Positions 1-41,261 of a stretch of DNA of 41,261 nucleotides are shown piece by piece. Both the position numbers and the translations under genes were made by a program. Source of the stretch: a virus. Under the pieces are notes generated by a model. It did not search any database. It saw only the letters and a program-made list of their open reading frames with translations, and was not told the origin of the DNA. Every line of letters starts with the position of its first letter. Within the stretch, counting starts at the first letter, position 1. Where the stretch lies: IMG/VR virus record IMGVR_UViG_3300045988_167023, one strand, 5' to 3'.

Positions 1-119
1 CATATCGGATCAGTTCCCCCGTAAAACGTGCCGCAACGCCGGATAAGGTAGGAAATAATTATTGTTTTATCATCAATAATAACGTCCGTGCTGTCCAGCA
101 AAAGGCTGCACAAAAAAGC
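1..119. repeat. Terminal direct repeat, copy A; identical to 41143..41261. Marks circular permutation or an assembly overlap.
   Basis: The first 119 nt of the window reappear exactly at its end. Minus-strand genes read through the junction in frame. Confidence 0.9.
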
Positions 120-545
120 CAGATGGGCTGGTTTAGCCTTTTCAATTGCCGCGATTAAATAATCTACCCTTAGTTTATTATCCAAACATAAAATTTCAAG
201 CACATAATTTGACCAATCGTACAAAATCTCGTAATTAGTTCCATAATTGATTTGAATTAAATTATTTAACCTGTCCCAAGTAAACGGAAGTTTCAAGTTT
301 CGTTTATTCAGAATTTCCGCAACTCGTTCTTCGTCCGTTTTTGTATCATCTGGCACAATTCCGTAAAGCTCTTCGAACCGAGATATTAACTTGGTTGTAG
401 TTATATGAACGTCATAACGCATTTGATACATTTGTTCGTGCAGCTCGTCAAGTTCAGGCTGTATAGCGTCAATAATATCTTTCAGCTGCTTAATCTCATA
501 GACAAAGCGGGGAATATCTGTGCGTAATTTACTCTTAATTTCCAT
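1..545 (-). CDS. DUF2313 / XkdU-like (Mu gp48-like) tail protein, about 182 aa. Its stop codon spans the junction.
   Basis: ATG at 545..543 (ATGA overlap with the baseplate J stop); the frame stays open to nt 1. The TGA is completed by nt 41142 and is visible as tca at 41142..41144 in the terminal copy. Motif DDTKTDEERVAEILNKRNLKLPFTW fits DUF2313. The ORF is absent from the supplied track because it runs off the window edge. Confidence 0.6.
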   Translation of the reverse strand, partial: MEIKSKLRTDIPRFVYEIKQLKDIIDAIQPELDELHEQMYQMRYDVHITTTKLISRFEELYGIVPDDTKTDEERVAEILNKRNLKLPFTWDRLNNLIQINYGTNYEILYDWSNYVLEILCLDNKLRVDYLIAAIEKAKPAHLAFLCSLLLDSTDVIIDDKTIIISYLIRRCGTFYGGTDPI

Positions 546-546
546 A

Positions 547-1584
547 TCAAGCCTCGTTTATCGTGATTGAACCAGCTCGCGCAACTTGAGTTTCTGAAAG
601 GTTTATTGACACTTTGCCGCCGTTCATAGTGTAATTTGTAACATCTTCGACGCCTTGGCAGTTAAACAGCAAGTCAGACATTCGCAAGTATGACACCGTT
701 AAATCTGCCGTATCAAGATATTGTTTCAATAATTCTGTAAATTCTGCTTTAACGGTTGTTGTGCTGCCGCTGCTATCAATTACACAATCCGCGACAATAT
801 CAACATCAACATAATCAACACTTGCAACTGTTACAGTCGCCCCGATAGGCGCATTGTCTTCGATATAATCGGAAACGTGCTGTAAAAGCTCTTCTGTAGG
901 GTCAGTTTTATCCGGGGTAGAGATTAACACCTTGACAGTGCCGTTTCCGTTCCACAGCGGCAAAATAATAGCTTTGCCGACCCCGTCAACACTTTCAGCC
1001 CATAATTGATAATGCGCTTTGTTTCCTGAACTTGCCTCGGAGCGAATTTTGAACAAAATTCTTTCCCTATAATCGTCGTCGCTTTCCTTGTCCGTCCCGC
1101 CTGCGCCGTCGCCGGTAGCAACCGCAGAAGTCAGCCCGTAATAGCTGCCTACGAAATCAAAAACGGTCCCCTCGTCAACATTACCGTCTACACCGGGCGA
1201 ATCGCATTTAAATGTTACGTCAACGAACCCCTCTTCTGGTATATTTTTATTTTCGGTGCAGGTAAAAACAAGATTGCTAAATGTAATTTTTACATCGGTC
1301 CCAACCATTTGGTTTGGATACCCCTCAACCCTAACCGGAACAGTCGCATACGTCGCTTGTTTACGGTCAAGCCCTACATCTGCCCCGCATAAATCAAGGT
1401 CGTCGCCGGTTGCGGTCGTTGCAAAAGCTCTATTCAAAAGAGTGTCAATCTGCGTTTCTTGAACAGCTGAAAACTCATAACCCACGGCCCCGATAATATC
1501 TTGGCCGAACGTTCCCTCGGTTTTATTTTCTTGAAGTTTTAGCCGTGCGTTCATATCCGCAACGTAATCATCTTTTAAACTCAT
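547..1584 (-). CDS. Baseplate J-like protein (XkdT / Mu gp47 family).
   Basis: 345 aa, placed between XkdS-like and DUF2313-like genes. The N-terminal region resembles baseplate J. Confidence 0.7.
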   Translation of the reverse strand: MSLKDDYVADMNARLKLQENKTEGTFGQDIIGAVGYEFSAVQETQIDTLLNRAFATTATGDDLDLCGADVGLDRKQATYATVPVRVEGYPNQMVGTDVKITFSNLVFTCTENKNIPEEGFVDVTFKCDSPGVDGNVDEGTVFDFVGSYYGLTSAVATGDGAGGTDKESDDDYRERILFKIRSEASSGNKAHYQLWAESVDGVGKAIILPLWNGNGTVKVLISTPDKTDPTEELLQHVSDYIEDNAPIGATVTVASVDYVDVDIVADCVIDSSGSTTTVKAEFTELLKQYLDTADLTVSYLRMSDLLFNCQGVEDVTNYTMNGGKVSINLSETQVARAGSITINEA

Positions 1585-2084
1585 TGCATAAGCTCCCGTG
1601 TCAAGGTTGTTGTCAATTTGCCGTAAACAGTCGTTACGGTTGCCTGAATATTCATAACGCTGCCGGTTTGATTAAAAATAAAGTCTGAAACGCTTAAAAT
1701 ATACGGGTTGCAGATTAGCGCCTCGGTAATAATTCGTTGCAGTTCTGATTTTCGAACATCTGAATTAACAAAGCGCGCAATCAAATTATTAAACTCGTTT
1801 CCGTATTCTGGCGTGTAGGCTAAATATGCAAACAACTCCGTTTCCGGGTGTAATGCTTTCCAAATCCATATTTCCAGCGCGTCATTTTTAAAAACCAGAT
1901 AGGGCATTTTATTTTTAAGCTTTAATTCCTTTTTTTCATAATCATACGCCCACTCGGCAAAAATAGGCAGCGTGTCGGCGCTTATTGCTACATCCGGCTG
2001 TATATTATCATCAATAGTTAAATTTTGCGGAATAAAAGGAAAATCATTCGTTGCCATTTGTGCCCTCTCCCTCTGTTTTAACAA
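1581..2084 (-). CDS. Small baseplate protein (XkdS / gp25-W-like position).
   Basis: Assigned by synteny in a PBSX-type tail module. The start is probably the internal Met at 2057. Confidence 0.4.
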   Translation of the reverse strand: MLKQRERAQMATNDFPFIPQNLTIDDNIQPDVAISADTLPIFAEWAYDYEKKELKLKNKMPYLVFKNDALEIWIWKALHPETELFAYLAYTPEYGNEFNNLIARFVNSDVRKSELQRIITEALICNPYILSVSDFIFNQTGSVMNIQATVTTVYGKLTTTLTRELMQ

Positions 2085-2538
2085 CCATTGATATTTTTGA
2101 CAATACGATTATTTTATTTTCTCCGATTTTCTGAACCGCGACTAAATCGCCAACGTGCAGAATAAACCTATTATGCCATTGTTTGAAGTAATTATAAAAT
2201 TCTTTGATAAAATCAGGTATTGTGCCGGAAATTATAGCGGTATAGTCTGCATTTGGCGAACCTTGAGCAATCCACGGTTGCGGGGCCATTCCCTGAATGT
2301 TTTGTTGTCCTGCCATAGCTCCGTCAACATCAAGGTTTATGTTTTCATCAAGCAATAATTCATTACAATACAGGGTGTCGTTTTCAATACTAAAATCAAT
2401 CTCGCGAAAACGTACCGTTAACGGTTTAAGGCTCCGTACAATGCCGACGTTGGCCAATGCCCTAGATTTAAGCATTTTCCGGTTTTGCTCCGTTATCATT
2501 TTATACAGCTGGGTTTCCCAGCGTTCCCCTTTAGCCAT
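2044..2538 (-). CDS. Baseplate protein (XkdR-like position).
   Basis: Track ORF 2044..2640 trimmed to the internal Met (MAKGERW) to avoid a 110-nt overlap with the upstream gene. Assigned by synteny. Confidence 0.4.
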   Translation of the reverse strand: MAKGERWETQLYKMITEQNRKMLKSRALANVGIVRSLKPLTVRFREIDFSIENDTLYCNELLLDENINLDVDGAMAGQQNIQGMAPQPWIAQGSPNADYTAIISGTIPDFIKEFYNYFKQWHNRFILHVGDLVAVQKIGENKIIVLSKISMVVKTEGEGTNGNE

Positions 2539-3424
2539 TATAAGCAACTCCCAAGCGTGTTTCGTGGACGTTATCAAACCAAGTATGCTCGTCGTTGATG
2601 ATAAAAAATTTACCAACAAAGCCCGTTTTTGGCTCTGCAATTAAAACGTTTTTCCCGGTGATACATTTTACATCGCCGTTTATGATTATACTCCCCGTTT
2701 TATCAACCCCGTGCAGCTCCGGCAAAATTAAAACGTCGTCTTCCGTGTAACGTTCCGTTTCTACTTCCTGAAACAATCCGAATTTCTGTAAATCAGCTTG
2801 ATTCATTTTAGTTGTCAAAACAGAACCCTCGTCATCAACAATAACAATGCGGTTTATCATCTGTTCAATATTTTCCGAATACTCGGCCTCGCGTATATTA
2901 GTGTCGCTGCTTAAATTAGCCACGGTTAAAATATCGCTAGGCAAGTCTAAATAAACGTTTGAACCGAGCGCGCGGATATTATAAACCGGCAAGTCTAAAT
3001 CTTTCCGTATCGATTTGGCCAAAACTTCATAATATGTTAAATCACCGGTAGCAATGATTTGTTGGTTTGTGTGGCCGAACGTAATTAAACTTGTCAAACC
3101 GAAGACATTGCAGACTTGCGCGCATATCTGGGTTGCTGTTCCTACATAGCGCCCCGAGGCAGTGCTGCGCAATAAATTATTTAATAAATCGTAACAATCA
3201 ACTTCGTATTTTTTCGTCGTGGTGTTATAATTCGTTATGTATGCCATACCCTGAAACAATAAATTATTGTTATCGTCATACATCGTTATTTTATCGCCTA
3301 CGCGTGTGCTTTCTTCCATAGGTAGATATACGAACGAAAGCGTACGGGCTGCCTGCTGATAATCTCCGCCCCAGCGAATATACGTTTTTGTTAAAATTTC
3401 CTTGCCGTTCCGGTAAATTCTCAT
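2531..3424 (-). CDS. XkdQ-like baseplate hub / late control D-like protein.
   Basis: 297 aa, position and length match XkdQ following the LysM protein. Confidence 0.5.
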   Translation of the reverse strand: MRIYRNGKEILTKTYIRWGGDYQQAARTLSFVYLPMEESTRVGDKITMYDDNNNLLFQGMAYITNYNTTTKKYEVDCYDLLNNLLRSTASGRYVGTATQICAQVCNVFGLTSLITFGHTNQQIIATGDLTYYEVLAKSIRKDLDLPVYNIRALGSNVYLDLPSDILTVANLSSDTNIREAEYSENIEQMINRIVIVDDEGSVLTTKMNQADLQKFGLFQEVETERYTEDDVLILPELHGVDKTGSIIINGDVKCITGKNVLIAEPKTGFVGKFFIINDEHTWFDNVHETRLGVAYNG

Positions 3425-3433
3425 CGTCGCGCC

Positions 3434-4099
3434 TCATAGTTTTAAAATCTGGCCGGCAATATCGCTGTCAATAGTCAAACCGTTCTTTTCTGCAATAGCT
3501 GTCCAGTTCGCACTATCGCCGGTGTATTTAGTTGCAATTGAATATAAATCATCGCTTGATTTGGCCAAAACCGTATCAGCTAATGCACGAACAGACGAAC
3601 GAGAAGTTAAACCGCTGGCAAGAATTGATAAAACGGAATTAACAGCCGTGCTGGTTGTCGGGTCGCGGTGTTCGATAAAGTCCAGCTGGTAAAAAATTAT
3701 TTCGCAGCTTTCCCGAACAACCGGCTCGAATCTCTGAATCTTCATCAACTCGTTAAAGTAATCCGAAATGACTACACGGATAAGGTCTTTTTTTTCCTGC
3801 CAAGTTTTAATTTTACTTATCGCCGATTGCCGTGTGATGATATTATTGATTGCTCCGGTGATTAAATTCGTATATGTCGTATCAGTATTGGCCAAAGCGT
3901 CATCATTTAAAAAAATGCTGTTAATCGTCAATGTCTTGCAACGACGGTCTCCGATTATTGCTACTTCCCCGAAATCAATTACATTATGCTGCGTCAAATT
4001 CATTTCAGCCGGCAGCGCAATTTCATTCGGATTTATCGGCAGCGTTAAAATTTCGCCCCGCGTCTGATTGTGAAAATAAACTGTCATACGCTTAGCCAT
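3434..4099 (-). CDS. LysM-domain tail protein (XkdP-like).
   Basis: C-terminal LysM-like motif DLYSIATKYTGDSANWTAIAEKNGL; sits directly downstream of the tape measure gene. Confidence 0.65.
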   Translation of the reverse strand: MAKRMTVYFHNQTRGEILTLPINPNEIALPAEMNLTQHNVIDFGEVAIIGDRRCKTLTINSIFLNDDALANTDTTYTNLITGAINNIITRQSAISKIKTWQEKKDLIRVVISDYFNELMKIQRFEPVVRESCEIIFYQLDFIEHRDPTTSTAVNSVLSILASGLTSRSSVRALADTVLAKSSDDLYSIATKYTGDSANWTAIAEKNGLTIDSDIAGQILKL

Positions 4100-4101
4100 T
4101 T

Positions 4102-5595
4102 TTAGAAACTCCCCGTATTACTGAAAGCCATTTGTAACTGTTTTGTGAGGCTCTGCCCGATTTTTTCAATGTCCGCCTCTTCTCGAACTGTGCCGTTTAA
4201 AGTAAAGTTATTGGTCATATTCGTAGTATTATTTGTCGTATTTTGCGTTGGCCTCTGCATTGCTGATATTTTCGCAATATCTTTTCCATAACGAGATTGA
4301 TCTGAAAATGCGCCAGCAATTCGATTAACAAAGCCCTGTACTTGCTTGTCAATAGGCTCTTTGGCCTGAACGTCTTTAAATCTGTCCTCAATTGTTTGGC
4401 CATAAGCGAATTTATCGGCTTTGATTGACAAAATCCGGTCTTCGATTGTTTCCCCCGGCATAAGAGGTTTTACGGTCGGTTTAATTTCTTTCGGGGCATA
4501 ATCACCCGACCAAGCCCCGCCGATTGATTCCCAAAATCCTCTGCCATCTGAACCGCTGTTAAACATATTTGTTAAAATTTCGCTGGTCTTTTCAGCAATT
4601 TTATATAAAGCAGTCAACCCAGCCACAATTTTAGTTATCGTGAAAATTACCGGGTGTTTTTCAATAACTGTTAATGCCGTTGCAATTGAGCCAAGCGCTC
4701 CGACTACGGTCGGGGCGACGATTGCAATGCCCCCGGCGGTCAAAATATAATCTTGCGTTGAATCGTCCAAAGAATCAAACTTATCGACTAAGACAATAAG
4801 TTTTTCGATGATATTTGAAACGTGCGGCAATAGCTTTGTTCCGAGCTTAATTCCAAGAAGTTCGACATTATCGATTAAAGTTGATAAACGGCCCGACGCT
4901 GTTTTACTCTGTTTTTCCATTAAACCGTAGAATTTTCCGCCTGCCGATGTAGCTTTCATCATCGCTTTTTCTACCTGCTCGAACGAGATTTTGCCCTTGC
5001 TCATTCTATCCTTTAACCGCGACATAGATATACCGGTTTGTTCCGATATAATTTTAAGCGGGTTAAAACCGGCGTTAACCATTTGCAAAAGGTCTTGCCC
5101 CATCAATTTACCGGACGCTTGAACCTGCGCAAAGGCCAACGCCAAGCTGTCAAACCTTTGTTTGTTTCCGCCGGCTAAATCGCCAAGCATACGCAGCGCA
5201 GGAATAATTTTTTCGGCACTATAACCGAAGTTTAAGAGCAATTTCGCATTATCGGTTAAACCTCTCGTTTCAAGCGGGGTTTCTGCTGCCAACTTCTGAA
5301 TATCAGCCACCATTTTTTGGGCTTTATCTGCACTGCCGAGCAGCGTTTCAAAAACCGAAAGCGTGTTCTCCATATCCATAGCAAGCTTAACCATTGCCCC
5401 GCCTGCTGCAATAAGCGGCAGCGCGATTCTCGTTTGCCCCCAGTGTCCTACATCTTTCGCAATTTTCCCGAACTTTTCCAAAGAAAACGAGGTTTTTTTC
5501 GTTTTCTTATCAAAGTTATCCATACCGGCAGCCATTTTAACCAGCTTGCCGCTTACTTCATCGCGTAATCGTAAAACATCTTCAAAGGTTGCCAT
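4102..5595 (-). CDS. Tail tape measure protein.
   Basis: About 498 aa, helical and Ala/Gly-rich, downstream of the chaperone pair. Start chosen at MATFEDV (5595); the track ORF extends to 5649. Confidence 0.7.
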   Translation of the reverse strand: MATFEDVLRLRDEVSGKLVKMAAGMDNFDKKTKKTSFSLEKFGKIAKDVGHWGQTRIALPLIAAGGAMVKLAMDMENTLSVFETLLGSADKAQKMVADIQKLAAETPLETRGLTDNAKLLLNFGYSAEKIIPALRMLGDLAGGNKQRFDSLALAFAQVQASGKLMGQDLLQMVNAGFNPLKIISEQTGISMSRLKDRMSKGKISFEQVEKAMMKATSAGGKFYGLMEKQSKTASGRLSTLIDNVELLGIKLGTKLLPHVSNIIEKLIVLVDKFDSLDDSTQDYILTAGGIAIVAPTVVGALGSIATALTVIEKHPVIFTITKIVAGLTALYKIAEKTSEILTNMFNSGSDGRGFWESIGGAWSGDYAPKEIKPTVKPLMPGETIEDRILSIKADKFAYGQTIEDRFKDVQAKEPIDKQVQGFVNRIAGAFSDQSRYGKDIAKISAMQRPTQNTTNNTTNMTNNFTLNGTVREEADIEKIGQSLTKQLQMAFSNTGSF

Positions 5596-5743
5596 TGCCT
5601 TTTTTCTCCCACCAAAACAAAGCGCTGGCCAAATAAAAATCGCGCTCAACCGGTTTTAAAGATAATACCTTGTTCGGGTCAATCCCCCGTTCAAGGTAAT
5701 AGGACGCCAAAAACAAATTGACGTCCGTTTTAATCAGTTTTTT
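5582..5743 (-). other. Programmed -1 frameshift extension of the tail assembly chaperone (G/T-like); slippery A_AAA_AAC at 5743..5737.
   Basis: The zero-frame end reads CTA AAA AAC TGA. The -1 frame stays open for 47 codons across the whole chaperone-to-tape-measure gap and stops at 5584..5582, inside the tape measure start. Confidence 0.55.
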
Positions 5744-6129
5744 AGTTCGTCCACGGGGTCATCGTCTTTTTTAGGCGTTGACATTCCGTTGATCTCGTAA
5801 ATTTTCAAAATAATATCTGCAATATCATCGGGTTTAAACAGGTATTCGATAATATCATAATAAGACTGGATTAAACCCTTTTCTTTTGCAGGGACTGCAA
5901 TTTTTTTTAAGTCCATACAAGAATAAATAGTTTTAATCATTTCAGGCGTCAGCATATCGCCGATTGTAACCTTTTTAATTCGCTGGGAATAAATCAGGTC
6001 GCGGCGCTCGCTATGCGTTAACGTTCTGATCTCCATATCTTCATCAAGGCTTTTAATGTGAACGATATATTTTTCTTCTGGCCGGTTTTTTTCGGCCTCA
6101 ATCACTTTTAAATATTTTTCAATATCCAT
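5734..6129 (-). CDS. Tail assembly chaperone (XkdN-like, gpG analog).
   Basis: 131 aa between the tube and tape measure genes, with an acidic C-terminus. Confidence 0.6.
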   Translation of the reverse strand: MDIEKYLKVIEAEKNRPEEKYIVHIKSLDEDMEIRTLTHSERRDLIYSQRIKKVTIGDMLTPEMIKTIYSCMDLKKIAVPAKEKGLIQSYYDIIEYLFKPDDIADIILKIYEINGMSTPKKDDDPVDELKN

Positions 6130-6130
6130 A

Positions 6131-6571
6131 CTAAGCCTCGTTAAAAACTTGGTCGTTTACCTGAACTTTTGACGGCGGGAAAGCAAAATTTAAATCCTTT
6201 TCGATAATTTCGCCTTTCGTCATAGCCAAAAACGGGACTTCATCAAAAGAAACCTCGTTAATGGTATAGCCCTCTTGCTGGCCGTTTGCAGCTCCCGGGT
6301 CTTTCAAGTTCGTTTCAATTACGAAATGCGGCTCTTCACCCTTAGCCAGGTATTTTTGTAAAATACTGGCACAAGTCGAATAAACCTCTTGAATGGTTGC
6401 TGTTCCCGTTCCTTGATGTGAAACTTTGGTACGTTTCAGGTCAAGCCCCTCGTAATATTCTGCATAGTTATTTTGGACACTGGCGGTAATTGAAGAGAAT
6501 TTTGCAACCTCTTCCCCGTCAAGCCAAACCTTGCCCCAAGTGCCGACCAGCGGCGCGCGTTCTCCTGCCAT
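6131..6571 (-). CDS. Tail tube protein (XkdM family).
   Basis: 146 aa. Motif HQGTGTATIQEVYS resembles XkdM GTGT...VYS. Immediately downstream of the sheath gene. Confidence 0.7.
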   Translation of the reverse strand: MAGERAPLVGTWGKVWLDGEEVAKFSSITASVQNNYAEYYEGLDLKRTKVSHQGTGTATIQEVYSTCASILQKYLAKGEEPHFVIETNLKDPGAANGQQEGYTINEVSFDEVPFLAMTKGEIIEKDLNFAFPPSKVQVNDQVFNEA

Positions 6572-6574
6572 AGT

Positions 6575-7681
6575 TTAAGCCTCCTCAAATAAATTAAAGT
6601 CAAGGTCAAGGTCTTCCATAACATCAGTAGGCGCACAAGAGCCGTCAAGCCCTACATACGAACCGGTGTTATATTGTAAAACCTGCTGTGTTGTCATATC
6701 TGCCGTGCTTATGCCCTGCCCCTCAAGATATGCCTTATTTTTGTCATACGAAACAGAAACTTTATTAGTCATATTCTCGTCAAGCAGTTCCGGCGTCAAG
6801 CCCTGCAAATAAGAGTTGATTGCCCCGCAGAAACGAACTTTATTAGCATAATCGTTAACATATTTGCCAACATAGCTATCGCGGAAAGTTGTTACAATAT
6901 CCTCGGCTATAAGGTCAAGAGTTGAAACAATGCGGATTTTCTGAAAATCAGCCGTTACGCCGTCGGTCAATGTCGTCAAACTGTTAACTGCACGGCCGAG
7001 CTTATACTCGCCATTTTTAAACAGCGGAATCAAATGCCCTGCGTCGGCTGCAGCGTCCGGATCTTCCAAAATATCGCAAGACACGATTTCATCAAGCTTG
7101 GTATAAGTTGCCGAAATCGTATCAGACAAGCCCGCCAAAATGCCCGCAATACGGCAGGTATATTCTGCGCCTGTATAAGATTCTTCTGTGCCGGTAAAGT
7201 TCAATTTAAGATTTTCGCAGCCGTCAAGTTCAATAATGCGCTGGCTGTCTGCCTCGGTAGACGGCTTGTAAAAAATAGCCTTTCCGAACGCGTCAAGACT
7301 TTTCCGGGCTTTTTCCAAATAATCCTGAATTGCTGTCATACCGGCAGCGTTAGCCGCAGGCATAGCCAGATAATTAAACCGCAACTTTTTAAGCAATGCT
7401 ACAGTGTCCGTAATTTCTTCCTGCTGTTTAATCAGGATTACTTTATACGGACCGCCCAAAAAGCACATCTGTAAAAGTTTATAAGTTTTAGCGTCAACTT
7501 CATCAGTCTTTACGTCGGAAAATGTCGCATAAGTTTTAACATTTTCCGATAGCGTTTCATCATTCAGAACAAGCGCGGCAATTCCCTGCTGGGAGCGGGT
7601 GATTGCTGTAACGGCTTTTCTGTGAAATTCAATGACGAAACTCGGCTGTCCTTGTCCTGCCATTTCAATCCTCACTTTCAA
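6575..7681 (-). CDS. Contractile tail sheath protein (short, XkdK-like).
   Basis: 368 aa, directly upstream of the tube gene. Assigned by synteny. Confidence 0.6.
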   Translation of the reverse strand: MKVRIEMAGQGQPSFVIEFHRKAVTAITRSQQGIAALVLNDETLSENVKTYATFSDVKTDEVDAKTYKLLQMCFLGGPYKVILIKQQEEITDTVALLKKLRFNYLAMPAANAAGMTAIQDYLEKARKSLDAFGKAIFYKPSTEADSQRIIELDGCENLKLNFTGTEESYTGAEYTCRIAGILAGLSDTISATYTKLDEIVSCDILEDPDAAADAGHLIPLFKNGEYKLGRAVNSLTTLTDGVTADFQKIRIVSTLDLIAEDIVTTFRDSYVGKYVNDYANKVRFCGAINSYLQGLTPELLDENMTNKVSVSYDKNKAYLEGQGISTADMTTQQVLQYNTGSYVGLDGSCAPTDVMEDLDLDFNLFEEA

Positions 7682-8132
7682 AAGTTAAATCCAAGGTTCC
7701 CATTTTTTCAGCGTTATCGTACGCAATTTTATCGACAGTGTCAACTTGGTAATTCGCGGAAAATGAAATTTGCAAATAACCGTCAACAATCCGATGTTCA
7801 AAATCATCATTCGGCGTAATAATATAGCTTTTTTCACGCCGTTTATACTGCAAGCCTTTTTTTAACGGCTCTATGATTGAATCGGCGAACTCGTAAAGCT
7901 CCAAATCGTCGGTTTCCGCGGCGTACGCAAATTCAATTACAATTTCGGCGTGTATATCTGCATAAAAGTTTTGGTCTGCTGTGCTGCTCGTAAAAAGCGG
8001 GAAATACACCACCATAAACGGATATTCAACCGAACGAACGCGGCCGAAAAATATTTTAACGTCTTTTTCCTGAAAACGCAAATTTCCAAGAGTACGACTA
8101 ATTGCTTGTGCAAGTTCTACCGGATCACTCAC
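7665..8132 (-). CDS. Tail completion / tail terminator protein (unassigned family).
   Basis: Sits between the gp10-like gene and the sheath gene. Confidence 0.35.
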   Translation of the reverse strand: MSDPVELAQAISRTLGNLRFQEKDVKIFFGRVRSVEYPFMVVYFPLFTSSTADQNFYADIHAEIVIEFAYAAETDDLELYEFADSIIEPLKKGLQYKRREKSYIITPNDDFEHRIVDGYLQISFSANYQVDTVDKIAYDNAEKMGTLDLTFESED

Positions 8133-8539
8133 TTTATAACCCCCCGTAATAAATCAGTCATAACAGGCTTTATTTTGGATTGTGTCTTTTTAATGCTGAT
8201 TAAGCCAACAAACCGCCCCCGCGTTTTCTTTCCGGTATCTCTGCCTGTCCTGGTAACAATGCGGTGTCCATGTTCCAAATGGCTCGCATATTCGGCCTCG
8301 TTTATACATTTAACAGACGTGTCCAAACCGGATTTTTCAACTTCTGCCGTCCAGCTCCGCCGATAGTTTCCGGTTTTAACGAGATTCTGCGCAGATGTTT
8401 CTTTTTTAGCCTCGGCCACAAAGGTTTTAGCCGCAGTATCGCCCACATCTTCAAAAATAGCCGATATTGCGCTTTTTCTTTCCAAATAAACCTTTTTTGC
8501 GTCTTTAAACTTCACGTGCAGCCTCCGCGATAGGCTCAA
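8129..8539 (-). CDS. HK97 gp10-family tail-component protein.
   Basis: Motif LVKTGNYRRSW. Confidence 0.6.
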   Translation of the reverse strand: MSLSRRLHVKFKDAKKVYLERKSAISAIFEDVGDTAAKTFVAEAKKETSAQNLVKTGNYRRSWTAEVEKSGLDTSVKCINEAEYASHLEHGHRIVTRTGRDTGKKTRGRFVGLISIKKTQSKIKPVMTDLLRGVIK

Positions 8540-8864
8540 ACGAGCATTGTGTTTGAGCTGTCATTGTGTAAATTTTGGTTTGTCCGGCATAAAGTTCTAA
8601 ATTTTCACCGGCAGCCGTTTTAATAATGATTTTATCGTTAATCTGCAAACGGTATCGGGGCGAATAAAACAAAACAAAGTCTTTATTTACAGCCGTTGCC
8701 TGCTCTTTTATATAAATTTGATGTAGCCTATTATTAACGGCTAAATGGCATTTTATACCGATATAAACCTCGGTCAATTCGTTCTTGCTGTAGCCGCTAT
8801 TCCCTGCAACAACCTGCTGCCTATATACTGCGGCGGTATCATTCCAAAATATTCGTGGTGTCAT
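8505..8864 (-). CDS. Head-tail joining / head closure protein.
   Basis: Position between gp6-like and gp10-like genes. Confidence 0.4.
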   Translation of the reverse strand: MTPRIFWNDTAAVYRQQVVAGNSGYSKNELTEVYIGIKCHLAVNNRLHQIYIKEQATAVNKDFVLFYSPRYRLQINDKIIIKTAAGENLELYAGQTKIYTMTAQTQCSFEPIAEAAREV

Positions 8865-9198
8865 TTTCTTTCGATTCCTCTACTCCTAAAATTTTACGCC
8901 AACGCTGCAAAAGGTTTTTCTCGTCAAAGGCATTGTCCGAGGCTGAATAAGTAACGGACATATCCAATTCCTTATAGCTCGTAACCTTTTGCGCATTTAA
9001 CCCGTTTTCAAGATAATTTGCAGCAATACGGGCAACAACCCGCTCCATACAAAGCGGTATATCGTCGCGGTTGCAATAGGCTAAACATTCATCAATTACA
9101 ACATCAACTTCAAAATCTTCAATTTCTGAAAGCTCGTCAATAGCATTTAAGATTTTGACGTAACCTTTTATTCTTTCTCGCTGTTCTTCCGTAACCAT
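8839..9198 (-). CDS. gp6-like head-tail connector protein.
   Basis: 119 aa, acidic, first gene after the terminator that follows the head genes. Confidence 0.5.
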   Translation of the reverse strand: MVTEEQRERIKGYVKILNAIDELSEIEDFEVDVVIDECLAYCNRDDIPLCMERVVARIAANYLENGLNAQKVTSYKELDMSVTYSASDNAFDEKNLLQRWRKILGVEESKENDTTNILE

Positions 9199-9230
9199 TA
9201 AAAAACCTCTTGCCTTTATTTTATTCAGAA

Positions 9231-9278
9231 TAAAAAAAAAGACAATACAAAAAAAGACGGCAGCTAAAAACTGCCGTC
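9231..9278 (-). terminator. Rho-independent terminator.
   Basis: Stem gacggcag/ctgccgtc, followed on the minus strand by a T-rich run (TTTTTGTATTGTCTTTTTTTTT). Confidence 0.75.
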
Positions 9279-9366
9279 CGAGACTTTATGAACTTCAGGT
9301 AATCATAATAATAAACATACAGCGGAGAATATGAAAAAAATAATCAGTAACCGTTTTTATGCAAAA

Positions 9367-9648
9367 TCAATTTAAAATCTTTTCAATGTCTTTTTCAAGA
9401 TTTTTCTTTGCATTATCCCCACCGTTGCCCGATTCCTGCTTTTCAGGGTCGTTCTCCGGTTTGGCATTCTGATTATTTGCGGAGGCTCCGGCAGTTTGAG
9501 AGCTGCCACCGTTGCCCGATTCCTGCTTTTTTGCTCGTTCAGGCTTTACAATAGCATAGCCTTTACTTTCATAAAGTCCGCGGTCTTTTTCGTCAACCAC
9601 TTCAATACGGTTATTTTTTCTCATAACTACCATTTTACACCTCATCAA
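9367..9648 (-). CDS. Small head-module protein with repeated KQESGNGG.
   Basis: A 25-bp direct DNA repeat (ccaccgttgcccgattcctgctttt) at about 9420 and 9505 encodes the duplicated peptide. Confidence 0.4.
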   Translation of the reverse strand: MMRCKMVVMRKNNRIEVVDEKDRGLYESKGYAIVKPERAKKQESGNGGSSQTAGASANNQNAKPENDPEKQESGNGGDNAKKNLEKDIEKILN

Positions 9649-9971
9649 TTTGTTATGCCGCGCGCTTTCAATGCCGCAATAACTTCGTTTAGCTTTGCTG
9701 CAATTGTCGCCGCGTCTGCACTAGTTTCTATATCGGCGACGGTTACGGGACTGCCGACCAGCCCTTCCCCCGGCTCGCCTTTATCACCTTTCGCGCCCTC
9801 TGGTCCTTGCGGCCCAGTTTCACCTTGAGGACCGGGGGTCATTGCTCTTGTATTAGCCTCTTCAATTCCAGACTCCATGTTATTCAATAAATCATCTGTA
9901 ATTGTTTCGCCATTCTGCCAATTATGCTTTGTGTATGCCATTTTAAACAACTCCCACTTTTGAATCCCCAA
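9645..9971 (-). CDS. Collagen-like (G-X-Y repeat) head fiber or decoration protein with a fiber-type N-terminal anchor.
   Basis: GPQGETGPQGPEGAKGDKGEPGEG repeats. The N-terminus MAYTKHNWQNGE...NNMESGIEEA resembles the tail fiber N-terminus; the true start may be 9941. Confidence 0.6.
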   Translation of the reverse strand: MGIQKWELFKMAYTKHNWQNGETITDDLLNNMESGIEEANTRAMTPGPQGETGPQGPEGAKGDKGEPGEGLVGSPVTVADIETSADAATIAAKLNEVIAALKARGITN

Positions 9972-9999
9972 CTTGAGCTGTACCGACTACGGCGGGTAG

Positions 10000-10932
10000 T
10001 CAATCCGCAGAATACGCCGTAGCGTCTTTAGATACAAATACGCTGTCAACCTTTCCGGTCAAGCCGTTCGGGAAAATAAACGTATCCCATAACGAACGAT
10101 TTTGATACAGATCGCCATCACCCTCGGTATGCGAACCGCGCGGGAAGTAATAGATTGAGCTAATCTTCGGAACGGTGTGTACCATATCTAAAGCCGCAAA
10201 CAAAACGTTAATTGCCTTTGAAGTGCTGGCTACAGGTGCAAAGCCCTCGGTAAAGCTAAAACTATCGTAGAAACGATCAGTTGCCAGAACTTCGATAAGC
10301 GGAACGCCGTTAAGTTTTGCAACGCGGGTTTCAATAGACATCGGGCCGGAAAGATTAACGATTTCAACCGTTTTAGACAATTCGGTTGACTGCGCGATTA
10401 AGTCCATAATTTCGGTGCGAACATAACCGACAACCGTTCCGCGCTGGCGGTAAAGTTTCAGATTTGTTTTGCCCAAAAGTCCTACAAGTTTAGTATAAAC
10501 GTTTGCAGCCGTCCAAGTAGACAAATTAGCCTCTTCGCTCAAGCCAGCAGTCGCCGCAGCCGACGCAATTTTAGAAAACGTATATGCGTCAATTTCCGGA
10601 ATCTGATTGTCGTTTACAAACGAACGTGTAACGTTCATCATTGCGGCAGTCTGCGCGGTTTCGTCAACATCGGCAGCGTCAACCAAAAACGAAATATCGC
10701 GGTCGTGTTCAACCGTAAATTCGTGGTCTTTCTGGGTGATTGTTCCTTTATTCCAGCCGCCCTGCCGACTATGGTCTTTATAGCCGGATGTATTCATCTG
10801 GGTAAAGTGAAAAGTCTTTGCTCCGAGCCACTGTACATTGCTTTCAATAAACGGAGATGTAAGCGCCCACTGCTGAATGGCCTCTAAAATCTGGCCTGAA
10901 TATTTTTCAGCATAATTCATTGTGTGTGCCAT
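10000..10932 (-). CDS. Major capsid protein.
   Basis: 310 aa, directly after the scaffold gene in a terminase-portal-MuF-scaffold-capsid order. Confidence 0.65.
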   Translation of the reverse strand: MAHTMNYAEKYSGQILEAIQQWALTSPFIESNVQWLGAKTFHFTQMNTSGYKDHSRQGGWNKGTITQKDHEFTVEHDRDISFLVDAADVDETAQTAAMMNVTRSFVNDNQIPEIDAYTFSKIASAAATAGLSEEANLSTWTAANVYTKLVGLLGKTNLKLYRQRGTVVGYVRTEIMDLIAQSTELSKTVEIVNLSGPMSIETRVAKLNGVPLIEVLATDRFYDSFSFTEGFAPVASTSKAINVLFAALDMVHTVPKISSIYYFPRGSHTEGDGDLYQNRSLWDTFIFPNGLTGKVDSVFVSKDATAYSAD

Positions 10933-10944
10933 TTTTAAAAATCC

Positions 10945-11520
10945 TTATTTTTTGGGTTGAAAATTGAATCGATTACGTGTCTGAATAAACGGGTTATTAT
11001 CACCGCCCGTTTTTTCGATATTCGATCCGCCTTTGGGTGTGTGGGCATTTATGCGTTTGTTAACCTCTTCCAAAACAGCGTCATCGAAAGCCTTTTTAAA
11101 ATTCTGCATTTCAGCCTTGGCAATTGAAAGCTCCATACCGGCAAACAGTTTTTGCGAAATTTTAGCATTGATTCCGCTTTCCTTAAAAAGCTTATCGATT
11201 GCGTCAGTATGTTCGCGCTCCTGTTTTTCCTTTTTCAGGCTTTCCAGCTCTGCCTTGAGCTTGTCCTCTTCGTGTTGTTTCAGCTGCTCCGCGGTCATCT
11301 TCGCCTTTTTTTCAACTTCGTCAAGATCAAGCTTGTGTTTGCTGTTCAGCTCCTGCAATTCTTTTGCGTGCTTATCATTAACAGCCTTTAATCGCAGTGA
11401 AATAAGCTCGTCAATTTTCTTTTGCTGTTCTGCGGTAAATTTAACTTCAGCGTTTTCGTTTCCGTCTGCGCCTGCATTCTCATTTCCGCTATTGTTCTGG
11501 TTTACGTTTTCATCAGTCAT
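10945..11520 (-). CDS. Scaffolding protein.
   Basis: 191 aa, charged helical coiled-coil sequence upstream of the capsid gene. Confidence 0.6.
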   Translation of the reverse strand: MTDENVNQNNSGNENAGADGNENAEVKFTAEQQKKIDELISLRLKAVNDKHAKELQELNSKHKLDLDEVEKKAKMTAEQLKQHEEDKLKAELESLKKEKQEREHTDAIDKLFKESGINAKISQKLFAGMELSIAKAEMQNFKKAFDDAVLEEVNKRINAHTPKGGSNIEKTGGDNNPFIQTRNRFNFQPKK

Positions 11521-11585
11521 AAAAAACCCCCTATAATTTCCGTTTACGCTCGTCAGCTGCCCTTATGTTGCGTTAAAAATTTTTT

Positions 11586-12488
11586 TTAGTCAAGCCCATA
11601 TTTACGATAAAGAGCTTTAATATTTATCACGGGGGCGGTCGTAGAGCGACAGTTCGGGTGCATAGGCGGATAATTTACCCCAACAACGGCGTCTTTGATT
11701 TTATGGATTGTTCCGTTTTCCTCGGTGCAAATTGCAGATGTGCGGTCGTCTAAATGCGCCAAAAATTCGTATTCGCTACAATCCGTTTCTTTGTAAAATT
11801 CTTTTGCTGCCTGCTCGTGGGTGTGAGTTGATTCTGTCCGGACAAGCCGCATTGCATTATATGTTGAAGTCTGAAATTTATTTTTAATCTCACGGGCCGT
11901 TTTATCAAGAGCGCGCCCTTGAATTATATCGCGTTTTAAAATCTTATCAAGAGCAACCCCGAGCGCAGCTCTATCTTTCCAAATCCGCTCCGACCAATTC
12001 ATTGAGCCCGTCCAAGTCTGATTTGCTAAGGCTTTAATTGTGGCCCGTGATATAGCGTGCATAGTGATTTTATATTTTTGCTCTGCCGCCTTTTTAAAAA
12101 CATTATAGCCGATTTTTCCTGATTGATACAACGTTTCGTCCAATTCAAGGCTTTGCTGCCGTGTCATATCAGATAATTTTATTTGCAGATCCGCGCGTAA
12201 TTGCTGCAACCGGTCAATTTGATAAAGTTTTGCGTCTTCCCGGTAGAGCCGTTTTAAATACTCGTCGCGGGTTTCATATTCAGAAGTTTTTTTTAACCGA
12301 TTTAACAAAACAGTGCGCTGCCGGCTGGTTAAACGCTCGTCAATATTTTCAAGGTCAAAATCATCAATCTGTTTATTGATTTCTTTTATACTTGAGTTTA
12401 ACAAGCTATTCAGGCGCAGAAACGAGCTTTTTTCAATCTTGTCAAGCTGCTCCCGGCTTTCCCGCGCTCGTTCCTGCCAGTATCCCAT
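11586..12488 (-). CDS. Head morphogenesis protein (SPP1 gp7 / Mu F family).
   Basis: Motif NYPPMHPNCRSTT near the C-terminus, downstream of the portal gene. Confidence 0.8.
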   Translation of the reverse strand: MGYWQERARESREQLDKIEKSSFLRLNSLLNSSIKEINKQIDDFDLENIDERLTSRQRTVLLNRLKKTSEYETRDEYLKRLYREDAKLYQIDRLQQLRADLQIKLSDMTRQQSLELDETLYQSGKIGYNVFKKAAEQKYKITMHAISRATIKALANQTWTGSMNWSERIWKDRAALGVALDKILKRDIIQGRALDKTAREIKNKFQTSTYNAMRLVRTESTHTHEQAAKEFYKETDCSEYEFLAHLDDRTSAICTEENGTIHKIKDAVVGVNYPPMHPNCRSTTAPVINIKALYRKYGLD

Positions 12489-13876
12489 TATTCGGCCTCG
12501 TCAGAATTTTCCGGGGTTTCATTATATGCAGCAAAGGCGGCCGCCTCTGCCTCTTTTTCCTTTGCCAGCTCTTCAATTTCCAAATCCACATCATTAACAA
12601 ACGGAATCTGCTCCAACAAAGTACGCGTTGAAACAAGCCCCTGCAATTTATAGGCTGCGTCAATAATGTCCATTTCGTTTTGCGGCAGGTTTTTATAAAA
12701 AATGAAGTCAATTTTTTGCGAAATATCGTAAATCGTTCTATTTTCCGCCAACGAAATAATCTGCAAGAGCAATTTAATACGTTGATAGAGCGCGCGCCGG
12801 AAATAACGAGCCTTTGTTACGCGACACTGTTCGATTCCCCAAAGTTTATACTGCATAGCAACACCGGATTGCTGGCCGCTGAATTTATCATCGGTTAAAT
12901 CTGGCGTTTTTGAAATTTGGTAAATCAGATCTAAGTTTTGGTCAATATGATGTTTTACGGCGTCAATATTAACGTTTTTAACGACAAATTCCATTTTTGC
13001 GTCAGTAGGCAGCTTTGCAACCTTGTTTTTATTTATTGCGTCAATCTCTTTTTCATCGGTTGCCATTGCCCCGTAAATTGCCAAAATAGCGTTGGCAATA
13101 CTTTGCAGGTCGTCAGTTTCATTCGAAAAGGTCAAGGCCAAAGCGTCAAGCTGATCCTGAACTGGCTCATAATCGCCGATTTCATCATAATTATTTTTGA
13201 AAATAACAACCGGTATATCTTTAAACTGGTGGTCTATCGGCTCTTTGAGTTCAACGGCTGCCCCGTTAAGGTCAAATGGAATAATTTGGTCTTTGCTGTA
13301 AACATAGCCTTTCCACCTGATAACGCCCCGAATTTCAGCACTCGGATACATATTGATTACGCAAACCGGTCTATGCAGAACGCTATTGTCAGTAACTAAA
13401 AATGTTTCTTCCGGGTCTAATTTTGTAAATCTTAATTTTTTCTTAATGTCGGGAGACGATATTGCGTCATCAATCATCACGACTTCAAAAGCTATGCCGT
13501 AGCAAGACATATCGTTAGCAATCGCGTAGTTTTCTTCTGGCTCAAAGTTATTCGCAAAAATTTCGGTTAATGTGTCCTTAAACTCGTTCGGCTCGGTTAT
13601 ATTTCCGTCAGCATTAACTTTTTCTTTCCAGTCATACTCTACCCCTCGGCCCAAAAAATACCCCGTCTGTACGTCGGTAATATACGAGGCAACGCCGATG
13701 TGTATGCTATAATTTGGGCGGTTTTTGGCCGCGCCTTTTTTAACGATAGGATTCTTATTGTCGTAATACTGCCCTAATTTCCGCAAGCGTGGCTGCTGCT
13801 CCGGCGCATTTTTAAAGGTTGCGATCCAGTCTTGAACATTCCCAGCCGTTAAATCTGTATTTTCCGAAATTATCAT
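12488..13876 (-). CDS. Portal protein.
   Basis: 462 aa between the large terminase and Mu F-like genes. Confidence 0.75.
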   Translation of the reverse strand: MIISENTDLTAGNVQDWIATFKNAPEQQPRLRKLGQYYDNKNPIVKKGAAKNRPNYSIHIGVASYITDVQTGYFLGRGVEYDWKEKVNADGNITEPNEFKDTLTEIFANNFEPEENYAIANDMSCYGIAFEVVMIDDAISSPDIKKKLRFTKLDPEETFLVTDNSVLHRPVCVINMYPSAEIRGVIRWKGYVYSKDQIIPFDLNGAAVELKEPIDHQFKDIPVVIFKNNYDEIGDYEPVQDQLDALALTFSNETDDLQSIANAILAIYGAMATDEKEIDAINKNKVAKLPTDAKMEFVVKNVNIDAVKHHIDQNLDLIYQISKTPDLTDDKFSGQQSGVAMQYKLWGIEQCRVTKARYFRRALYQRIKLLLQIISLAENRTIYDISQKIDFIFYKNLPQNEMDIIDAAYKLQGLVSTRTLLEQIPFVNDVDLEIEELAKEKEAEAAAFAAYNETPENSDEAE

Positions 13877-15099
13877 AAATTTAGCCCCTCGATTGAAATA
13901 ATCTTGTCAATGTCGCAAATTTCCGAGTGTATAGCATAGCGAACCGCGTCCAATGTATCATCATTTTTTTTAATCGGCTCGTCTTTCTTCTCGTCCCATA
14001 CATACGAATATATCTCTTTTTCGAAATTGACAAGCCCCTTTCTGTATGCGAAGAAATGTTTACTTTTAATCAGGCGCGCAACGTCGCTTATTCCCTCTAA
14101 AACATTCTTATTCGCATTAGTGGCCAGCAATCCGGCATTTTGGAACTTCTGAACATACTCGGGGCGGGCGGAATCGCAGTAAAAAACTATATTACCAAAG
14201 ATTTCAACGATTTTCTTCGCCTTAGGCAGCCAAAAGGAATCAACATCTTCGTGCTGCGCAGCAATTTCTAAAATTAAATAAAAATCATTTCCGGCTTGGC
14301 CGAAGACAACGATTGATCCAAAATGTTCGTATCCCCAGTCAACGCCAGCAAAAAACTTGTCAAAGCTTATGTCTTGCAAATTGTCAACAATATGCTGCTT
14401 TGCGTCAAAGTCTTTATAAACGACACCCTCGGGCGTTACCCACAAGCCCAAAATATTGCGGTCGTAAAACATACCGGTAGGCGTGGTTTTCTTGATATTT
14501 TCAACATACTTCGAATCAAGGAAAGTATTATCGTCAAGCTTGAAATGATAGGCCGCAATGTATTTTCCGTCAGCCTTATCGATGTAGTCGCATTTTAGCC
14601 AATGGAGCGGGTCAGACGGGTTTGTATCAGATAAAATGCGCGCGCCTGGTCCAGAACATCGAGAGATAATCTCGTCAAATACTTCCCGATTTGCCATTGT
14701 CGCCTCGTTTATGAAAGCACCCCAAGAAGTCATACCGCGAATTACTGATAAACAGCCAATATCATCGTGGCCGAAACAACAAACTTGAACACCGAAAAGC
14801 GTAAAAGTGTTAAATTTGGTTAATCTTATGGACAGGCCGAAACGATTTTCAATCTCATTTATAACGTTACGCTGGATTGACCCGATTGAAGAACCAGCCA
14901 AAATATACTGCGGCCGCGTTGTATTCTGCATTGCAGCACGTTTGCGCACGTTTCGCAGCTCGTTTAAAAATAAATCAATGTCTAAAATTGTTTTTCCCGC
15001 ACGTTTTGCCCCATGAAGAAAAAGCATAAAAAAATCATTATTAAAATAAAATTTTAAAACTTCCTGCTGCTTAGGTGTATAAAGGGCGTCAATATTCAT
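13873..15099 (-). CDS. Terminase large subunit (PBSX/XtmB-like).
   Basis: Walker A motif GAKRAGKT near the N-terminus; 408 aa. Confidence 0.85.
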   Translation of the reverse strand: MNIDALYTPKQQEVLKFYFNNDFFMLFLHGAKRAGKTILDIDLFLNELRNVRKRAAMQNTTRPQYILAGSSIGSIQRNVINEIENRFGLSIRLTKFNTFTLFGVQVCCFGHDDIGCLSVIRGMTSWGAFINEATMANREVFDEIISRCSGPGARILSDTNPSDPLHWLKCDYIDKADGKYIAAYHFKLDDNTFLDSKYVENIKKTTPTGMFYDRNILGLWVTPEGVVYKDFDAKQHIVDNLQDISFDKFFAGVDWGYEHFGSIVVFGQAGNDFYLILEIAAQHEDVDSFWLPKAKKIVEIFGNIVFYCDSARPEYVQKFQNAGLLATNANKNVLEGISDVARLIKSKHFFAYRKGLVNFEKEIYSYVWDEKKDEPIKKNDDTLDAVRYAIHSEICDIDKIISIEGLNL

Positions 15100-15479
15100 T
15101 TTTTAAACTTACCCTCTAATTTCGTAAACAGCTCGTCAATCTTATCTTCTTTGGACGGGTCGCCTTTTGGCTCTTCGCCGATAGTTTTTTGGATTTGCTG
15201 AAACGCAAATGTATTTCCTTTTGCGGCTGCGTTTATCTGCCCGAAAACCATGGCGGTTTTATATGTTACGTCTTTTGCGTCGATTCCCGGCACCATCGTC
15301 CGCAATTTTTCTTCAATATCTTTGCTCGGCTTGCTGTTCAGCAGCATTTCGGCAATCTGCAATAACGTTTTCTTGTTTCGTTTCGCAATAACCGACGCCT
15401 TACCGCCAGCCGACGCAATGCGCCTCCGTTCTTCTGGCGTTCGTGTACGTAAATCAACCAATGTTTCTGGATTAGCCAA
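15096..15479 (-). CDS. Terminase small subunit (probable TTG start).
   Basis: RBS GGGGG 7 nt before an in-frame TTG at 15479; the track ORF extends to 15566. Overlaps the large terminase start. Confidence 0.5.
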   Translation of the reverse strand: MANPETLVDLRTRTPEERRRIASAGGKASVIAKRNKKTLLQIAEMLLNSKPSKDIEEKLRTMVPGIDAKDVTYKTAMVFGQINAAAKGNTFAFQQIQKTIGEEPKGDPSKEDKIDELFTKLEGKFKK

Positions 15480-15621
15480 GACACAACCCCCTATTTTTTT
15501 TACAGAATAAATGTTTTGGCAAAAAAAACAAGTCAAAAAAGGCGGGGCTGCCGTGTGTGCCGGCATTCTTTACCTGATTAAGAACTTGCCCCTTATCTCA
15601 TTAAAGTTAAAAAGTAAGGTT

Positions 15622-16821
15622 TTAATTATTTATTAAAACAGCTTTTTCTCCCGTTAGATTTTCCCAACGCTGAATAATCACATCGCAGTAGTGTTCATCG
15701 AGCTCCATCATAAAACAATTGCGTTTTAATTGTTCACATGCAATAAGTGTGCTACCGCTACCGCCAAAAACATCCAGAACATTTTCTTCATTCTTTGTTG
15801 AATTAAGAAGAGCATTTGCAATCAATTCAACAGGCTTCATTGTCGGATGAAGTTTGCTTGCTGTTCTTTTATATTCCCAAACAGATTTATCTTGTTCCCC
15901 TTTTCTTTGAAAGTCGTGATTTTTTACCCATCCATACAAAATTGGTTCGTGCTTATAATCATAATCCAATCTGCCCATTGAAAAAACGGGTGCGTCCTTA
16001 ACCCATATAATTTGATGACGGCAAGGTATTCCTGCTTTCCTCATCATCATCATCATCATCATCATCTCTTGATCGCCACCTTGACAAGAAAATACATAAT
16101 AACTTGCTGTATCTTTCAAACAAGAAAAAGCGTTTGTAAATACATCATATAAAAAGTCTTGAAATTGGTCTAAAGTCAAATCATCGTTTTGTATTTTTGT
16201 ATATGATTTGCTCTTAAGAACCTCTTTTGTCTTTTTCTCGTAAGAAACTCCGTACGGCGGGTCTGTAAATAATAAATCCGCTTTTTCACCGTTCATCAAC
16301 TTTTCAACATCATCAATCTTTGTGCTATCACCACACATCAAGCGGTGATTTCCCAATTGCCAAATATCACCATGCTTACAACGTGTTTCTATTTTTTCCG
16401 GAACTTCATCTTCTGTAATTTGATTGTCTTCTTCTGCTTCTGTTTCAACTTCGCCCCAGTCTAAGCCCCAAGATGTAGTCAAGGCTTTATCCCAATCAGC
16501 GGTTAAGATTTCCCAATCCCACTCGCCGTCTGAAATATTATCAGTAATGACAATTTCGTCTTTTTCGGCTTGTGTGAGGGGGCGGGTTGGATACATAACC
16601 GGTATTTCTAAATCTTTCCCCGCAATTTTCAAAAGAGCTTTTAACCGCTGATTCCCACCCAAAACGTTTAAATTCTCATCGGTTTTAACTGGATTATGAA
16701 AGCCAAGACGCTGGATTTTATCTTGAAGACGCTCCAGTTTTTCTTTTGAAATTTTGCGCGGATTTTTGGCGTTAGGGATCAGGTCGCCAATGCGTACATA
16801 TTTAACCTGCCAAATATCCAT
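15622..16821 (-). CDS. ParB-like N-terminal domain fused to a beta-class amino DNA methyltransferase (DPPY, then FGGSGST).
   Basis: N-terminal GGNQRLKAL ParB-type motif; motif IV LFTDPPYG; motif I VFGGSGST at the C-terminus. Confidence 0.8.
   Translation of the reverse strand: MDIWQVKYVRIGDLIPNAKNPRKISKEKLERLQDKIQRLGFHNPVKTDENLNVLGGNQRLKALLKIAGKDLEIPVMYPTRPLTQAEKDEIVITDNISDGEWDWEILTADWDKALTTSWGLDWGEVETEAEEDNQITEDEVPEKIETRCKHGDIWQLGNHRLMCGDSTKIDDVEKLMNGEKADLLFTDPPYGVSYEKKTKEVLKSKSYTKIQNDDLTLDQFQDFLYDVFTNAFSCLKDTASYYVFSCQGGDQEMMMMMMMMRKAGIPCRHQIIWVKDAPVFSMGRLDYDYKHEPILYGWVKNHDFQRKGEQDKSVWEYKRTASKLHPTMKPVELIANALLNSTKNEENVLDVFGGSGSTLIACEQLKRNCFMMELDEHYCDVIIQRWENLTGEKAVLINN
16042..16065 (-). repeat. 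(CAT)8 on plus = (ATG)8 on the coding strand; encodes Met x8 inside the methyltransferase.
   Basis: Read directly; corresponds to aa 253..260 of the 15622..16821 ORF. Confidence 0.95.
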
Positions 16822-16920
16822 CGTTTTACCTCACGTTGAAAAATTAACTTAAAGTGCCTTTTTTTTACGCGAATTTTGCGCAAGAAATACGCACAACCAT
16901 ACGTTGATGATAGCAGGCAG

Positions 16921-16930
16921 TTTTTTTTTT
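16921..16930 (-). repeat. Homopolymer T10 (A10 on the minus strand) in the putative methyltransferase promoter spacer.
   Basis: Minus strand reads cacTTGTAAAAAAAAAACTGCCTGCTATCAT, upstream of RBS GTGAGGT and the ATG at 16821. Confidence 0.5.
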
Positions 16931-16947
16931 ACAAGTGAAATTTTTAT

Positions 16948-17292
16948 TTAATCGTCCGGAACTTCAACTTTTGGACTGCTCATTTTGGATTTTGGCCGCG
17001 TTTCTTCAACAAGCGTTTTGTCGCAAAGCCATTGATATTGCCTAAAACTCAAGCCCTGCGAATTATACAGGCAACCAATATCTACTTTTTCGGCCTTATC
17101 TGCCGACATCTTTTGCCAGGGTTTGTAAAACCAAATTTTCGTGTATTTTTCATTTCTGAAAGTTTTTATATTATAATCGCTGTTAAGGCGCTTTTTTTTG
17201 GCGTAGGCGCGAATTTCTTTTTTGTCGCCATCTACTACCGCAAATTTACAACTTTGTAGCTCACGCATAAAAATATCGCCGAAATCGGTCAT
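16948..17292 (-). CDS. Hypothetical protein.
   Basis: 114-aa ORF whose start overlaps the upstream gene. Confidence 0.4.
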   Translation of the reverse strand: MTDFGDIFMRELQSCKFAVVDGDKKEIRAYAKKKRLNSDYNIKTFRNEKYTKIWFYKPWQKMSADKAEKVDIGCLYNSQGLSFRQYQWLCDKTLVEETRPKSKMSSPKVEVPDD

Positions 17293-18146
17293 TTTTTTTC
17301 ATCTCCCTTAATATTACTGTTGTTATTTCCTAGTTGAAGGTTTTTTGGAATCCCCAAGAGGTCGCCCCATTTTCCTTGTCGTTTAGCAAAGTTGGTTATC
17401 TGCTGGCAAATAAAGTTTTTATCAACCATTTGATTTTTATGATTTTTTACCAGCCAAGAATTGAGGGACTGGCGTAAAATACTGTCTGCATTTGCATACG
17501 GTTTAAAAAACGGGTCGTTGTCGAAGTCGATGTTGAACCCGTCGCAGATATAGCATTGTTCAACGTTTTTCTTCGCAGACAGCAACGGGTTAAAAAACTG
17601 ATTACTTTCATTTAAATTTTTTTCTTTTATTTTATTTTCTTTTTTAAAATTATTATCAGTTAAGTAAGTAGTATCAGTATTATTACTATTACTATTACCT
17701 GGGGGGCTAGCAACCCCCTTATCAGGGGCTGGCAAGGGGCTATTTAGGGGCTTGCTAGGGGCTTCGTAGGGGCTAGCAACCCCCTTATCAGGGGCTAAAA
17801 TATTATTATAACGAACCCGATTTTCTTTAAGAATGGCAATGATTTGTTTATGCGCATTGTTCTTCGGATTCAAAAAATCGCCTTGCTGAAATTTTATAAA
17901 TCTTGTCAAATAAAAATTTCCGTTCTCAAGCTTAACAATACGTTTCTTATCTGTGTTTAATGATAGAATGTCTTCCTCGGTTATTTTCTCACCGATAAAG
18001 ACTTCAAGCAAAATATAATTTGGCTCATATATGCCGGCATTATCGCAACTGTCATATAAATAGCGCAGCAGTAACTTTTGTTTCATCGAGTATTTTAAAA
18101 AAAACTCTTTGCCCCAAAGTTCTGTATCTGTAAACCTTTTAGCCAT
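17289..18146 (-). CDS. Replisome organizer / replication initiator-like protein (Phage_rep_org_N-like N-terminus).
   Basis: N-terminal W.KEFFLKY...LLLRYLYDSCDNAGIY pattern. The central linker APDKGVASP is repeated and is encoded by iteron DNA. Confidence 0.45.
   Translation of the reverse strand: MAKRFTDTELWGKEFFLKYSMKQKLLLRYLYDSCDNAGIYEPNYILLEVFIGEKITEEDILSLNTDKKRIVKLENGNFYLTRFIKFQQGDFLNPKNNAHKQIIAILKENRVRYNNILAPDKGVASPYEAPSKPLNSPLPAPDKGVASPPGNSNSNNTDTTYLTDNNFKKENKIKEKNLNESNQFFNPLLSAKKNVEQCYICDGFNIDFDNDPFFKPYANADSILRQSLNSWLVKNHKNQMVDKNFICQQITNFAKRQGKWGDLLGIPKNLQLGNNNSNIKGDEKK
17702..17796. repeat. Iteron array, candidate replication origin: (A/G)GGGGCT phased at 11 bp.
   Basis: Copies start at 17702, 17724, 17735, 17746, 17757, 17768 and 17790, all multiples of 11 apart. 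A 28-bp unit GGGGCTAGCAACCCCCTTATCAGGGGCT occurs twice. An AT-rich tract lies at about 17560..17700. Confidence 0.6.
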
Positions 18147-18149
18147 AAG

Positions 18150-18347
18150 TTAATCCTCCACGATTAAAAACTTTTTTTTAGGCTGTCGGTTGCCTTTACC
18201 TTTCGGGCTTATTCCCGCTAATTTTATATATTTCAAAAGCGTCATGTGGCTTACATTTAATATTTTGCAAGCGTTTTTAAGTGAGTTTTCTCTGTAGATT
18301 TTTTCAAGCTGTTCTTTTGTAATTTTTAACATTTTCAAATCTCCCAT
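18150..18347 (-). CDS. Small HTH DNA-binding protein.
   Basis: Motif ILNVSHMTLLKYIKLAGI. Confidence 0.45.
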   Translation of the reverse strand: MGDLKMLKITKEQLEKIYRENSLKNACKILNVSHMTLLKYIKLAGISPKGKGNRQPKKKFLIVED

Positions 18348-18390
18348 AATTAAAAGTATAATTATAATTAAGAAATGTAAACAAAAAAAA

Positions 18391-18738
18391 TTATATGTTA
18401 ATAAATTTCTTCAAAGCCTCTTTGACATCATCAACTGACCGGGCGAGGATATACACCCCGCCCATTTCTTCAATCATTTTCTGGAATAGCTTTTGGCTTG
18501 GCCTCTGCTTTCCTTTTTCGTTTTTTACTTCAATTTCAAGACGAATCCCGCCTTTTATAATCCCGGAAATATCGCCCCCGCCTAATACCCCGAAAGATAT
18601 AAAACGGCAGCCAGACGATAATTTACCGGTATTCTGCCGCCAAATTTTTAAATCATCACGGCAGCCAAATTCAAGTAAAATTTCTTGTTGTATTTGATGT
18701 TCCGACTTCATTGCAGAAGATTCTTTCGTTTCAGCCAA
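18391..18738 (-). CDS. VRR-NUC domain nuclease.
   Basis: Signature pattern: E..IQQEIL, RQNTG, GxPDL-like GGGDISG, EVKNEKGKQRPSQKLF, SVDDV. Confidence 0.6.
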   Translation of the reverse strand: MAETKESSAMKSEHQIQQEILLEFGCRDDLKIWRQNTGKLSSGCRFISFGVLGGGDISGIIKGGIRLEIEVKNEKGKQRPSQKLFQKMIEEMGGVYILARSVDDVKEALKKFINI

Positions 18739-18929
18739 TAAGGCAATGTAGCGTGTTTGTCTTCCCGGTCAATTATCTCTTTGGCCCGTCGCCGGGTGAG
18801 ATAAAAATTCGGGGTATTTAACCGCTTATCTTCCGTATAAAAATAAAAATCGTGTATGAGTTTTAAAAGTTCTTCGCGCTGTTTTTTTAACGTTTTCTTG
18901 CGAGCGAAAACGATACCAAAAATATCCAT
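18708..18929 (-). CDS. Hypothetical protein.
   Basis: 73-aa ORF, basic. Confidence 0.35.
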   Translation of the reverse strand: MDIFGIVFARKKTLKKQREELLKLIHDFYFYTEDKRLNTPNFYLTRRRAKEIIDREDKHATLPYWLKRKNLLQ

Positions 18930-18953
18930 AATTTTACATCCCTAAATCTAATG

Positions 18954-19274
18954 TTAATCTGTTTTGCCGAGAGCGTCGTCCAGTGCAATAAAGGCACCGG
19001 CGACGTTTAGCGAACCGGCAAGGACATCTTGAGCCTCTTTTATTTTATTTTCAAGATGATTTATGCGTTTTTCTGCTTTTTCTAAATCATCAACCGAAAA
19101 CCAGCGTTCAATTTTAAACGGAAATTCATCTCCGAAATAAAGTATTGCCCAAGATTTTTTAGTTCTATAAACCATAAGCAAATTTTCAGCATTTGTCAGA
19201 GGGACAGGACTCTCAATTTCGGCAAAATATTGCTGCCCTTTTTCCGGTTTTTCTGCCATTGTATGAAAAATCAT
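18954..19274 (-). CDS. Hypothetical protein.
   Basis: 106-aa ORF. Confidence 0.35.
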   Translation of the reverse strand: MIFHTMAEKPEKGQQYFAEIESPVPLTNAENLLMVYRTKKSWAILYFGDEFPFKIERWFSVDDLEKAEKRINHLENKIKEAQDVLAGSLNVAGAFIALDDALGKTD

Positions 19275-19315
19275 TTTTTATACCTTTCAGAAAAGGGGCG
19301 CGAACGCCCCCGTTA

Positions 19316-20008
19316 TTATTCGTCGCTGTTTTCATCTGAATCATCGTCAACGTTTTCCAAAACTTCGTCAACTTCCTTGTCGCCGTCCTGAACCTGCTCG
19401 GCCTCAATCAAAAACGGGGCAGTCGTTACTTTTCCATTTTCTGAAACCGTCGCAATTTTCGGCTCTCTTTTCAGATTAAAAGAAACTTCAACCGAATTTT
19501 TAATTATGTCTATGCAGTTCGTTGAAATAAACACGCCAGAAGTCGGGACCGTTACTTCACCGCATAAATATCTAAATTCGATTCTATTGTATTTTTCAGA
19601 CGCTGCAGACGCTGAAATTGCCTGTCCGGAGATTATCGCACCGCGGTTAATTTCGTGGGCTACGGACGAAAACGATAGATCAATAATTTTACGGCAATTT
19701 TGAACAAGAGCTTGCGCAATCTTCGTTGTCCGTTCATCTTCGTTAATCTTTTCCAAATAACGGTTTTTGCAATCAACCACCAAACGGACAATAACCGCGT
19801 CCAGAACATCTTTTTGTTTTTGCGTCAACTCCAAATCATCAGTAAAAAACGTTCTGTTTTTCAGTTCTACCGCAATAGACGCCGCTATATCGTGCGCCAA
19901 ATCTGAATAGTGGTCAAAATTCATAACTTCCGAAAAAATATTATTTACGCATTCTTGAGCGACATCATTTTTAACATCTGCAATCGAATCATTTTGAACA
20001 ACTGTCAT
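19316..20008 (-). CDS. Replication-module protein with a strongly acidic C-terminal tail (SSB-like or DUF669-like).
   Basis: C-terminus DGDKEVDEVLENVDDDSDENSDE; immediately downstream of the helicase gene. Confidence 0.35.
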   Translation of the reverse strand: MTVVQNDSIADVKNDVAQECVNNIFSEVMNFDHYSDLAHDIAASIAVELKNRTFFTDDLELTQKQKDVLDAVIVRLVVDCKNRYLEKINEDERTTKIAQALVQNCRKIIDLSFSSVAHEINRGAIISGQAISASAASEKYNRIEFRYLCGEVTVPTSGVFISTNCIDIIKNSVEVSFNLKREPKIATVSENGKVTTAPFLIEAEQVQDGDKEVDEVLENVDDDSDENSDE

Positions 20009-21447
20009 TTTCTTTTCCTTTTTCTTGAATTTAAAACAATTTTAGCCCAGGCGTACGGATTAGAATAACCCCGCTGTTTTCCAAGCTCTAAAAGCTTGTT
20101 GAAAGCGTTGGCCTCTTTCCTCTCACGTTCTTTCTGGACTTTCTGAATTTCAACAAGTTCGGCATCAATAAATTCAATTTCACGCTGTGATTTTATAGCA
20201 TTTTCAGCACCAAAACCACAAACGGGGCAGGCGCGCAAACTTGATTTATAACAAGCATAACACTGCGGACAAGTGCGAATAAAAATTTCGTCTTCGTCCC
20301 GTTTCTGCTTACGGCGTCCCTCTAAGCTCCAATCTCTTTCGTCTTCCGGGAAACCGTGATTTTCCACATTCCGGACGTGATCCAAAATTATTGAATACTC
20401 TTTACCAGAATATGGCCGCAAAACACGTCCAGCCTGCTGCAAATAAAGCGACAAGCTTTTTGTTTTGCGTAAAAATATGGCACAACCTACAACTGGGATA
20501 TCTGTCCCCTCGGAAATGATATTGCAGGAAGTCAAGCCGTCATATCGCCCGGAGCCTAAGCCCTCAATAGCGTCGCGGCGGTCAAAATCAGACATTGTGC
20601 CGTCAATACATTTAAAATTAAAACCTGCGTTACAAAATTGCTCTGCTGTATGCCTTGCGTGTTCGATTGTTGAGCAAAAAGCAATTGCCGGCATATTTGG
20701 ACATATTTTTGAATAATGCCGGACGCAATCCCCTATAATTTGCGGCTGGTCAAGCATTTCAGACATTTGTTTAACATCATAATCACCCGCAATAGTGCGC
20801 AATGCGGAATCATCAAAGTTTATCGGCGGAGCAAAAACTCTCGGCTGCGACAAATACCCGCGTTCAATCAAGGATTTTACAGACGGGCCAAGTACGAGTT
20901 TTTCATAAACCCCGCCGGATTCTATGCCTAAACCTTTACCGTCAAGGCGTTCCGGCGTTGCTGTCAGCCCGAGCAAAAAGGCATTCGGATTTCTGTCTGT
21001 AACGTTTCGCCATTGACCTGCAACGGCGTGATGACATTCATCGGTTATAATGAAGTCAAAATAATTTGTAAACTCGTCTAATCTGCGGCCGAGCGTCTGC
21101 ACACTGGCAACGACGCACGGGCTGTTTAAATCAATATAGTTTCGCCCAAGTTCCCTATACTGAATTTGTGCAGATGATTTTATAACCGACGCGGGCGCAA
21201 TTATCGCATTCGGAATTTGAAATTTGGCCAAAGCCAAAGACGTTTGTAAAATCAATTCTTGCCGGTGAACCAAAATAACGACTTTGCTGCCCTGGCTAAT
21301 TGCTCCGTTGGCAATGTATGAAAAAATAACAGTTTTACCGGAACCGGTCGGAGACTGTCCGCAAACCGCTTTATATCCGGCGCAAAACTGGCTGTGAATA
21401 TCTTTAATGAAATTCTTTTGATAATCGCGCAAAATAAATTTTGCCAT
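20005..21447 (-). CDS. SF2 DExH-box DNA helicase with a C-terminal Cys4 zinc ribbon.
   Basis: Motifs I GQSPTGSGKT, II DECHH, III LTATPER, VI QQAGRVLR, and CPQC...CPVC. Start at MAKFIL (21447) preceded by RBS GAGGGA. Confidence 0.8.
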   Translation of the reverse strand: MAKFILRDYQKNFIKDIHSQFCAGYKAVCGQSPTGSGKTVIFSYIANGAISQGSKVVILVHRQELILQTSLALAKFQIPNAIIAPASVIKSSAQIQYRELGRNYIDLNSPCVVASVQTLGRRLDEFTNYFDFIITDECHHAVAGQWRNVTDRNPNAFLLGLTATPERLDGKGLGIESGGVYEKLVLGPSVKSLIERGYLSQPRVFAPPINFDDSALRTIAGDYDVKQMSEMLDQPQIIGDCVRHYSKICPNMPAIAFCSTIEHARHTAEQFCNAGFNFKCIDGTMSDFDRRDAIEGLGSGRYDGLTSCNIISEGTDIPVVGCAIFLRKTKSLSLYLQQAGRVLRPYSGKEYSIILDHVRNVENHGFPEDERDWSLEGRRKQKRDEDEIFIRTCPQCYACYKSSLRACPVCGFGAENAIKSQREIEFIDAELVEIQKVQKERERKEANAFNKLLELGKQRGYSNPYAWAKIVLNSRKRKRK

Positions 21448-21555
21448 TCCCTTAAATTCCCTCAATTTTAATAATATGACATATACATAAACCCAAAAAA
21501 ATAATTTGTAAAGCAAAAAAAATATAAAATAAGCAAAAATAATATAAAAAAGTTC

Positions 21556-21584
21556 TTTACAAATAAAATTTTTGATCTTATAAT
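21556..21584 (+). promoter_or_regulatory. Sigma70-like early promoter P1: TTTACA, 17-nt spacer, TATAAT, with an upstream A-tract element.
   Basis: -35 at 21556..21561 and -10 at 21579..21584, 46 nt upstream of the first plus-strand gene. The upstream 21511..21552 region is an A-tract repeat. Confidence 0.65.
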
Positions 21585-21629
21585 TGCCAGCGTAAGAGGT
21601 AATTACAAACTTTTTTAAGGGGTATTAAG

Positions 21630-21920
21630 ATGAAAAGAATGTATAATACTTTTGAAGAATTTGAACAACTGCCGCAGGAAGTTAAAAACAAAATCATTAG
21701 AGATTTGGCTGCCTATGATGAAACACACGTTTTCTTTGAACATGGTAAATATGATGTTTCGGTTGACTGGTGCTTGCGCGCAAGTTACGGCAGCGATCAC
21801 CGTTTTATCGGAGAGTGGAGCTATAAAGATTTATCTGAAAGGCTGCCGGAGCTTAAAAAAGCCCGTGAGGATTATCTGAATGAGTGCAGCAACTATAACT
21901 GGGACGCTTTAAATGATTAA
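21630..21920 (+). CDS. First early gene; acidic 96-aa hypothetical protein.
   Basis: RBS AAGGGG upstream; directly after P1. Confidence 0.5.
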   Translation: MKRMYNTFEEFEQLPQEVKNKIIRDLAAYDETHVFFEHGKYDVSVDWCLRASYGSDHRFIGEWSYKDLSERLPELKKAREDYLNECSNYNWDALND

Positions 21921-22728
21921 AACAACAATCAGATGTTCGAGCCTGCCGCATTATTCAGATTGCCCGCGCAAGGCTGCCGCAAAAATGATTTTACAAGAGC
22001 TGGTAACGGACGGTTACCAGCTAAAGGCTTTACCGACATCAGTCGGGGCAGCCGTTGGAACTGCAACGCATAACGGGATTGAAACGGCTTTACTTCTGCG
22101 CCAAGAGGGGCATACATACGAAAAAGAACTTGCGGAAACCGTAGAATTAAGCATAAATTCGTCAATTTCAAATGGGATTTTGTGGGACGATACGACACCT
22201 ACAAAAGAAGTTGCAATCAAGCAAGCTATTCGTATGGCCAAATCGGTAGTAAATTTTTTTCCTGAATTAAAAGGCGTTGAAATCGAAGAGGAATACAAGG
22301 CGAATCTTGGAAATAATTTTACTTTATCCGGTCATATTGATATACGGCTCGGAAATGAAATTTTGGACGTCAAAACAGGAGCGCGGCGCAGGGCTAACCA
22401 AGCGCAATATGGCGGTTATTCTTTGCTTTGCAAGAGCAACGGAATAAAAATAAAATCGCTCGGTGAAATTTATGTTCGGAGAATCGGCATAACAAAGCCG
22501 CAGCCTGATCCTGATTTTGTGCTGTATCCTATTGCAGACGCTGAACGGCTGGCTTGGGATACAATACAGCAGATAAAAAGCAGCATTGAAAATTACCGGA
22601 AAGAACACAGCCCTAACGTATGGCTTGCGAATCCAAACTCAATGATGTGTACGCCGGATTATTGCCCGGCTTATAACTCAAATTTTTGTAATTGTCATAA
22701 GGGAGAGATAAAAAATGACAGAAGATAA
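21913..22728 (+). CDS. PD-(D/E)XK exonuclease, Cas4/RecB-like, with a Cys cluster.
   Basis: Motifs GHIDI and ILDVKTG (D...D/ExK). Cysteines RCSS...C at the N-terminus and CTPDYCPAYNSNFCNC at the C-terminus. Confidence 0.55.
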   Translation: MIKTTIRCSSLPHYSDCPRKAAAKMILQELVTDGYQLKALPTSVGAAVGTATHNGIETALLLRQEGHTYEKELAETVELSINSSISNGILWDDTTPTKEVAIKQAIRMAKSVVNFFPELKGVEIEEEYKANLGNNFTLSGHIDIRLGNEILDVKTGARRRANQAQYGGYSLLCKSNGIKIKSLGEIYVRRIGITKPQPDPDFVLYPIADAERLAWDTIQQIKSSIENYRKEHSPNVWLANPNSMMCTPDYCPAYNSNFCNCHKGEIKNDRR

Positions 22729-23632
22729 CGAAACTAAAAAAGATTTAGTCGTTGCAGAACAGCAACCGCCTTTAACCGATGTTTTTTCAAATGTCAAAGC
22801 GTTCACCGACGCACAAAGGATTTGTAAAGCCTTGACGCAAAGCGGGATTGTTCCTGTATCTTATCAAGGTGAGCAGAATCTACCAAACGCAATGGTAGCG
22901 CTTGAAATGGCTAACCGTATCGGTATTTCTCCGATTTCGGTAATGCAGAATTTACACGTTATTGAGGGGCGCCCGTCGTGGTCTTCAAACTTTATTATCT
23001 CAATGCTTAATTCGTCCGGGAAATTCACCCCGTTACGCTTTAAGTACGAAAATAGAGGGCCGAAAAAATTTATACGTTCTTATAAAAAATGGAGCAAAGC
23101 TAAAAATTGCTATGAAGATTTTAAAGAAGAGGCCGAGGCCGAAGATATAATTTGTTCAGCTTATGCCACAGATAAATTGACGGGTGAAGTAATCGAGGGG
23201 CCAGAGGCAAGCGTTGAAATGGCTATGCAAGAGGGCTGGTTGACTAAAAACGGCAGCAAGTGGCGCACAATGCCTAAGCTTATGCTGGCATATCGTGCAG
23301 CTGCATTTTTCGGCCGTCTATATGCTCCAGAGCTACTGCTGGGAATACACTCCGATGATGAATTGAACGACATCGCGCCGAGCATTCCCAGCGCGCCGAA
23401 AATAATTGAACCCGACGGAGATATACCGCCTATTATTGAGGTTGAAACAAAACAAGAGGCTGAACCGGAAGAAATCGAAGTTGAAGTAATTACAGATAAA
23501 GCCCCGGAAACAGTTGAAGAAAAAGTTGCGGCTATTATTGAGCCGGAAAAGAAACCGCAGCAGCCTGCGCCGGAGAAAAAAGCCCCTGCCGCAGCTGCAA
23601 AAGCGCCGTTTATGTTTAATTTTGAAGAATGA
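22715..23632 (+). CDS. RecT-family ssDNA annealing protein.
   Basis: Motif AMQEGWLTKNGSKWRTMPKLMLAYRAAAFFGRLYAPELL. Confidence 0.7.
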   Translation: MTEDNETKKDLVVAEQQPPLTDVFSNVKAFTDAQRICKALTQSGIVPVSYQGEQNLPNAMVALEMANRIGISPISVMQNLHVIEGRPSWSSNFIISMLNSSGKFTPLRFKYENRGPKKFIRSYKKWSKAKNCYEDFKEEAEAEDIICSAYATDKLTGEVIEGPEASVEMAMQEGWLTKNGSKWRTMPKLMLAYRAAAFFGRLYAPELLLGIHSDDELNDIAPSIPSAPKIIEPDGDIPPIIEVETKQEAEPEEIEVEVITDKAPETVEEKVAAIIEPEKKPQQPAPEKKAPAAAAKAPFMFNFEE

Positions 23633-23642
23633 GGAAAAAAAT

Positions 23643-25310
23643 ATGTTAAAATTTGAAGTCGAAAATTTTATGGGTTGCAAAAAGGCAAACGTTGAAACAA
23701 GCCAAATTTCATTTATTTGCGGGTTAAATCATCAGGGAAAAAGCTCGTTTTTAACGGCTGTATCTGGAGCTTTAACCGGGCAGCCGGTTGTTTTAGGGTT
23801 GCGCAAAACTGATCTCGGTATGCTGGTTTATACCGGGAAAGCCTCCGGGAAAGTAAAAATTGAAAATGAAGACAGTAGCGTTTCTGTAACATATCCAAAA
23901 GCGGAATTATTGACTGAGGGAGAGAATCCGCCGACAACTTCGAAAATTGCGGCCGGTATGGAAAGCTTGATTGATTTTTCAGAGAAAAAAAGGTCTGAAT
24001 TTATCCGCAATTTAACCGAATGCGTCCCCTCTAAAACAGATTTAGAAGAATTTTTGGCCGAACGATTTATTACTAAAAAAAATGTAGTCGAGGCTGTTTG
24101 GCAAAAGGTAGATCAGGACGGATTTGACGCAAGCTTGGAACGGGCAAAGGATACCGGCAGAGCATTAAAACAGCAATGGTCTATGGTTACGGGCGAAACC
24201 TACGGCAGCAATAAAGCGCAGACTTGGCAGCCGCAGGGCTGGACTTCCGACCTTGTTGACGTTTCAGAAGAATCCTTGCAAGCTGATTTAACAGGTTTGC
24301 AGGCAGAATTGGAAAATTTAATCAGTCATCAGGCCATTGACGAAAACGAATTGGCTAAATTGAGAGAAACAGCTAGCGATTCTGTCTTGGCGCAGCTTAA
24401 AATTGACCGGGATAAAACTATTACAGAATTAGCAATGGCCCGTAAATCATTTTATGAATTTAAGCGCGAATTTGACGAACTGCCGAAATATGATGAAAGC
24501 GGGAAAAAACTTTGTCCGCATTGCGGAAAACCTTTGACTATCAAAGGCGGAGAGCTGGCCGAGTTTATCGAACCCAGCGCCGAAGAAAAGACAGCCGTTC
24601 AGAAAAAACGCACGGAATTGTCCGAAAAAATGCAAAAAGCTGATATTGAAGTTAAACGTCTGGAATCGCTTTACGCCGTTTCTTTATCGAAAGTAGAAGA
24701 AACGGAAAAAGCAAATAAACGCCTTTACGAGCTTGAACGGAAATCGTCAGGAAATGCCAGCCAGCGAGATATTGACTTAAAGCGTGAAGAAATCCGCAAG
24801 CAGCAAGAGGGAATTGCAGCATTTAAGGCAGCCAAAGAGGCTAAAAGACTGGCGCAGAATATTATTGAAAATCAGGCAATAATTGACGCGTTGGATATGT
24901 CGGGAATCCGTCAAAAATCAATGCTTAAAGGCTTGCAAATTTTCAATGCTCAATTATCCGAAATCTGCAATACAGCAGGTTGGGGAACTGTTAAAATCGA
25001 TAATGATTTAACTATTTTAATGGGTGATCGCCCTTATATTCTGCTTTCAGAGAGCGAAAAAATGCGCTGCCGCATAACTCTTCAAATGGCTGTAGCTATT
25101 ATGCAGGACGATAAAATTGTTATTATCGACGGTGCAGAAATTCTTGATAAAAACGGAAAATCAGGGCTGTTAAATCTTCTTTATTTAACGCACATTGACG
25201 CTTTAATTGGTATGATGTGCAGCGATCCGGCGAAAGCCCCGCGCGTAGATGATTGCGGAATAAGAAGTTATTGGGCTAACAATGGGGTTTTTGAATTGAT
25301 AAAGGATTGA
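23643..25310 (+). CDS. SbcC/Rad50-like ATPase with a zinc hook.
   Basis: Walker A GLNHQGKSS; a long central coiled coil containing CPHCGKP; Walker B IVIIDGAEILD. Start at MLKFEV after RBS GAGGAAAAAAAT. Confidence 0.6.
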   Translation: MLKFEVENFMGCKKANVETSQISFICGLNHQGKSSFLTAVSGALTGQPVVLGLRKTDLGMLVYTGKASGKVKIENEDSSVSVTYPKAELLTEGENPPTTSKIAAGMESLIDFSEKKRSEFIRNLTECVPSKTDLEEFLAERFITKKNVVEAVWQKVDQDGFDASLERAKDTGRALKQQWSMVTGETYGSNKAQTWQPQGWTSDLVDVSEESLQADLTGLQAELENLISHQAIDENELAKLRETASDSVLAQLKIDRDKTITELAMARKSFYEFKREFDELPKYDESGKKLCPHCGKPLTIKGGELAEFIEPSAEEKTAVQKKRTELSEKMQKADIEVKRLESLYAVSLSKVEETEKANKRLYELERKSSGNASQRDIDLKREEIRKQQEGIAAFKAAKEAKRLAQNIIENQAIIDALDMSGIRQKSMLKGLQIFNAQLSEICNTAGWGTVKIDNDLTILMGDRPYILLSESEKMRCRITLQMAVAIMQDDKIVIIDGAEILDKNGKSGLLNLLYLTHIDALIGMMCSDPAKAPRVDDCGIRSYWANNGVFELIKD

Positions 25311-25311
25311 T

Positions 25312-25524
25312 ATGGAAAATAATTTTGAACAATTTTTAACCATTAAAGAACTTGCTGCACGTTGGCGGAAATGTATTTATACAATATATCGCTGGAAAGA
25401 TAGCAAGCCGGATTTTCCTGCTCAATTCAGACAAGGAGAAAAAGGCATTGTCTTTGATATTCAAGATGTTATCCGCTATGAACAGAGGATAAAAGCAAAA
25501 AAAAGCAAAAAAAAGCAAAAATAA
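25312..25524 (+). CDS. Small HTH DNA-binding protein (excisionase/AlpA-like fold) with a basic tail.
   Basis: Motif LTIKELAARW...IYRW; C-terminus KAKKSKKKQK. Confidence 0.5.
   Translation: MENNFEQFLTIKELAARWRKCIYTIYRWKDSKPDFPAQFRQGEKGIVFDIQDVIRYEQRIKAKKSKKKQK
25491..25520 (+). repeat. (AAAAGCAAAA)x3 perfect tandem repeat; phased A-tracts.
   Basis: Read directly. Has a 10-bp period. Overlaps the 3' end of the HTH gene and lies upstream of P2. Confidence 0.9.
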
Positions 25525-25536
25525 TACAAAAAAGTG

Positions 25537-25566
25537 TTGCATTTTATTTTTTAGGGTTTATATTTA
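25537..25566 (+). promoter_or_regulatory. Putative promoter P2 (TTGCAT ... TATTTA), homologous to P1.
   Basis: The 22-mer AAGCAAAAATAATAYAAAAAAG at 25512 matches 21531 with one mismatch, and -35/-10-like hexamers follow in both copies. Confidence 0.4.
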
Positions 25567-25598
25567 GTGATGTGAGGTAAATATAAACCCTTTTTTAT
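25554..25598 (+). terminator. Rho-independent terminator overlapping P2.
   Basis: Perfect 13-bp stem gggtttatattta/taaatataaaccc with an 11-nt loop, followed by TTTTTT. Confidence 0.7.
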
Positions 25599-25610
25599 AG
25601 GAGCAATACG

Positions 25611-25784
25611 ATGAATATTGATAAATTTATTTCCGAATTACATATTGTGATTGAAAAAATGGAACAATATGGCGGATCTTTTGAAAAAGCTCTTGCGAAA
25701 ACTTTAATGTATGCAGATTTGGCAAACGCCAATAAAATAAAGCAAGCTTTTCCTGAACTTTGGGAAAAATGGCTTAAATTTTAA
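25611..25784 (+). CDS. Small hypothetical protein (57 aa; not in the supplied track).
   Basis: RBS AGGAG 7 nt upstream of the ATG. Reads MNIDKFISELHIVIEKMEQYGG.... Confidence 0.5.
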   Translation: MNIDKFISELHIVIEKMEQYGGSFEKALAKTLMYADLANANKIKQAFPELWEKWLKF

Positions 25785-25807
25785 TTTTAATGCAGGAGAT
25801 AAAGAAT

Positions 25808-25954
25808 ATGAAAATATTTTTAACAAACTTTTTTATCGGTTTTTTCTGGATTCTTTTTATTCTTTTTGTCGGGATTCCTGCTATTGCCTTGACCGATAGC
25901 GCACAAGAACCGATTACGTTTCAATCAATCCAAAAACTTTATCGGGGGGAATAA
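25808..25954 (+). CDS. Small hydrophobic membrane peptide (48 aa; not in the supplied track).
   Basis: RBS AGGAGA upstream; reads MKIFLTNFFIGFFWILFILFVGIPAIAL. TAATG overlap with the next gene. Confidence 0.45.
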   Translation: MKIFLTNFFIGFFWILFILFVGIPAIALTDSAQEPITFQSIQKLYRGE

Positions 25955-26139
25955 TGATAAATCAGATGACGCTTGCAGAGGCTTTAATTGGATTGCAGAG
26001 AATTAAAGACAAAATTGAACTTCACGAAATGGCGAACGATATGTATTATTCAAGCGCGCAGCACGTTGAAGACGAACAGGAATTAAAATTTTGGCAAAAA
26101 AGAGTTAAAGAGTTGGAGGTAACCGATGACAGAATTTAG
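25954..26139 (+). CDS. Hypothetical protein.
   Basis: 61 aa, translationally coupled to its neighbours. Confidence 0.45.
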   Translation: MINQMTLAEALIGLQRIKDKIELHEMANDMYYSSAQHVEDEQELKFWQKRVKELEVTDDRI

Positions 26140-27049
26140 CATAAATTTAGAATTTGCACAACGAGCTTTTAACGGAACTTCATTTAATCCTGAACGCCGC
26201 GGCGAACTTTTTGTAAAAGATTTTGACGATTTATTACTCTGCATTAAAAATAAAATTTTTTCTGATAAAATTCTTTTAGACGGGCAAAAGCAGGAAATTT
26301 ACGAAAGAATTGCCAGCAAGCTTAAAGTTCTGGCTGAAAAATATTTATCCGCCGAATCGCGTAGCGTTTCATCTATGATTGTAGGACCGGCGAAGTTTCC
26401 AGTTGCGCGCCAGCAAAAAGTTATGCGCAGCGTTGAAAAAAATCTTAATGAATATGTTGACCGTATTGAATGGCTGCAAAATGGTGGGTTAAGTAAAATA
26501 TTATATCGGAATTATCCAGATGAGGCGAAAAAGGAGCTTGATGAAAAGGAAGACGAAAAAAAACTTATGGTTAATGCGAAATTGTTTGTTGAAAACAAGA
26601 TTTCGGAAAAAGATCCAGAAGTGTTTACTTTTAACGCTTTCCCGCATTTAAAAGGCTGCTTTGAAACCTGCGCAAAACATAAATCTTTTAATGCCTGCCG
26701 CAAGTGTATTGAATTTTTGGAAAGCCAGCTTGATTTTTGCCGCATACAGCGCAATATAACTATTCTTAAAAGGATTTTATCAGAGGCAGAGGAAAAAAGC
26801 GCAGAAACGCCGGAAAAATCTGTTAAACAGCAAGATTTTAAACATTTTATAGTTATCGAAAACGAACAAATAAACCGTTATCAAATAATTTTCGGCGGCA
26901 AGCCTGCCCCTGAAATTATTAAAAATCTTAAAGAAAACGGCTTTAAATGGGCGCCCAGTCAAAAAGCTTGGCAGCGGCAAATAACAATTAACGGCAAGCT
27001 TGCAATTAAACGCTTTGCGGAATTTATGGAGACAATCGACGATGAGTAA
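26126..27049 (+). CDS. Hypothetical 307-aa protein.
   Basis: Largest unknown early protein; C-terminus NRYQIIFGGKPAPEIIKNLKENGFKWAPSQKAWQRQ. Confidence 0.5.
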   Translation: MTEFSINLEFAQRAFNGTSFNPERRGELFVKDFDDLLLCIKNKIFSDKILLDGQKQEIYERIASKLKVLAEKYLSAESRSVSSMIVGPAKFPVARQQKVMRSVEKNLNEYVDRIEWLQNGGLSKILYRNYPDEAKKELDEKEDEKKLMVNAKLFVENKISEKDPEVFTFNAFPHLKGCFETCAKHKSFNACRKCIEFLESQLDFCRIQRNITILKRILSEAEEKSAETPEKSVKQQDFKHFIVIENEQINRYQIIFGGKPAPEIIKNLKENGFKWAPSQKAWQRQITINGKLAIKRFAEFMETIDDE

Positions 27050-27263
27050 AAACACGTCCGTAAGTTCAAAAAATTTACAAACGCTTTTCTATTTTTTAAG
27101 GCTTGGCTATAAAGCCCGCCTGAAGTGGTGGAAAAAAGATCAGTTTGTTTATTTTGACCGTTCAACATCTACATTCAAATTAAATAGCGGCCAAATATTC
27201 AGCTTTTCGATTGAGGAAGAAAAAAAATTTAATCGTTGGTATATTGGAGAAAAAATTGACTGA
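27042..27263 (+). CDS. Hypothetical protein.
   Basis: Start at MSKNTS with an ATGA overlap to the upstream gene; the track ORF starts at 27000. Confidence 0.4.
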   Translation: MSKNTSVSSKNLQTLFYFLRLGYKARLKWWKKDQFVYFDRSTSTFKLNSGQIFSFSIEEEKKFNRWYIGEKID

Positions 27264-27858
27264 TAGTAAAGATTGGACAGGTAATAAAGCAAGCGTTTAT
27301 AAAACGCTTGCAGCCTCAAACCATAGTAATTCTGAACGCGAAAAAAACGATTTTTACGCGACGGATCCGAAAGCAATTGACCTGCTTTTAGAAAAAGAAA
27401 AATTTTCAGATTTAATTTGGGAGCCTGCCTGCGGACAAGGTCATTTAAGCAAACGTCTGGAGCAAAACGGCTATGAAGTATTGTCAACCGATTTAATTGA
27501 TAGAGGTTTTGGAATAGCCGGCGTAAATTTTTTAAATCAAGGCTCTGCTCCTGCCGGTTGTGATATTATCACAAACCCACCGTATAAATTTGCCGTTGAT
27601 TTTACAATTCGGGCTTTGAACCTTTTAGAGCCAGGGCACAAACTTGCATTATTTCTTAAAATTCAGTTTTTAGAGGGAAAAGAGAGGAAAAAGCTATTTT
27701 TAAATTTTCCACCGAAAAAAATTTACGTTTCAAGTTCAAGGCTTAAATGCGCTATCAACGGTGATTTTGAAAATATAAACAGTTCCGCTGTTTGTTATGC
27801 GTGGTTTGTCTGGGAAAAAGGCTATAAAGGCCAAACTATTATTGATTGGATAAATTAA
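27211..27858 (+). CDS. Orphan amino DNA methyltransferase (motif I EPACGQG, motif IV NPPY).
   Basis: Motifs in the order I then IV. A likelier start is TTG at 27256, preceded by RBS GGAG. Confidence 0.75.
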   Translation: MRKKKNLIVGILEKKLTDSKDWTGNKASVYKTLAASNHSNSEREKNDFYATDPKAIDLLLEKEKFSDLIWEPACGQGHLSKRLEQNGYEVLSTDLIDRGFGIAGVNFLNQGSAPAGCDIITNPPYKFAVDFTIRALNLLEPGHKLALFLKIQFLEGKERKKLFLNFPPKKIYVSSSRLKCAINGDFENINSSAVCYAWFVWEKGYKGQTIIDWIN

Positions 27859-27867
27859 GGGGGCTTT

Positions 27868-28134
27868 ATGATAAATCAGGAAGAAATAAAATCACAAGAT
27901 GATGTTGTTGTTAATCAGGGCGGCCGTAGTTCAGATGTTCTAGTTGCAACGATTGAAAAATGCGAAAAGCTGGAAATACAAAATAAAATTCTCAAAAAAG
28001 CTTTAATAGAACTACTAGATTATACGGAATTAGATGATTTAGTTGATTACAAAGAAAAAATAAACGAAGCTTTATACGATGCCTCAAGATATGCATCTAT
28101 AGGAGATATAAAAAACGATGAAAAAAGCATATAA
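27868..28134 (+). CDS. Hypothetical protein.
   Basis: 88-aa ORF. Confidence 0.4.
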   Translation: MINQEEIKSQDDVVVNQGGRSSDVLVATIEKCEKLEIQNKILKKALIELLDYTELDDLVDYKEKINEALYDASRYASIGDIKNDEKSI

Positions 28135-28462
28135 TCAATATATAACAGAGGATTTTCTGAAAAGCAGGGAAAACGTTGATAAACCGATACAAAAATGGAT
28201 TCTGTTTTGCCGGTATTTTATGAGTAAAGGTTATAAAATCCGGCTGTATGAGGCCAGAAAAACCGTCAGCAAATACATTACTTTGATTAAGGACGGAAAG
28301 AGCTGCAAAGTTAGATTTTCAAACCATCGGCCTATTCGAGAACGTGAAAAAAATAAAGACTGTGATTTTTTCGTAGGCGTTACGAATTTTCAAGTTATTA
28401 CTGCGCACGATGTCGCTTTGCAGGTTTTAAAGTTTTTCAACGATAATGGAGCTAAAGAATGA
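28118..28462 (+). CDS. Hypothetical protein.
   Basis: 114-aa ORF. Confidence 0.4.
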   Translation: MKKAYNQYITEDFLKSRENVDKPIQKWILFCRYFMSKGYKIRLYEARKTVSKYITLIKDGKSCKVRFSNHRPIREREKNKDCDFFVGVTNFQVITAHDVALQVLKFFNDNGAKE

Positions 28463-28743
28463 GTAACATCTTAAAACTTGTCTTAACCGACCATTGGTTT
28501 GAAGAAATTAAATCAGGCCGCAAGACGCACGAATACCGGATGGCAACGCTTTTTTGGTACAGACGTATTGATTTTTTTAGGGATATTCCTGATTTTGTTG
28601 AGTTTCAGAAAGCGTATCGGAAAAACCCTGAACGTATGACATTTAAGGTGAAAAGTATCACTTACAAACCGACAGGTTTAAAAACCGATTTGAATTGTCA
28701 AAATCCTGTTTTTGATATTAAGCTTGGGGAGCGTGTGAAATGA
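28459..28743 (+). CDS. ASCH-domain protein.
   Basis: N-terminus LKLVLTDHWFEEIKSGRKTHEYR matches the ASCH beta-barrel start. Confidence 0.55.
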   Translation: MSNILKLVLTDHWFEEIKSGRKTHEYRMATLFWYRRIDFFRDIPDFVEFQKAYRKNPERMTFKVKSITYKPTGLKTDLNCQNPVFDIKLGERVK

Positions 28744-28916
28744 TTAGACGGTTGCTTTGCTGGCTTGGATGGCACGAGTGGGTTAGTAGGTGTGATTATC
28801 CATTTTGCAAACTACCAATGTGTGGCGATGTATCGCATTATTGTCCTCAATGTAGAGGATATGAAAAAGAAATTTGCAAACATTGCGGAAAGGAAAGAGA
28901 TGATAACAAGCTTTGA
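28740..28916 (+). CDS. 58-aa Cys-rich double zinc-ribbon protein (not in the supplied track).
   Basis: ATGA overlap with the ASCH stop. Eight cysteines, including CPQC and CKHC. Overlaps the next gene in another frame. Confidence 0.4.
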   Translation: MIRRLLCWLGWHEWVSRCDYPFCKLPMCGDVSHYCPQCRGYEKEICKHCGKERDDNKL

Positions 28917-29187
28917 ACATAACTATAATATCGGCGATACGGTATATTTAATTTTCTTATCAAAAGGAAAATATCGGGTAAGAAAAAAGTCTGGATATAA
29001 AATTGAATATATAAGGTTTAACTTATCGCAAATGCCTATCGGAGAAGAAATAGAAAAATCCGTTTATTACTGGTTTGAGGGCAAAAATCCAAGCGTACAG
29101 ATGACACCAGAATACAATTGTTTTCCAACTCTCGAAGAGGCTGAAAGGCGTTGTAATTTAATGAATGAGAGGTTTTTTAATGACTAA
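28900..29187 (+). CDS. Hypothetical protein.
   Basis: RBS GGAAAGGAAAGAG before the ATG at 28900; the track ORF starts at 28765. Confidence 0.4.
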   Translation: MITSFEHNYNIGDTVYLIFLSKGKYRVRKKSGYKIEYIRFNLSQMPIGEEIEKSVYYWFEGKNPSVQMTPEYNCFPTLEEAERRCNLMNERFFND

Positions 29188-29434
29188 AAAATACGGTTTA
29201 ACAAAACACGAACGAAAGCTTTTAGAAAAAGCTCAATACTACCAATATAAAGCTGAAGAAATGCACAGAAAATTTGCCGATAGTCTGCAAAATAGATTTT
29301 ATAATTCCATTACAATTAACGATTTTGAAGAGTGGGATTTATGGACGTTGAATGAAAGCGGAGATAGTTCGGGAACCGAACAGGAAGCACGTTTTTGGCG
29401 AAAAGTAAGAGATGAAGAGGAAGAAAATAAATGA
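29180..29434 (+). CDS. Hypothetical protein.
   Basis: Start at MTKKYGL. Confidence 0.4.
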   Translation: MTKKYGLTKHERKLLEKAQYYQYKAEEMHRKFADSLQNRFYNSITINDFEEWDLWTLNESGDSSGTEQEARFWRKVRDEEEENK

Positions 29435-29643
29435 GTGTAGAATTGTCTGACATAGCAAAAAATTACGGTTGGGAATCTTGGGGCGAGTATTTTATTTTAA
29501 GCAAAGCACACGGCGAGTTTCATTTAAGTAAAAATGGATTGTTTTTTGTTTGTGCGAGTTGTTCAAGAAATACACCTATCAAAACTATATTAAAGCCTAA
29601 AGATATTAAAGATATTTTGAAAGCATTAGGAGAAAAGCGATGA
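29431..29643 (+). CDS. Hypothetical protein.
   Basis: 70-aa ORF. Confidence 0.4.
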   Translation: MSVELSDIAKNYGWESWGEYFILSKAHGEFHLSKNGLFFVCASCSRNTPIKTILKPKDIKDILKALGEKR

Positions 29644-30056
29644 GTGCAGAGAAACCAGAAGTCGGCGATGTATGGGAAGACTCAAAAGGTATGGTGCATA
29701 TTAGTCGTATATTTACATTATCGGACGACACAAGAGCAATAGTTTTTATCGATAATAACAATAACACAGTACTCGAAGATTCCGCTAGAGAAGAACATTT
29801 TATTAAAATGTTTACTTATAGCGGCAAGAGCAAAGCCAGTGTTAACGATTTGTTTCAAACCGAGCAAGATGTTGCAAATAATGTTGCAAAACCAACTTTG
29901 CAACATCTACAAGCAGAAAACAACCGGCTTAAAACCACCCTGAAAAATCTTAAAAGTTTAATGTTAGATCCTGATTGTGTTCAAGACAGAGGAGATATTT
30001 ATGTAATGGTTCGAGCTATTGACAAAGCCTTAATCGGTGAAAGTGAGGAGAGATGA
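29640..30056 (+). CDS. Hypothetical protein carrying the 36-bp shared DNA motif.
   Basis: 138-aa ORF; contains VANNVAKPTLQH. Confidence 0.45.
   Translation: MSAEKPEVGDVWEDSKGMVHISRIFTLSDDTRAIVFIDNNNNTVLEDSAREEHFIKMFTYSGKSKASVNDLFQTEQDVANNVAKPTLQHLQAENNRLKTTLKNLKSLMLDPDCVQDRGDIYVMVRAIDKALIGESEER
29871..29906 (+). repeat. 36-bp motif gttgcaaataatgttgcaaaaccaactttgcaacat; copy 1 of 2.
   Basis: Near-identical (3 mismatches) to 31027..31062; contains three TTGCAA cores. Confidence 0.85.
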
Positions 30057-30262
30057 CAAGCAACCTGAAAAACATAAATAGCTTCATTCTTAATTCGTAC
30101 ATCGGTACAATCAATAAATTTGTTGGAGAAAAGATAATTAATGACGTTGCGGAAACTAAGGCAGAAGAACTTAATGAGGATACCTTCAAATTTTTTGAGA
30201 AATTAGCTCATAAAATAAATTCATTAAAAGAATGTCAACGTAATTGTGTATTTAGAAAGTGA
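30053..30262 (+). CDS. Hypothetical protein.
   Basis: 69-aa ORF. Confidence 0.4.
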   Translation: MTSNLKNINSFILNSYIGTINKFVGEKIINDVAETKAEELNEDTFKFFEKLAHKINSLKECQRNCVFRK

Positions 30263-30268
30263 GGAAAA

Positions 30269-30634
30269 ATGAACCAGTATAAGTATAAATACTTTTTTCT
30301 CCCGAAAAAGTTTAAGGCTATTGCAGATATACACATAGCATTTACGGAATTTAAAACTTCCGGGAAAATGGTTGTCAGAGAGAAGATTGACTTGGTGAAG
30401 GGGCTTTTTTCTAACGATGGAACTGGAGAACGTACTTTTGTAGAAATGCCCAACGGAGATACAATCTACATTGAAAGAAAATTACTCGTTCCCGTCCCGC
30501 TGTTATTCAACGCCGAGAAAAAATTTCAGGAACAGGTTAAGGCTTGCATCCAGTTGAAAGAAAGGGAAAAGCTGATGACACTTGATAAAATATTCAGTTT
30601 CTTTAAGAAATTCAATTTTTTTGAAGTAAAGTGA
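30269..30634 (+). CDS. Hypothetical protein.
   Basis: 121-aa ORF with RBS GTGAGGAAAAATG. Confidence 0.45.
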   Translation: MNQYKYKYFFLPKKFKAIADIHIAFTEFKTSGKMVVREKIDLVKGLFSNDGTGERTFVEMPNGDTIYIERKLLVPVPLLFNAEKKFQEQVKACIQLKEREKLMTLDKIFSFFKKFNFFEVK

Positions 30635-30640
30635 GGAACA

Positions 30641-30844
30641 ATGAACGATAAAGAAAAAATCAAAAGATACGATTTGCTTGATTGTATCGAGCTTGTAGAA
30701 AAATGCCCGCATTGCGGAAATAATATCATAGTAAGTCTTACAAACTTTAAAACCGTAAGCTTTAAGTTTGGGCTGACTTGGACTTGCCCCGGTTGCCACG
30801 CTGATTTTCATATTAAAAAAATCGAACTTGAGGAACATAAATAA
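30641..30844 (+). CDS. Zinc-ribbon protein (CPHC...CPGC).
   Basis: 67 aa with two CxxC pairs. Confidence 0.45.
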   Translation: MNDKEKIKRYDLLDCIELVEKCPHCGNNIIVSLTNFKTVSFKFGLTWTCPGCHADFHIKKIELEEHK

Positions 30845-31095
30845 TGCAGAACATTTATACTGTTTTGGATAAAATAAGATTTGACGAACGTGTTAATGAA
30901 GAAATACGAATTTTAAAACAATGTGAAAACACAGACAGTTTCAATGCTATTTTATCTGATTTTGTATTCAAAAACTTTTGTTTCGGACTTATTCGGGATT
31001 TTTACGATGAGATTTTGAAAGAAAATGTTGCAAATAATGTTTCAAAACCAAATTCGCAACATTTTTGTAACATTTTTGAAAGGTTGTACAAATGA
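30844..31095 (+). CDS. Hypothetical protein carrying copy 2 of the 36-bp motif.
   Basis: Contains VANNVSKPNSQH. Confidence 0.4.
   Translation: MQNIYTVLDKIRFDERVNEEIRILKQCENTDSFNAILSDFVFKNFCFGLIRDFYDEILKENVANNVSKPNSQHFCNIFERLYK
31027..31062 (+). repeat. 36-bp motif, copy 2 of 2.
   Basis: gttgcaaataatgtttcaaaaccaaattcgcaacat. Confidence 0.85.
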
Positions 31096-31490
31096 AAATG
31101 GAAAAAATAATCGTTGATAAAAAAGGTTTTGTTTTCACCGAAGAACAGCTGAAAGACACTGAATATACGCTTAAAAATGCAAAAGACGGCGACGTTATCA
31201 GTGCGCATTTTTGGAATAAAAAAGAGCAACACGGCGGCGGTTTTTCTTTTCTTTATGTGGACGGTAAAGAGTTTATCGGGGAAAAAGACAGGAGAAAACC
31301 AGAGCAAAGCAAAACATTATTGCAGTTAGTTTCCGAGGGCTATCATCTGCATATACGAGGCCACTGGGGCGACGGTCAAATAATTCCGGGAACTCCGTCA
31401 AAATGTAGGACGTGGTGGAATGATCCAGATAATTTTACTTTGATTGATTTAATGATACTCAATAAATTTTTATTGACAAATCAAAAATAA
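31092..31490 (+). CDS. Hypothetical protein; last gene of the plus-strand early region.
   Basis: 132-aa ORF. Confidence 0.4.
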   Translation: MKMEKIIVDKKGFVFTEEQLKDTEYTLKNAKDGDVISAHFWNKKEQHGGGFSFLYVDGKEFIGEKDRRKPEQSKTLLQLVSEGYHLHIRGHWGDGQIIPGTPSKCRTWWNDPDNFTLIDLMILNKFLLTNQK

Positions 31491-31554
31491 CGTCCATAAT
31501 AATATGCGTATTGTGGACACAGCAATACTCCCTTAAAAAAGGAATTACCTCAAG

Positions 31555-31590
31555 GGCCAACCGCAACGACTTCCGGTTGGCCTTATTTTA
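31555..31590. terminator. Bidirectional rho-independent terminator between convergent operons.
   Basis: Stem ggccaaccg/cggttggcc with a 10-nt loop. T-rich on both sides (ttatttta on plus, cttttttaa on minus). Confidence 0.7.
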
Positions 31591-32040
31591 TCGCTCTTTT
31601 CGATTTTGATTTTGTTTGATTTGCATATAAAATTTTGACCGGCCGTCAGCAGCCAGAACATCGGCTAATCGATTCCCGATAGATAACGGTTGATAGTTAT
31701 TTTGGTGCGCTTTCACTTTTTCAGGAAGAATCCCGCGCCGTCTAATTTGATACGCATAGAATAAACAATGTTTATGATTTATATATTGCTCACGGCTGCG
31801 CGGTTTATCCTTAATTTCGTTTTTTATGTATGATATTGCCGTTTGGCTATCTGTAAAAAATCTGCCTTTTCCCTCGGCTAAAATGCTGCCGATATGAATC
31901 GCGCAAAGTTCAGCCTCGTTAATTGTTCTGCATTTTACCCATAACGATTTTGTATGCCATTTCATACCGTCATAAATTGCTATGCCGATACCTGCAATTT
32001 TATTTTTATCATCGAATGACGCGTCTGTAAAAGTTAACAT
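31588..32040 (-). CDS. RNase H-like nuclease (RNase HI fold).
   Basis: TDAS...GIGIAIYDG, TINEAELCAIHIGSILAEG, TDSQ, KVKAHQNN, NRLADVLA. D-E-D-H-D-type spacing. Confidence 0.6.
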   Translation of the reverse strand: MLTFTDASFDDKNKIAGIGIAIYDGMKWHTKSLWVKCRTINEAELCAIHIGSILAEGKGRFFTDSQTAISYIKNEIKDKPRSREQYINHKHCLFYAYQIRRRGILPEKVKAHQNNYQPLSIGNRLADVLAADGRSKFYMQIKQNQNRKER

Positions 32041-32062
32041 TTTGACCCCTAAAAAAGGCGGG

Positions 32063-32317
32063 TTAATTCCCCGCCGTATTTCGTAAACTATTATATTTTA
32101 AATCATATTCAGACAAGCATGCCGCCATATCAGCCGGTGTTTTAATATGCCGTATGCAATTAATCGGCTCAGGCTCAATAGGAGCAGGACAAACACGAGT
32201 TGCGCAACCGCACAATAACAGCATTGCCGTAAATATCATAATTCCAATTAAAGCCGCTTGTATCTGTTTTAACCGCTGCTTGCAATTCCGCGGCTCTCTG
32301 TTCCAGTTTTTTAACAT
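32063..32317 (-). CDS. o-spanin (outer-membrane lipoprotein, Rz1-like); start uncertain (32239 or 32224 likely).
   Basis: Hydrophobic IMIFTAMLLLCGC with a lipobox-like LCGC, then Pro-rich CPAPIEPEPINC. The first 143 nt overlap the i-spanin gene out of frame. Confidence 0.55.
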   Translation of the reverse strand: MLKNWNREPRNCKQRLKQIQAALIGIMIFTAMLLLCGCATRVCPAPIEPEPINCIRHIKTPADMAACLSEYDLKYNSLRNTAGN

Positions 32318-32507
32318 TTTCGTTTCTCCGGTTTAGTTCAAATGATAAAGATTCGCCCTCTTGGCGCAGTCTTGCATTTTCTGTTTTAAGCGTGTTTTTT
32401 TCGTTTTCTAATGCGTATATTTTATTTTGTGCTAAATTATACCTTATATAATAAAACACTAACGCAGACAAAAGAAAAGCGCCTATAATTTTAACAATAT
32501 TATTCAA
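32175..32507 (-). CDS. i-spanin (Rz-like): N-terminal TM plus periplasmic coiled coil.
   Basis: RBS GGAGG 6 nt before TTG at 32507 (TTGA overlap with the upstream stop). TM IVKIIGAFLLSALVFYYI, then coiled coil ENEKNTLKTENARLRQEGE. Confidence 0.6.
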   Translation of the reverse strand: MNNIVKIIGAFLLSALVFYYIRYNLAQNKIYALENEKNTLKTENARLRQEGESLSFELNRRNENVKKLEQRAAELQAAVKTDTSGFNWNYDIYGNAVIVRLRNSCLSCSY

Positions 32508-33091
32508 TTTAAGCCTCCGAGAGCATAACACGAGGCATAAACAACGCCGCCATAAATAATTTCGGCCCATTTTGTCGGCGAATTAGCCCAAGACGGCAAT
32601 TTTTCAGGCCATAGGTTAGAATTGTATAAATCCCAGCAAAAAAGGTAAATCGGCGCGGCTGCATTGCCTACGAGAAAATAACGCCAATCAAGAAACATCA
32701 ACGGAATCATCGGGCAAGTATAGCGCAAAGTCATATACATAAAGTCGTAGCGGGTTGAATAATAGCCGAAGAAACGTTTTTTTGCCAGCCAGTCGCAAGG
32801 CTTATGATACCAGCGTTGTTCGTAACGCGCTATTGTGGCCTCGTCAGGCTTTCCCCCGTTTCCTAAATCAAAACAACAACCGTGTCCCCGGCTCCAAAAT
32901 TCAAATTGCAGCCATAAGGATATTACAAGAGGCCAAAACCAATTATGCCAATCTGCAACATAAATGTTCAAAAATAAACCTATCATAAATCCGGTTTGTA
33001 AAGCCCTATTGTTTAAAACCGGTATTTTTTCAAGCGCGCCGCCATACCACCGGCGGGAAAACGCTCCCATAAGAAAATAATATAAAATCAT
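32504..33091 (-). CDS. Trp/aromatic-rich polytopic membrane protein of unknown function inside the lysis cassette.
   Basis: RBS GGGGG before the ATG at 33091; the track ORF starts at 33103. About 196 aa with at least 5 hydrophobic segments and no recognisable catalytic motif. Confidence 0.45.
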   Translation of the reverse strand: MILYYFLMGAFSRRWYGGALEKIPVLNNRALQTGFMIGLFLNIYVADWHNWFWPLVISLWLQFEFWSRGHGCCFDLGNGGKPDEATIARYEQRWYHKPCDWLAKKRFFGYYSTRYDFMYMTLRYTCPMIPLMFLDWRYFLVGNAAAPIYLFCWDLYNSNLWPEKLPSWANSPTKWAEIIYGGVVYASCYALGGLN

Positions 33092-33140
33092 ATCTACCCC
33101 CATTTAATTGTTATGAAGAAATTAAAAAACGTCAATAGAT

Positions 33141-33168
33141 AAATTAAAGCCCCCGAAAAATCGGGGGC
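33141..33168 (-). terminator. Hairpin terminator after the lysozyme gene (minus strand).
   Basis: Stem gcccccga/tcgggggc with loop aaaa, followed on the minus strand by TTTAATTTATCTATTGACGTTTTTT. Confidence 0.55.
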
Positions 33169-33214
33169 AGCAGGTCAGATGAAAAGAAAAATTACAGTTA
33201 TAGTCTAGAATGAT

Positions 33215-33706
33215 TTATTTTGCTGTCAAGTCTTTTAAATTTTTAACCCATACGCCCGTTTTAATTAAATGCGCAATACGCTGCGCCCGTGCTGGAACTT
33301 GCTGCGCATAAACCGAATGTAAACACTCATAGGCTGCGCTTTCAAATTTTTTTTGTTTCATAAACGATAGCATTTTTTTAAAGTCATTTAATTTTGTAAA
33401 TCCCAGCTGGTAACACATATCAATTAACGCGTATTTCCGTTCATTATCCAAGTCGTGAAACCACTCCCAGCCGTTCAATAAGTCAATCACCCTTTCAACA
33501 TCATTTCGCAAGAGCATTAACGCTTGATTGCGGGTTATTCCGTGTTTCCAATCTCCGATTGCTCGTAATTCCTCTTGCGTAAACGGGTTTGTATCAATAC
33601 ACCGGCCGATACCGATAGTTAATTTGCCTAAATGGTCATAATACGGCAAAAGGCGGCAGCCCTCGTGAAACTCCAGCCTTTCAATTATCGTTTCCATTTT
33701 TATCAT
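33215..33706 (-). CDS. GH24 (T4-type) lysozyme endolysin with no cell-wall-binding domain.
   Basis: Motif ERLEFHEGCRLLPYYDHLGKLTIGIGR aligns with T4 lysozyme E11/D20/T26. Start at MIKMET (33706) after RBS GGGGGG; the track ORF starts at 33832. Confidence 0.8.
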   Translation of the reverse strand: MIKMETIIERLEFHEGCRLLPYYDHLGKLTIGIGRCIDTNPFTQEELRAIGDWKHGITRNQALMLLRNDVERVIDLLNGWEWFHDLDNERKYALIDMCYQLGFTKLNDFKKMLSFMKQKKFESAAYECLHSVYAQQVPARAQRIAHLIKTGVWVKNLKDLTAK

Positions 33707-33986
33707 CTTTTCCCCCCAGCTTTTTCGCAAAAATCTCTGGAATAACGCTAAGGCAACGGGACAAAACATCATAAACCTTTGTAGATAATACCCCGCATAA
33801 ATAACCACAGCAGGTTGACACTTCCGGATCATAGCCGTAGTGTTTCATCAAAATTGCGGGGACGTAGCAAAATGTTACTCCGAGAATAAACAAGCATAAA
33901 CTTCTTTGAATACTTATATAAACCTCGTTTAACATATTCCACACCCCCGCAACGATACTAGCCACCCACAAAGTAAAATCTTCCAT
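33681..33986 (-). CDS. Holin (2-3 TM, charged C-terminus).
   Basis: RBS GGGAG 9 nt before the ATG at 33986. Hydrophobic segments, then KKLGGKDDKNGNDN. Overlaps the lysozyme start. Confidence 0.55.
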   Translation of the reverse strand: MEDFTLWVASIVAGVWNMLNEVYISIQRSLCLFILGVTFCYVPAILMKHYGYDPEVSTCCGYLCGVLSTKVYDVLSRCLSVIPEIFAKKLGGKDDKNGNDN

Positions 33987-34038
33987 ATCGTAAAGCTCCC
34001 AGCGTCTAACAAAGCATAGGCGCAAACAAAAGCCTTTG

Positions 34039-34494
34039 TCAATAGTGTTTTGCAATATAGGTTTTTTTCGTCGCGTTTTTAGGCGCGTCTACATCGGTCA
34101 GAATATCGCAGGCAAGTTTAACGTATGTATCAACCGGGAAATCCTGTGAATAATGATCAGAATAAACCATATTCAAAACATAAAACCACTCGGCAGGATT
34201 AAAGTCATATCCTTTTTTAGACATTACGTCGCTTGTCTGTGCATAGCTCCAGTGTTCCCCGGTCGTCCCGTCTTTATTCCGCATATTTTTTACGGCATAT
34301 TCGGCTTGTTCCTTGTCCCACGGAATACATTTATTTGATAGCTTGACTTCTGTAATAAACTTTTTTTCAAGCTCCGGCGCAACTTCTTTGACTTTATGGG
34401 TGAACTTATCAATAACATCTGTTAACCGCTCCATATCGTCAATATCGCTTTTTCTGCCGTATTCGTCCATAAGTTCTTTAAATTCACTCATCAC
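34039..34494 (-). CDS. Hypothetical protein (accessory, lysis region).
   Basis: 151-aa ORF. Confidence 0.45.
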   Translation of the reverse strand: MMSEFKELMDEYGRKSDIDDMERLTDVIDKFTHKVKEVAPELEKKFITEVKLSNKCIPWDKEQAEYAVKNMRNKDGTTGEHWSYAQTSDVMSKKGYDFNPAEWFYVLNMVYSDHYSQDFPVDTYVKLACDILTDVDAPKNATKKTYIAKHY

Positions 34495-34711
34495 GCGCCC
34501 CCGTTTCTGATTCCGGCTTATATGCGCCTAGAATATTTTTAACGTCGCAGTCTCCGCTTTTTCGGTCAGAAACTTCCGCTTTTTTAGGCGGCAGCATTTT
34601 AGCTAATTCCTGATCGACAATGACGGAGGCTTTTTTTAAATTTTCAAAACACCATTTCCGAGCTGATTCATTACCCAGAATATAGCCTAAAACTAAATAA
34701 AGCCCCCTCAT
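34484..34711 (-). CDS. Hypothetical protein.
   Basis: 75-aa ORF. Confidence 0.35.
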   Translation of the reverse strand: MRGLYLVLGYILGNESARKWCFENLKKASVIVDQELAKMLPPKKAEVSDRKSGDCDVKNILGAYKPESETGARDE

Positions 34712-34713
34712 CG

Positions 34714-35130
34714 TTAAGCCCTCTTTACTTCAACTGTTGCAGAAGTAGGCGCAGGTGTTGACTGCGTCCCAGACGGGAAAGCAACCGGAAAACAACTCGG
34801 CTTAATGCGGCATAAAATAGACGCGTGAACCGGGTTATTTCCGTACACCATTAAAACAGAGCGAACGCAGCGCAATTGATCGGCGTGGGCATAATTTCCA
34901 GACTGGCAACTTGGTTGAAATACCGGGATTGTAGTAGAACCATTTACCAGATAAACTTGGTTTACTCCTGCGTCAGCCGGAATCTCCTGCGCTAAGCAAA
35001 GACGAAAAACCTGCCCGTTCGTGAGCGTTACGTTTGGAATGGTTATGTTTAACTGCGTACCCGCAACCGTCATTGAGGTTGTTTTAATTTTCAAAACTTC
35101 GCAAGTCATATTCTCTTGTCCTTTCACCAA
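34714..35130 (-). CDS. Cys-containing protein with a loose resemblance to the exosporium BxpB/ExsFA family.
   Basis: N-terminal TCEVLKIK versus BxpB DCEFTKID; later FRLCLAQEIPADAG versus FFLSLGTPANIIPGSG. This is a weak, unverified resemblance. Confidence 0.3.
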   Translation of the reverse strand: MVKGQENMTCEVLKIKTTSMTVAGTQLNITIPNVTLTNGQVFRLCLAQEIPADAGVNQVYLVNGSTTIPVFQPSCQSGNYAHADQLRCVRSVLMVYGNNPVHASILCRIKPSCFPVAFPSGTQSTPAPTSATVEVKRA

Positions 35131-35134
35131 TCAA

Positions 35135-35725
35135 TTAAGCCAAAACGTTTCCGCTGCAGCCGCAACCGCAACCATTCAGGCCGGTAATGCCTAAACCGTT
35201 AATAATTGCAGCGTTCGGGTAAACAGCCCCTACACCGGTAACGTCAGGACGTTTCAACATCTGGCAGGAAATAGCAGCCAGCTGTTTATCAACTTCACCA
35301 AACTTGCGGTCATTATACAGCTGATTTTCCAAAACCAGATTTTTACGCTGTGCCTCGGCCAGCTGATCGCGCAAGCCCTGATATGCGTAGAAATCAATTT
35401 TTTCCGCAATCATACGAGAGTTTGCCGTATCATTTGCGCGGGTGAGGTTTGCCTGTTCTTCAACAAGATACTGCGTGCGCGCCGAGTTTATAATTTCTTG
35501 TTTTTCTGAATTACAAATTGCTTTGTAATCTTCGAACCCAAGTCCATAGCCCGGTACGCCTACGCCGGTGGCGAAACCACTGGCCCAGTTCCCGCCGCAA
35601 TTACCGCAGCCGTTACCAAACCAACCATTGCCGCAGCCGTTACGATTAAACAGAAACGCTACAACAATAAGGAAGAACAAGGCCAAAAAGCCAATGCCGC
35701 CCCAACTATAAGATTCTTTATCCAT
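35135..35725 (-). CDS. Membrane-anchored Gly/Cys-rich protein with a central coiled coil.
   Basis: TM IGFLALFFLIVVAFLF; then NGCGNGWFGNGCGNCGGNW; coiled coil; C-terminus GLNGCGCGCSGNVLA. Confidence 0.45.
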   Translation of the reverse strand: MDKESYSWGGIGFLALFFLIVVAFLFNRNGCGNGWFGNGCGNCGGNWASGFATGVGVPGYGLGFEDYKAICNSEKQEIINSARTQYLVEEQANLTRANDTANSRMIAEKIDFYAYQGLRDQLAEAQRKNLVLENQLYNDRKFGEVDKQLAAISCQMLKRPDVTGVGAVYPNAAIINGLGITGLNGCGCGCSGNVLA

Positions 35726-35752
35726 AATCTTATCCTTTATTAAAGCCCGATA

Positions 35753-36112
35753 TTATTTGATCCGTTTCAGATTTTCCCTCAACCGATCCAACTCGCTGGC
35801 AGGGGCTTGTTCTGCCTGCGGGTTAAACTCTTTTGTATCATAAACACTTTCGGCCGTGTTTATGCCTTTCAACAAATCATCTTTATTGCAGCCAAGTTTT
35901 TGGATTGCCCAACCCGCCAAAGGGTGATTTAATAACGATTTGGCTTTTTCAAAACTGGCTCGGTCAATACCTGCTTTTTGAAAAACCTCTTGCGGATTAT
36001 TTGAACCCTGCAAAATGTTCGTCGCAACATCATACGCCCGGCTTAACATCTGGGCTTTTTCGGGTTTTAAAAAGCGGCTCGCTACGTTCAGTATTAGCTG
36101 TTTGTTTAGCAT
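35753..36112 (-). CDS. Hypothetical protein.
   Basis: RBS GGAGGA upstream; overlaps the upstream ORF by 83 nt in another frame. Confidence 0.4.
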   Translation of the reverse strand: MLNKQLILNVASRFLKPEKAQMLSRAYDVATNILQGSNNPQEVFQKAGIDRASFEKAKSLLNHPLAGWAIQKLGCNKDDLLKGINTAESVYDTKEFNPQAEQAPASELDRLRENLKRIK

Positions 36113-36440
36113 TGCTTTCTTTTTCCTCCAATTTTACGACTTTATCATTTAAGGCAGCCAAAGCGTTTGACATCTCCAACATCATCGCTTGGGTGTCTTT
36201 TAAAACTTTTTGCGTTTCTTTGCTCATTTCTTCCGGCGTTTTAGGCTTTTCCAAAATGCCCTTATCATAAAGGATTTGCTCGTAATCCTTAGCCGTGTCT
36301 ATGGCTTTTTTGTATTCTTCATTCGTAACGCCGATTTGCTGATTAAAAGAATTATAAATTTTTCCGTTGCTCACAAAGCCGATAAAATTACTTTGTGTTG
36401 CGTTAATTTCCCGGTAATTAAAATTATTAAAATCTGTCAT
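36030..36440 (-). CDS. Hypothetical coiled-coil protein.
   Basis: Start at MTDFNNF after RBS AAGGGA; the track ORF starts at 36512. Confidence 0.4.
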   Translation of the reverse strand: MTDFNNFNYREINATQSNFIGFVSNGKIYNSFNQQIGVTNEEYKKAIDTAKDYEQILYDKGILEKPKTPEEMSKETQKVLKDTQAMMLEMSNALAALNDKVVKLEEKESNAKQTANTERSEPLFKTRKSPDVKPGV

Positions 36441-36495
36441 CGCTTGCCGTCCCTTTTTCAACAATATATTGCAAGAGGGCAAGCTGTAGTGTAGT

Positions 36496-36535
36496 AAAAT
36501 AAAACATCGCAATCCCTCGCTTGGATTACGATGTT
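36496..36535 (-). terminator. Rho-independent terminator after the HTH/membrane gene pair.
   Basis: 13-bp stem aacatcgcaatcc/ggattacgatgtt (one mismatch), followed on the minus strand by TTTTATTTT. Confidence 0.6.
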
Positions 36536-36584
36536 AGCAGATGTAAAACATTAGATACGCAAAAGTTGCGCGAAAATTAGGCAA

Positions 36585-36908
36585 TTAATCAGGTATGCTT
36601 TTAATGCTTTCCTCAATCAAGCCGACAGCAATCGCGTTAATTTTTTCAGAATTAGAATCAATTCGGCCGTCTAAAATCAGAAAGCCCGCGCACGCCAAAA
36701 ACAGAACCGTCAAAAACGAAATAAGCCAGGTATACACCAAAACCTTAGCGTCCATGTGGACAATATTGACGTTTCGCGAATTTTTGATTTGCGCATTGCC
36801 GCAACTACTGTTAGTGTCACTGTTAGTGTCTTTGCTGTAATGCTTACTCGTCGACGAGTTGCCGGAATTAAACCGATTCCCCGTCAAATTACTGTTCTCG
36901 TTTTTCAT
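36585..36908 (-). CDS. Single-pass membrane protein with a Ser/Asn/Thr-rich cytoplasmic N-terminus (anti-sigma-like topology).
   Basis: TM VLVYTWLISFLTVLFLACAGFLIL at aa 56..80. Overlaps the upstream HTH gene by 20 nt. Confidence 0.45.
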   Translation of the reverse strand: MKNENSNLTGNRFNSGNSSTSKHYSKDTNSDTNSSCGNAQIKNSRNVNIVHMDAKVLVYTWLISFLTVLFLACAGFLILDGRIDSNSEKINAIAVGLIEESIKSIPD

Positions 36909-37140
36909 TTTTAAAATCCCTAATCTTGTTTAAGACGTTCATAAAAATAGTGGTAACACTGCGCGGGCATTTTCCCACCTTTTCACTCACGCCGTCGTTG
37001 TAATAATTCAGGCGCAAAAGAAATATGTTCAGCTCTTCATCGGTTAAATCAATGTCTGGAGATTTAAGAAGTTCAATAATTTTGCACTTGCGCATTTTTT
37101 TGAACTCGTTTGTTATATCCGATGTTTTACTACGTGGCAT
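36889..37140 (-). CDS. 83-aa GerE/LuxR-type or sigma-70 region-4-like HTH regulator; candidate late-gene activator.
   Basis: LTDEELNIFLLRLNYYNDGVSEKVGKCPRSVTTIFMNVLNKIR aligns with the region-4 / LuxR HTH consensus. -10-like TATAAT and RBS AAGGT lie upstream. Confidence 0.5.
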   Translation of the reverse strand: MPRSKTSDITNEFKKMRKCKIIELLKSPDIDLTDEELNIFLLRLNYYNDGVSEKVGKCPRSVTTIFMNVLNKIRDFKNEKREQ

Positions 37141-37315
37141 ATTTTTACCTTAAATTATATGACAAATGAATTTTAAAACCTTTATTTGTTAAAAGTCAAT
37201 CTATAAAAAAATAACAGTCGCATAACGTCTATTATGAATAATAAGTTACAGGTAGTTTCAAGCTTGCCATCAAGCCCGAATGCAGATACATTCTACTTTA
37301 TCCCGGAGGATTAAA

Positions 37316-38602
37316 ATGACAGTTCACATCGGGAGCAAAATTTATACGGAGTATAAAAAATATACGTATGCCAGCTGGACAATGCCTAATTTGACCCAAA
37401 ACGGCACCGTTGGCAGTTCTTCATACGCTGCTCGTGCCAGTTCTGAATATTCTGGCCATAATGCGTGGAAAGCCTTTAACGGGACAAATACAAGTCAAGA
37501 TGATTGCTGGGAAGCTAATACGAGAGACACGCAACAATGGCTTGAATTTTATTCGCCGGATACGTTAGAGCTTAATACCATTAAATTTACGAATAGAAGA
37601 CAACAATACGTTACCGTTTTTAATCCTATTCTTGTTACTGGGTCAATAGACGGGGGAAACTATTTTGAAATAGGACGTATAACGCCCCCGTCGGCTACTC
37701 AAGACGCACAATATACATTAACGGTTAGCAGCCCCAAAAATAAGCATTGCAAATACATAAGGTTTCAAACCACAAGCAACGGCACCCTTTTGGGCGACGG
37801 CTCAGCCAGACCAAATTTTGGCCGAATTGAATTTACCGGGCAAAAGGTTACAGGATCAACAAACGGCTCTGCGTCTGATTATGATTATTCAGTTTTTCAC
37901 GACGGAAAAATTGAGGACATTTATTTTGGAAAAACTAAAATCGGAAAGATTTATAAAGGCTCAACTCTTGTTTATGCCTCAACCGTTCCAGATACGGACT
38001 TTTTAAAACAGCCTGATTTTTCTACGGCTGAAAGCATACAAGACGGCATTGCGTCAAGCTTTACTCTGGGCGACGGTTACCTATGCCTTTATAATAACCG
38101 TACCAGCCAAGCAATTAAAACTTGTGATATTTGCCCGGACAGTAATTTTAACGAAAGTAACACAATTCGCATTATGTATATGGAACATTTGCCCGGCATA
38201 TCGAATCCGTGCGGCGGTAGTATTTTCCCGATTCCAAAAGGCTGGTGGTGGAAAACTACAAATATGGCCACCGGATTTAGCTGCTATGCTAAAACAGCAC
38301 CGGGCGGAAGAATACCATATAAAAACCGTTTTAAATTAACCCGATTACCTGATTATACGACCGGATTTTCCATTGACCAAAACGAAATTATTTATGCTAC
38401 AAAAGATCAATGGCTAAATAGTTACGGTCGTAATAGAAAAATCGAAATTGCTACAAAATCGGATATGTCCGACGCTGTAACAATCGCCGAGGGTGTGTCT
38501 TCTGCAACGCAAGAGCCATCAACGCAAGTGTTTATTGAAGAGGGCTTATATTTTAGAACGAGCGGCACAAACAACATTAGATTTTTATGCAAGGGGGTTT
38601 AA
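37316..38602 (+). CDS. Discoidin (F5/8 type C)-like domain protein; putative carbohydrate-binding or receptor-binding accessory protein.
   Basis: RBS GGAGGA before the ATG at 37316; the track ORF starts at 37280. AWKAFNGTNTSQDDCWEANT resembles the discoidin AFDG...W motif. C-terminus ...FLCKGV. Confidence 0.45.
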   Translation: MTVHIGSKIYTEYKKYTYASWTMPNLTQNGTVGSSSYAARASSEYSGHNAWKAFNGTNTSQDDCWEANTRDTQQWLEFYSPDTLELNTIKFTNRRQQYVTVFNPILVTGSIDGGNYFEIGRITPPSATQDAQYTLTVSSPKNKHCKYIRFQTTSNGTLLGDGSARPNFGRIEFTGQKVTGSTNGSASDYDYSVFHDGKIEDIYFGKTKIGKIYKGSTLVYASTVPDTDFLKQPDFSTAESIQDGIASSFTLGDGYLCLYNNRTSQAIKTCDICPDSNFNESNTIRIMYMEHLPGISNPCGGSIFPIPKGWWWKTTNMATGFSCYAKTAPGGRIPYKNRFKLTRLPDYTTGFSIDQNEIIYATKDQWLNSYGRNRKIEIATKSDMSDAVTIAEGVSSATQEPSTQVFIEEGLYFRTSGTNNIRFLCKGV

Positions 38603-38604
38603 TT

Positions 38605-38883
38605 ATGCCAAGTATTGATAATTATTGTTTAAAGCCTGATTATTTTACAGGAGTTAGCCAGGGAAACGGTGATAATGTAGATACGGCAAATGACCGTTGG
38701 TTAAATAAAAATCGTGCAAGTCACGTTAAATATGGCGATTTATATTTATACGCGTCTTCATTGCAGGTTAATCGTGATAGTTCACACGGTAGTTTTATGG
38801 GCTATCAAGCTAAAAATATAACGTTTAATTTAGCGCACGCAGATTATGGAAACGCAATAACATTTCAATGTAAAGGAGTTTAA
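38605..38883 (+). CDS. Small protein whose C-terminus (FQCKGV) resembles that of the upstream protein.
   Basis: RBS AGGGGG before the ATG at 38605. Confidence 0.4.
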   Translation: MPSIDNYCLKPDYFTGVSQGNGDNVDTANDRWLNKNRASHVKYGDLYLYASSLQVNRDSSHGSFMGYQAKNITFNLAHADYGNAITFQCKGV

Positions 38884-38886
38884 AAT

Positions 38887-39279
38887 ATGCAGTTGTTTTA
38901 TAAAATCACAAATGAAGAAAAAAACGAAGTTCAAGTATATTTTGGCGGCCGCGAAGATTTTGCAGCTGAAAACGGATTTATTCCCGGCGATGTTGAACAG
39001 TGCAGGACTTCGGGCCGGTGGTATTTAAAGGGCAAAATGCCGGCAGAAGAAAAGGCAGCAGATTTACGCGAAACAAGAGATTTTATGTTGTCAAGCCTTG
39101 ACTGGCGTTTTGACCGTTACCGGGAACAAAAAATACTTGGAATTGAAACTACCGATTCGGAGCAGGATTTTATTGACCTTTTGCAATATAAACAGTATTT
39201 GCGGGATATTACAAAAGATCCTGCTTTCCCGGATATTCAGATTAAAACTTTTGAAGAGTTTAAAACGAATAAGGGATAA
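38887..39279 (+). CDS. Hypothetical protein; possible fiber assembly or chaperone-like protein.
   Basis: 130 aa. Its 3' end overlaps the convergent minus-strand gene by 20 nt. Confidence 0.35.
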   Translation: MQLFYKITNEEKNEVQVYFGGREDFAAENGFIPGDVEQCRTSGRWYLKGKMPAEEKAADLRETRDFMLSSLDWRFDRYREQKILGIETTDSEQDFIDLLQYKQYLRDITKDPAFPDIQIKTFEEFKTNKG

Positions 39280-39511
39280 AATATTTTTCGCCAAAAGTTA
39301 TTTCTGCTTTTTGACCGGCTCCGATAGGAACAATTATTGAAGTTTTATCTTGCGAATCGTAGAAAAAACTTCTTGCAACTTCTACCCCGTCAATAGTTAC
39401 AGTATAAGTCCCTTTGCCGGTATTTATAACAGATAATATACCGGCAGAGGGAGCCGTAAAAGAATTTTCTATTGTCTGTTTTTTAGCCACATCAAGCTTA
39501 AAACTATTCAT
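39260..39511 (-). CDS. Small protein downstream of the tail fiber (XkdW/X position).
   Basis: 83 aa; last gene of the late operon. Confidence 0.4.
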   Translation of the reverse strand: MNSFKLDVAKKQTIENSFTAPSAGILSVINTGKGTYTVTIDGVEVARSFFYDSQDKTSIIVPIGAGQKAEITFGEKYFIPYSF

Positions 39512-39536
39512 AATAGACGTTATCAGACGCTAGGAT

Positions 39537-40829
39537 TTATGCCGTACGTTTCCAAATATTAACTGTTAAAGCCGTCCTTGTAACAGTGCCGACAATACCG
39601 GAAGCGGCTGAATCAGTTGTTAAGCCAACACCTTTACCGGGGTTAGTAGTTGATCCGTTTTGTACGGTACCTACATCAACATTGTATAAATTATCGAAAA
39701 ATGAGGATTGCCCTAAATTTCCGTTATTCATAGCCAAACCTCGTTTATATTCTCCGTTCGTAAATCCCATTGTTTTTCCGTTTCCTTTGACTGGGACACT
39801 TGTGTTAACGGAAGTAATCAGCGACGAGCCTACTTTTTCCCACGTAGAGCCGTCAATAATAGCAGCAAGGGGGCAAGTGCTTTGCGTTCCAAAATAGAGG
39901 CTGCCAACCGGATAAACCGTCCCCATAATAGACGTTATGCGGCTGTTCACCCATTGAGTGTTAGAAATCTTTGTTGAATTGTCATCAGCTCTGGGCGGTG
40001 TTGGACAAGTTGCATATACTTCGCCGTTTTCATTAACTACAACTTTTATATATGATGTTTTTGTAGTCCCACTAATTTTAGAATTCGTATAAATTGATGT
40101 TTCTAAATACCCTGTCGTGGCAAATTCATTTCTAATCTCGCCAGTAAACAAACCGTTTTTATCTAAAAAAAATAACGTGCTGCTAGTACGGGCAGATGGT
40201 TTATTGCTAATATCTGCAAGAGTGTTTTTAAGCCCAAACTTAGGATTATTTGATTGCCCGGTTTTAACTCCGCTAAAAATTTCATCTCCAGAGCGGTGCA
40301 AAAGGTTAAAATTTTGTGACGGGTCAGCAGCTCGTCCTGCGGTCATAATTGCTTGGTTGCTTGTGCTGGTAGACGCGGCAGGGTGCGGGGCAGTTGCCAA
40401 TATACCGTTATTATCATCTCTGTTTAACTGAATTGAACCGAGGATACTGGCGCCGTCTTTGGACGCAACATACATCTGCATATTATCAGAGTTGCCCTCT
40501 CTAATATTTCGCAAACCGCCAAGCCTAGCTGAACCGTCAGAAGTATATTGAATTTCTGTATATGTGCCGCCTGCTTTTCCCAACTTTATCGGTGAAGCGC
40601 CTTTAAAAACTTTTGTCCCCGTAATTGTTTGATTTGAATCTTTATCAACGGCGTTAGCGATTCCGTTTTCGATTTTATTCATATTTTCGGCATTGACCGG
40701 CGTTCCGAGTTCGGTAACAGTGCCGAACGCGTCCATTAATGTTACTGTACTGTCTCCGTTATCTCTAACCGAATATGTACGCGGATTTTCAACGTTTTGA
40801 TCTTTCCACTCTGTTTTTGTGTATGCCAT
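39537..40829 (-). CDS. Tail fiber protein.
   Basis: 430 aa. N-terminus MAYTKTEWKDQ...NAENMNKIENGIANA is the conserved fiber anchor motif of Firmicute phages; the rest is Gly/Ser/Thr/Asn-rich. Confidence 0.7.
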   Translation of the reverse strand: MAYTKTEWKDQNVENPRTYSVRDNGDSTVTLMDAFGTVTELGTPVNAENMNKIENGIANAVDKDSNQTITGTKVFKGASPIKLGKAGGTYTEIQYTSDGSARLGGLRNIREGNSDNMQMYVASKDGASILGSIQLNRDDNNGILATAPHPAASTSTSNQAIMTAGRAADPSQNFNLLHRSGDEIFSGVKTGQSNNPKFGLKNTLADISNKPSARTSSTLFFLDKNGLFTGEIRNEFATTGYLETSIYTNSKISGTTKTSYIKVVVNENGEVYATCPTPPRADDNSTKISNTQWVNSRITSIMGTVYPVGSLYFGTQSTCPLAAIIDGSTWEKVGSSLITSVNTSVPVKGNGKTMGFTNGEYKRGLAMNNGNLGQSSFFDNLYNVDVGTVQNGSTTNPGKGVGLTTDSAASGIVGTVTRTALTVNIWKRTA

Positions 40830-40833
40830 TGTC

Positions 40834-41145
40834 TTACTCCAAAATTTCTTTATTCGAAAGGACGTTTAACCGATATAAATACGTTGCCTGCTGCACATTA
40901 TAACTTAAATTCGGTAAATCCTGCGCAAGCAAAACCCCGCTGCTGTCATAGATTTTTATGCCGTTCAAAATATCGCTTGAACTCGTAAAAGACACATCAA
41001 CGTATATGTCAACCATATAATTATTGAATACCTGTTTATTTTTTATGACAGCTTCCCGCTCCTGGTCGTTTACGATAAGTTTAACCCCGGATATTTTATT
41101 TAACATAAAATCAGCAATTGATTTTTGAAATGTCTTTGTAATCAT
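40834..41145 (-). CDS. Small tail protein between the DUF2313 and fiber genes.
   Basis: ATGA overlap with the stop of the wrap-around DUF2313 gene. Confidence 0.4.
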   Translation of the reverse strand: MITKTFQKSIADFMLNKISGVKLIVNDQEREAVIKNKQVFNNYMVDIYVDVSFTSSSDILNGIKIYDSSGVLLAQDLPNLSYNVQQATYLYRLNVLSNKEILE

Positions 41146-41261
41146 ATCGGATCAGTTCCCCCGTAAAACGTGCCGCAACGCCGGATAAGGTAGGAAATAA
41201 TTATTGTTTTATCATCAATAATAACGTCCGTGCTGTCCAGCAAAAGGCTGCACAAAAAAGC
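41143..41261. repeat. Terminal direct repeat, copy B, identical to 1..119.
   Basis: Exact match to 1..119 read directly from the sequence. The unique unit length is 41142 bp. Confidence 0.9.

Follow-up and report, generated by a model that had tools for sequence, protein, structure and literature searches.

A length-variable in-frame (ATG)8 repeat encodes a predicted poly-methionine αC helix in a ParB-fused phage DNA methyltransferase

The window analysed here, a stretch of viral DNA of 41,261 nucleotides, encodes on its minus strand (15622–16821) a 399-amino acid protein combining a ParB-fold domain with a β-class N6/N4 DNA methyltransferase, as identified from the open reading frame, the Pfam family PF01555, Foldseek and the neighbouring genes. 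The match to PF01555 (N6_N4_Mtase) extends over amino acids 182–382 (111.2 bits against a cut-off of 26.7, E = 9e-32), and comparison of the predicted methyltransferase structure with the PDB using Foldseek returned M.BceJIV (E = 2.4e-11), CcrM (7e-11) and M1.HpyAVI (1e-10) as the best matches. The catalytic motif IV DPPY (aa 187–190; 16252–16263, minus strand) and the AdoMet-binding motif I FGGSGST (aa 352–358; 15748–15768, minus strand) were located by sequence and alignment and are both invariant across 47 aligned relatives, with motif IV lying N-terminal to motif I in the permuted order of the β class. The N-terminal ParB/Srx-fold domain (aa 5–96; 16534–16809, minus strand) contains a GxxRxxA-type motif, GNQRLKA (aa 56–62). 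The designation of this region as a ParB domain in the original prediction holds at the level of profile and fold, the family profile matching the ParB N-domains of Noc (7nfu), Spo0J (6sdk) and ParB (4umk) with E-values of 3–5e-7 (~4e-7) and Foldseek matching the methyltransferase model to ParB 6sdk (E = 3e-6), but not at the Pfam ParB_N (PF02195) cut-off, which the methyltransferase sequence alone did not reach (18 bits against 26.3); precomputed PF02195 annotations are already present in many of its relatives. The gene lies directly upstream of the terminase genes, and a small-terminase-like ORF, TerL and portal are its neighbours on all related contigs. The source is a tailed phage, probably with a host among the Bacillota.

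Positions 16042–16065 of the window read (CAT)8 on the plus strand and, in frame within the methyltransferase ORF on the minus strand, (ATG)8, encoding Met253–Met260. The sequence, the reading frame, Tandem Repeats Finder (period 3, 8.7 copies, 100 % matches) and shuffling agree on this assignment; exact overlapping matches to (ATG)5 numbered 4 against 0.00 expected from 100 dinucleotide-preserving shuffles. It is the sole trinucleotide repeat of at least four units in the window, and a search of all six frames for runs of three or more methionines returned this tract alone. Its placement between DPPY and FGGSGST, as originally described, was confirmed. Since methionine has a single codon, a helix built from it alone can only be encoded by a pure trinucleotide repeat. 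Few sequence features of proteins are as rare as homopolymeric methionine runs. We found no literature census confirming this rarity, and a literature search, with subscription papers mostly outside its reach, returned nothing relevant on poly-Met tracts, Met-rich methyltransferases or in-frame trinucleotide repeats in phage methyltransferases.

The tract was originally described as a linker. In the AF2 model it instead forms a predicted α-helix, DQEMMMMMMMMRK (aa 250–262; 16036–16074, minus strand), corresponding to model residues 249–261 (model numbering is protein numbering minus 1), which spans all eight methionines with a pLDDT of ~84 and lies within the catalytic domain. A linker joining two half-domains is ruled out by the position of this predicted helix within a Rossmann-like core. 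Alignment places the helix opposite YHNIFRVGVAVQDL of CcrM and APEIFSFLKTQL of M.BceJIV, making it the equivalent of their helix αC. The flanking elements follow the same layout. Upstream lie the β3 equivalent ASYYVFSC (aa 239–246; 16084–16107, minus strand; AF2 strand 234–243) and the loop-3C equivalent QGGDQE (aa 247–252; 16066–16083, minus strand), and downstream the β4 equivalent CRHQIIWVK (aa 267–275; 15997–16023, minus strand; AF2 strand 268–272), the last lysine of which aligns with CcrM Lys118 (PMC6787082), followed by the loop-45 equivalent DAPVFSMGRLDYDYK (aa 276–290; 15952–15996, minus strand), within which SMG aligns with the Met136-Gly137 DNA wedge of M.BceJIV (PMC11380664). The QGGDQE loop aligns with M.BceJIV Thr106-Trp107-Gln108 and CcrM Tyr93-His94, residues which contact target-strand bases in the respective enzymes (PMC11380664; PMC6787082); in CcrM, loop-3C comprises residues 92–94 (PMC6787082) and directly precedes the helix aligned with the poly-Met tract. 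In the HMM alignment to M.BceJIV, Thr106/Trp107/Gln108 and Met136/Gly137 fall at the residue numbers published for them. The model and alignments together show the tract as a predicted helix αC, between β3 and β4 and directly after the Gly-rich QGGDQE loop.

The dimer interface of M.BceJIV is formed mainly by helix αC, strands β4–β6 and loop-45 (PMC11380664), and dimerisation is required for the activity of β-class methyltransferases (PMC7544214). By homology we infer that the poly-Met αC would likewise form part of an obligate homodimer interface, the homologues on which this rests being ~20–24 % identical. On the same grounds (PMC11380664; PMC6787082; PMC7544214) the enzyme would be expected to methylate DNA in an AdoMet-dependent manner.

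Within the codons of the QGGDQE loop lies the sequence GGTGG (16076–16080, minus strand). Its end lies 10 nt from the first ATG of the tract, at the spacing previously noted, and it had been proposed to act as a Shine-Dalgarno (SD) sequence from which an ATG of the tract would start a C-terminal fragment. Such a fragment would have 140–147 amino acids and contain the AdoMet-binding half. The window genome clearly uses SD sequences, and the anti-SD duplex energy before the first ATG (−7.0 kcal/mol) equals that of the gene's own start and is stronger than the median of 41 putative starts (−6.0); of 184 internal in-frame ATGs, the site ranks among the top 3.8 %. GGTGG is however also the codon pair of a conserved Gly-Gly, and in 32 distinct lineages the first of these glycines is encoded by GGC in 18, GGT in 12, GGA in 2 and GGG in none, while GGA and GGG make up 42 % of the other glycine codons of the same genes (binomial P ~9e-6, the lineages being non-independent). 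This avoidance of GGA and GGG makes the wobble pattern the opposite of that expected from selection for a ribosome-binding site. The distance from GGTGG to the first ATG differs between lineages, the putative fragment would be devoid of the DPPY catalytic motif, and database 'proteins' beginning at the tract derive from truncated contigs (P0143). Internal initiation is thus not supported by the codon usage and we consider it highly improbable. Annotation pipelines may mis-call starts at the tract.

The tract might have been taken for a peculiarity of one enzyme. A large subfamily nevertheless keeps it: among the 120 closest protein clusters (90 %-identity clusters, 58–98 % identity), 113 contain SCQGGDQE(M)nR with M3–M9 at the same position, most commonly with n = 7 (55 clusters) or n = 6 (43 clusters) and with n = 8 in only 4, and an isoleucine or leucine substitution within the tract was seen in just two of the nearest 120. 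In an exhaustive search of 1.84e9 proteins, around a third of the 150 best 50 %-identity representatives have at least four methionines at the αC helix, and poly-Met occupies this position in ~47 representatives against 4 with poly-Leu or poly-Ala. Relatives at 33–50 % identity from unrelated metagenomes have M3–M17, and those in IMG/VR and in MAGs belonging to four phyla (33–56 % identity) M8–M17; because MMMMMMMM was among the patterns with which IMG/VR and GTDB were scanned, the distribution of n ≥ 8 from these scans is biased, and the 120 nearest clusters and 150 best representatives provide the less biased length distributions. Sister lineages encode the αC helix by other repeats, namely (CTA)5, (CTC)5CTG and (GCA)8, and in one poly-Leu relative the gene likewise lies beside terminase genes. 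Across diverse lineages the Q..W.K segment averages 26.4–28.7 amino acids for n = 4–10.

A microsatellite private to one phage is ruled out by the family-wide occurrence of the tract. These comparisons show that the poly-Met helix is inherited and conserved in a large subfamily of ParB-methyltransferases known so far only from uncultured phages. Among 50,697 deposited phage genomes, queried with the window protein and two distant poly-Met representatives, the poly-Met form was absent from the inspected top matches, which were of the ordinary type, and all matches were at ≤ 47 % identity. At the DNA level, deposited phages yielded no relatives of the methyltransferase gene beyond patches of 130–150 bp, and none were found for window positions 1–25000.

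The original prediction had further proposed that the repeat could change length by slippage without breaking the frame, and had allowed that relatives might instead carry an ordinary linker of constant length. The nearest relatives are mostly poly-Met and variable in length, and repeat number differs between near-identical contigs. Among proteins identical outside the tract we found M4, M5, M6, M7 and M8. The gene occurs as two haplotypes separated by 12–13 silent and no replacement differences, indicating purifying selection. Haplotype A (0 differences in 1176 nt) carries n = 5–8 on contigs from different samples, and haplotype B (the 12–13 differences all silent) n = 4, 5 and 7. Over 7.2-kb loci, an n = 7 and an n = 4 allele are a single substitution apart, and an n = 6 and an n = 8 allele eight substitutions. 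Whole codons are therefore added to and lost from the tract at a much higher rate than point mutations arise, such that near-identical phages carry between 4 and 8 methionines. Every observed allele (n = 3–17) keeps the full-length ORF; with a unit of 3 nt all alleles remain in frame and there is no ON/OFF switch.

The same alleles bear on whether the repeat is real, a sequencing or assembly artefact having been named at the outset as one possible source; a decaying gene would be another. Exact M4–M8 alleles occur on at least 37 contigs from JGI, ENA and Logan assemblies, the tract is found in thousands of relatives, and at 24 bp it is far shorter than a sequencing read. Its recurrence on dozens of independently assembled contigs rules out an assembly artefact, while haplotypes that differ silently only argue against decay, and the probability of either is negligible.

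Insertions are seldom tolerated in the core of an enzyme. The interpretation that we favour, and hold to be moderately likely, is that the tract is the poly-Met αC of a ParB-fused β-class N6-adenine methyltransferase in which slippage is tolerated and length is stabilised. A uniformly hydrophobic helix would be buried on both sides, by the sheet of its own subunit and by the partner subunit. As a homopolymer it would present the same surface whatever its register, with the Gly-Gly loop before it able to absorb the slack, so that single-codon insertions and deletions may be tolerated as they would not be in an ordinary helix. Length would be under stabilising selection, with a mode of 6–7 methionines in the clade and ~27–28 amino acids for loop plus helix family-wide; most of the variation would then be noise that mutation adds about an optimal length, with the M8 of the window as an allele in the long tail.

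Alternatively the slippery repeat may itself be kept by selection, changes in helix length shifting loop-3C and/or the dimer geometry of the methyltransferase and so tuning activity or specificity, the phage population holding at all times variants matched to hosts whose restriction systems differ. Such a role would fit the very rapid length change in otherwise identical phages, the position of the helix next to a DNA-contacting loop and, by analogy with M.BceJIV, within the interface that sets the TRD of one subunit relative to the active site of the other. It would fit equally the survival of the pure tract through deep divergence and the presence at αC of three further pure codon repeats, (CTA)5, (CTC)5 and (GCA)8, as if repeat character had been retained. 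Slippage however makes pure repeats automatically, and purity of the Leu and Ala repeats is by itself no proof of selection for mutability. The allele distribution is narrow and unimodal (n = 6–7 in 98 of the 113 clusters), unlike that of a switch between discrete states, and total segment length is kept across lineages, which suggests a single optimum. We regard selection for variability as unlikely on this evidence. The more specific proposal, that a homopolymer codon repeat at αC is a selected contingency device whose one-codon steps reset both loop-3C and dimer geometry with consequent changes in methylation specificity or processivity, we likewise regard as unlikely.

Tolerated slippage with stabilised length also leaves certain observations to be accommodated. 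Mutation bias alone could produce a stationary length distribution in the absence of length selection. A core helix would have to tolerate a four-residue range (~6 Å), and some of the length variants may be inactive alleles. If any hydrophobic helix former would serve, the strong excess of poly-Met over poly-Leu and poly-Ala is left without explanation, unless the repeat arose once, in the distant past, and was retained for long, or methionine has some special property. That the repeat stays pure in lineages that have diverged to ~35 % identity would not readily be expected if the choice of methionine were neutral.

A further reading concerns methionine supply, eight AUG codons making translation depend on charged elongator tRNA-Met and turning the tract into a sensor of methionine or AdoMet, by which the output of the enzyme would follow the Met/AdoMet pool. 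Circumstantially, the methyltransferase uses AdoMet, methionine has a single codon and is greatly preferred over leucine and alanine at αC; no tRNA genes were found in the phage and hence no phage-encoded tRNA-Met for the run, which counts in the same direction. Sister lineages nonetheless have poly-Leu or poly-Ala at this position, the tract sits in a structural helix and not in a leader peptide, and neither precedent nor supporting data for such sensing were found in the literature. We consider this sensor extremely improbable.

The closest structural counterparts, M.BceJIV (8URK), CcrM (6PBD) and M1.HpyAVI (5HFJ), share with the phage enzyme the order of motif IV before motif I, the PF01555 domain and the β3/loop-3C/αC/β4/loop-45 layout. 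Their αC is an ordinary helix of mixed sequence in CcrM (NIFRVGVAVQDL) and M.BceJIV, whereas that of the phage enzyme is a methionine homopolymer, length-variable and ~3–4 residues longer, and the N-terminal ParB-fold domain is an addition of the phage enzyme relative to all three. Ordinary ParB-methyltransferase fusions of phages and plasmids, a class of ParB-CTPase-fold/N6_N4_Mtase fusions surveyed in PMC12704722, have the same two-domain architecture, are phage-borne and are 37–43 % identical to the window protein. Examples are found in Streptococcus Javan prophages, Latilactobacillus phage TMW 1.2272 P1 and 'Heliusvirales' gut phages; at the αC position these enzymes have an amphipathic 'HADTEGLNFRKAF/SEGYNFRGAC' helix with no repeat.

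Phasevarions (Mod, HsdM/HsdS) likewise have a hypermutable repeat in a methyltransferase gene with length alleles in near-identical genomes, as found here for n = 4–8. The phasevarion units are, however, not divisible by three, or act on a promoter, and produce frameshift ON/OFF switching, whereas the phage unit is 3 nt, in frame, and always leaves a full-length ORF. In HsdS of EcoR124I/II the number of copies of a 4-amino acid TAEL repeat, (TAEL)2–3, changes the recognition spacer from 6 to 7 bp. Both cases involve an in-frame, naturally variable repeat in an α-helical segment of a methylation-system subunit, but the HsdS repeat is a 12-bp heteropeptide unit in a coiled-coil spacer between two TRDs, and the phage repeat is a one-codon homopolymer located in the αC of the catalytic domain. 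Flexible methionine clusters form malleable hydrophobic helix surfaces in the SRP54 M domain and in calmodulin; there the methionines are dispersed in mixed sequence, with no homopolymer, DNA repeat or length variation.

A subfamily of phage methyltransferases thus builds a core helix, probably at the dimer interface, from a pure methionine repeat, and sister lineages from leucine or alanine. Strains of such gut or environmental phages can be told apart by the tract, a highly polymorphic marker. Were the contingency device real, each burst would include phages already fitted to hosts that differ in their restriction systems, the repeat would stand beside phasevarions and the EcoR124 TAEL switch as a frame-preserving equivalent, and its evolutionary signature would be the recurrent re-encoding of αC as (ATG)n, (CTA)n, (CTC)n and (GCA)n. 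Functional variation of any kind would represent a new frame-preserving route by which phages diversify anti-restriction methylation. If the variation is only tolerated, nature would here supply a clear case of a register-independent helix that buffers an enzyme against slippage, of value to protein design and to the question of how microsatellites survive in coding sequence.

We mapped the tract to 16042-16065 of the window, where it reads (CAT)8 on the plus strand and (ATG)8 on the minus strand, in frame within a 399-amino-acid ORF (15622..16821, minus strand) in which it encodes Met253-Met260, confirming the eight consecutive methionines of the original prediction. Tandem Repeats Finder returned a period of 3 with 8.7 copies at 100% identity, the expectation for (ATG)5 in shuffled sequence is 0.00, and the tract is both the sole trinucleotide repeat of at least 4 units in the window and the source of its sole Met run of at least 3 in any frame. 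By its Pfam N6_N4_Mtase score (111 bits; cut-off 26.7) the protein is classed as a beta-class amino-methyltransferase (MTase), and the tract falls, as proposed, between the DPPY (aa 187-190) and FGGSGST (aa 352-358) motifs. The ParB domain also ascribed to it is sub-threshold in Pfam for the single sequence (ParB_N, 18 against 26.3 bits), but the family profile matches solved Noc/Spo0J/ParB N-domains (E about 4e-7) and an AF2 model matches ParB 6sdk (E 3e-6), pointing to a ParB/Srx fold in the N-terminal about 100 aa.

In the AF2 model (47 sequences, mean pLDDT 79.9, numbered as the protein minus 1) a helix at 249-261 takes in all eight methionines (block pLDDT 84) among strands at 234-243, 268-272, 279-281 and 291-297, and the closest structural matches are M.BceJIV, CcrM and M1.HpyAVI. 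A phmmer alignment sets QGGDQEMMMMMMMMRKAG opposite GSYHNIFRVGVAVQDLG of CcrM, residues about 91-107 once an 8-residue chain offset is corrected via Tyr34 of DPPY. Loop-3C of CcrM comprises residues 92-94, of which Tyr93 and His94 touch target-strand T4, while Lys118 lies at the flipped adenine and Tyr109/Ile110/Asp113, at the start of beta4, belong to the dimer/DNA interface (PMC6787082). In the family-profile alignment SCQGGDQE-MMMMMMM-REAGIPCRHQIIWVKDAPVFSMGR lies opposite CTWQYAPE-IFS--FLKTQLTMVNEIIWDR--RVPSMGG of M.BceJIV, in which Thr106-Trp107-Gln108 hold the flipped-out cytosine and Met136-Gly137 form the loop-45 wedge (PMC11380664); we take this alignment as valid because the count from the former residues ends exactly at the latter. 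Helix and alignments together indicate that the tract, predicted to be a linker, would instead form helix alphaC of the catalytic domain, following the DNA-contacting loop. As the M.BceJIV dimer interface (roughly 1,738 Å2) consists mostly of helix alphaC, strands beta4-beta6 and loop-45 (PMC11380664), the poly-Met helix would by homology lie in the dimer interface. Dimerisation is needed for activity of beta-class MTases (PMC7544214), and in rotifer N4CMT the post-beta3 loop is also part of the interface (PMC10406627).

The original prediction held that the repeat could vary in length without loss of frame and proposed comparing repeat number among related genomes; the variation was borne out. 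Within the 90% cluster of the window protein, members with zero differences either side of the tract carry M4 (P0132, 1 contig), M5 (P0130, 3 contigs), M6 (P0123, 6 contigs), M7 (P0121, 19 contigs) or M8 (P0124, 8 contigs, identical to the window protein). The gene occurs as two DNA haplotypes separated by 12-13 changes; all of these are silent, which shows purifying selection on the gene. Haplotype A (0/1176 differences from the window) is found with n=5, 6, 7 and 8 and haplotype B with n=4, 5 and 7. Across 7.2 kb, leaving the tract aside, pairs of loci differing in n are separated by 1 substitution (L045, n=7; L049, n=4), 8 substitutions (L050, n=6; L056, n=8) or 10 substitutions (L041, n=7; L052, n=5). 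Several independent changes in tract length have therefore occurred within a time of almost no point substitution.

The motif SCQGGDQE(M)nR..G.PCRHQIIWVK is present in 113 of the best 120 90%-identity clusters (58-98% identical), and we rejected the notion of a private oddity of this phage. Only two have I or L at the first position. Searched exhaustively with phmmer, 1.84e9 representatives yielded 34,171 relatives, of which about one third of the best 150 (37-58% identity) have at least four Met at the tract position. Runs of M8-M17 follow a PQGG[DT][QH] loop in IMG/VR contigs and MAGs at 33-56% identity (MAG labels Peribacteria, Smithella, Acutalibacteraceae and Promineifilum), their length distribution being biased by the MMMMMMMM pattern used in the scan. 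In one distant relative (L019, IMGVR_UViG_3300045988_020807, locus 3568 onward) the same helix is a pure (ATG)17 encoding seventeen Met, roughly double the usual length; L009 and L011, both closely related to it, have 9 and 8. Ordinary ParB-MTases, in contrast, carry an amphipathic SEGYNFRGACxDxGW or TEGLNFRKAFxxAGF helix here. Three poly-Met queries gave no match above 47% identity among deposited phages, and the seven top matches inspected were all of the ordinary type; metagenomes appear to be the only known source of the poly-Met subfamily.

In mutability the tract is like the simple sequence repeats of phase-variable MTases, but it does not show the frameshift ON/OFF switching that defines them. 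The TAEL repeat of EcoR124I/II is likewise an in-frame helical repeat, located however in a different structural element. In the literature searched, no DNA methyltransferase is described with a helix built from a poly-Met, poly-Leu or poly-Ala codon repeat. The enzyme belongs to the beta-class MTases and to the phage ParB-MTase fusions surveyed in PMC12704722, where the passages searched do not mention the tract.

A GGTGG had been proposed as a Shine-Dalgarno sequence directing an internal start at a tract ATG and yielding a C-terminal fragment. It is present at 16076-16080, and its anti-SD duplex energy of -7.0 kcal/mol is stronger than the median of 41 putative starts in this genome (-6.0) and within the top 3.8% of 184 internal ATGs (median -1.55). 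The same nucleotides, however, are codons of the conserved Gly-Gly, whose first codon in 32 distinct lineages is GGC (18), GGT (12), GGA (2) or GGG (0), against 42% GGA+GGG among other Gly codons of the same genes (binomial P about 9e-6, the lineages not being independent). This bias suggests that a strong SD or ribosome-pause site is avoided right upstream of the ATG run (window 16078-16083). GGTGG-to-ATG spacing also varies among relatives and a fragment begun at the tract would lack DPPY, so that we regard internal initiation as highly improbable.

Directly downstream of the MTase gene lie a small-terminase-like ORF, TerL and portal. The TerL shares about 53% identity with its counterparts in Staphylococcus, Streptococcus and Lactococcus siphophages and Shine-Dalgarno sites are in use in the window's genes, making a Bacillota-type host likely. 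Where the ORF in the small-terminase position (15096-15566, minus strand; phrog_2412, a family of unknown function) starts is ambiguous: it gives 156 aa from the first ATG against the 127-aa product called on most related contigs. Two genes upstream of the MTase, a 285-aa ORF (17289..18146, minus strand) without Pfam or PHROG match contains about seven AGGGGCT motifs spaced 11 bp apart (17703-17797), flanked on both sides by a 22-bp direct repeat, GGGGCTAGCAACCCCCTTATCA, and seen in the protein as a duplicated APDKGVASP segment; the array looks like replication-origin iterons embedded in an initiator gene. The divergent intergenic region at 21511-21913, between a helicase gene (20005..21516, minus strand) and exonuclease/RecT genes (21913.., plus strand), combines a GC-skew sign change with an AT-rich 20-bp direct repeat (21511-21549) and is probably an early regulatory region. 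A tandem repeat, (AAAAGCAAAA)x4.2, occupies 25491-25533, where ORFs 23514..25310 and 26126..27049 leave a gap. The window is the full 41,261-bp contig carrying P0124 and, as related contigs measure 38-41 kb, is probably a complete phage genome. Positions 1-25000 had no megablast match among 50,697 deposited phages, and the phage therefore appears to represent an uncultured lineage, one recurring in many samples.

Among the 113 clusters of the window's clade n is 6-7 in 98 (n=3 in 1, 4 in 1, 5 in 8, 6 in 43, 7 in 55, 8 in 4 and 9 in 1). Across 45 poly-Met representatives of deep divergence, the mean length from Q(GG) to W.K is 26.4, 27.4, 27.1, 27.8, 27.8, 28.7 and 27 aa as n rises from 4 to 10, flanking residues making up for most of the difference in n. 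This speaks for stabilising selection on the combined length of loop and helix and would put the window's M8 (29-aa segment) in the long tail of alleles. Sister lineages that share the PQGG loop carry LLLLL, LLLLLL, LIMLVMM, MMMTMMM or MMIMMMMM, and one such protein carries AAAAAAAA. The homologous helix is Leu5 encoded by pure (CTA)5 in L066 (P0163), Leu6 by (CTC)5+CTG in L067 (P0245) and Ala8 by pure (GCA)8 in L068 (P0276); were codon usage uniform, five Leu codons would all be identical with a probability of about 8e-4. Since the Leu and Ala tracts are also codon repeats, what is conserved is a homopolymer made of strong hydrophobic helix-forming residues, with a slippery repeat as its coding sequence. 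Such a helix would show the same surface in every register, with the Gly-Gly loop taking up the shift from added or lost codons, and indels destructive in a mixed-sequence helix could be tolerated.

Our main reading, which we consider reasonably probable, is that the differences in length are mutational noise about an optimum. A selected tuning device would fit a tract that adjoins loop-3C and lies in the interface relating the TRD of one subunit to the active site of the other, as well as the long-lasting purity of the tract and the repeated re-encoding of alphaC as other pure repeats; we nevertheless think it unlikely given the narrow, unimodal distribution of n and the conserved total length. 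Met homopolymers are in large excess over Leu/Ala homopolymers at this helix, which may stem from a single ancient origin or from some specific benefit that flexible Met side chains bring to a symmetric interface.

Follow-up and report, generated by a model that had tools for sequence, protein, structure and literature searches.

The late region of a virus genome recorded in IMG/VR (IMGVR_UViG_3300045988_167023) contains three genes that run on the + strand and are surrounded by - strand genes. Here, we ask what this inverted cassette is, and whether it stands alone or belongs to a larger arrangement. The whole stretch of DNA that was analysed, hereafter the window, is 41,261 nucleotides long, and the genome is complete and circular (41.1 kb).

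The inverted cassette and its products

The ORF calls placed a 428-aa gene at 37316..38602 (+), with GGAGG 7 nt upstream, a 92-aa gene at 38605..38883 (+) and a 130-aa gene at 38887..39279 (+), confirming the opposite-strand cassette described in the initial annotation. The 20-nt convergent overlap (39260-39279) of the last gene with the ORF 39260..39511, also described there, was found to be real and is kept in all relatives. A discoidin/F5-8-type-C motif had been noticed in the largest product, and its residues 39-155 indeed matched the Pfam family F5_F8_type_C (PF00754) with an E value of 9e-7 and 29.5 bits, above the cut-off of 28.2. Structure prediction, which had been suggested for this protein, gave a lectin-like fold for the N-domain: in Foldseek searches, the AlphaFold model matched 2j1a (TMt 0.75 at rmsd 2.7 Å) and 4pqq (TMt 0.72), with a range of TMt 0.72-0.75 and rmsd 2.7-3.0 Å against CBM32 and muskelin discoidin domains. 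The model supports an N-domain with a discoidin/CBM32 beta-sandwich (aa ~20-185), followed by a KIYKGSTLVY-type linker (aa ~198-225) and two predicted C-terminal beta-sandwich domains. The C-terminal model reached a pTM of 0.74; no convincing fold match to these 230 residues was found in the PDB (TM <= 0.33), and a BFVD search with them returned weak tail-fibre-like matches only. Some relatives carry versions of the protein without the discoidin domain. From these sequence and model comparisons, the 428-aa product is a separate putative receptor-binding protein.

Both the 428-aa and the 92-aa proteins end in CKGV, and paralogous C-terminal modules had been suspected on this ground. Pairwise BLASTP of the 92-aa protein against aa 345-428 of the larger one gave 26% identity at an E value of 2e-4, and the common end is best read as weak paralogy with the C-terminal ~85 residues of the larger protein. 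The 92-aa protein had no family match in Pfam and PHROG searches; its gene is present in every relative carrying the cassette, and the product is probably an assembly or tip accessory. The 130-aa protein is tail-fibre assembly chaperone-like, an analogue of Mu U and P2 G. It matched PHROG tail fibre and tail fibre assembly families (1e-9 to 2e-5) and the Pfam family Phage_tail_APC (PF16778) at 4e-4 with 20.6 bits, below the cut-off of 26.6, and the position of its gene fits that of a chaperone gene downstream of a fibre tip.

Three crossover sites and a fibre gene with alternative ends

An identical 15-nt core, ATAACGTCTATTATG, is present in three exact copies in the window. When up to three mismatches were allowed, seven matches were obtained against 1.6 expected, and none of 100 shuffles reached seven. 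Core copy A lies within the tail-fibre gene 39537..40829 (-), where codons 298-302 read ATA ACG TCT ATT ATG (ITSIM); copy B covers the ATG of the 83-aa ORF 39260..39511 (-); and copy C is found 80 nt upstream of the 428-aa gene. A and B are direct repeats, and C is inverted relative to both. The initial annotation had seen no inverted repeats; in contrast, 24-nt inverted repeats were found between 37213-37236 and 39924-39947 (C versus A, 23/24 nt or 96%) and between 37213-37236 and 39505-39528 (C versus B, 92%). As a 26-bp window, site A spans 39919..39944 (-), with the core at 39924-39938 and a central TC at 39932/39931, and reads NSRITSIM. Site B spans 39504..39529 (-; core 39509-39523), reads LITSIM and supplies the start codon of the 83-aa ORF. 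Site C spans 37216..37241 (+; core 37222-37236, central TC 37228/37229) and marks the outer boundary of the invertible DNA. On translation, the ITSIM frame is common to all three cores.

Across 53 distinct sites, conservation extended from -11 to +12 around the central TC, with the C invariant, the T present in 51 of the 53 and a CATAA/TTATG dyad around the centre, so that by its sequence the site looks like the 26-bp site of a serine invertase with a central TC. Moreover, core variants co-vary within each genome (both sites of contig L018 read ...GTCAATT..., and the three sites of L016 read ...CTTCTGTT...), and phages that share only 61-72% protein identity in the fibre head still have this core at the nucleotide level. 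The fibre region of the window outside the perfect cores differs by 3-10% from its relatives. Coding constraint was ruled out as the cause of the repeats because the left flanks of B and C are non-coding and yet keep identical nucleotides.

The constant part of the fibre (39924..40829, -; codons 1-302) ends in ...WVNSRITSIM, its last five codons being the core, and the N-terminal PHROG matches of the gene were to tail and unknown families. Relatives carry this one 302-aa head with any of three different C-terminal tails. In the window, it is fused to variable C-terminus 1 (39537..39923, -; 128 aa, GTVYPVG...WKRTA), which showed a weak Gp10_C Pfam match and which is detached, on the opposite strand and beginning at a site in L004, L005, L019 and others; we regard it as the predicted fibre tip expressed in the state of the window. 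Variable C-terminus 2 (39260..39508, -; 82 aa after the core Met, NSFKLD...FIPYSF) is silent in the window and is joined in frame to the constant part in L027, giving an intact 379-aa fibre. The ORF 39260..39511, taken at first for a late gene, is accordingly listed here as a putative silent alternative cassette for the fibre C-terminus, and not as an ordinary late gene. Variable C-terminus 3 (37237..37314, +) is a 25-codon adaptor tail, NNKLQVVSSLPSSPNADTFYFIPED, plus a stop that precedes the 428-aa gene's ATG by 1 nt; it is the real fibre C-terminus in L004, L005, L019, L023, L029, L033 and L050-L059. The adaptor tails of the fibre (VVSSLPSSPNADTFYFIPED) may dock with the KIYKGSTLVY region of the 428-aa protein.

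The outer site is adjoined by a gene for an 83-aa HTH-like protein (36889..37140, -) that is not a recombinase and had no match in Pfam and PHROG searches. The gene is kept beside the outer site in all window-type relatives, and the exact protein was present in 546 index blocks of human-gut assemblies.

Natural isomers, the switch model and the absent invertase

We then compared the arrangement among contigs of close phage relatives from the human gut, with 96-100% identity in the flanking genes. State 1, that of the window, was confined to the strain of the window, L064 and L065 included, and is assembled identically there in three contigs. State 2, with the cassette co-oriented with the fibre gene and directly downstream of it, accounted for ~90% of relatives and was found in the contigs named above for the adaptor tail. 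State 3 was represented by L027, located by a protein-anchored search, and a search of IMG/VR for the exact state-3 junction gave 0 matches. Throughout, the left flanks (the constant part, the C-terminus 1 end and the outer flank) are fixed, and the right-hand modules swap exactly at the core. L052 and L053 match at 99.985% over a 6.8-kb flank, and a segment of 2,039 nt, at 100% identity, runs in opposite orientations in the two, the breakpoint falling at the core. Contig ends lie within 72 nt of a site in 7 of ~35 contigs, and within 5 nt in four; L065, of the window's strain, breaks exactly at site C. This piling up of ends at the sites is taken as a sign of within-sample heterogeneity. At the level of assembled contigs, these comparisons show that isomers which differ only in inversion at the sites occur alongside each other in nature. 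The module was also swapped between different phage backbones. Megablast of the region against isolated phages gave no match, and a scan of 185,579 species genomes for the core plus AATA revealed no prophage or host locus, its two matches (in Sulfurimonas and Sphingobacteriales MAGs) being about the chance expectation.

Taken together, we consider, with a probability of about 0.85, that the cassette forms one arm of an invertible segment of 2.7 kb with three sites (about 37229..39931), which switches the fibre end. As a multiple-inversion switch with three sites, the segment belongs to the Mu G, P1 C and p15B Min type; the sites and common frame demonstrated in the window, and the three natural isomers and core-exact exchange demonstrated among its relatives, carry this reading. 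The cassette is not the self-contained unit first described: it makes up 2 kb of the switch, whose 2.7 kb also take in the 83-aa ORF and the 3'-terminal third of the fibre gene. The initial suggestion of a receptor-binding or invertible host-range element holds in that the cassette is an alternative arm of an invertible segment; the term remnant does not, since the sites are perfect and all isomers occur in nature.

In the proposed mechanism, the late operon (- strand) ends in the fibre gene, the 302 constant codons of which end in the core, and reciprocal recombination of site A with either of two oppositely oriented partners would change the sequence that follows codon 302. State 1 would produce the head with the 128-aa C-terminal domain. 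State 2 (A x C) would produce the head with the 25-aa adaptor and a stop, followed by the genes of the 428-aa protein, the 92-aa protein and the Tfa/U-like chaperone, co-transcribed with the late operon; and state 3 (A x B following a first flip) would produce the head with the 83-aa C-terminal domain. The three tips may give different receptor specificities. Catalysis on the 26-bp sites with central TC would fall to a small serine invertase from the Pin/Mpi-like clade. In state 1, the discoidin cassette and the late operon run in opposite directions. A promoter and terminator scan of the cassette region gave nothing above chance: 20 promoter-like matches were counted against 12.7 +/- 3.1 by chance, which is not clearly above it, and a weak promoter-like match lies at 37264-37292. 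As the scan gave no convincing promoter for the cassette itself, it is most likely silent stored information in this state. Flipping, if any, would be slow or counter-selected, given that state 2 makes up ~90% of relatives and state 1 is the consensus in the three contigs of one strain.

No invertase had been seen at first, and our searches of the genome agreed. Pfam profiles gave no Resolvase or Phage_integrase match among ~40 window proteins, and PHROGs gave no recombinase among 20. A six-frame phmmer search of the window with Hin, Gin, gamma-delta resolvase, XerD and Cre (approximate query sequences) was negative, so that a tyrosine recombinase (Phage_integrase type; XerD and Cre queries) was likewise not found there, and tblastn with the invertase of L026 gave no match in the window at E <= 10. 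The early regions of ten sister genomes contained no recombinase. Relatives do encode such enzymes. In L026, the identical core occurs together with a Pin-like serine recombinase whose gene carries an in-frame stop, and L039 carries P0026, an intact 255-aa version of it. L036 encodes a recombinase 65% identical and has a fibre switch of two sites, both copies of its sister site CGCATAAC-TGAT-ATTATGAATAA having GA at the centre. Invertases from related phages score ~50% identity against Mpi-family proteins, and their genes lie kilobases from the switch, among early genes. Contigs with the related invertases P0131, P0110, P0037 and P0028 were also inspected; they are unrelated phages, and no link to the switch was found. 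The 26-bp site and the P0026/P0029 invertase clade form a defined, testable pair.

In a complete genome without an invertase, flipping would have to occur in trans, by homologous recombination, or not at all. A serine invertase, not being encoded in the genome, would have to come in trans from the host or from a phage in the same cell. More speculative, and less likely than not, is a functional three-state shufflon in a widespread, apparently virulent gut phage that has outsourced its invertase. Flipping would then occur only in cells also holding a Pin/Mpi-like invertase, contributed by the host or by another phage of this gene pool (L026/L039 or L036 type), either resident or co-infecting.

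Rather unlikely is a lost invertase and a segment now frozen in each strain, the isomers being old inversions or products of module exchange with invertase-carrying phages. Such a history would agree with the recombinase-free genome, the prevalence of state 2, the state-1 strain identical in three contigs, the exchange of the module between backbones and the in-frame stop in the L026 invertase. However, three perfect cores, with A and C matching at 23/24 nt, persist in a fibre region that otherwise diverges by 3-10%, variants of the core change together within a genome, the 2,039-nt segment is flipped between L052 and L053 at 100% identity, and contig ends pile up at the sites, the window's strain included.

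We give still less weight to homologous recombination on the 15-24-bp repeats without a site-specific recombinase. The window does encode a RecT-like annealase (22715..23632; phrog_561, 1.4e-69), an exonuclease-like protein (21913..22728) and a VRR-NUC/Holliday-junction resolvase-like nuclease (18391..18738) while lacking an invertase, and exchange limited to the identical core is expected of either mechanism. Yet repeats of 15-24 bp are very short for efficient annealase-driven exchange. Also speaking against it are a core kept across heads only 61-72% identical, a symmetric 24-26-bp window with central TC, and the L036 sister site, where the centre has changed in both copies alongside a Pin-like invertase. 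Direct sites A and B also coexist in the window, and a homology-driven process would be expected to yield deletions between them.

A fixed, independently expressed moron or adhesin cassette, as first entertained, with an orientation that is intrinsic or an assembly artefact, is highly improbable: despite strong Shine-Dalgarno sequences of its own and the weak promoter-like match, the cassette is co-oriented behind the fibre gene in nearly all relatives with the adaptor stop 1 nt before its ATG, its orientation varies only by exchange at the three sites, and promoter-like matches are at 20 versus 12.7 +/- 3.1. Misassembly is unlikely, given the shortness of the repeats (15-24 nt) and the recurrence of this arrangement in independent assemblies. 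A diversity-generating retroelement was also rejected: Pfam scans found no reverse transcriptase domain, in line with the initial annotation, and the only repeats are the 15-24-nt sites.

The nearest named homologues of the terminase and sheath are in Clostridia PBSX-like phages and prophages (38-59% identity), which is uninformative for the host, and a tRNA search of the window genome found none. With its strong Shine-Dalgarno sites and PBSX-like structural genes, the phage does not look like one of a Bacteroidales host. The three-site switch places a known switch logic in a common human-gut phage, with a lectin-domain protein as one stored tip and no driving enzyme in the genome. If it is active, host range would depend on other phages or host invertases in the same cell, metagenomic assemblies of this phage family would break or mis-join at the sites, as the contig ends show, and annotation pipelines would call silent cassettes ordinary genes. 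If the invertase is indeed outsourced, host-range switching would be a community-level, trans-complemented trait, possibly coupled to the host's own phase-variation machinery.

Comparison with known invertible systems

Invertible tail-fibre segments are textbook biology; to our knowledge, the characterised systems are almost all from enterobacterial phages and lie next to their own invertase. Among shufflons, that of R64 has 19-bp repeats. Mpi of Bacteroides fragilis is a serine invertase that acts in trans on many distant invertible regions without their own recombinase. This is the trans logic proposed here for the phage switch, although Mpi flips promoters on the host chromosome, whereas the window's switch would flip phage coding segments.

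Multiple inversions that swap C-terminal modules behind a constant N-terminus are shared with the Bifidobacterium Rin and R64 Rci/pilV shufflons, the Rin repeats being 11 bp (PMC6109161). These systems have an adjacent tyrosine recombinase and asymmetric repeats, while the window's site has dyad symmetry about a centre of 2 bp and the enzymes of its relatives are of the serine type. A BV01-like phage of Phocaeicola vulgatus resembles the window phage in being a gut phage with a multi-cassette shufflon over the distal end of its carbohydrate-binding fibre, with short directional repeats between cassettes and several natural configurations (PMC13596623). However, the BV01 shufflon is flanked by its recombinase and uses a 10-bp TGGGAGAACT motif, and BV01 is temperate (PMC13596623). 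The window phage has a different site and no recombinase or integrase.

The closest parallels are p15B Min, Mu Gin/G, P1/P7 Cin/C and e14 Pin/P, in which, as here, a constant N-terminus is spliced in frame to C-terminal segments of opposite orientation (PMC6109161, PMC9881135). In these systems too, an assembly chaperone gene travels with the variable arm, and the layout of the site appears to match in its ~26 bp, its imperfect dyad symmetry and the asymmetric dinucleotide at its centre; p15B Min likewise has more than two sites and more than two isomers. Their enzymes are Pin-like small serine recombinases, as in the relatives of the window phage. In contrast, their invertase adjoins the segment and the window genome is without any, the window's site is unrelated to gix, cix and hix, and the window phage is a PBSX-like human-gut myovirus, whereas the Gin and Cin types are enterobacterial Mu- or P1-like phages. 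Unlike all of these Gin/Cin/Pin/Min systems, one end of the window's switch is a 25-aa adaptor, with binding apparently moved to a separate 428-aa lectin-domain protein and two helpers.

Crossover sites and layout of the fibre locus

The first ~117 nt of the window are identical to its last 117 nt (1-117 and 41145-41261), so the genome (~41.1 kb) is complete and either circular or terminally redundant. Its - strand late operon carries terminase, portal, capsid, sheath, tape measure and baseplate J in that order, and continues across the window boundary into 40834..41145 and then a 430-aa gene (39537..40829), which we assign as the tail fibre gene because it is located after the baseplate J and gp48-like genes and has PHROG tail matches. 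Elsewhere in the genome, a perfect TCA repeat (8.7 units on the + strand; 16041-16066) encodes a run of eight Met within a ParB-N / N6-N4 DNA methylase gene (15622..16821, -), a possible slippage-prone tract.

The initial annotation had seen no inverted repeats in this region, which proved wrong: the 15-mer ATAACGTCTATTATG is present three times in the window with zero mismatches. Site A (39924-39938, -) lies within the fibre gene, site B (39509-39523, -) spans the ATG of an 83-aa gene (39260..39511, -), and site C (37222-37236, +, and so inverted relative to A and B) lies 80 nt upstream of the gene for a 428-aa protein; sites A and C are identical at 23/24 nt. The core is read in the same frame, I-T-S-I-M, at all three sites. 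It is followed at site A by a 128-aa C-terminus (C-terminus 1), at site B by the remaining 82 codons of the 83-aa gene (C-terminus 2), and at site C by a 25-codon tail (NNKLQVVSSLPSSPNADTFYFIPED) whose stop precedes the ATG of the 428-aa gene by 1 nt. When 53 distinct site instances were compared, symmetric conservation was seen between positions -11 and +12 relative to a central TC (C never varied; T in 51/53), together with an imperfect dyad, CATAA-cg-TC-ta-TTATG. Sites of small serine invertases are 26 bp long with a 2-bp asymmetric crossover core, and the window's site has the same size and layout. Moreover, core variants co-varied per genome (...GTCAATT... at both sites of the related locus L018; ...CTTCTGTT... 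at all three of L016), as would be expected from recombination among the sites. In window-type phages, a small HTH-like protein (36889..37140, -, 83 aa in the window) with no family assignment always lies next to the outer crossover site, and may be a regulator or a recombination accessory; L034 has a divergent homologue (74% identity) close to its fibre gene, and L053 has a second copy, 40% identical.

The anatomy of the locus is that of a switch of the Mu-G / P1-C / p15B-Min style, with a constant 302-codon fibre head that DNA inversion can join to any of three ends. Since one site is inverted and two are direct, inversion could proceed in two ways. From the arrangement in the window (state 1, head joined to C-terminus 1), recombination of A with C would give state 2, in which the head with the 25-aa tail, the discoidin protein, the 92-aa protein and the chaperone are all co-oriented and C-termini 2 and 1 are placed on the opposite strand. 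If the head site then recombined with the middle one, state 2 would turn into state 3, with the head joined to C-terminus 2 and the discoidin cassette flipped beside C-terminus 1. The fibre head would finish in a short adaptor in state 2, with receptor binding handed to the separate 428-aa protein. The invertible unit is larger than the initial annotation described.

The discoidin cassette

Three consecutive + strand ORFs amid - strand genes were confirmed, each with a good Shine-Dalgarno site: 37316..38602 (428 aa), 38605..38883 (92 aa) and 38887..39279 (130 aa), the last overlapping 39260..39511 convergently by 20 nt. The large product, in which a discoidin-like motif had been noticed earlier, is matched by Pfam F5/8 type C at aa 39-155 (29.5 bits, gathering threshold 28.2). 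In an AlphaFold2 model based on 22 homologues (mean pLDDT 74; N-domain about 85-90), the N-domain superposed on CBM32/discoidin structures with TM 0.72-0.75 and rmsd 2.7-3.0 A. The C-terminal 230 aa were modelled as two beta-sandwich domains (pTM 0.74), for which the PDB gave no convincing match and BFVD only weak matches to tail-fibre-like proteins. The CKGV ending shared with the 92-aa protein reflects weak paralogy to aa 345-428 (26% identity, pairwise E 2e-4). The 130-aa protein matched tail-fibre assembly chaperone families (PHROG 1e-9 to 2e-5; Pfam PF16778 under its cut-off), and by analogy we infer a counterpart of Mu U / P2 G.

Some relatives carry 238-aa versions of the receptor-binding protein without the discoidin domain (L001 9013-9411; L033 11220-11909; L050 3866-4582; L056 3851-4567), and the lectin domain is therefore a modular, dispensable N-terminal add-on; the start of these versions corresponds to about aa 198 in the window's protein. 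The KIEDIYFGKTKIGKIYKGSTLVY segment of the 428-aa protein also occurs in L007, where an unrelated 205-aa tip protein behind the same adaptor carries it N-terminally; this makes the segment a good candidate docking element.

In the window the cassette opposes the late operon and a promoter scan gave nothing above chance, so it is probably silent in state 1: stored information rather than a moron. The initial interpretation was partly right: of its three readings the moron is not supported, and from the sites and the isomers in relatives the cassette very probably serves receptor binding as the alternative arm of a host-range segment that can invert.

Isomers and mobility among related phages

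Relatives were taken from IMG/VR, JGI/ENA metagenomes and exact-protein look-ups, and their flanking genes were 96-100% protein-identical to those of the window. State 2 was found in at least 15 complete loci (e.g. L004, L005, L019, L023, L029, L033, L050-L059), with fibre genes of 324-328 aa ending ...ITSIMNNKLQVVSSLPSSPNADTFYFIPE(D). L027, whose 379-aa fibre is intact, showed state 3, and state 1 was seen among the fetched relatives only in L064 and L065, which belong to the window's own strain. In all cases the right-hand modules were exchanged exactly at the core, while the three left flanks (fibre head, end of C-terminus 1, outer flank) were fixed. In L052 and L053, from different samples, the flank was 99.985% identical across 6,783 nt and the 2,039-nt cassette segment 100.000% identical yet inverted, with the breakpoint at the core. 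Moreover, 7 of ~35 contigs had an end no more than 72 nt from a site, and in four the distance was at most 5 nt, against a rough chance expectation of ~1% of random contig ends; one contig of the window's own strain was cut exactly at site C. Such ends are the signature of a branching assembly graph, which would mean mixed orientations or mixed cassettes within samples.

The switch and ~5 kb downstream (32504-37140, HTH gene through a 199-aa membrane protein) are common to phages of differing backbone and size, at 96-100% protein identity with the 74-kb L033 and 35-97% with L007, L016 and L032; L052-L054 (80-94 kb) show ~98% nucleotide identity across 2.2 kb of flank. This host-recognition and lysis block travels as a module. 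A 196-aa membrane protein (35135..35725, -) with Gly/Cys-rich tracts (GCGNGWFGNGCGNCGG; GCGCGCSGN) and a coiled coil had no family match, and is kept at 87-99% even in larger phages.

Public assemblies contain the exact 83-aa flanking protein in 546 index blocks, mostly ~40-kb contigs from human-gut samples. The PBSX-like terminase and sheath share at most 59% identity with named Clostridia sequences, and the window's genes have strong Shine-Dalgarno sites. An overlapped i-/o-spanin-like pair (32063..32317 and 32175..32570, -; i-spanin with TM and coiled coil, o-spanin with lipobox LLLCGC) adjoins a phage lysozyme (33215..33832) and implies a host with an outer membrane, despite the PBSX/Clostridia-like structural genes. 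We infer that the host is more likely a diderm Firmicute than one of the Bacteroidales.

Possible source of a recombinase

No recombinase adjoined the switch at any locus examined. A Pin/Mpi-like small serine recombinase was found among the early genes of two related phage types (L026; L036). L026 has the same core as the window, and its recombinase (11925-12689) is interrupted by an in-frame TAA between FGLAA and IERDMISQRTKEAL, presumably at a Glu in the query; the intact counterpart in L039, P0026, from a different sample, has 255 aa and is 96% identical. L036 encodes the enzyme P0029 (65% identical), and its fibre switch has two copies of a sister site, CGCATAAC-TGAT-ATTATGAATAA, with junction peptide RITDIMN and centre GA in both. 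Three non-fibre genes lie between the crossover sites of L026 (4132-9412; 175-aa protein, RecT-like, VRR-NUC-like), and inversions may therefore have rearranged segments beyond fibre tips.

The initial annotation had also seen no invertase, and this held: Pfam (~40 proteins), PHROGs (20), six-frame phmmer with serine- and tyrosine-recombinase seeds, and tblastn of the L026 invertase gave no recognisable recombinase in the complete genome, and ten sister genomes had none in the early region. We favour flipping in trans by the invertase of a co-resident phage or the host. Three early genes of the window show 80-95% protein identity to L039 early genes, so that these phages draw on a common gene pool and presumably infect a common host. 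The early region (25000-31000) is markedly poorer in G+C (0.33-0.36; elsewhere about 0.41), and its small genes form a mosaic, found piecemeal in other gut phages (L039, L030-L033). A switch recently orphaned and now frozen is our second choice, and it fits poorly with the perfect sites, the identical but flipped L052/L053 segment and the contig breaks at sites. Third comes recombination of the short repeats by phage-encoded proteins (a RecT-like annealase, an exonuclease and a resolvase-like nuclease); the site architecture and the association of such sites with invertases speak against it.

The most interesting feature of the switch is a genome that carries it without an invertase. The kind of switch is already well known from Mu, P1 and p15B and from BV01-like and Bifidobacterium phages (PMC13596623, PMC6109161, PMC9881135). 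Compared with these systems, the window's switch represents a new family with a new site, and differs in its arm of an adaptor plus a separate lectin.
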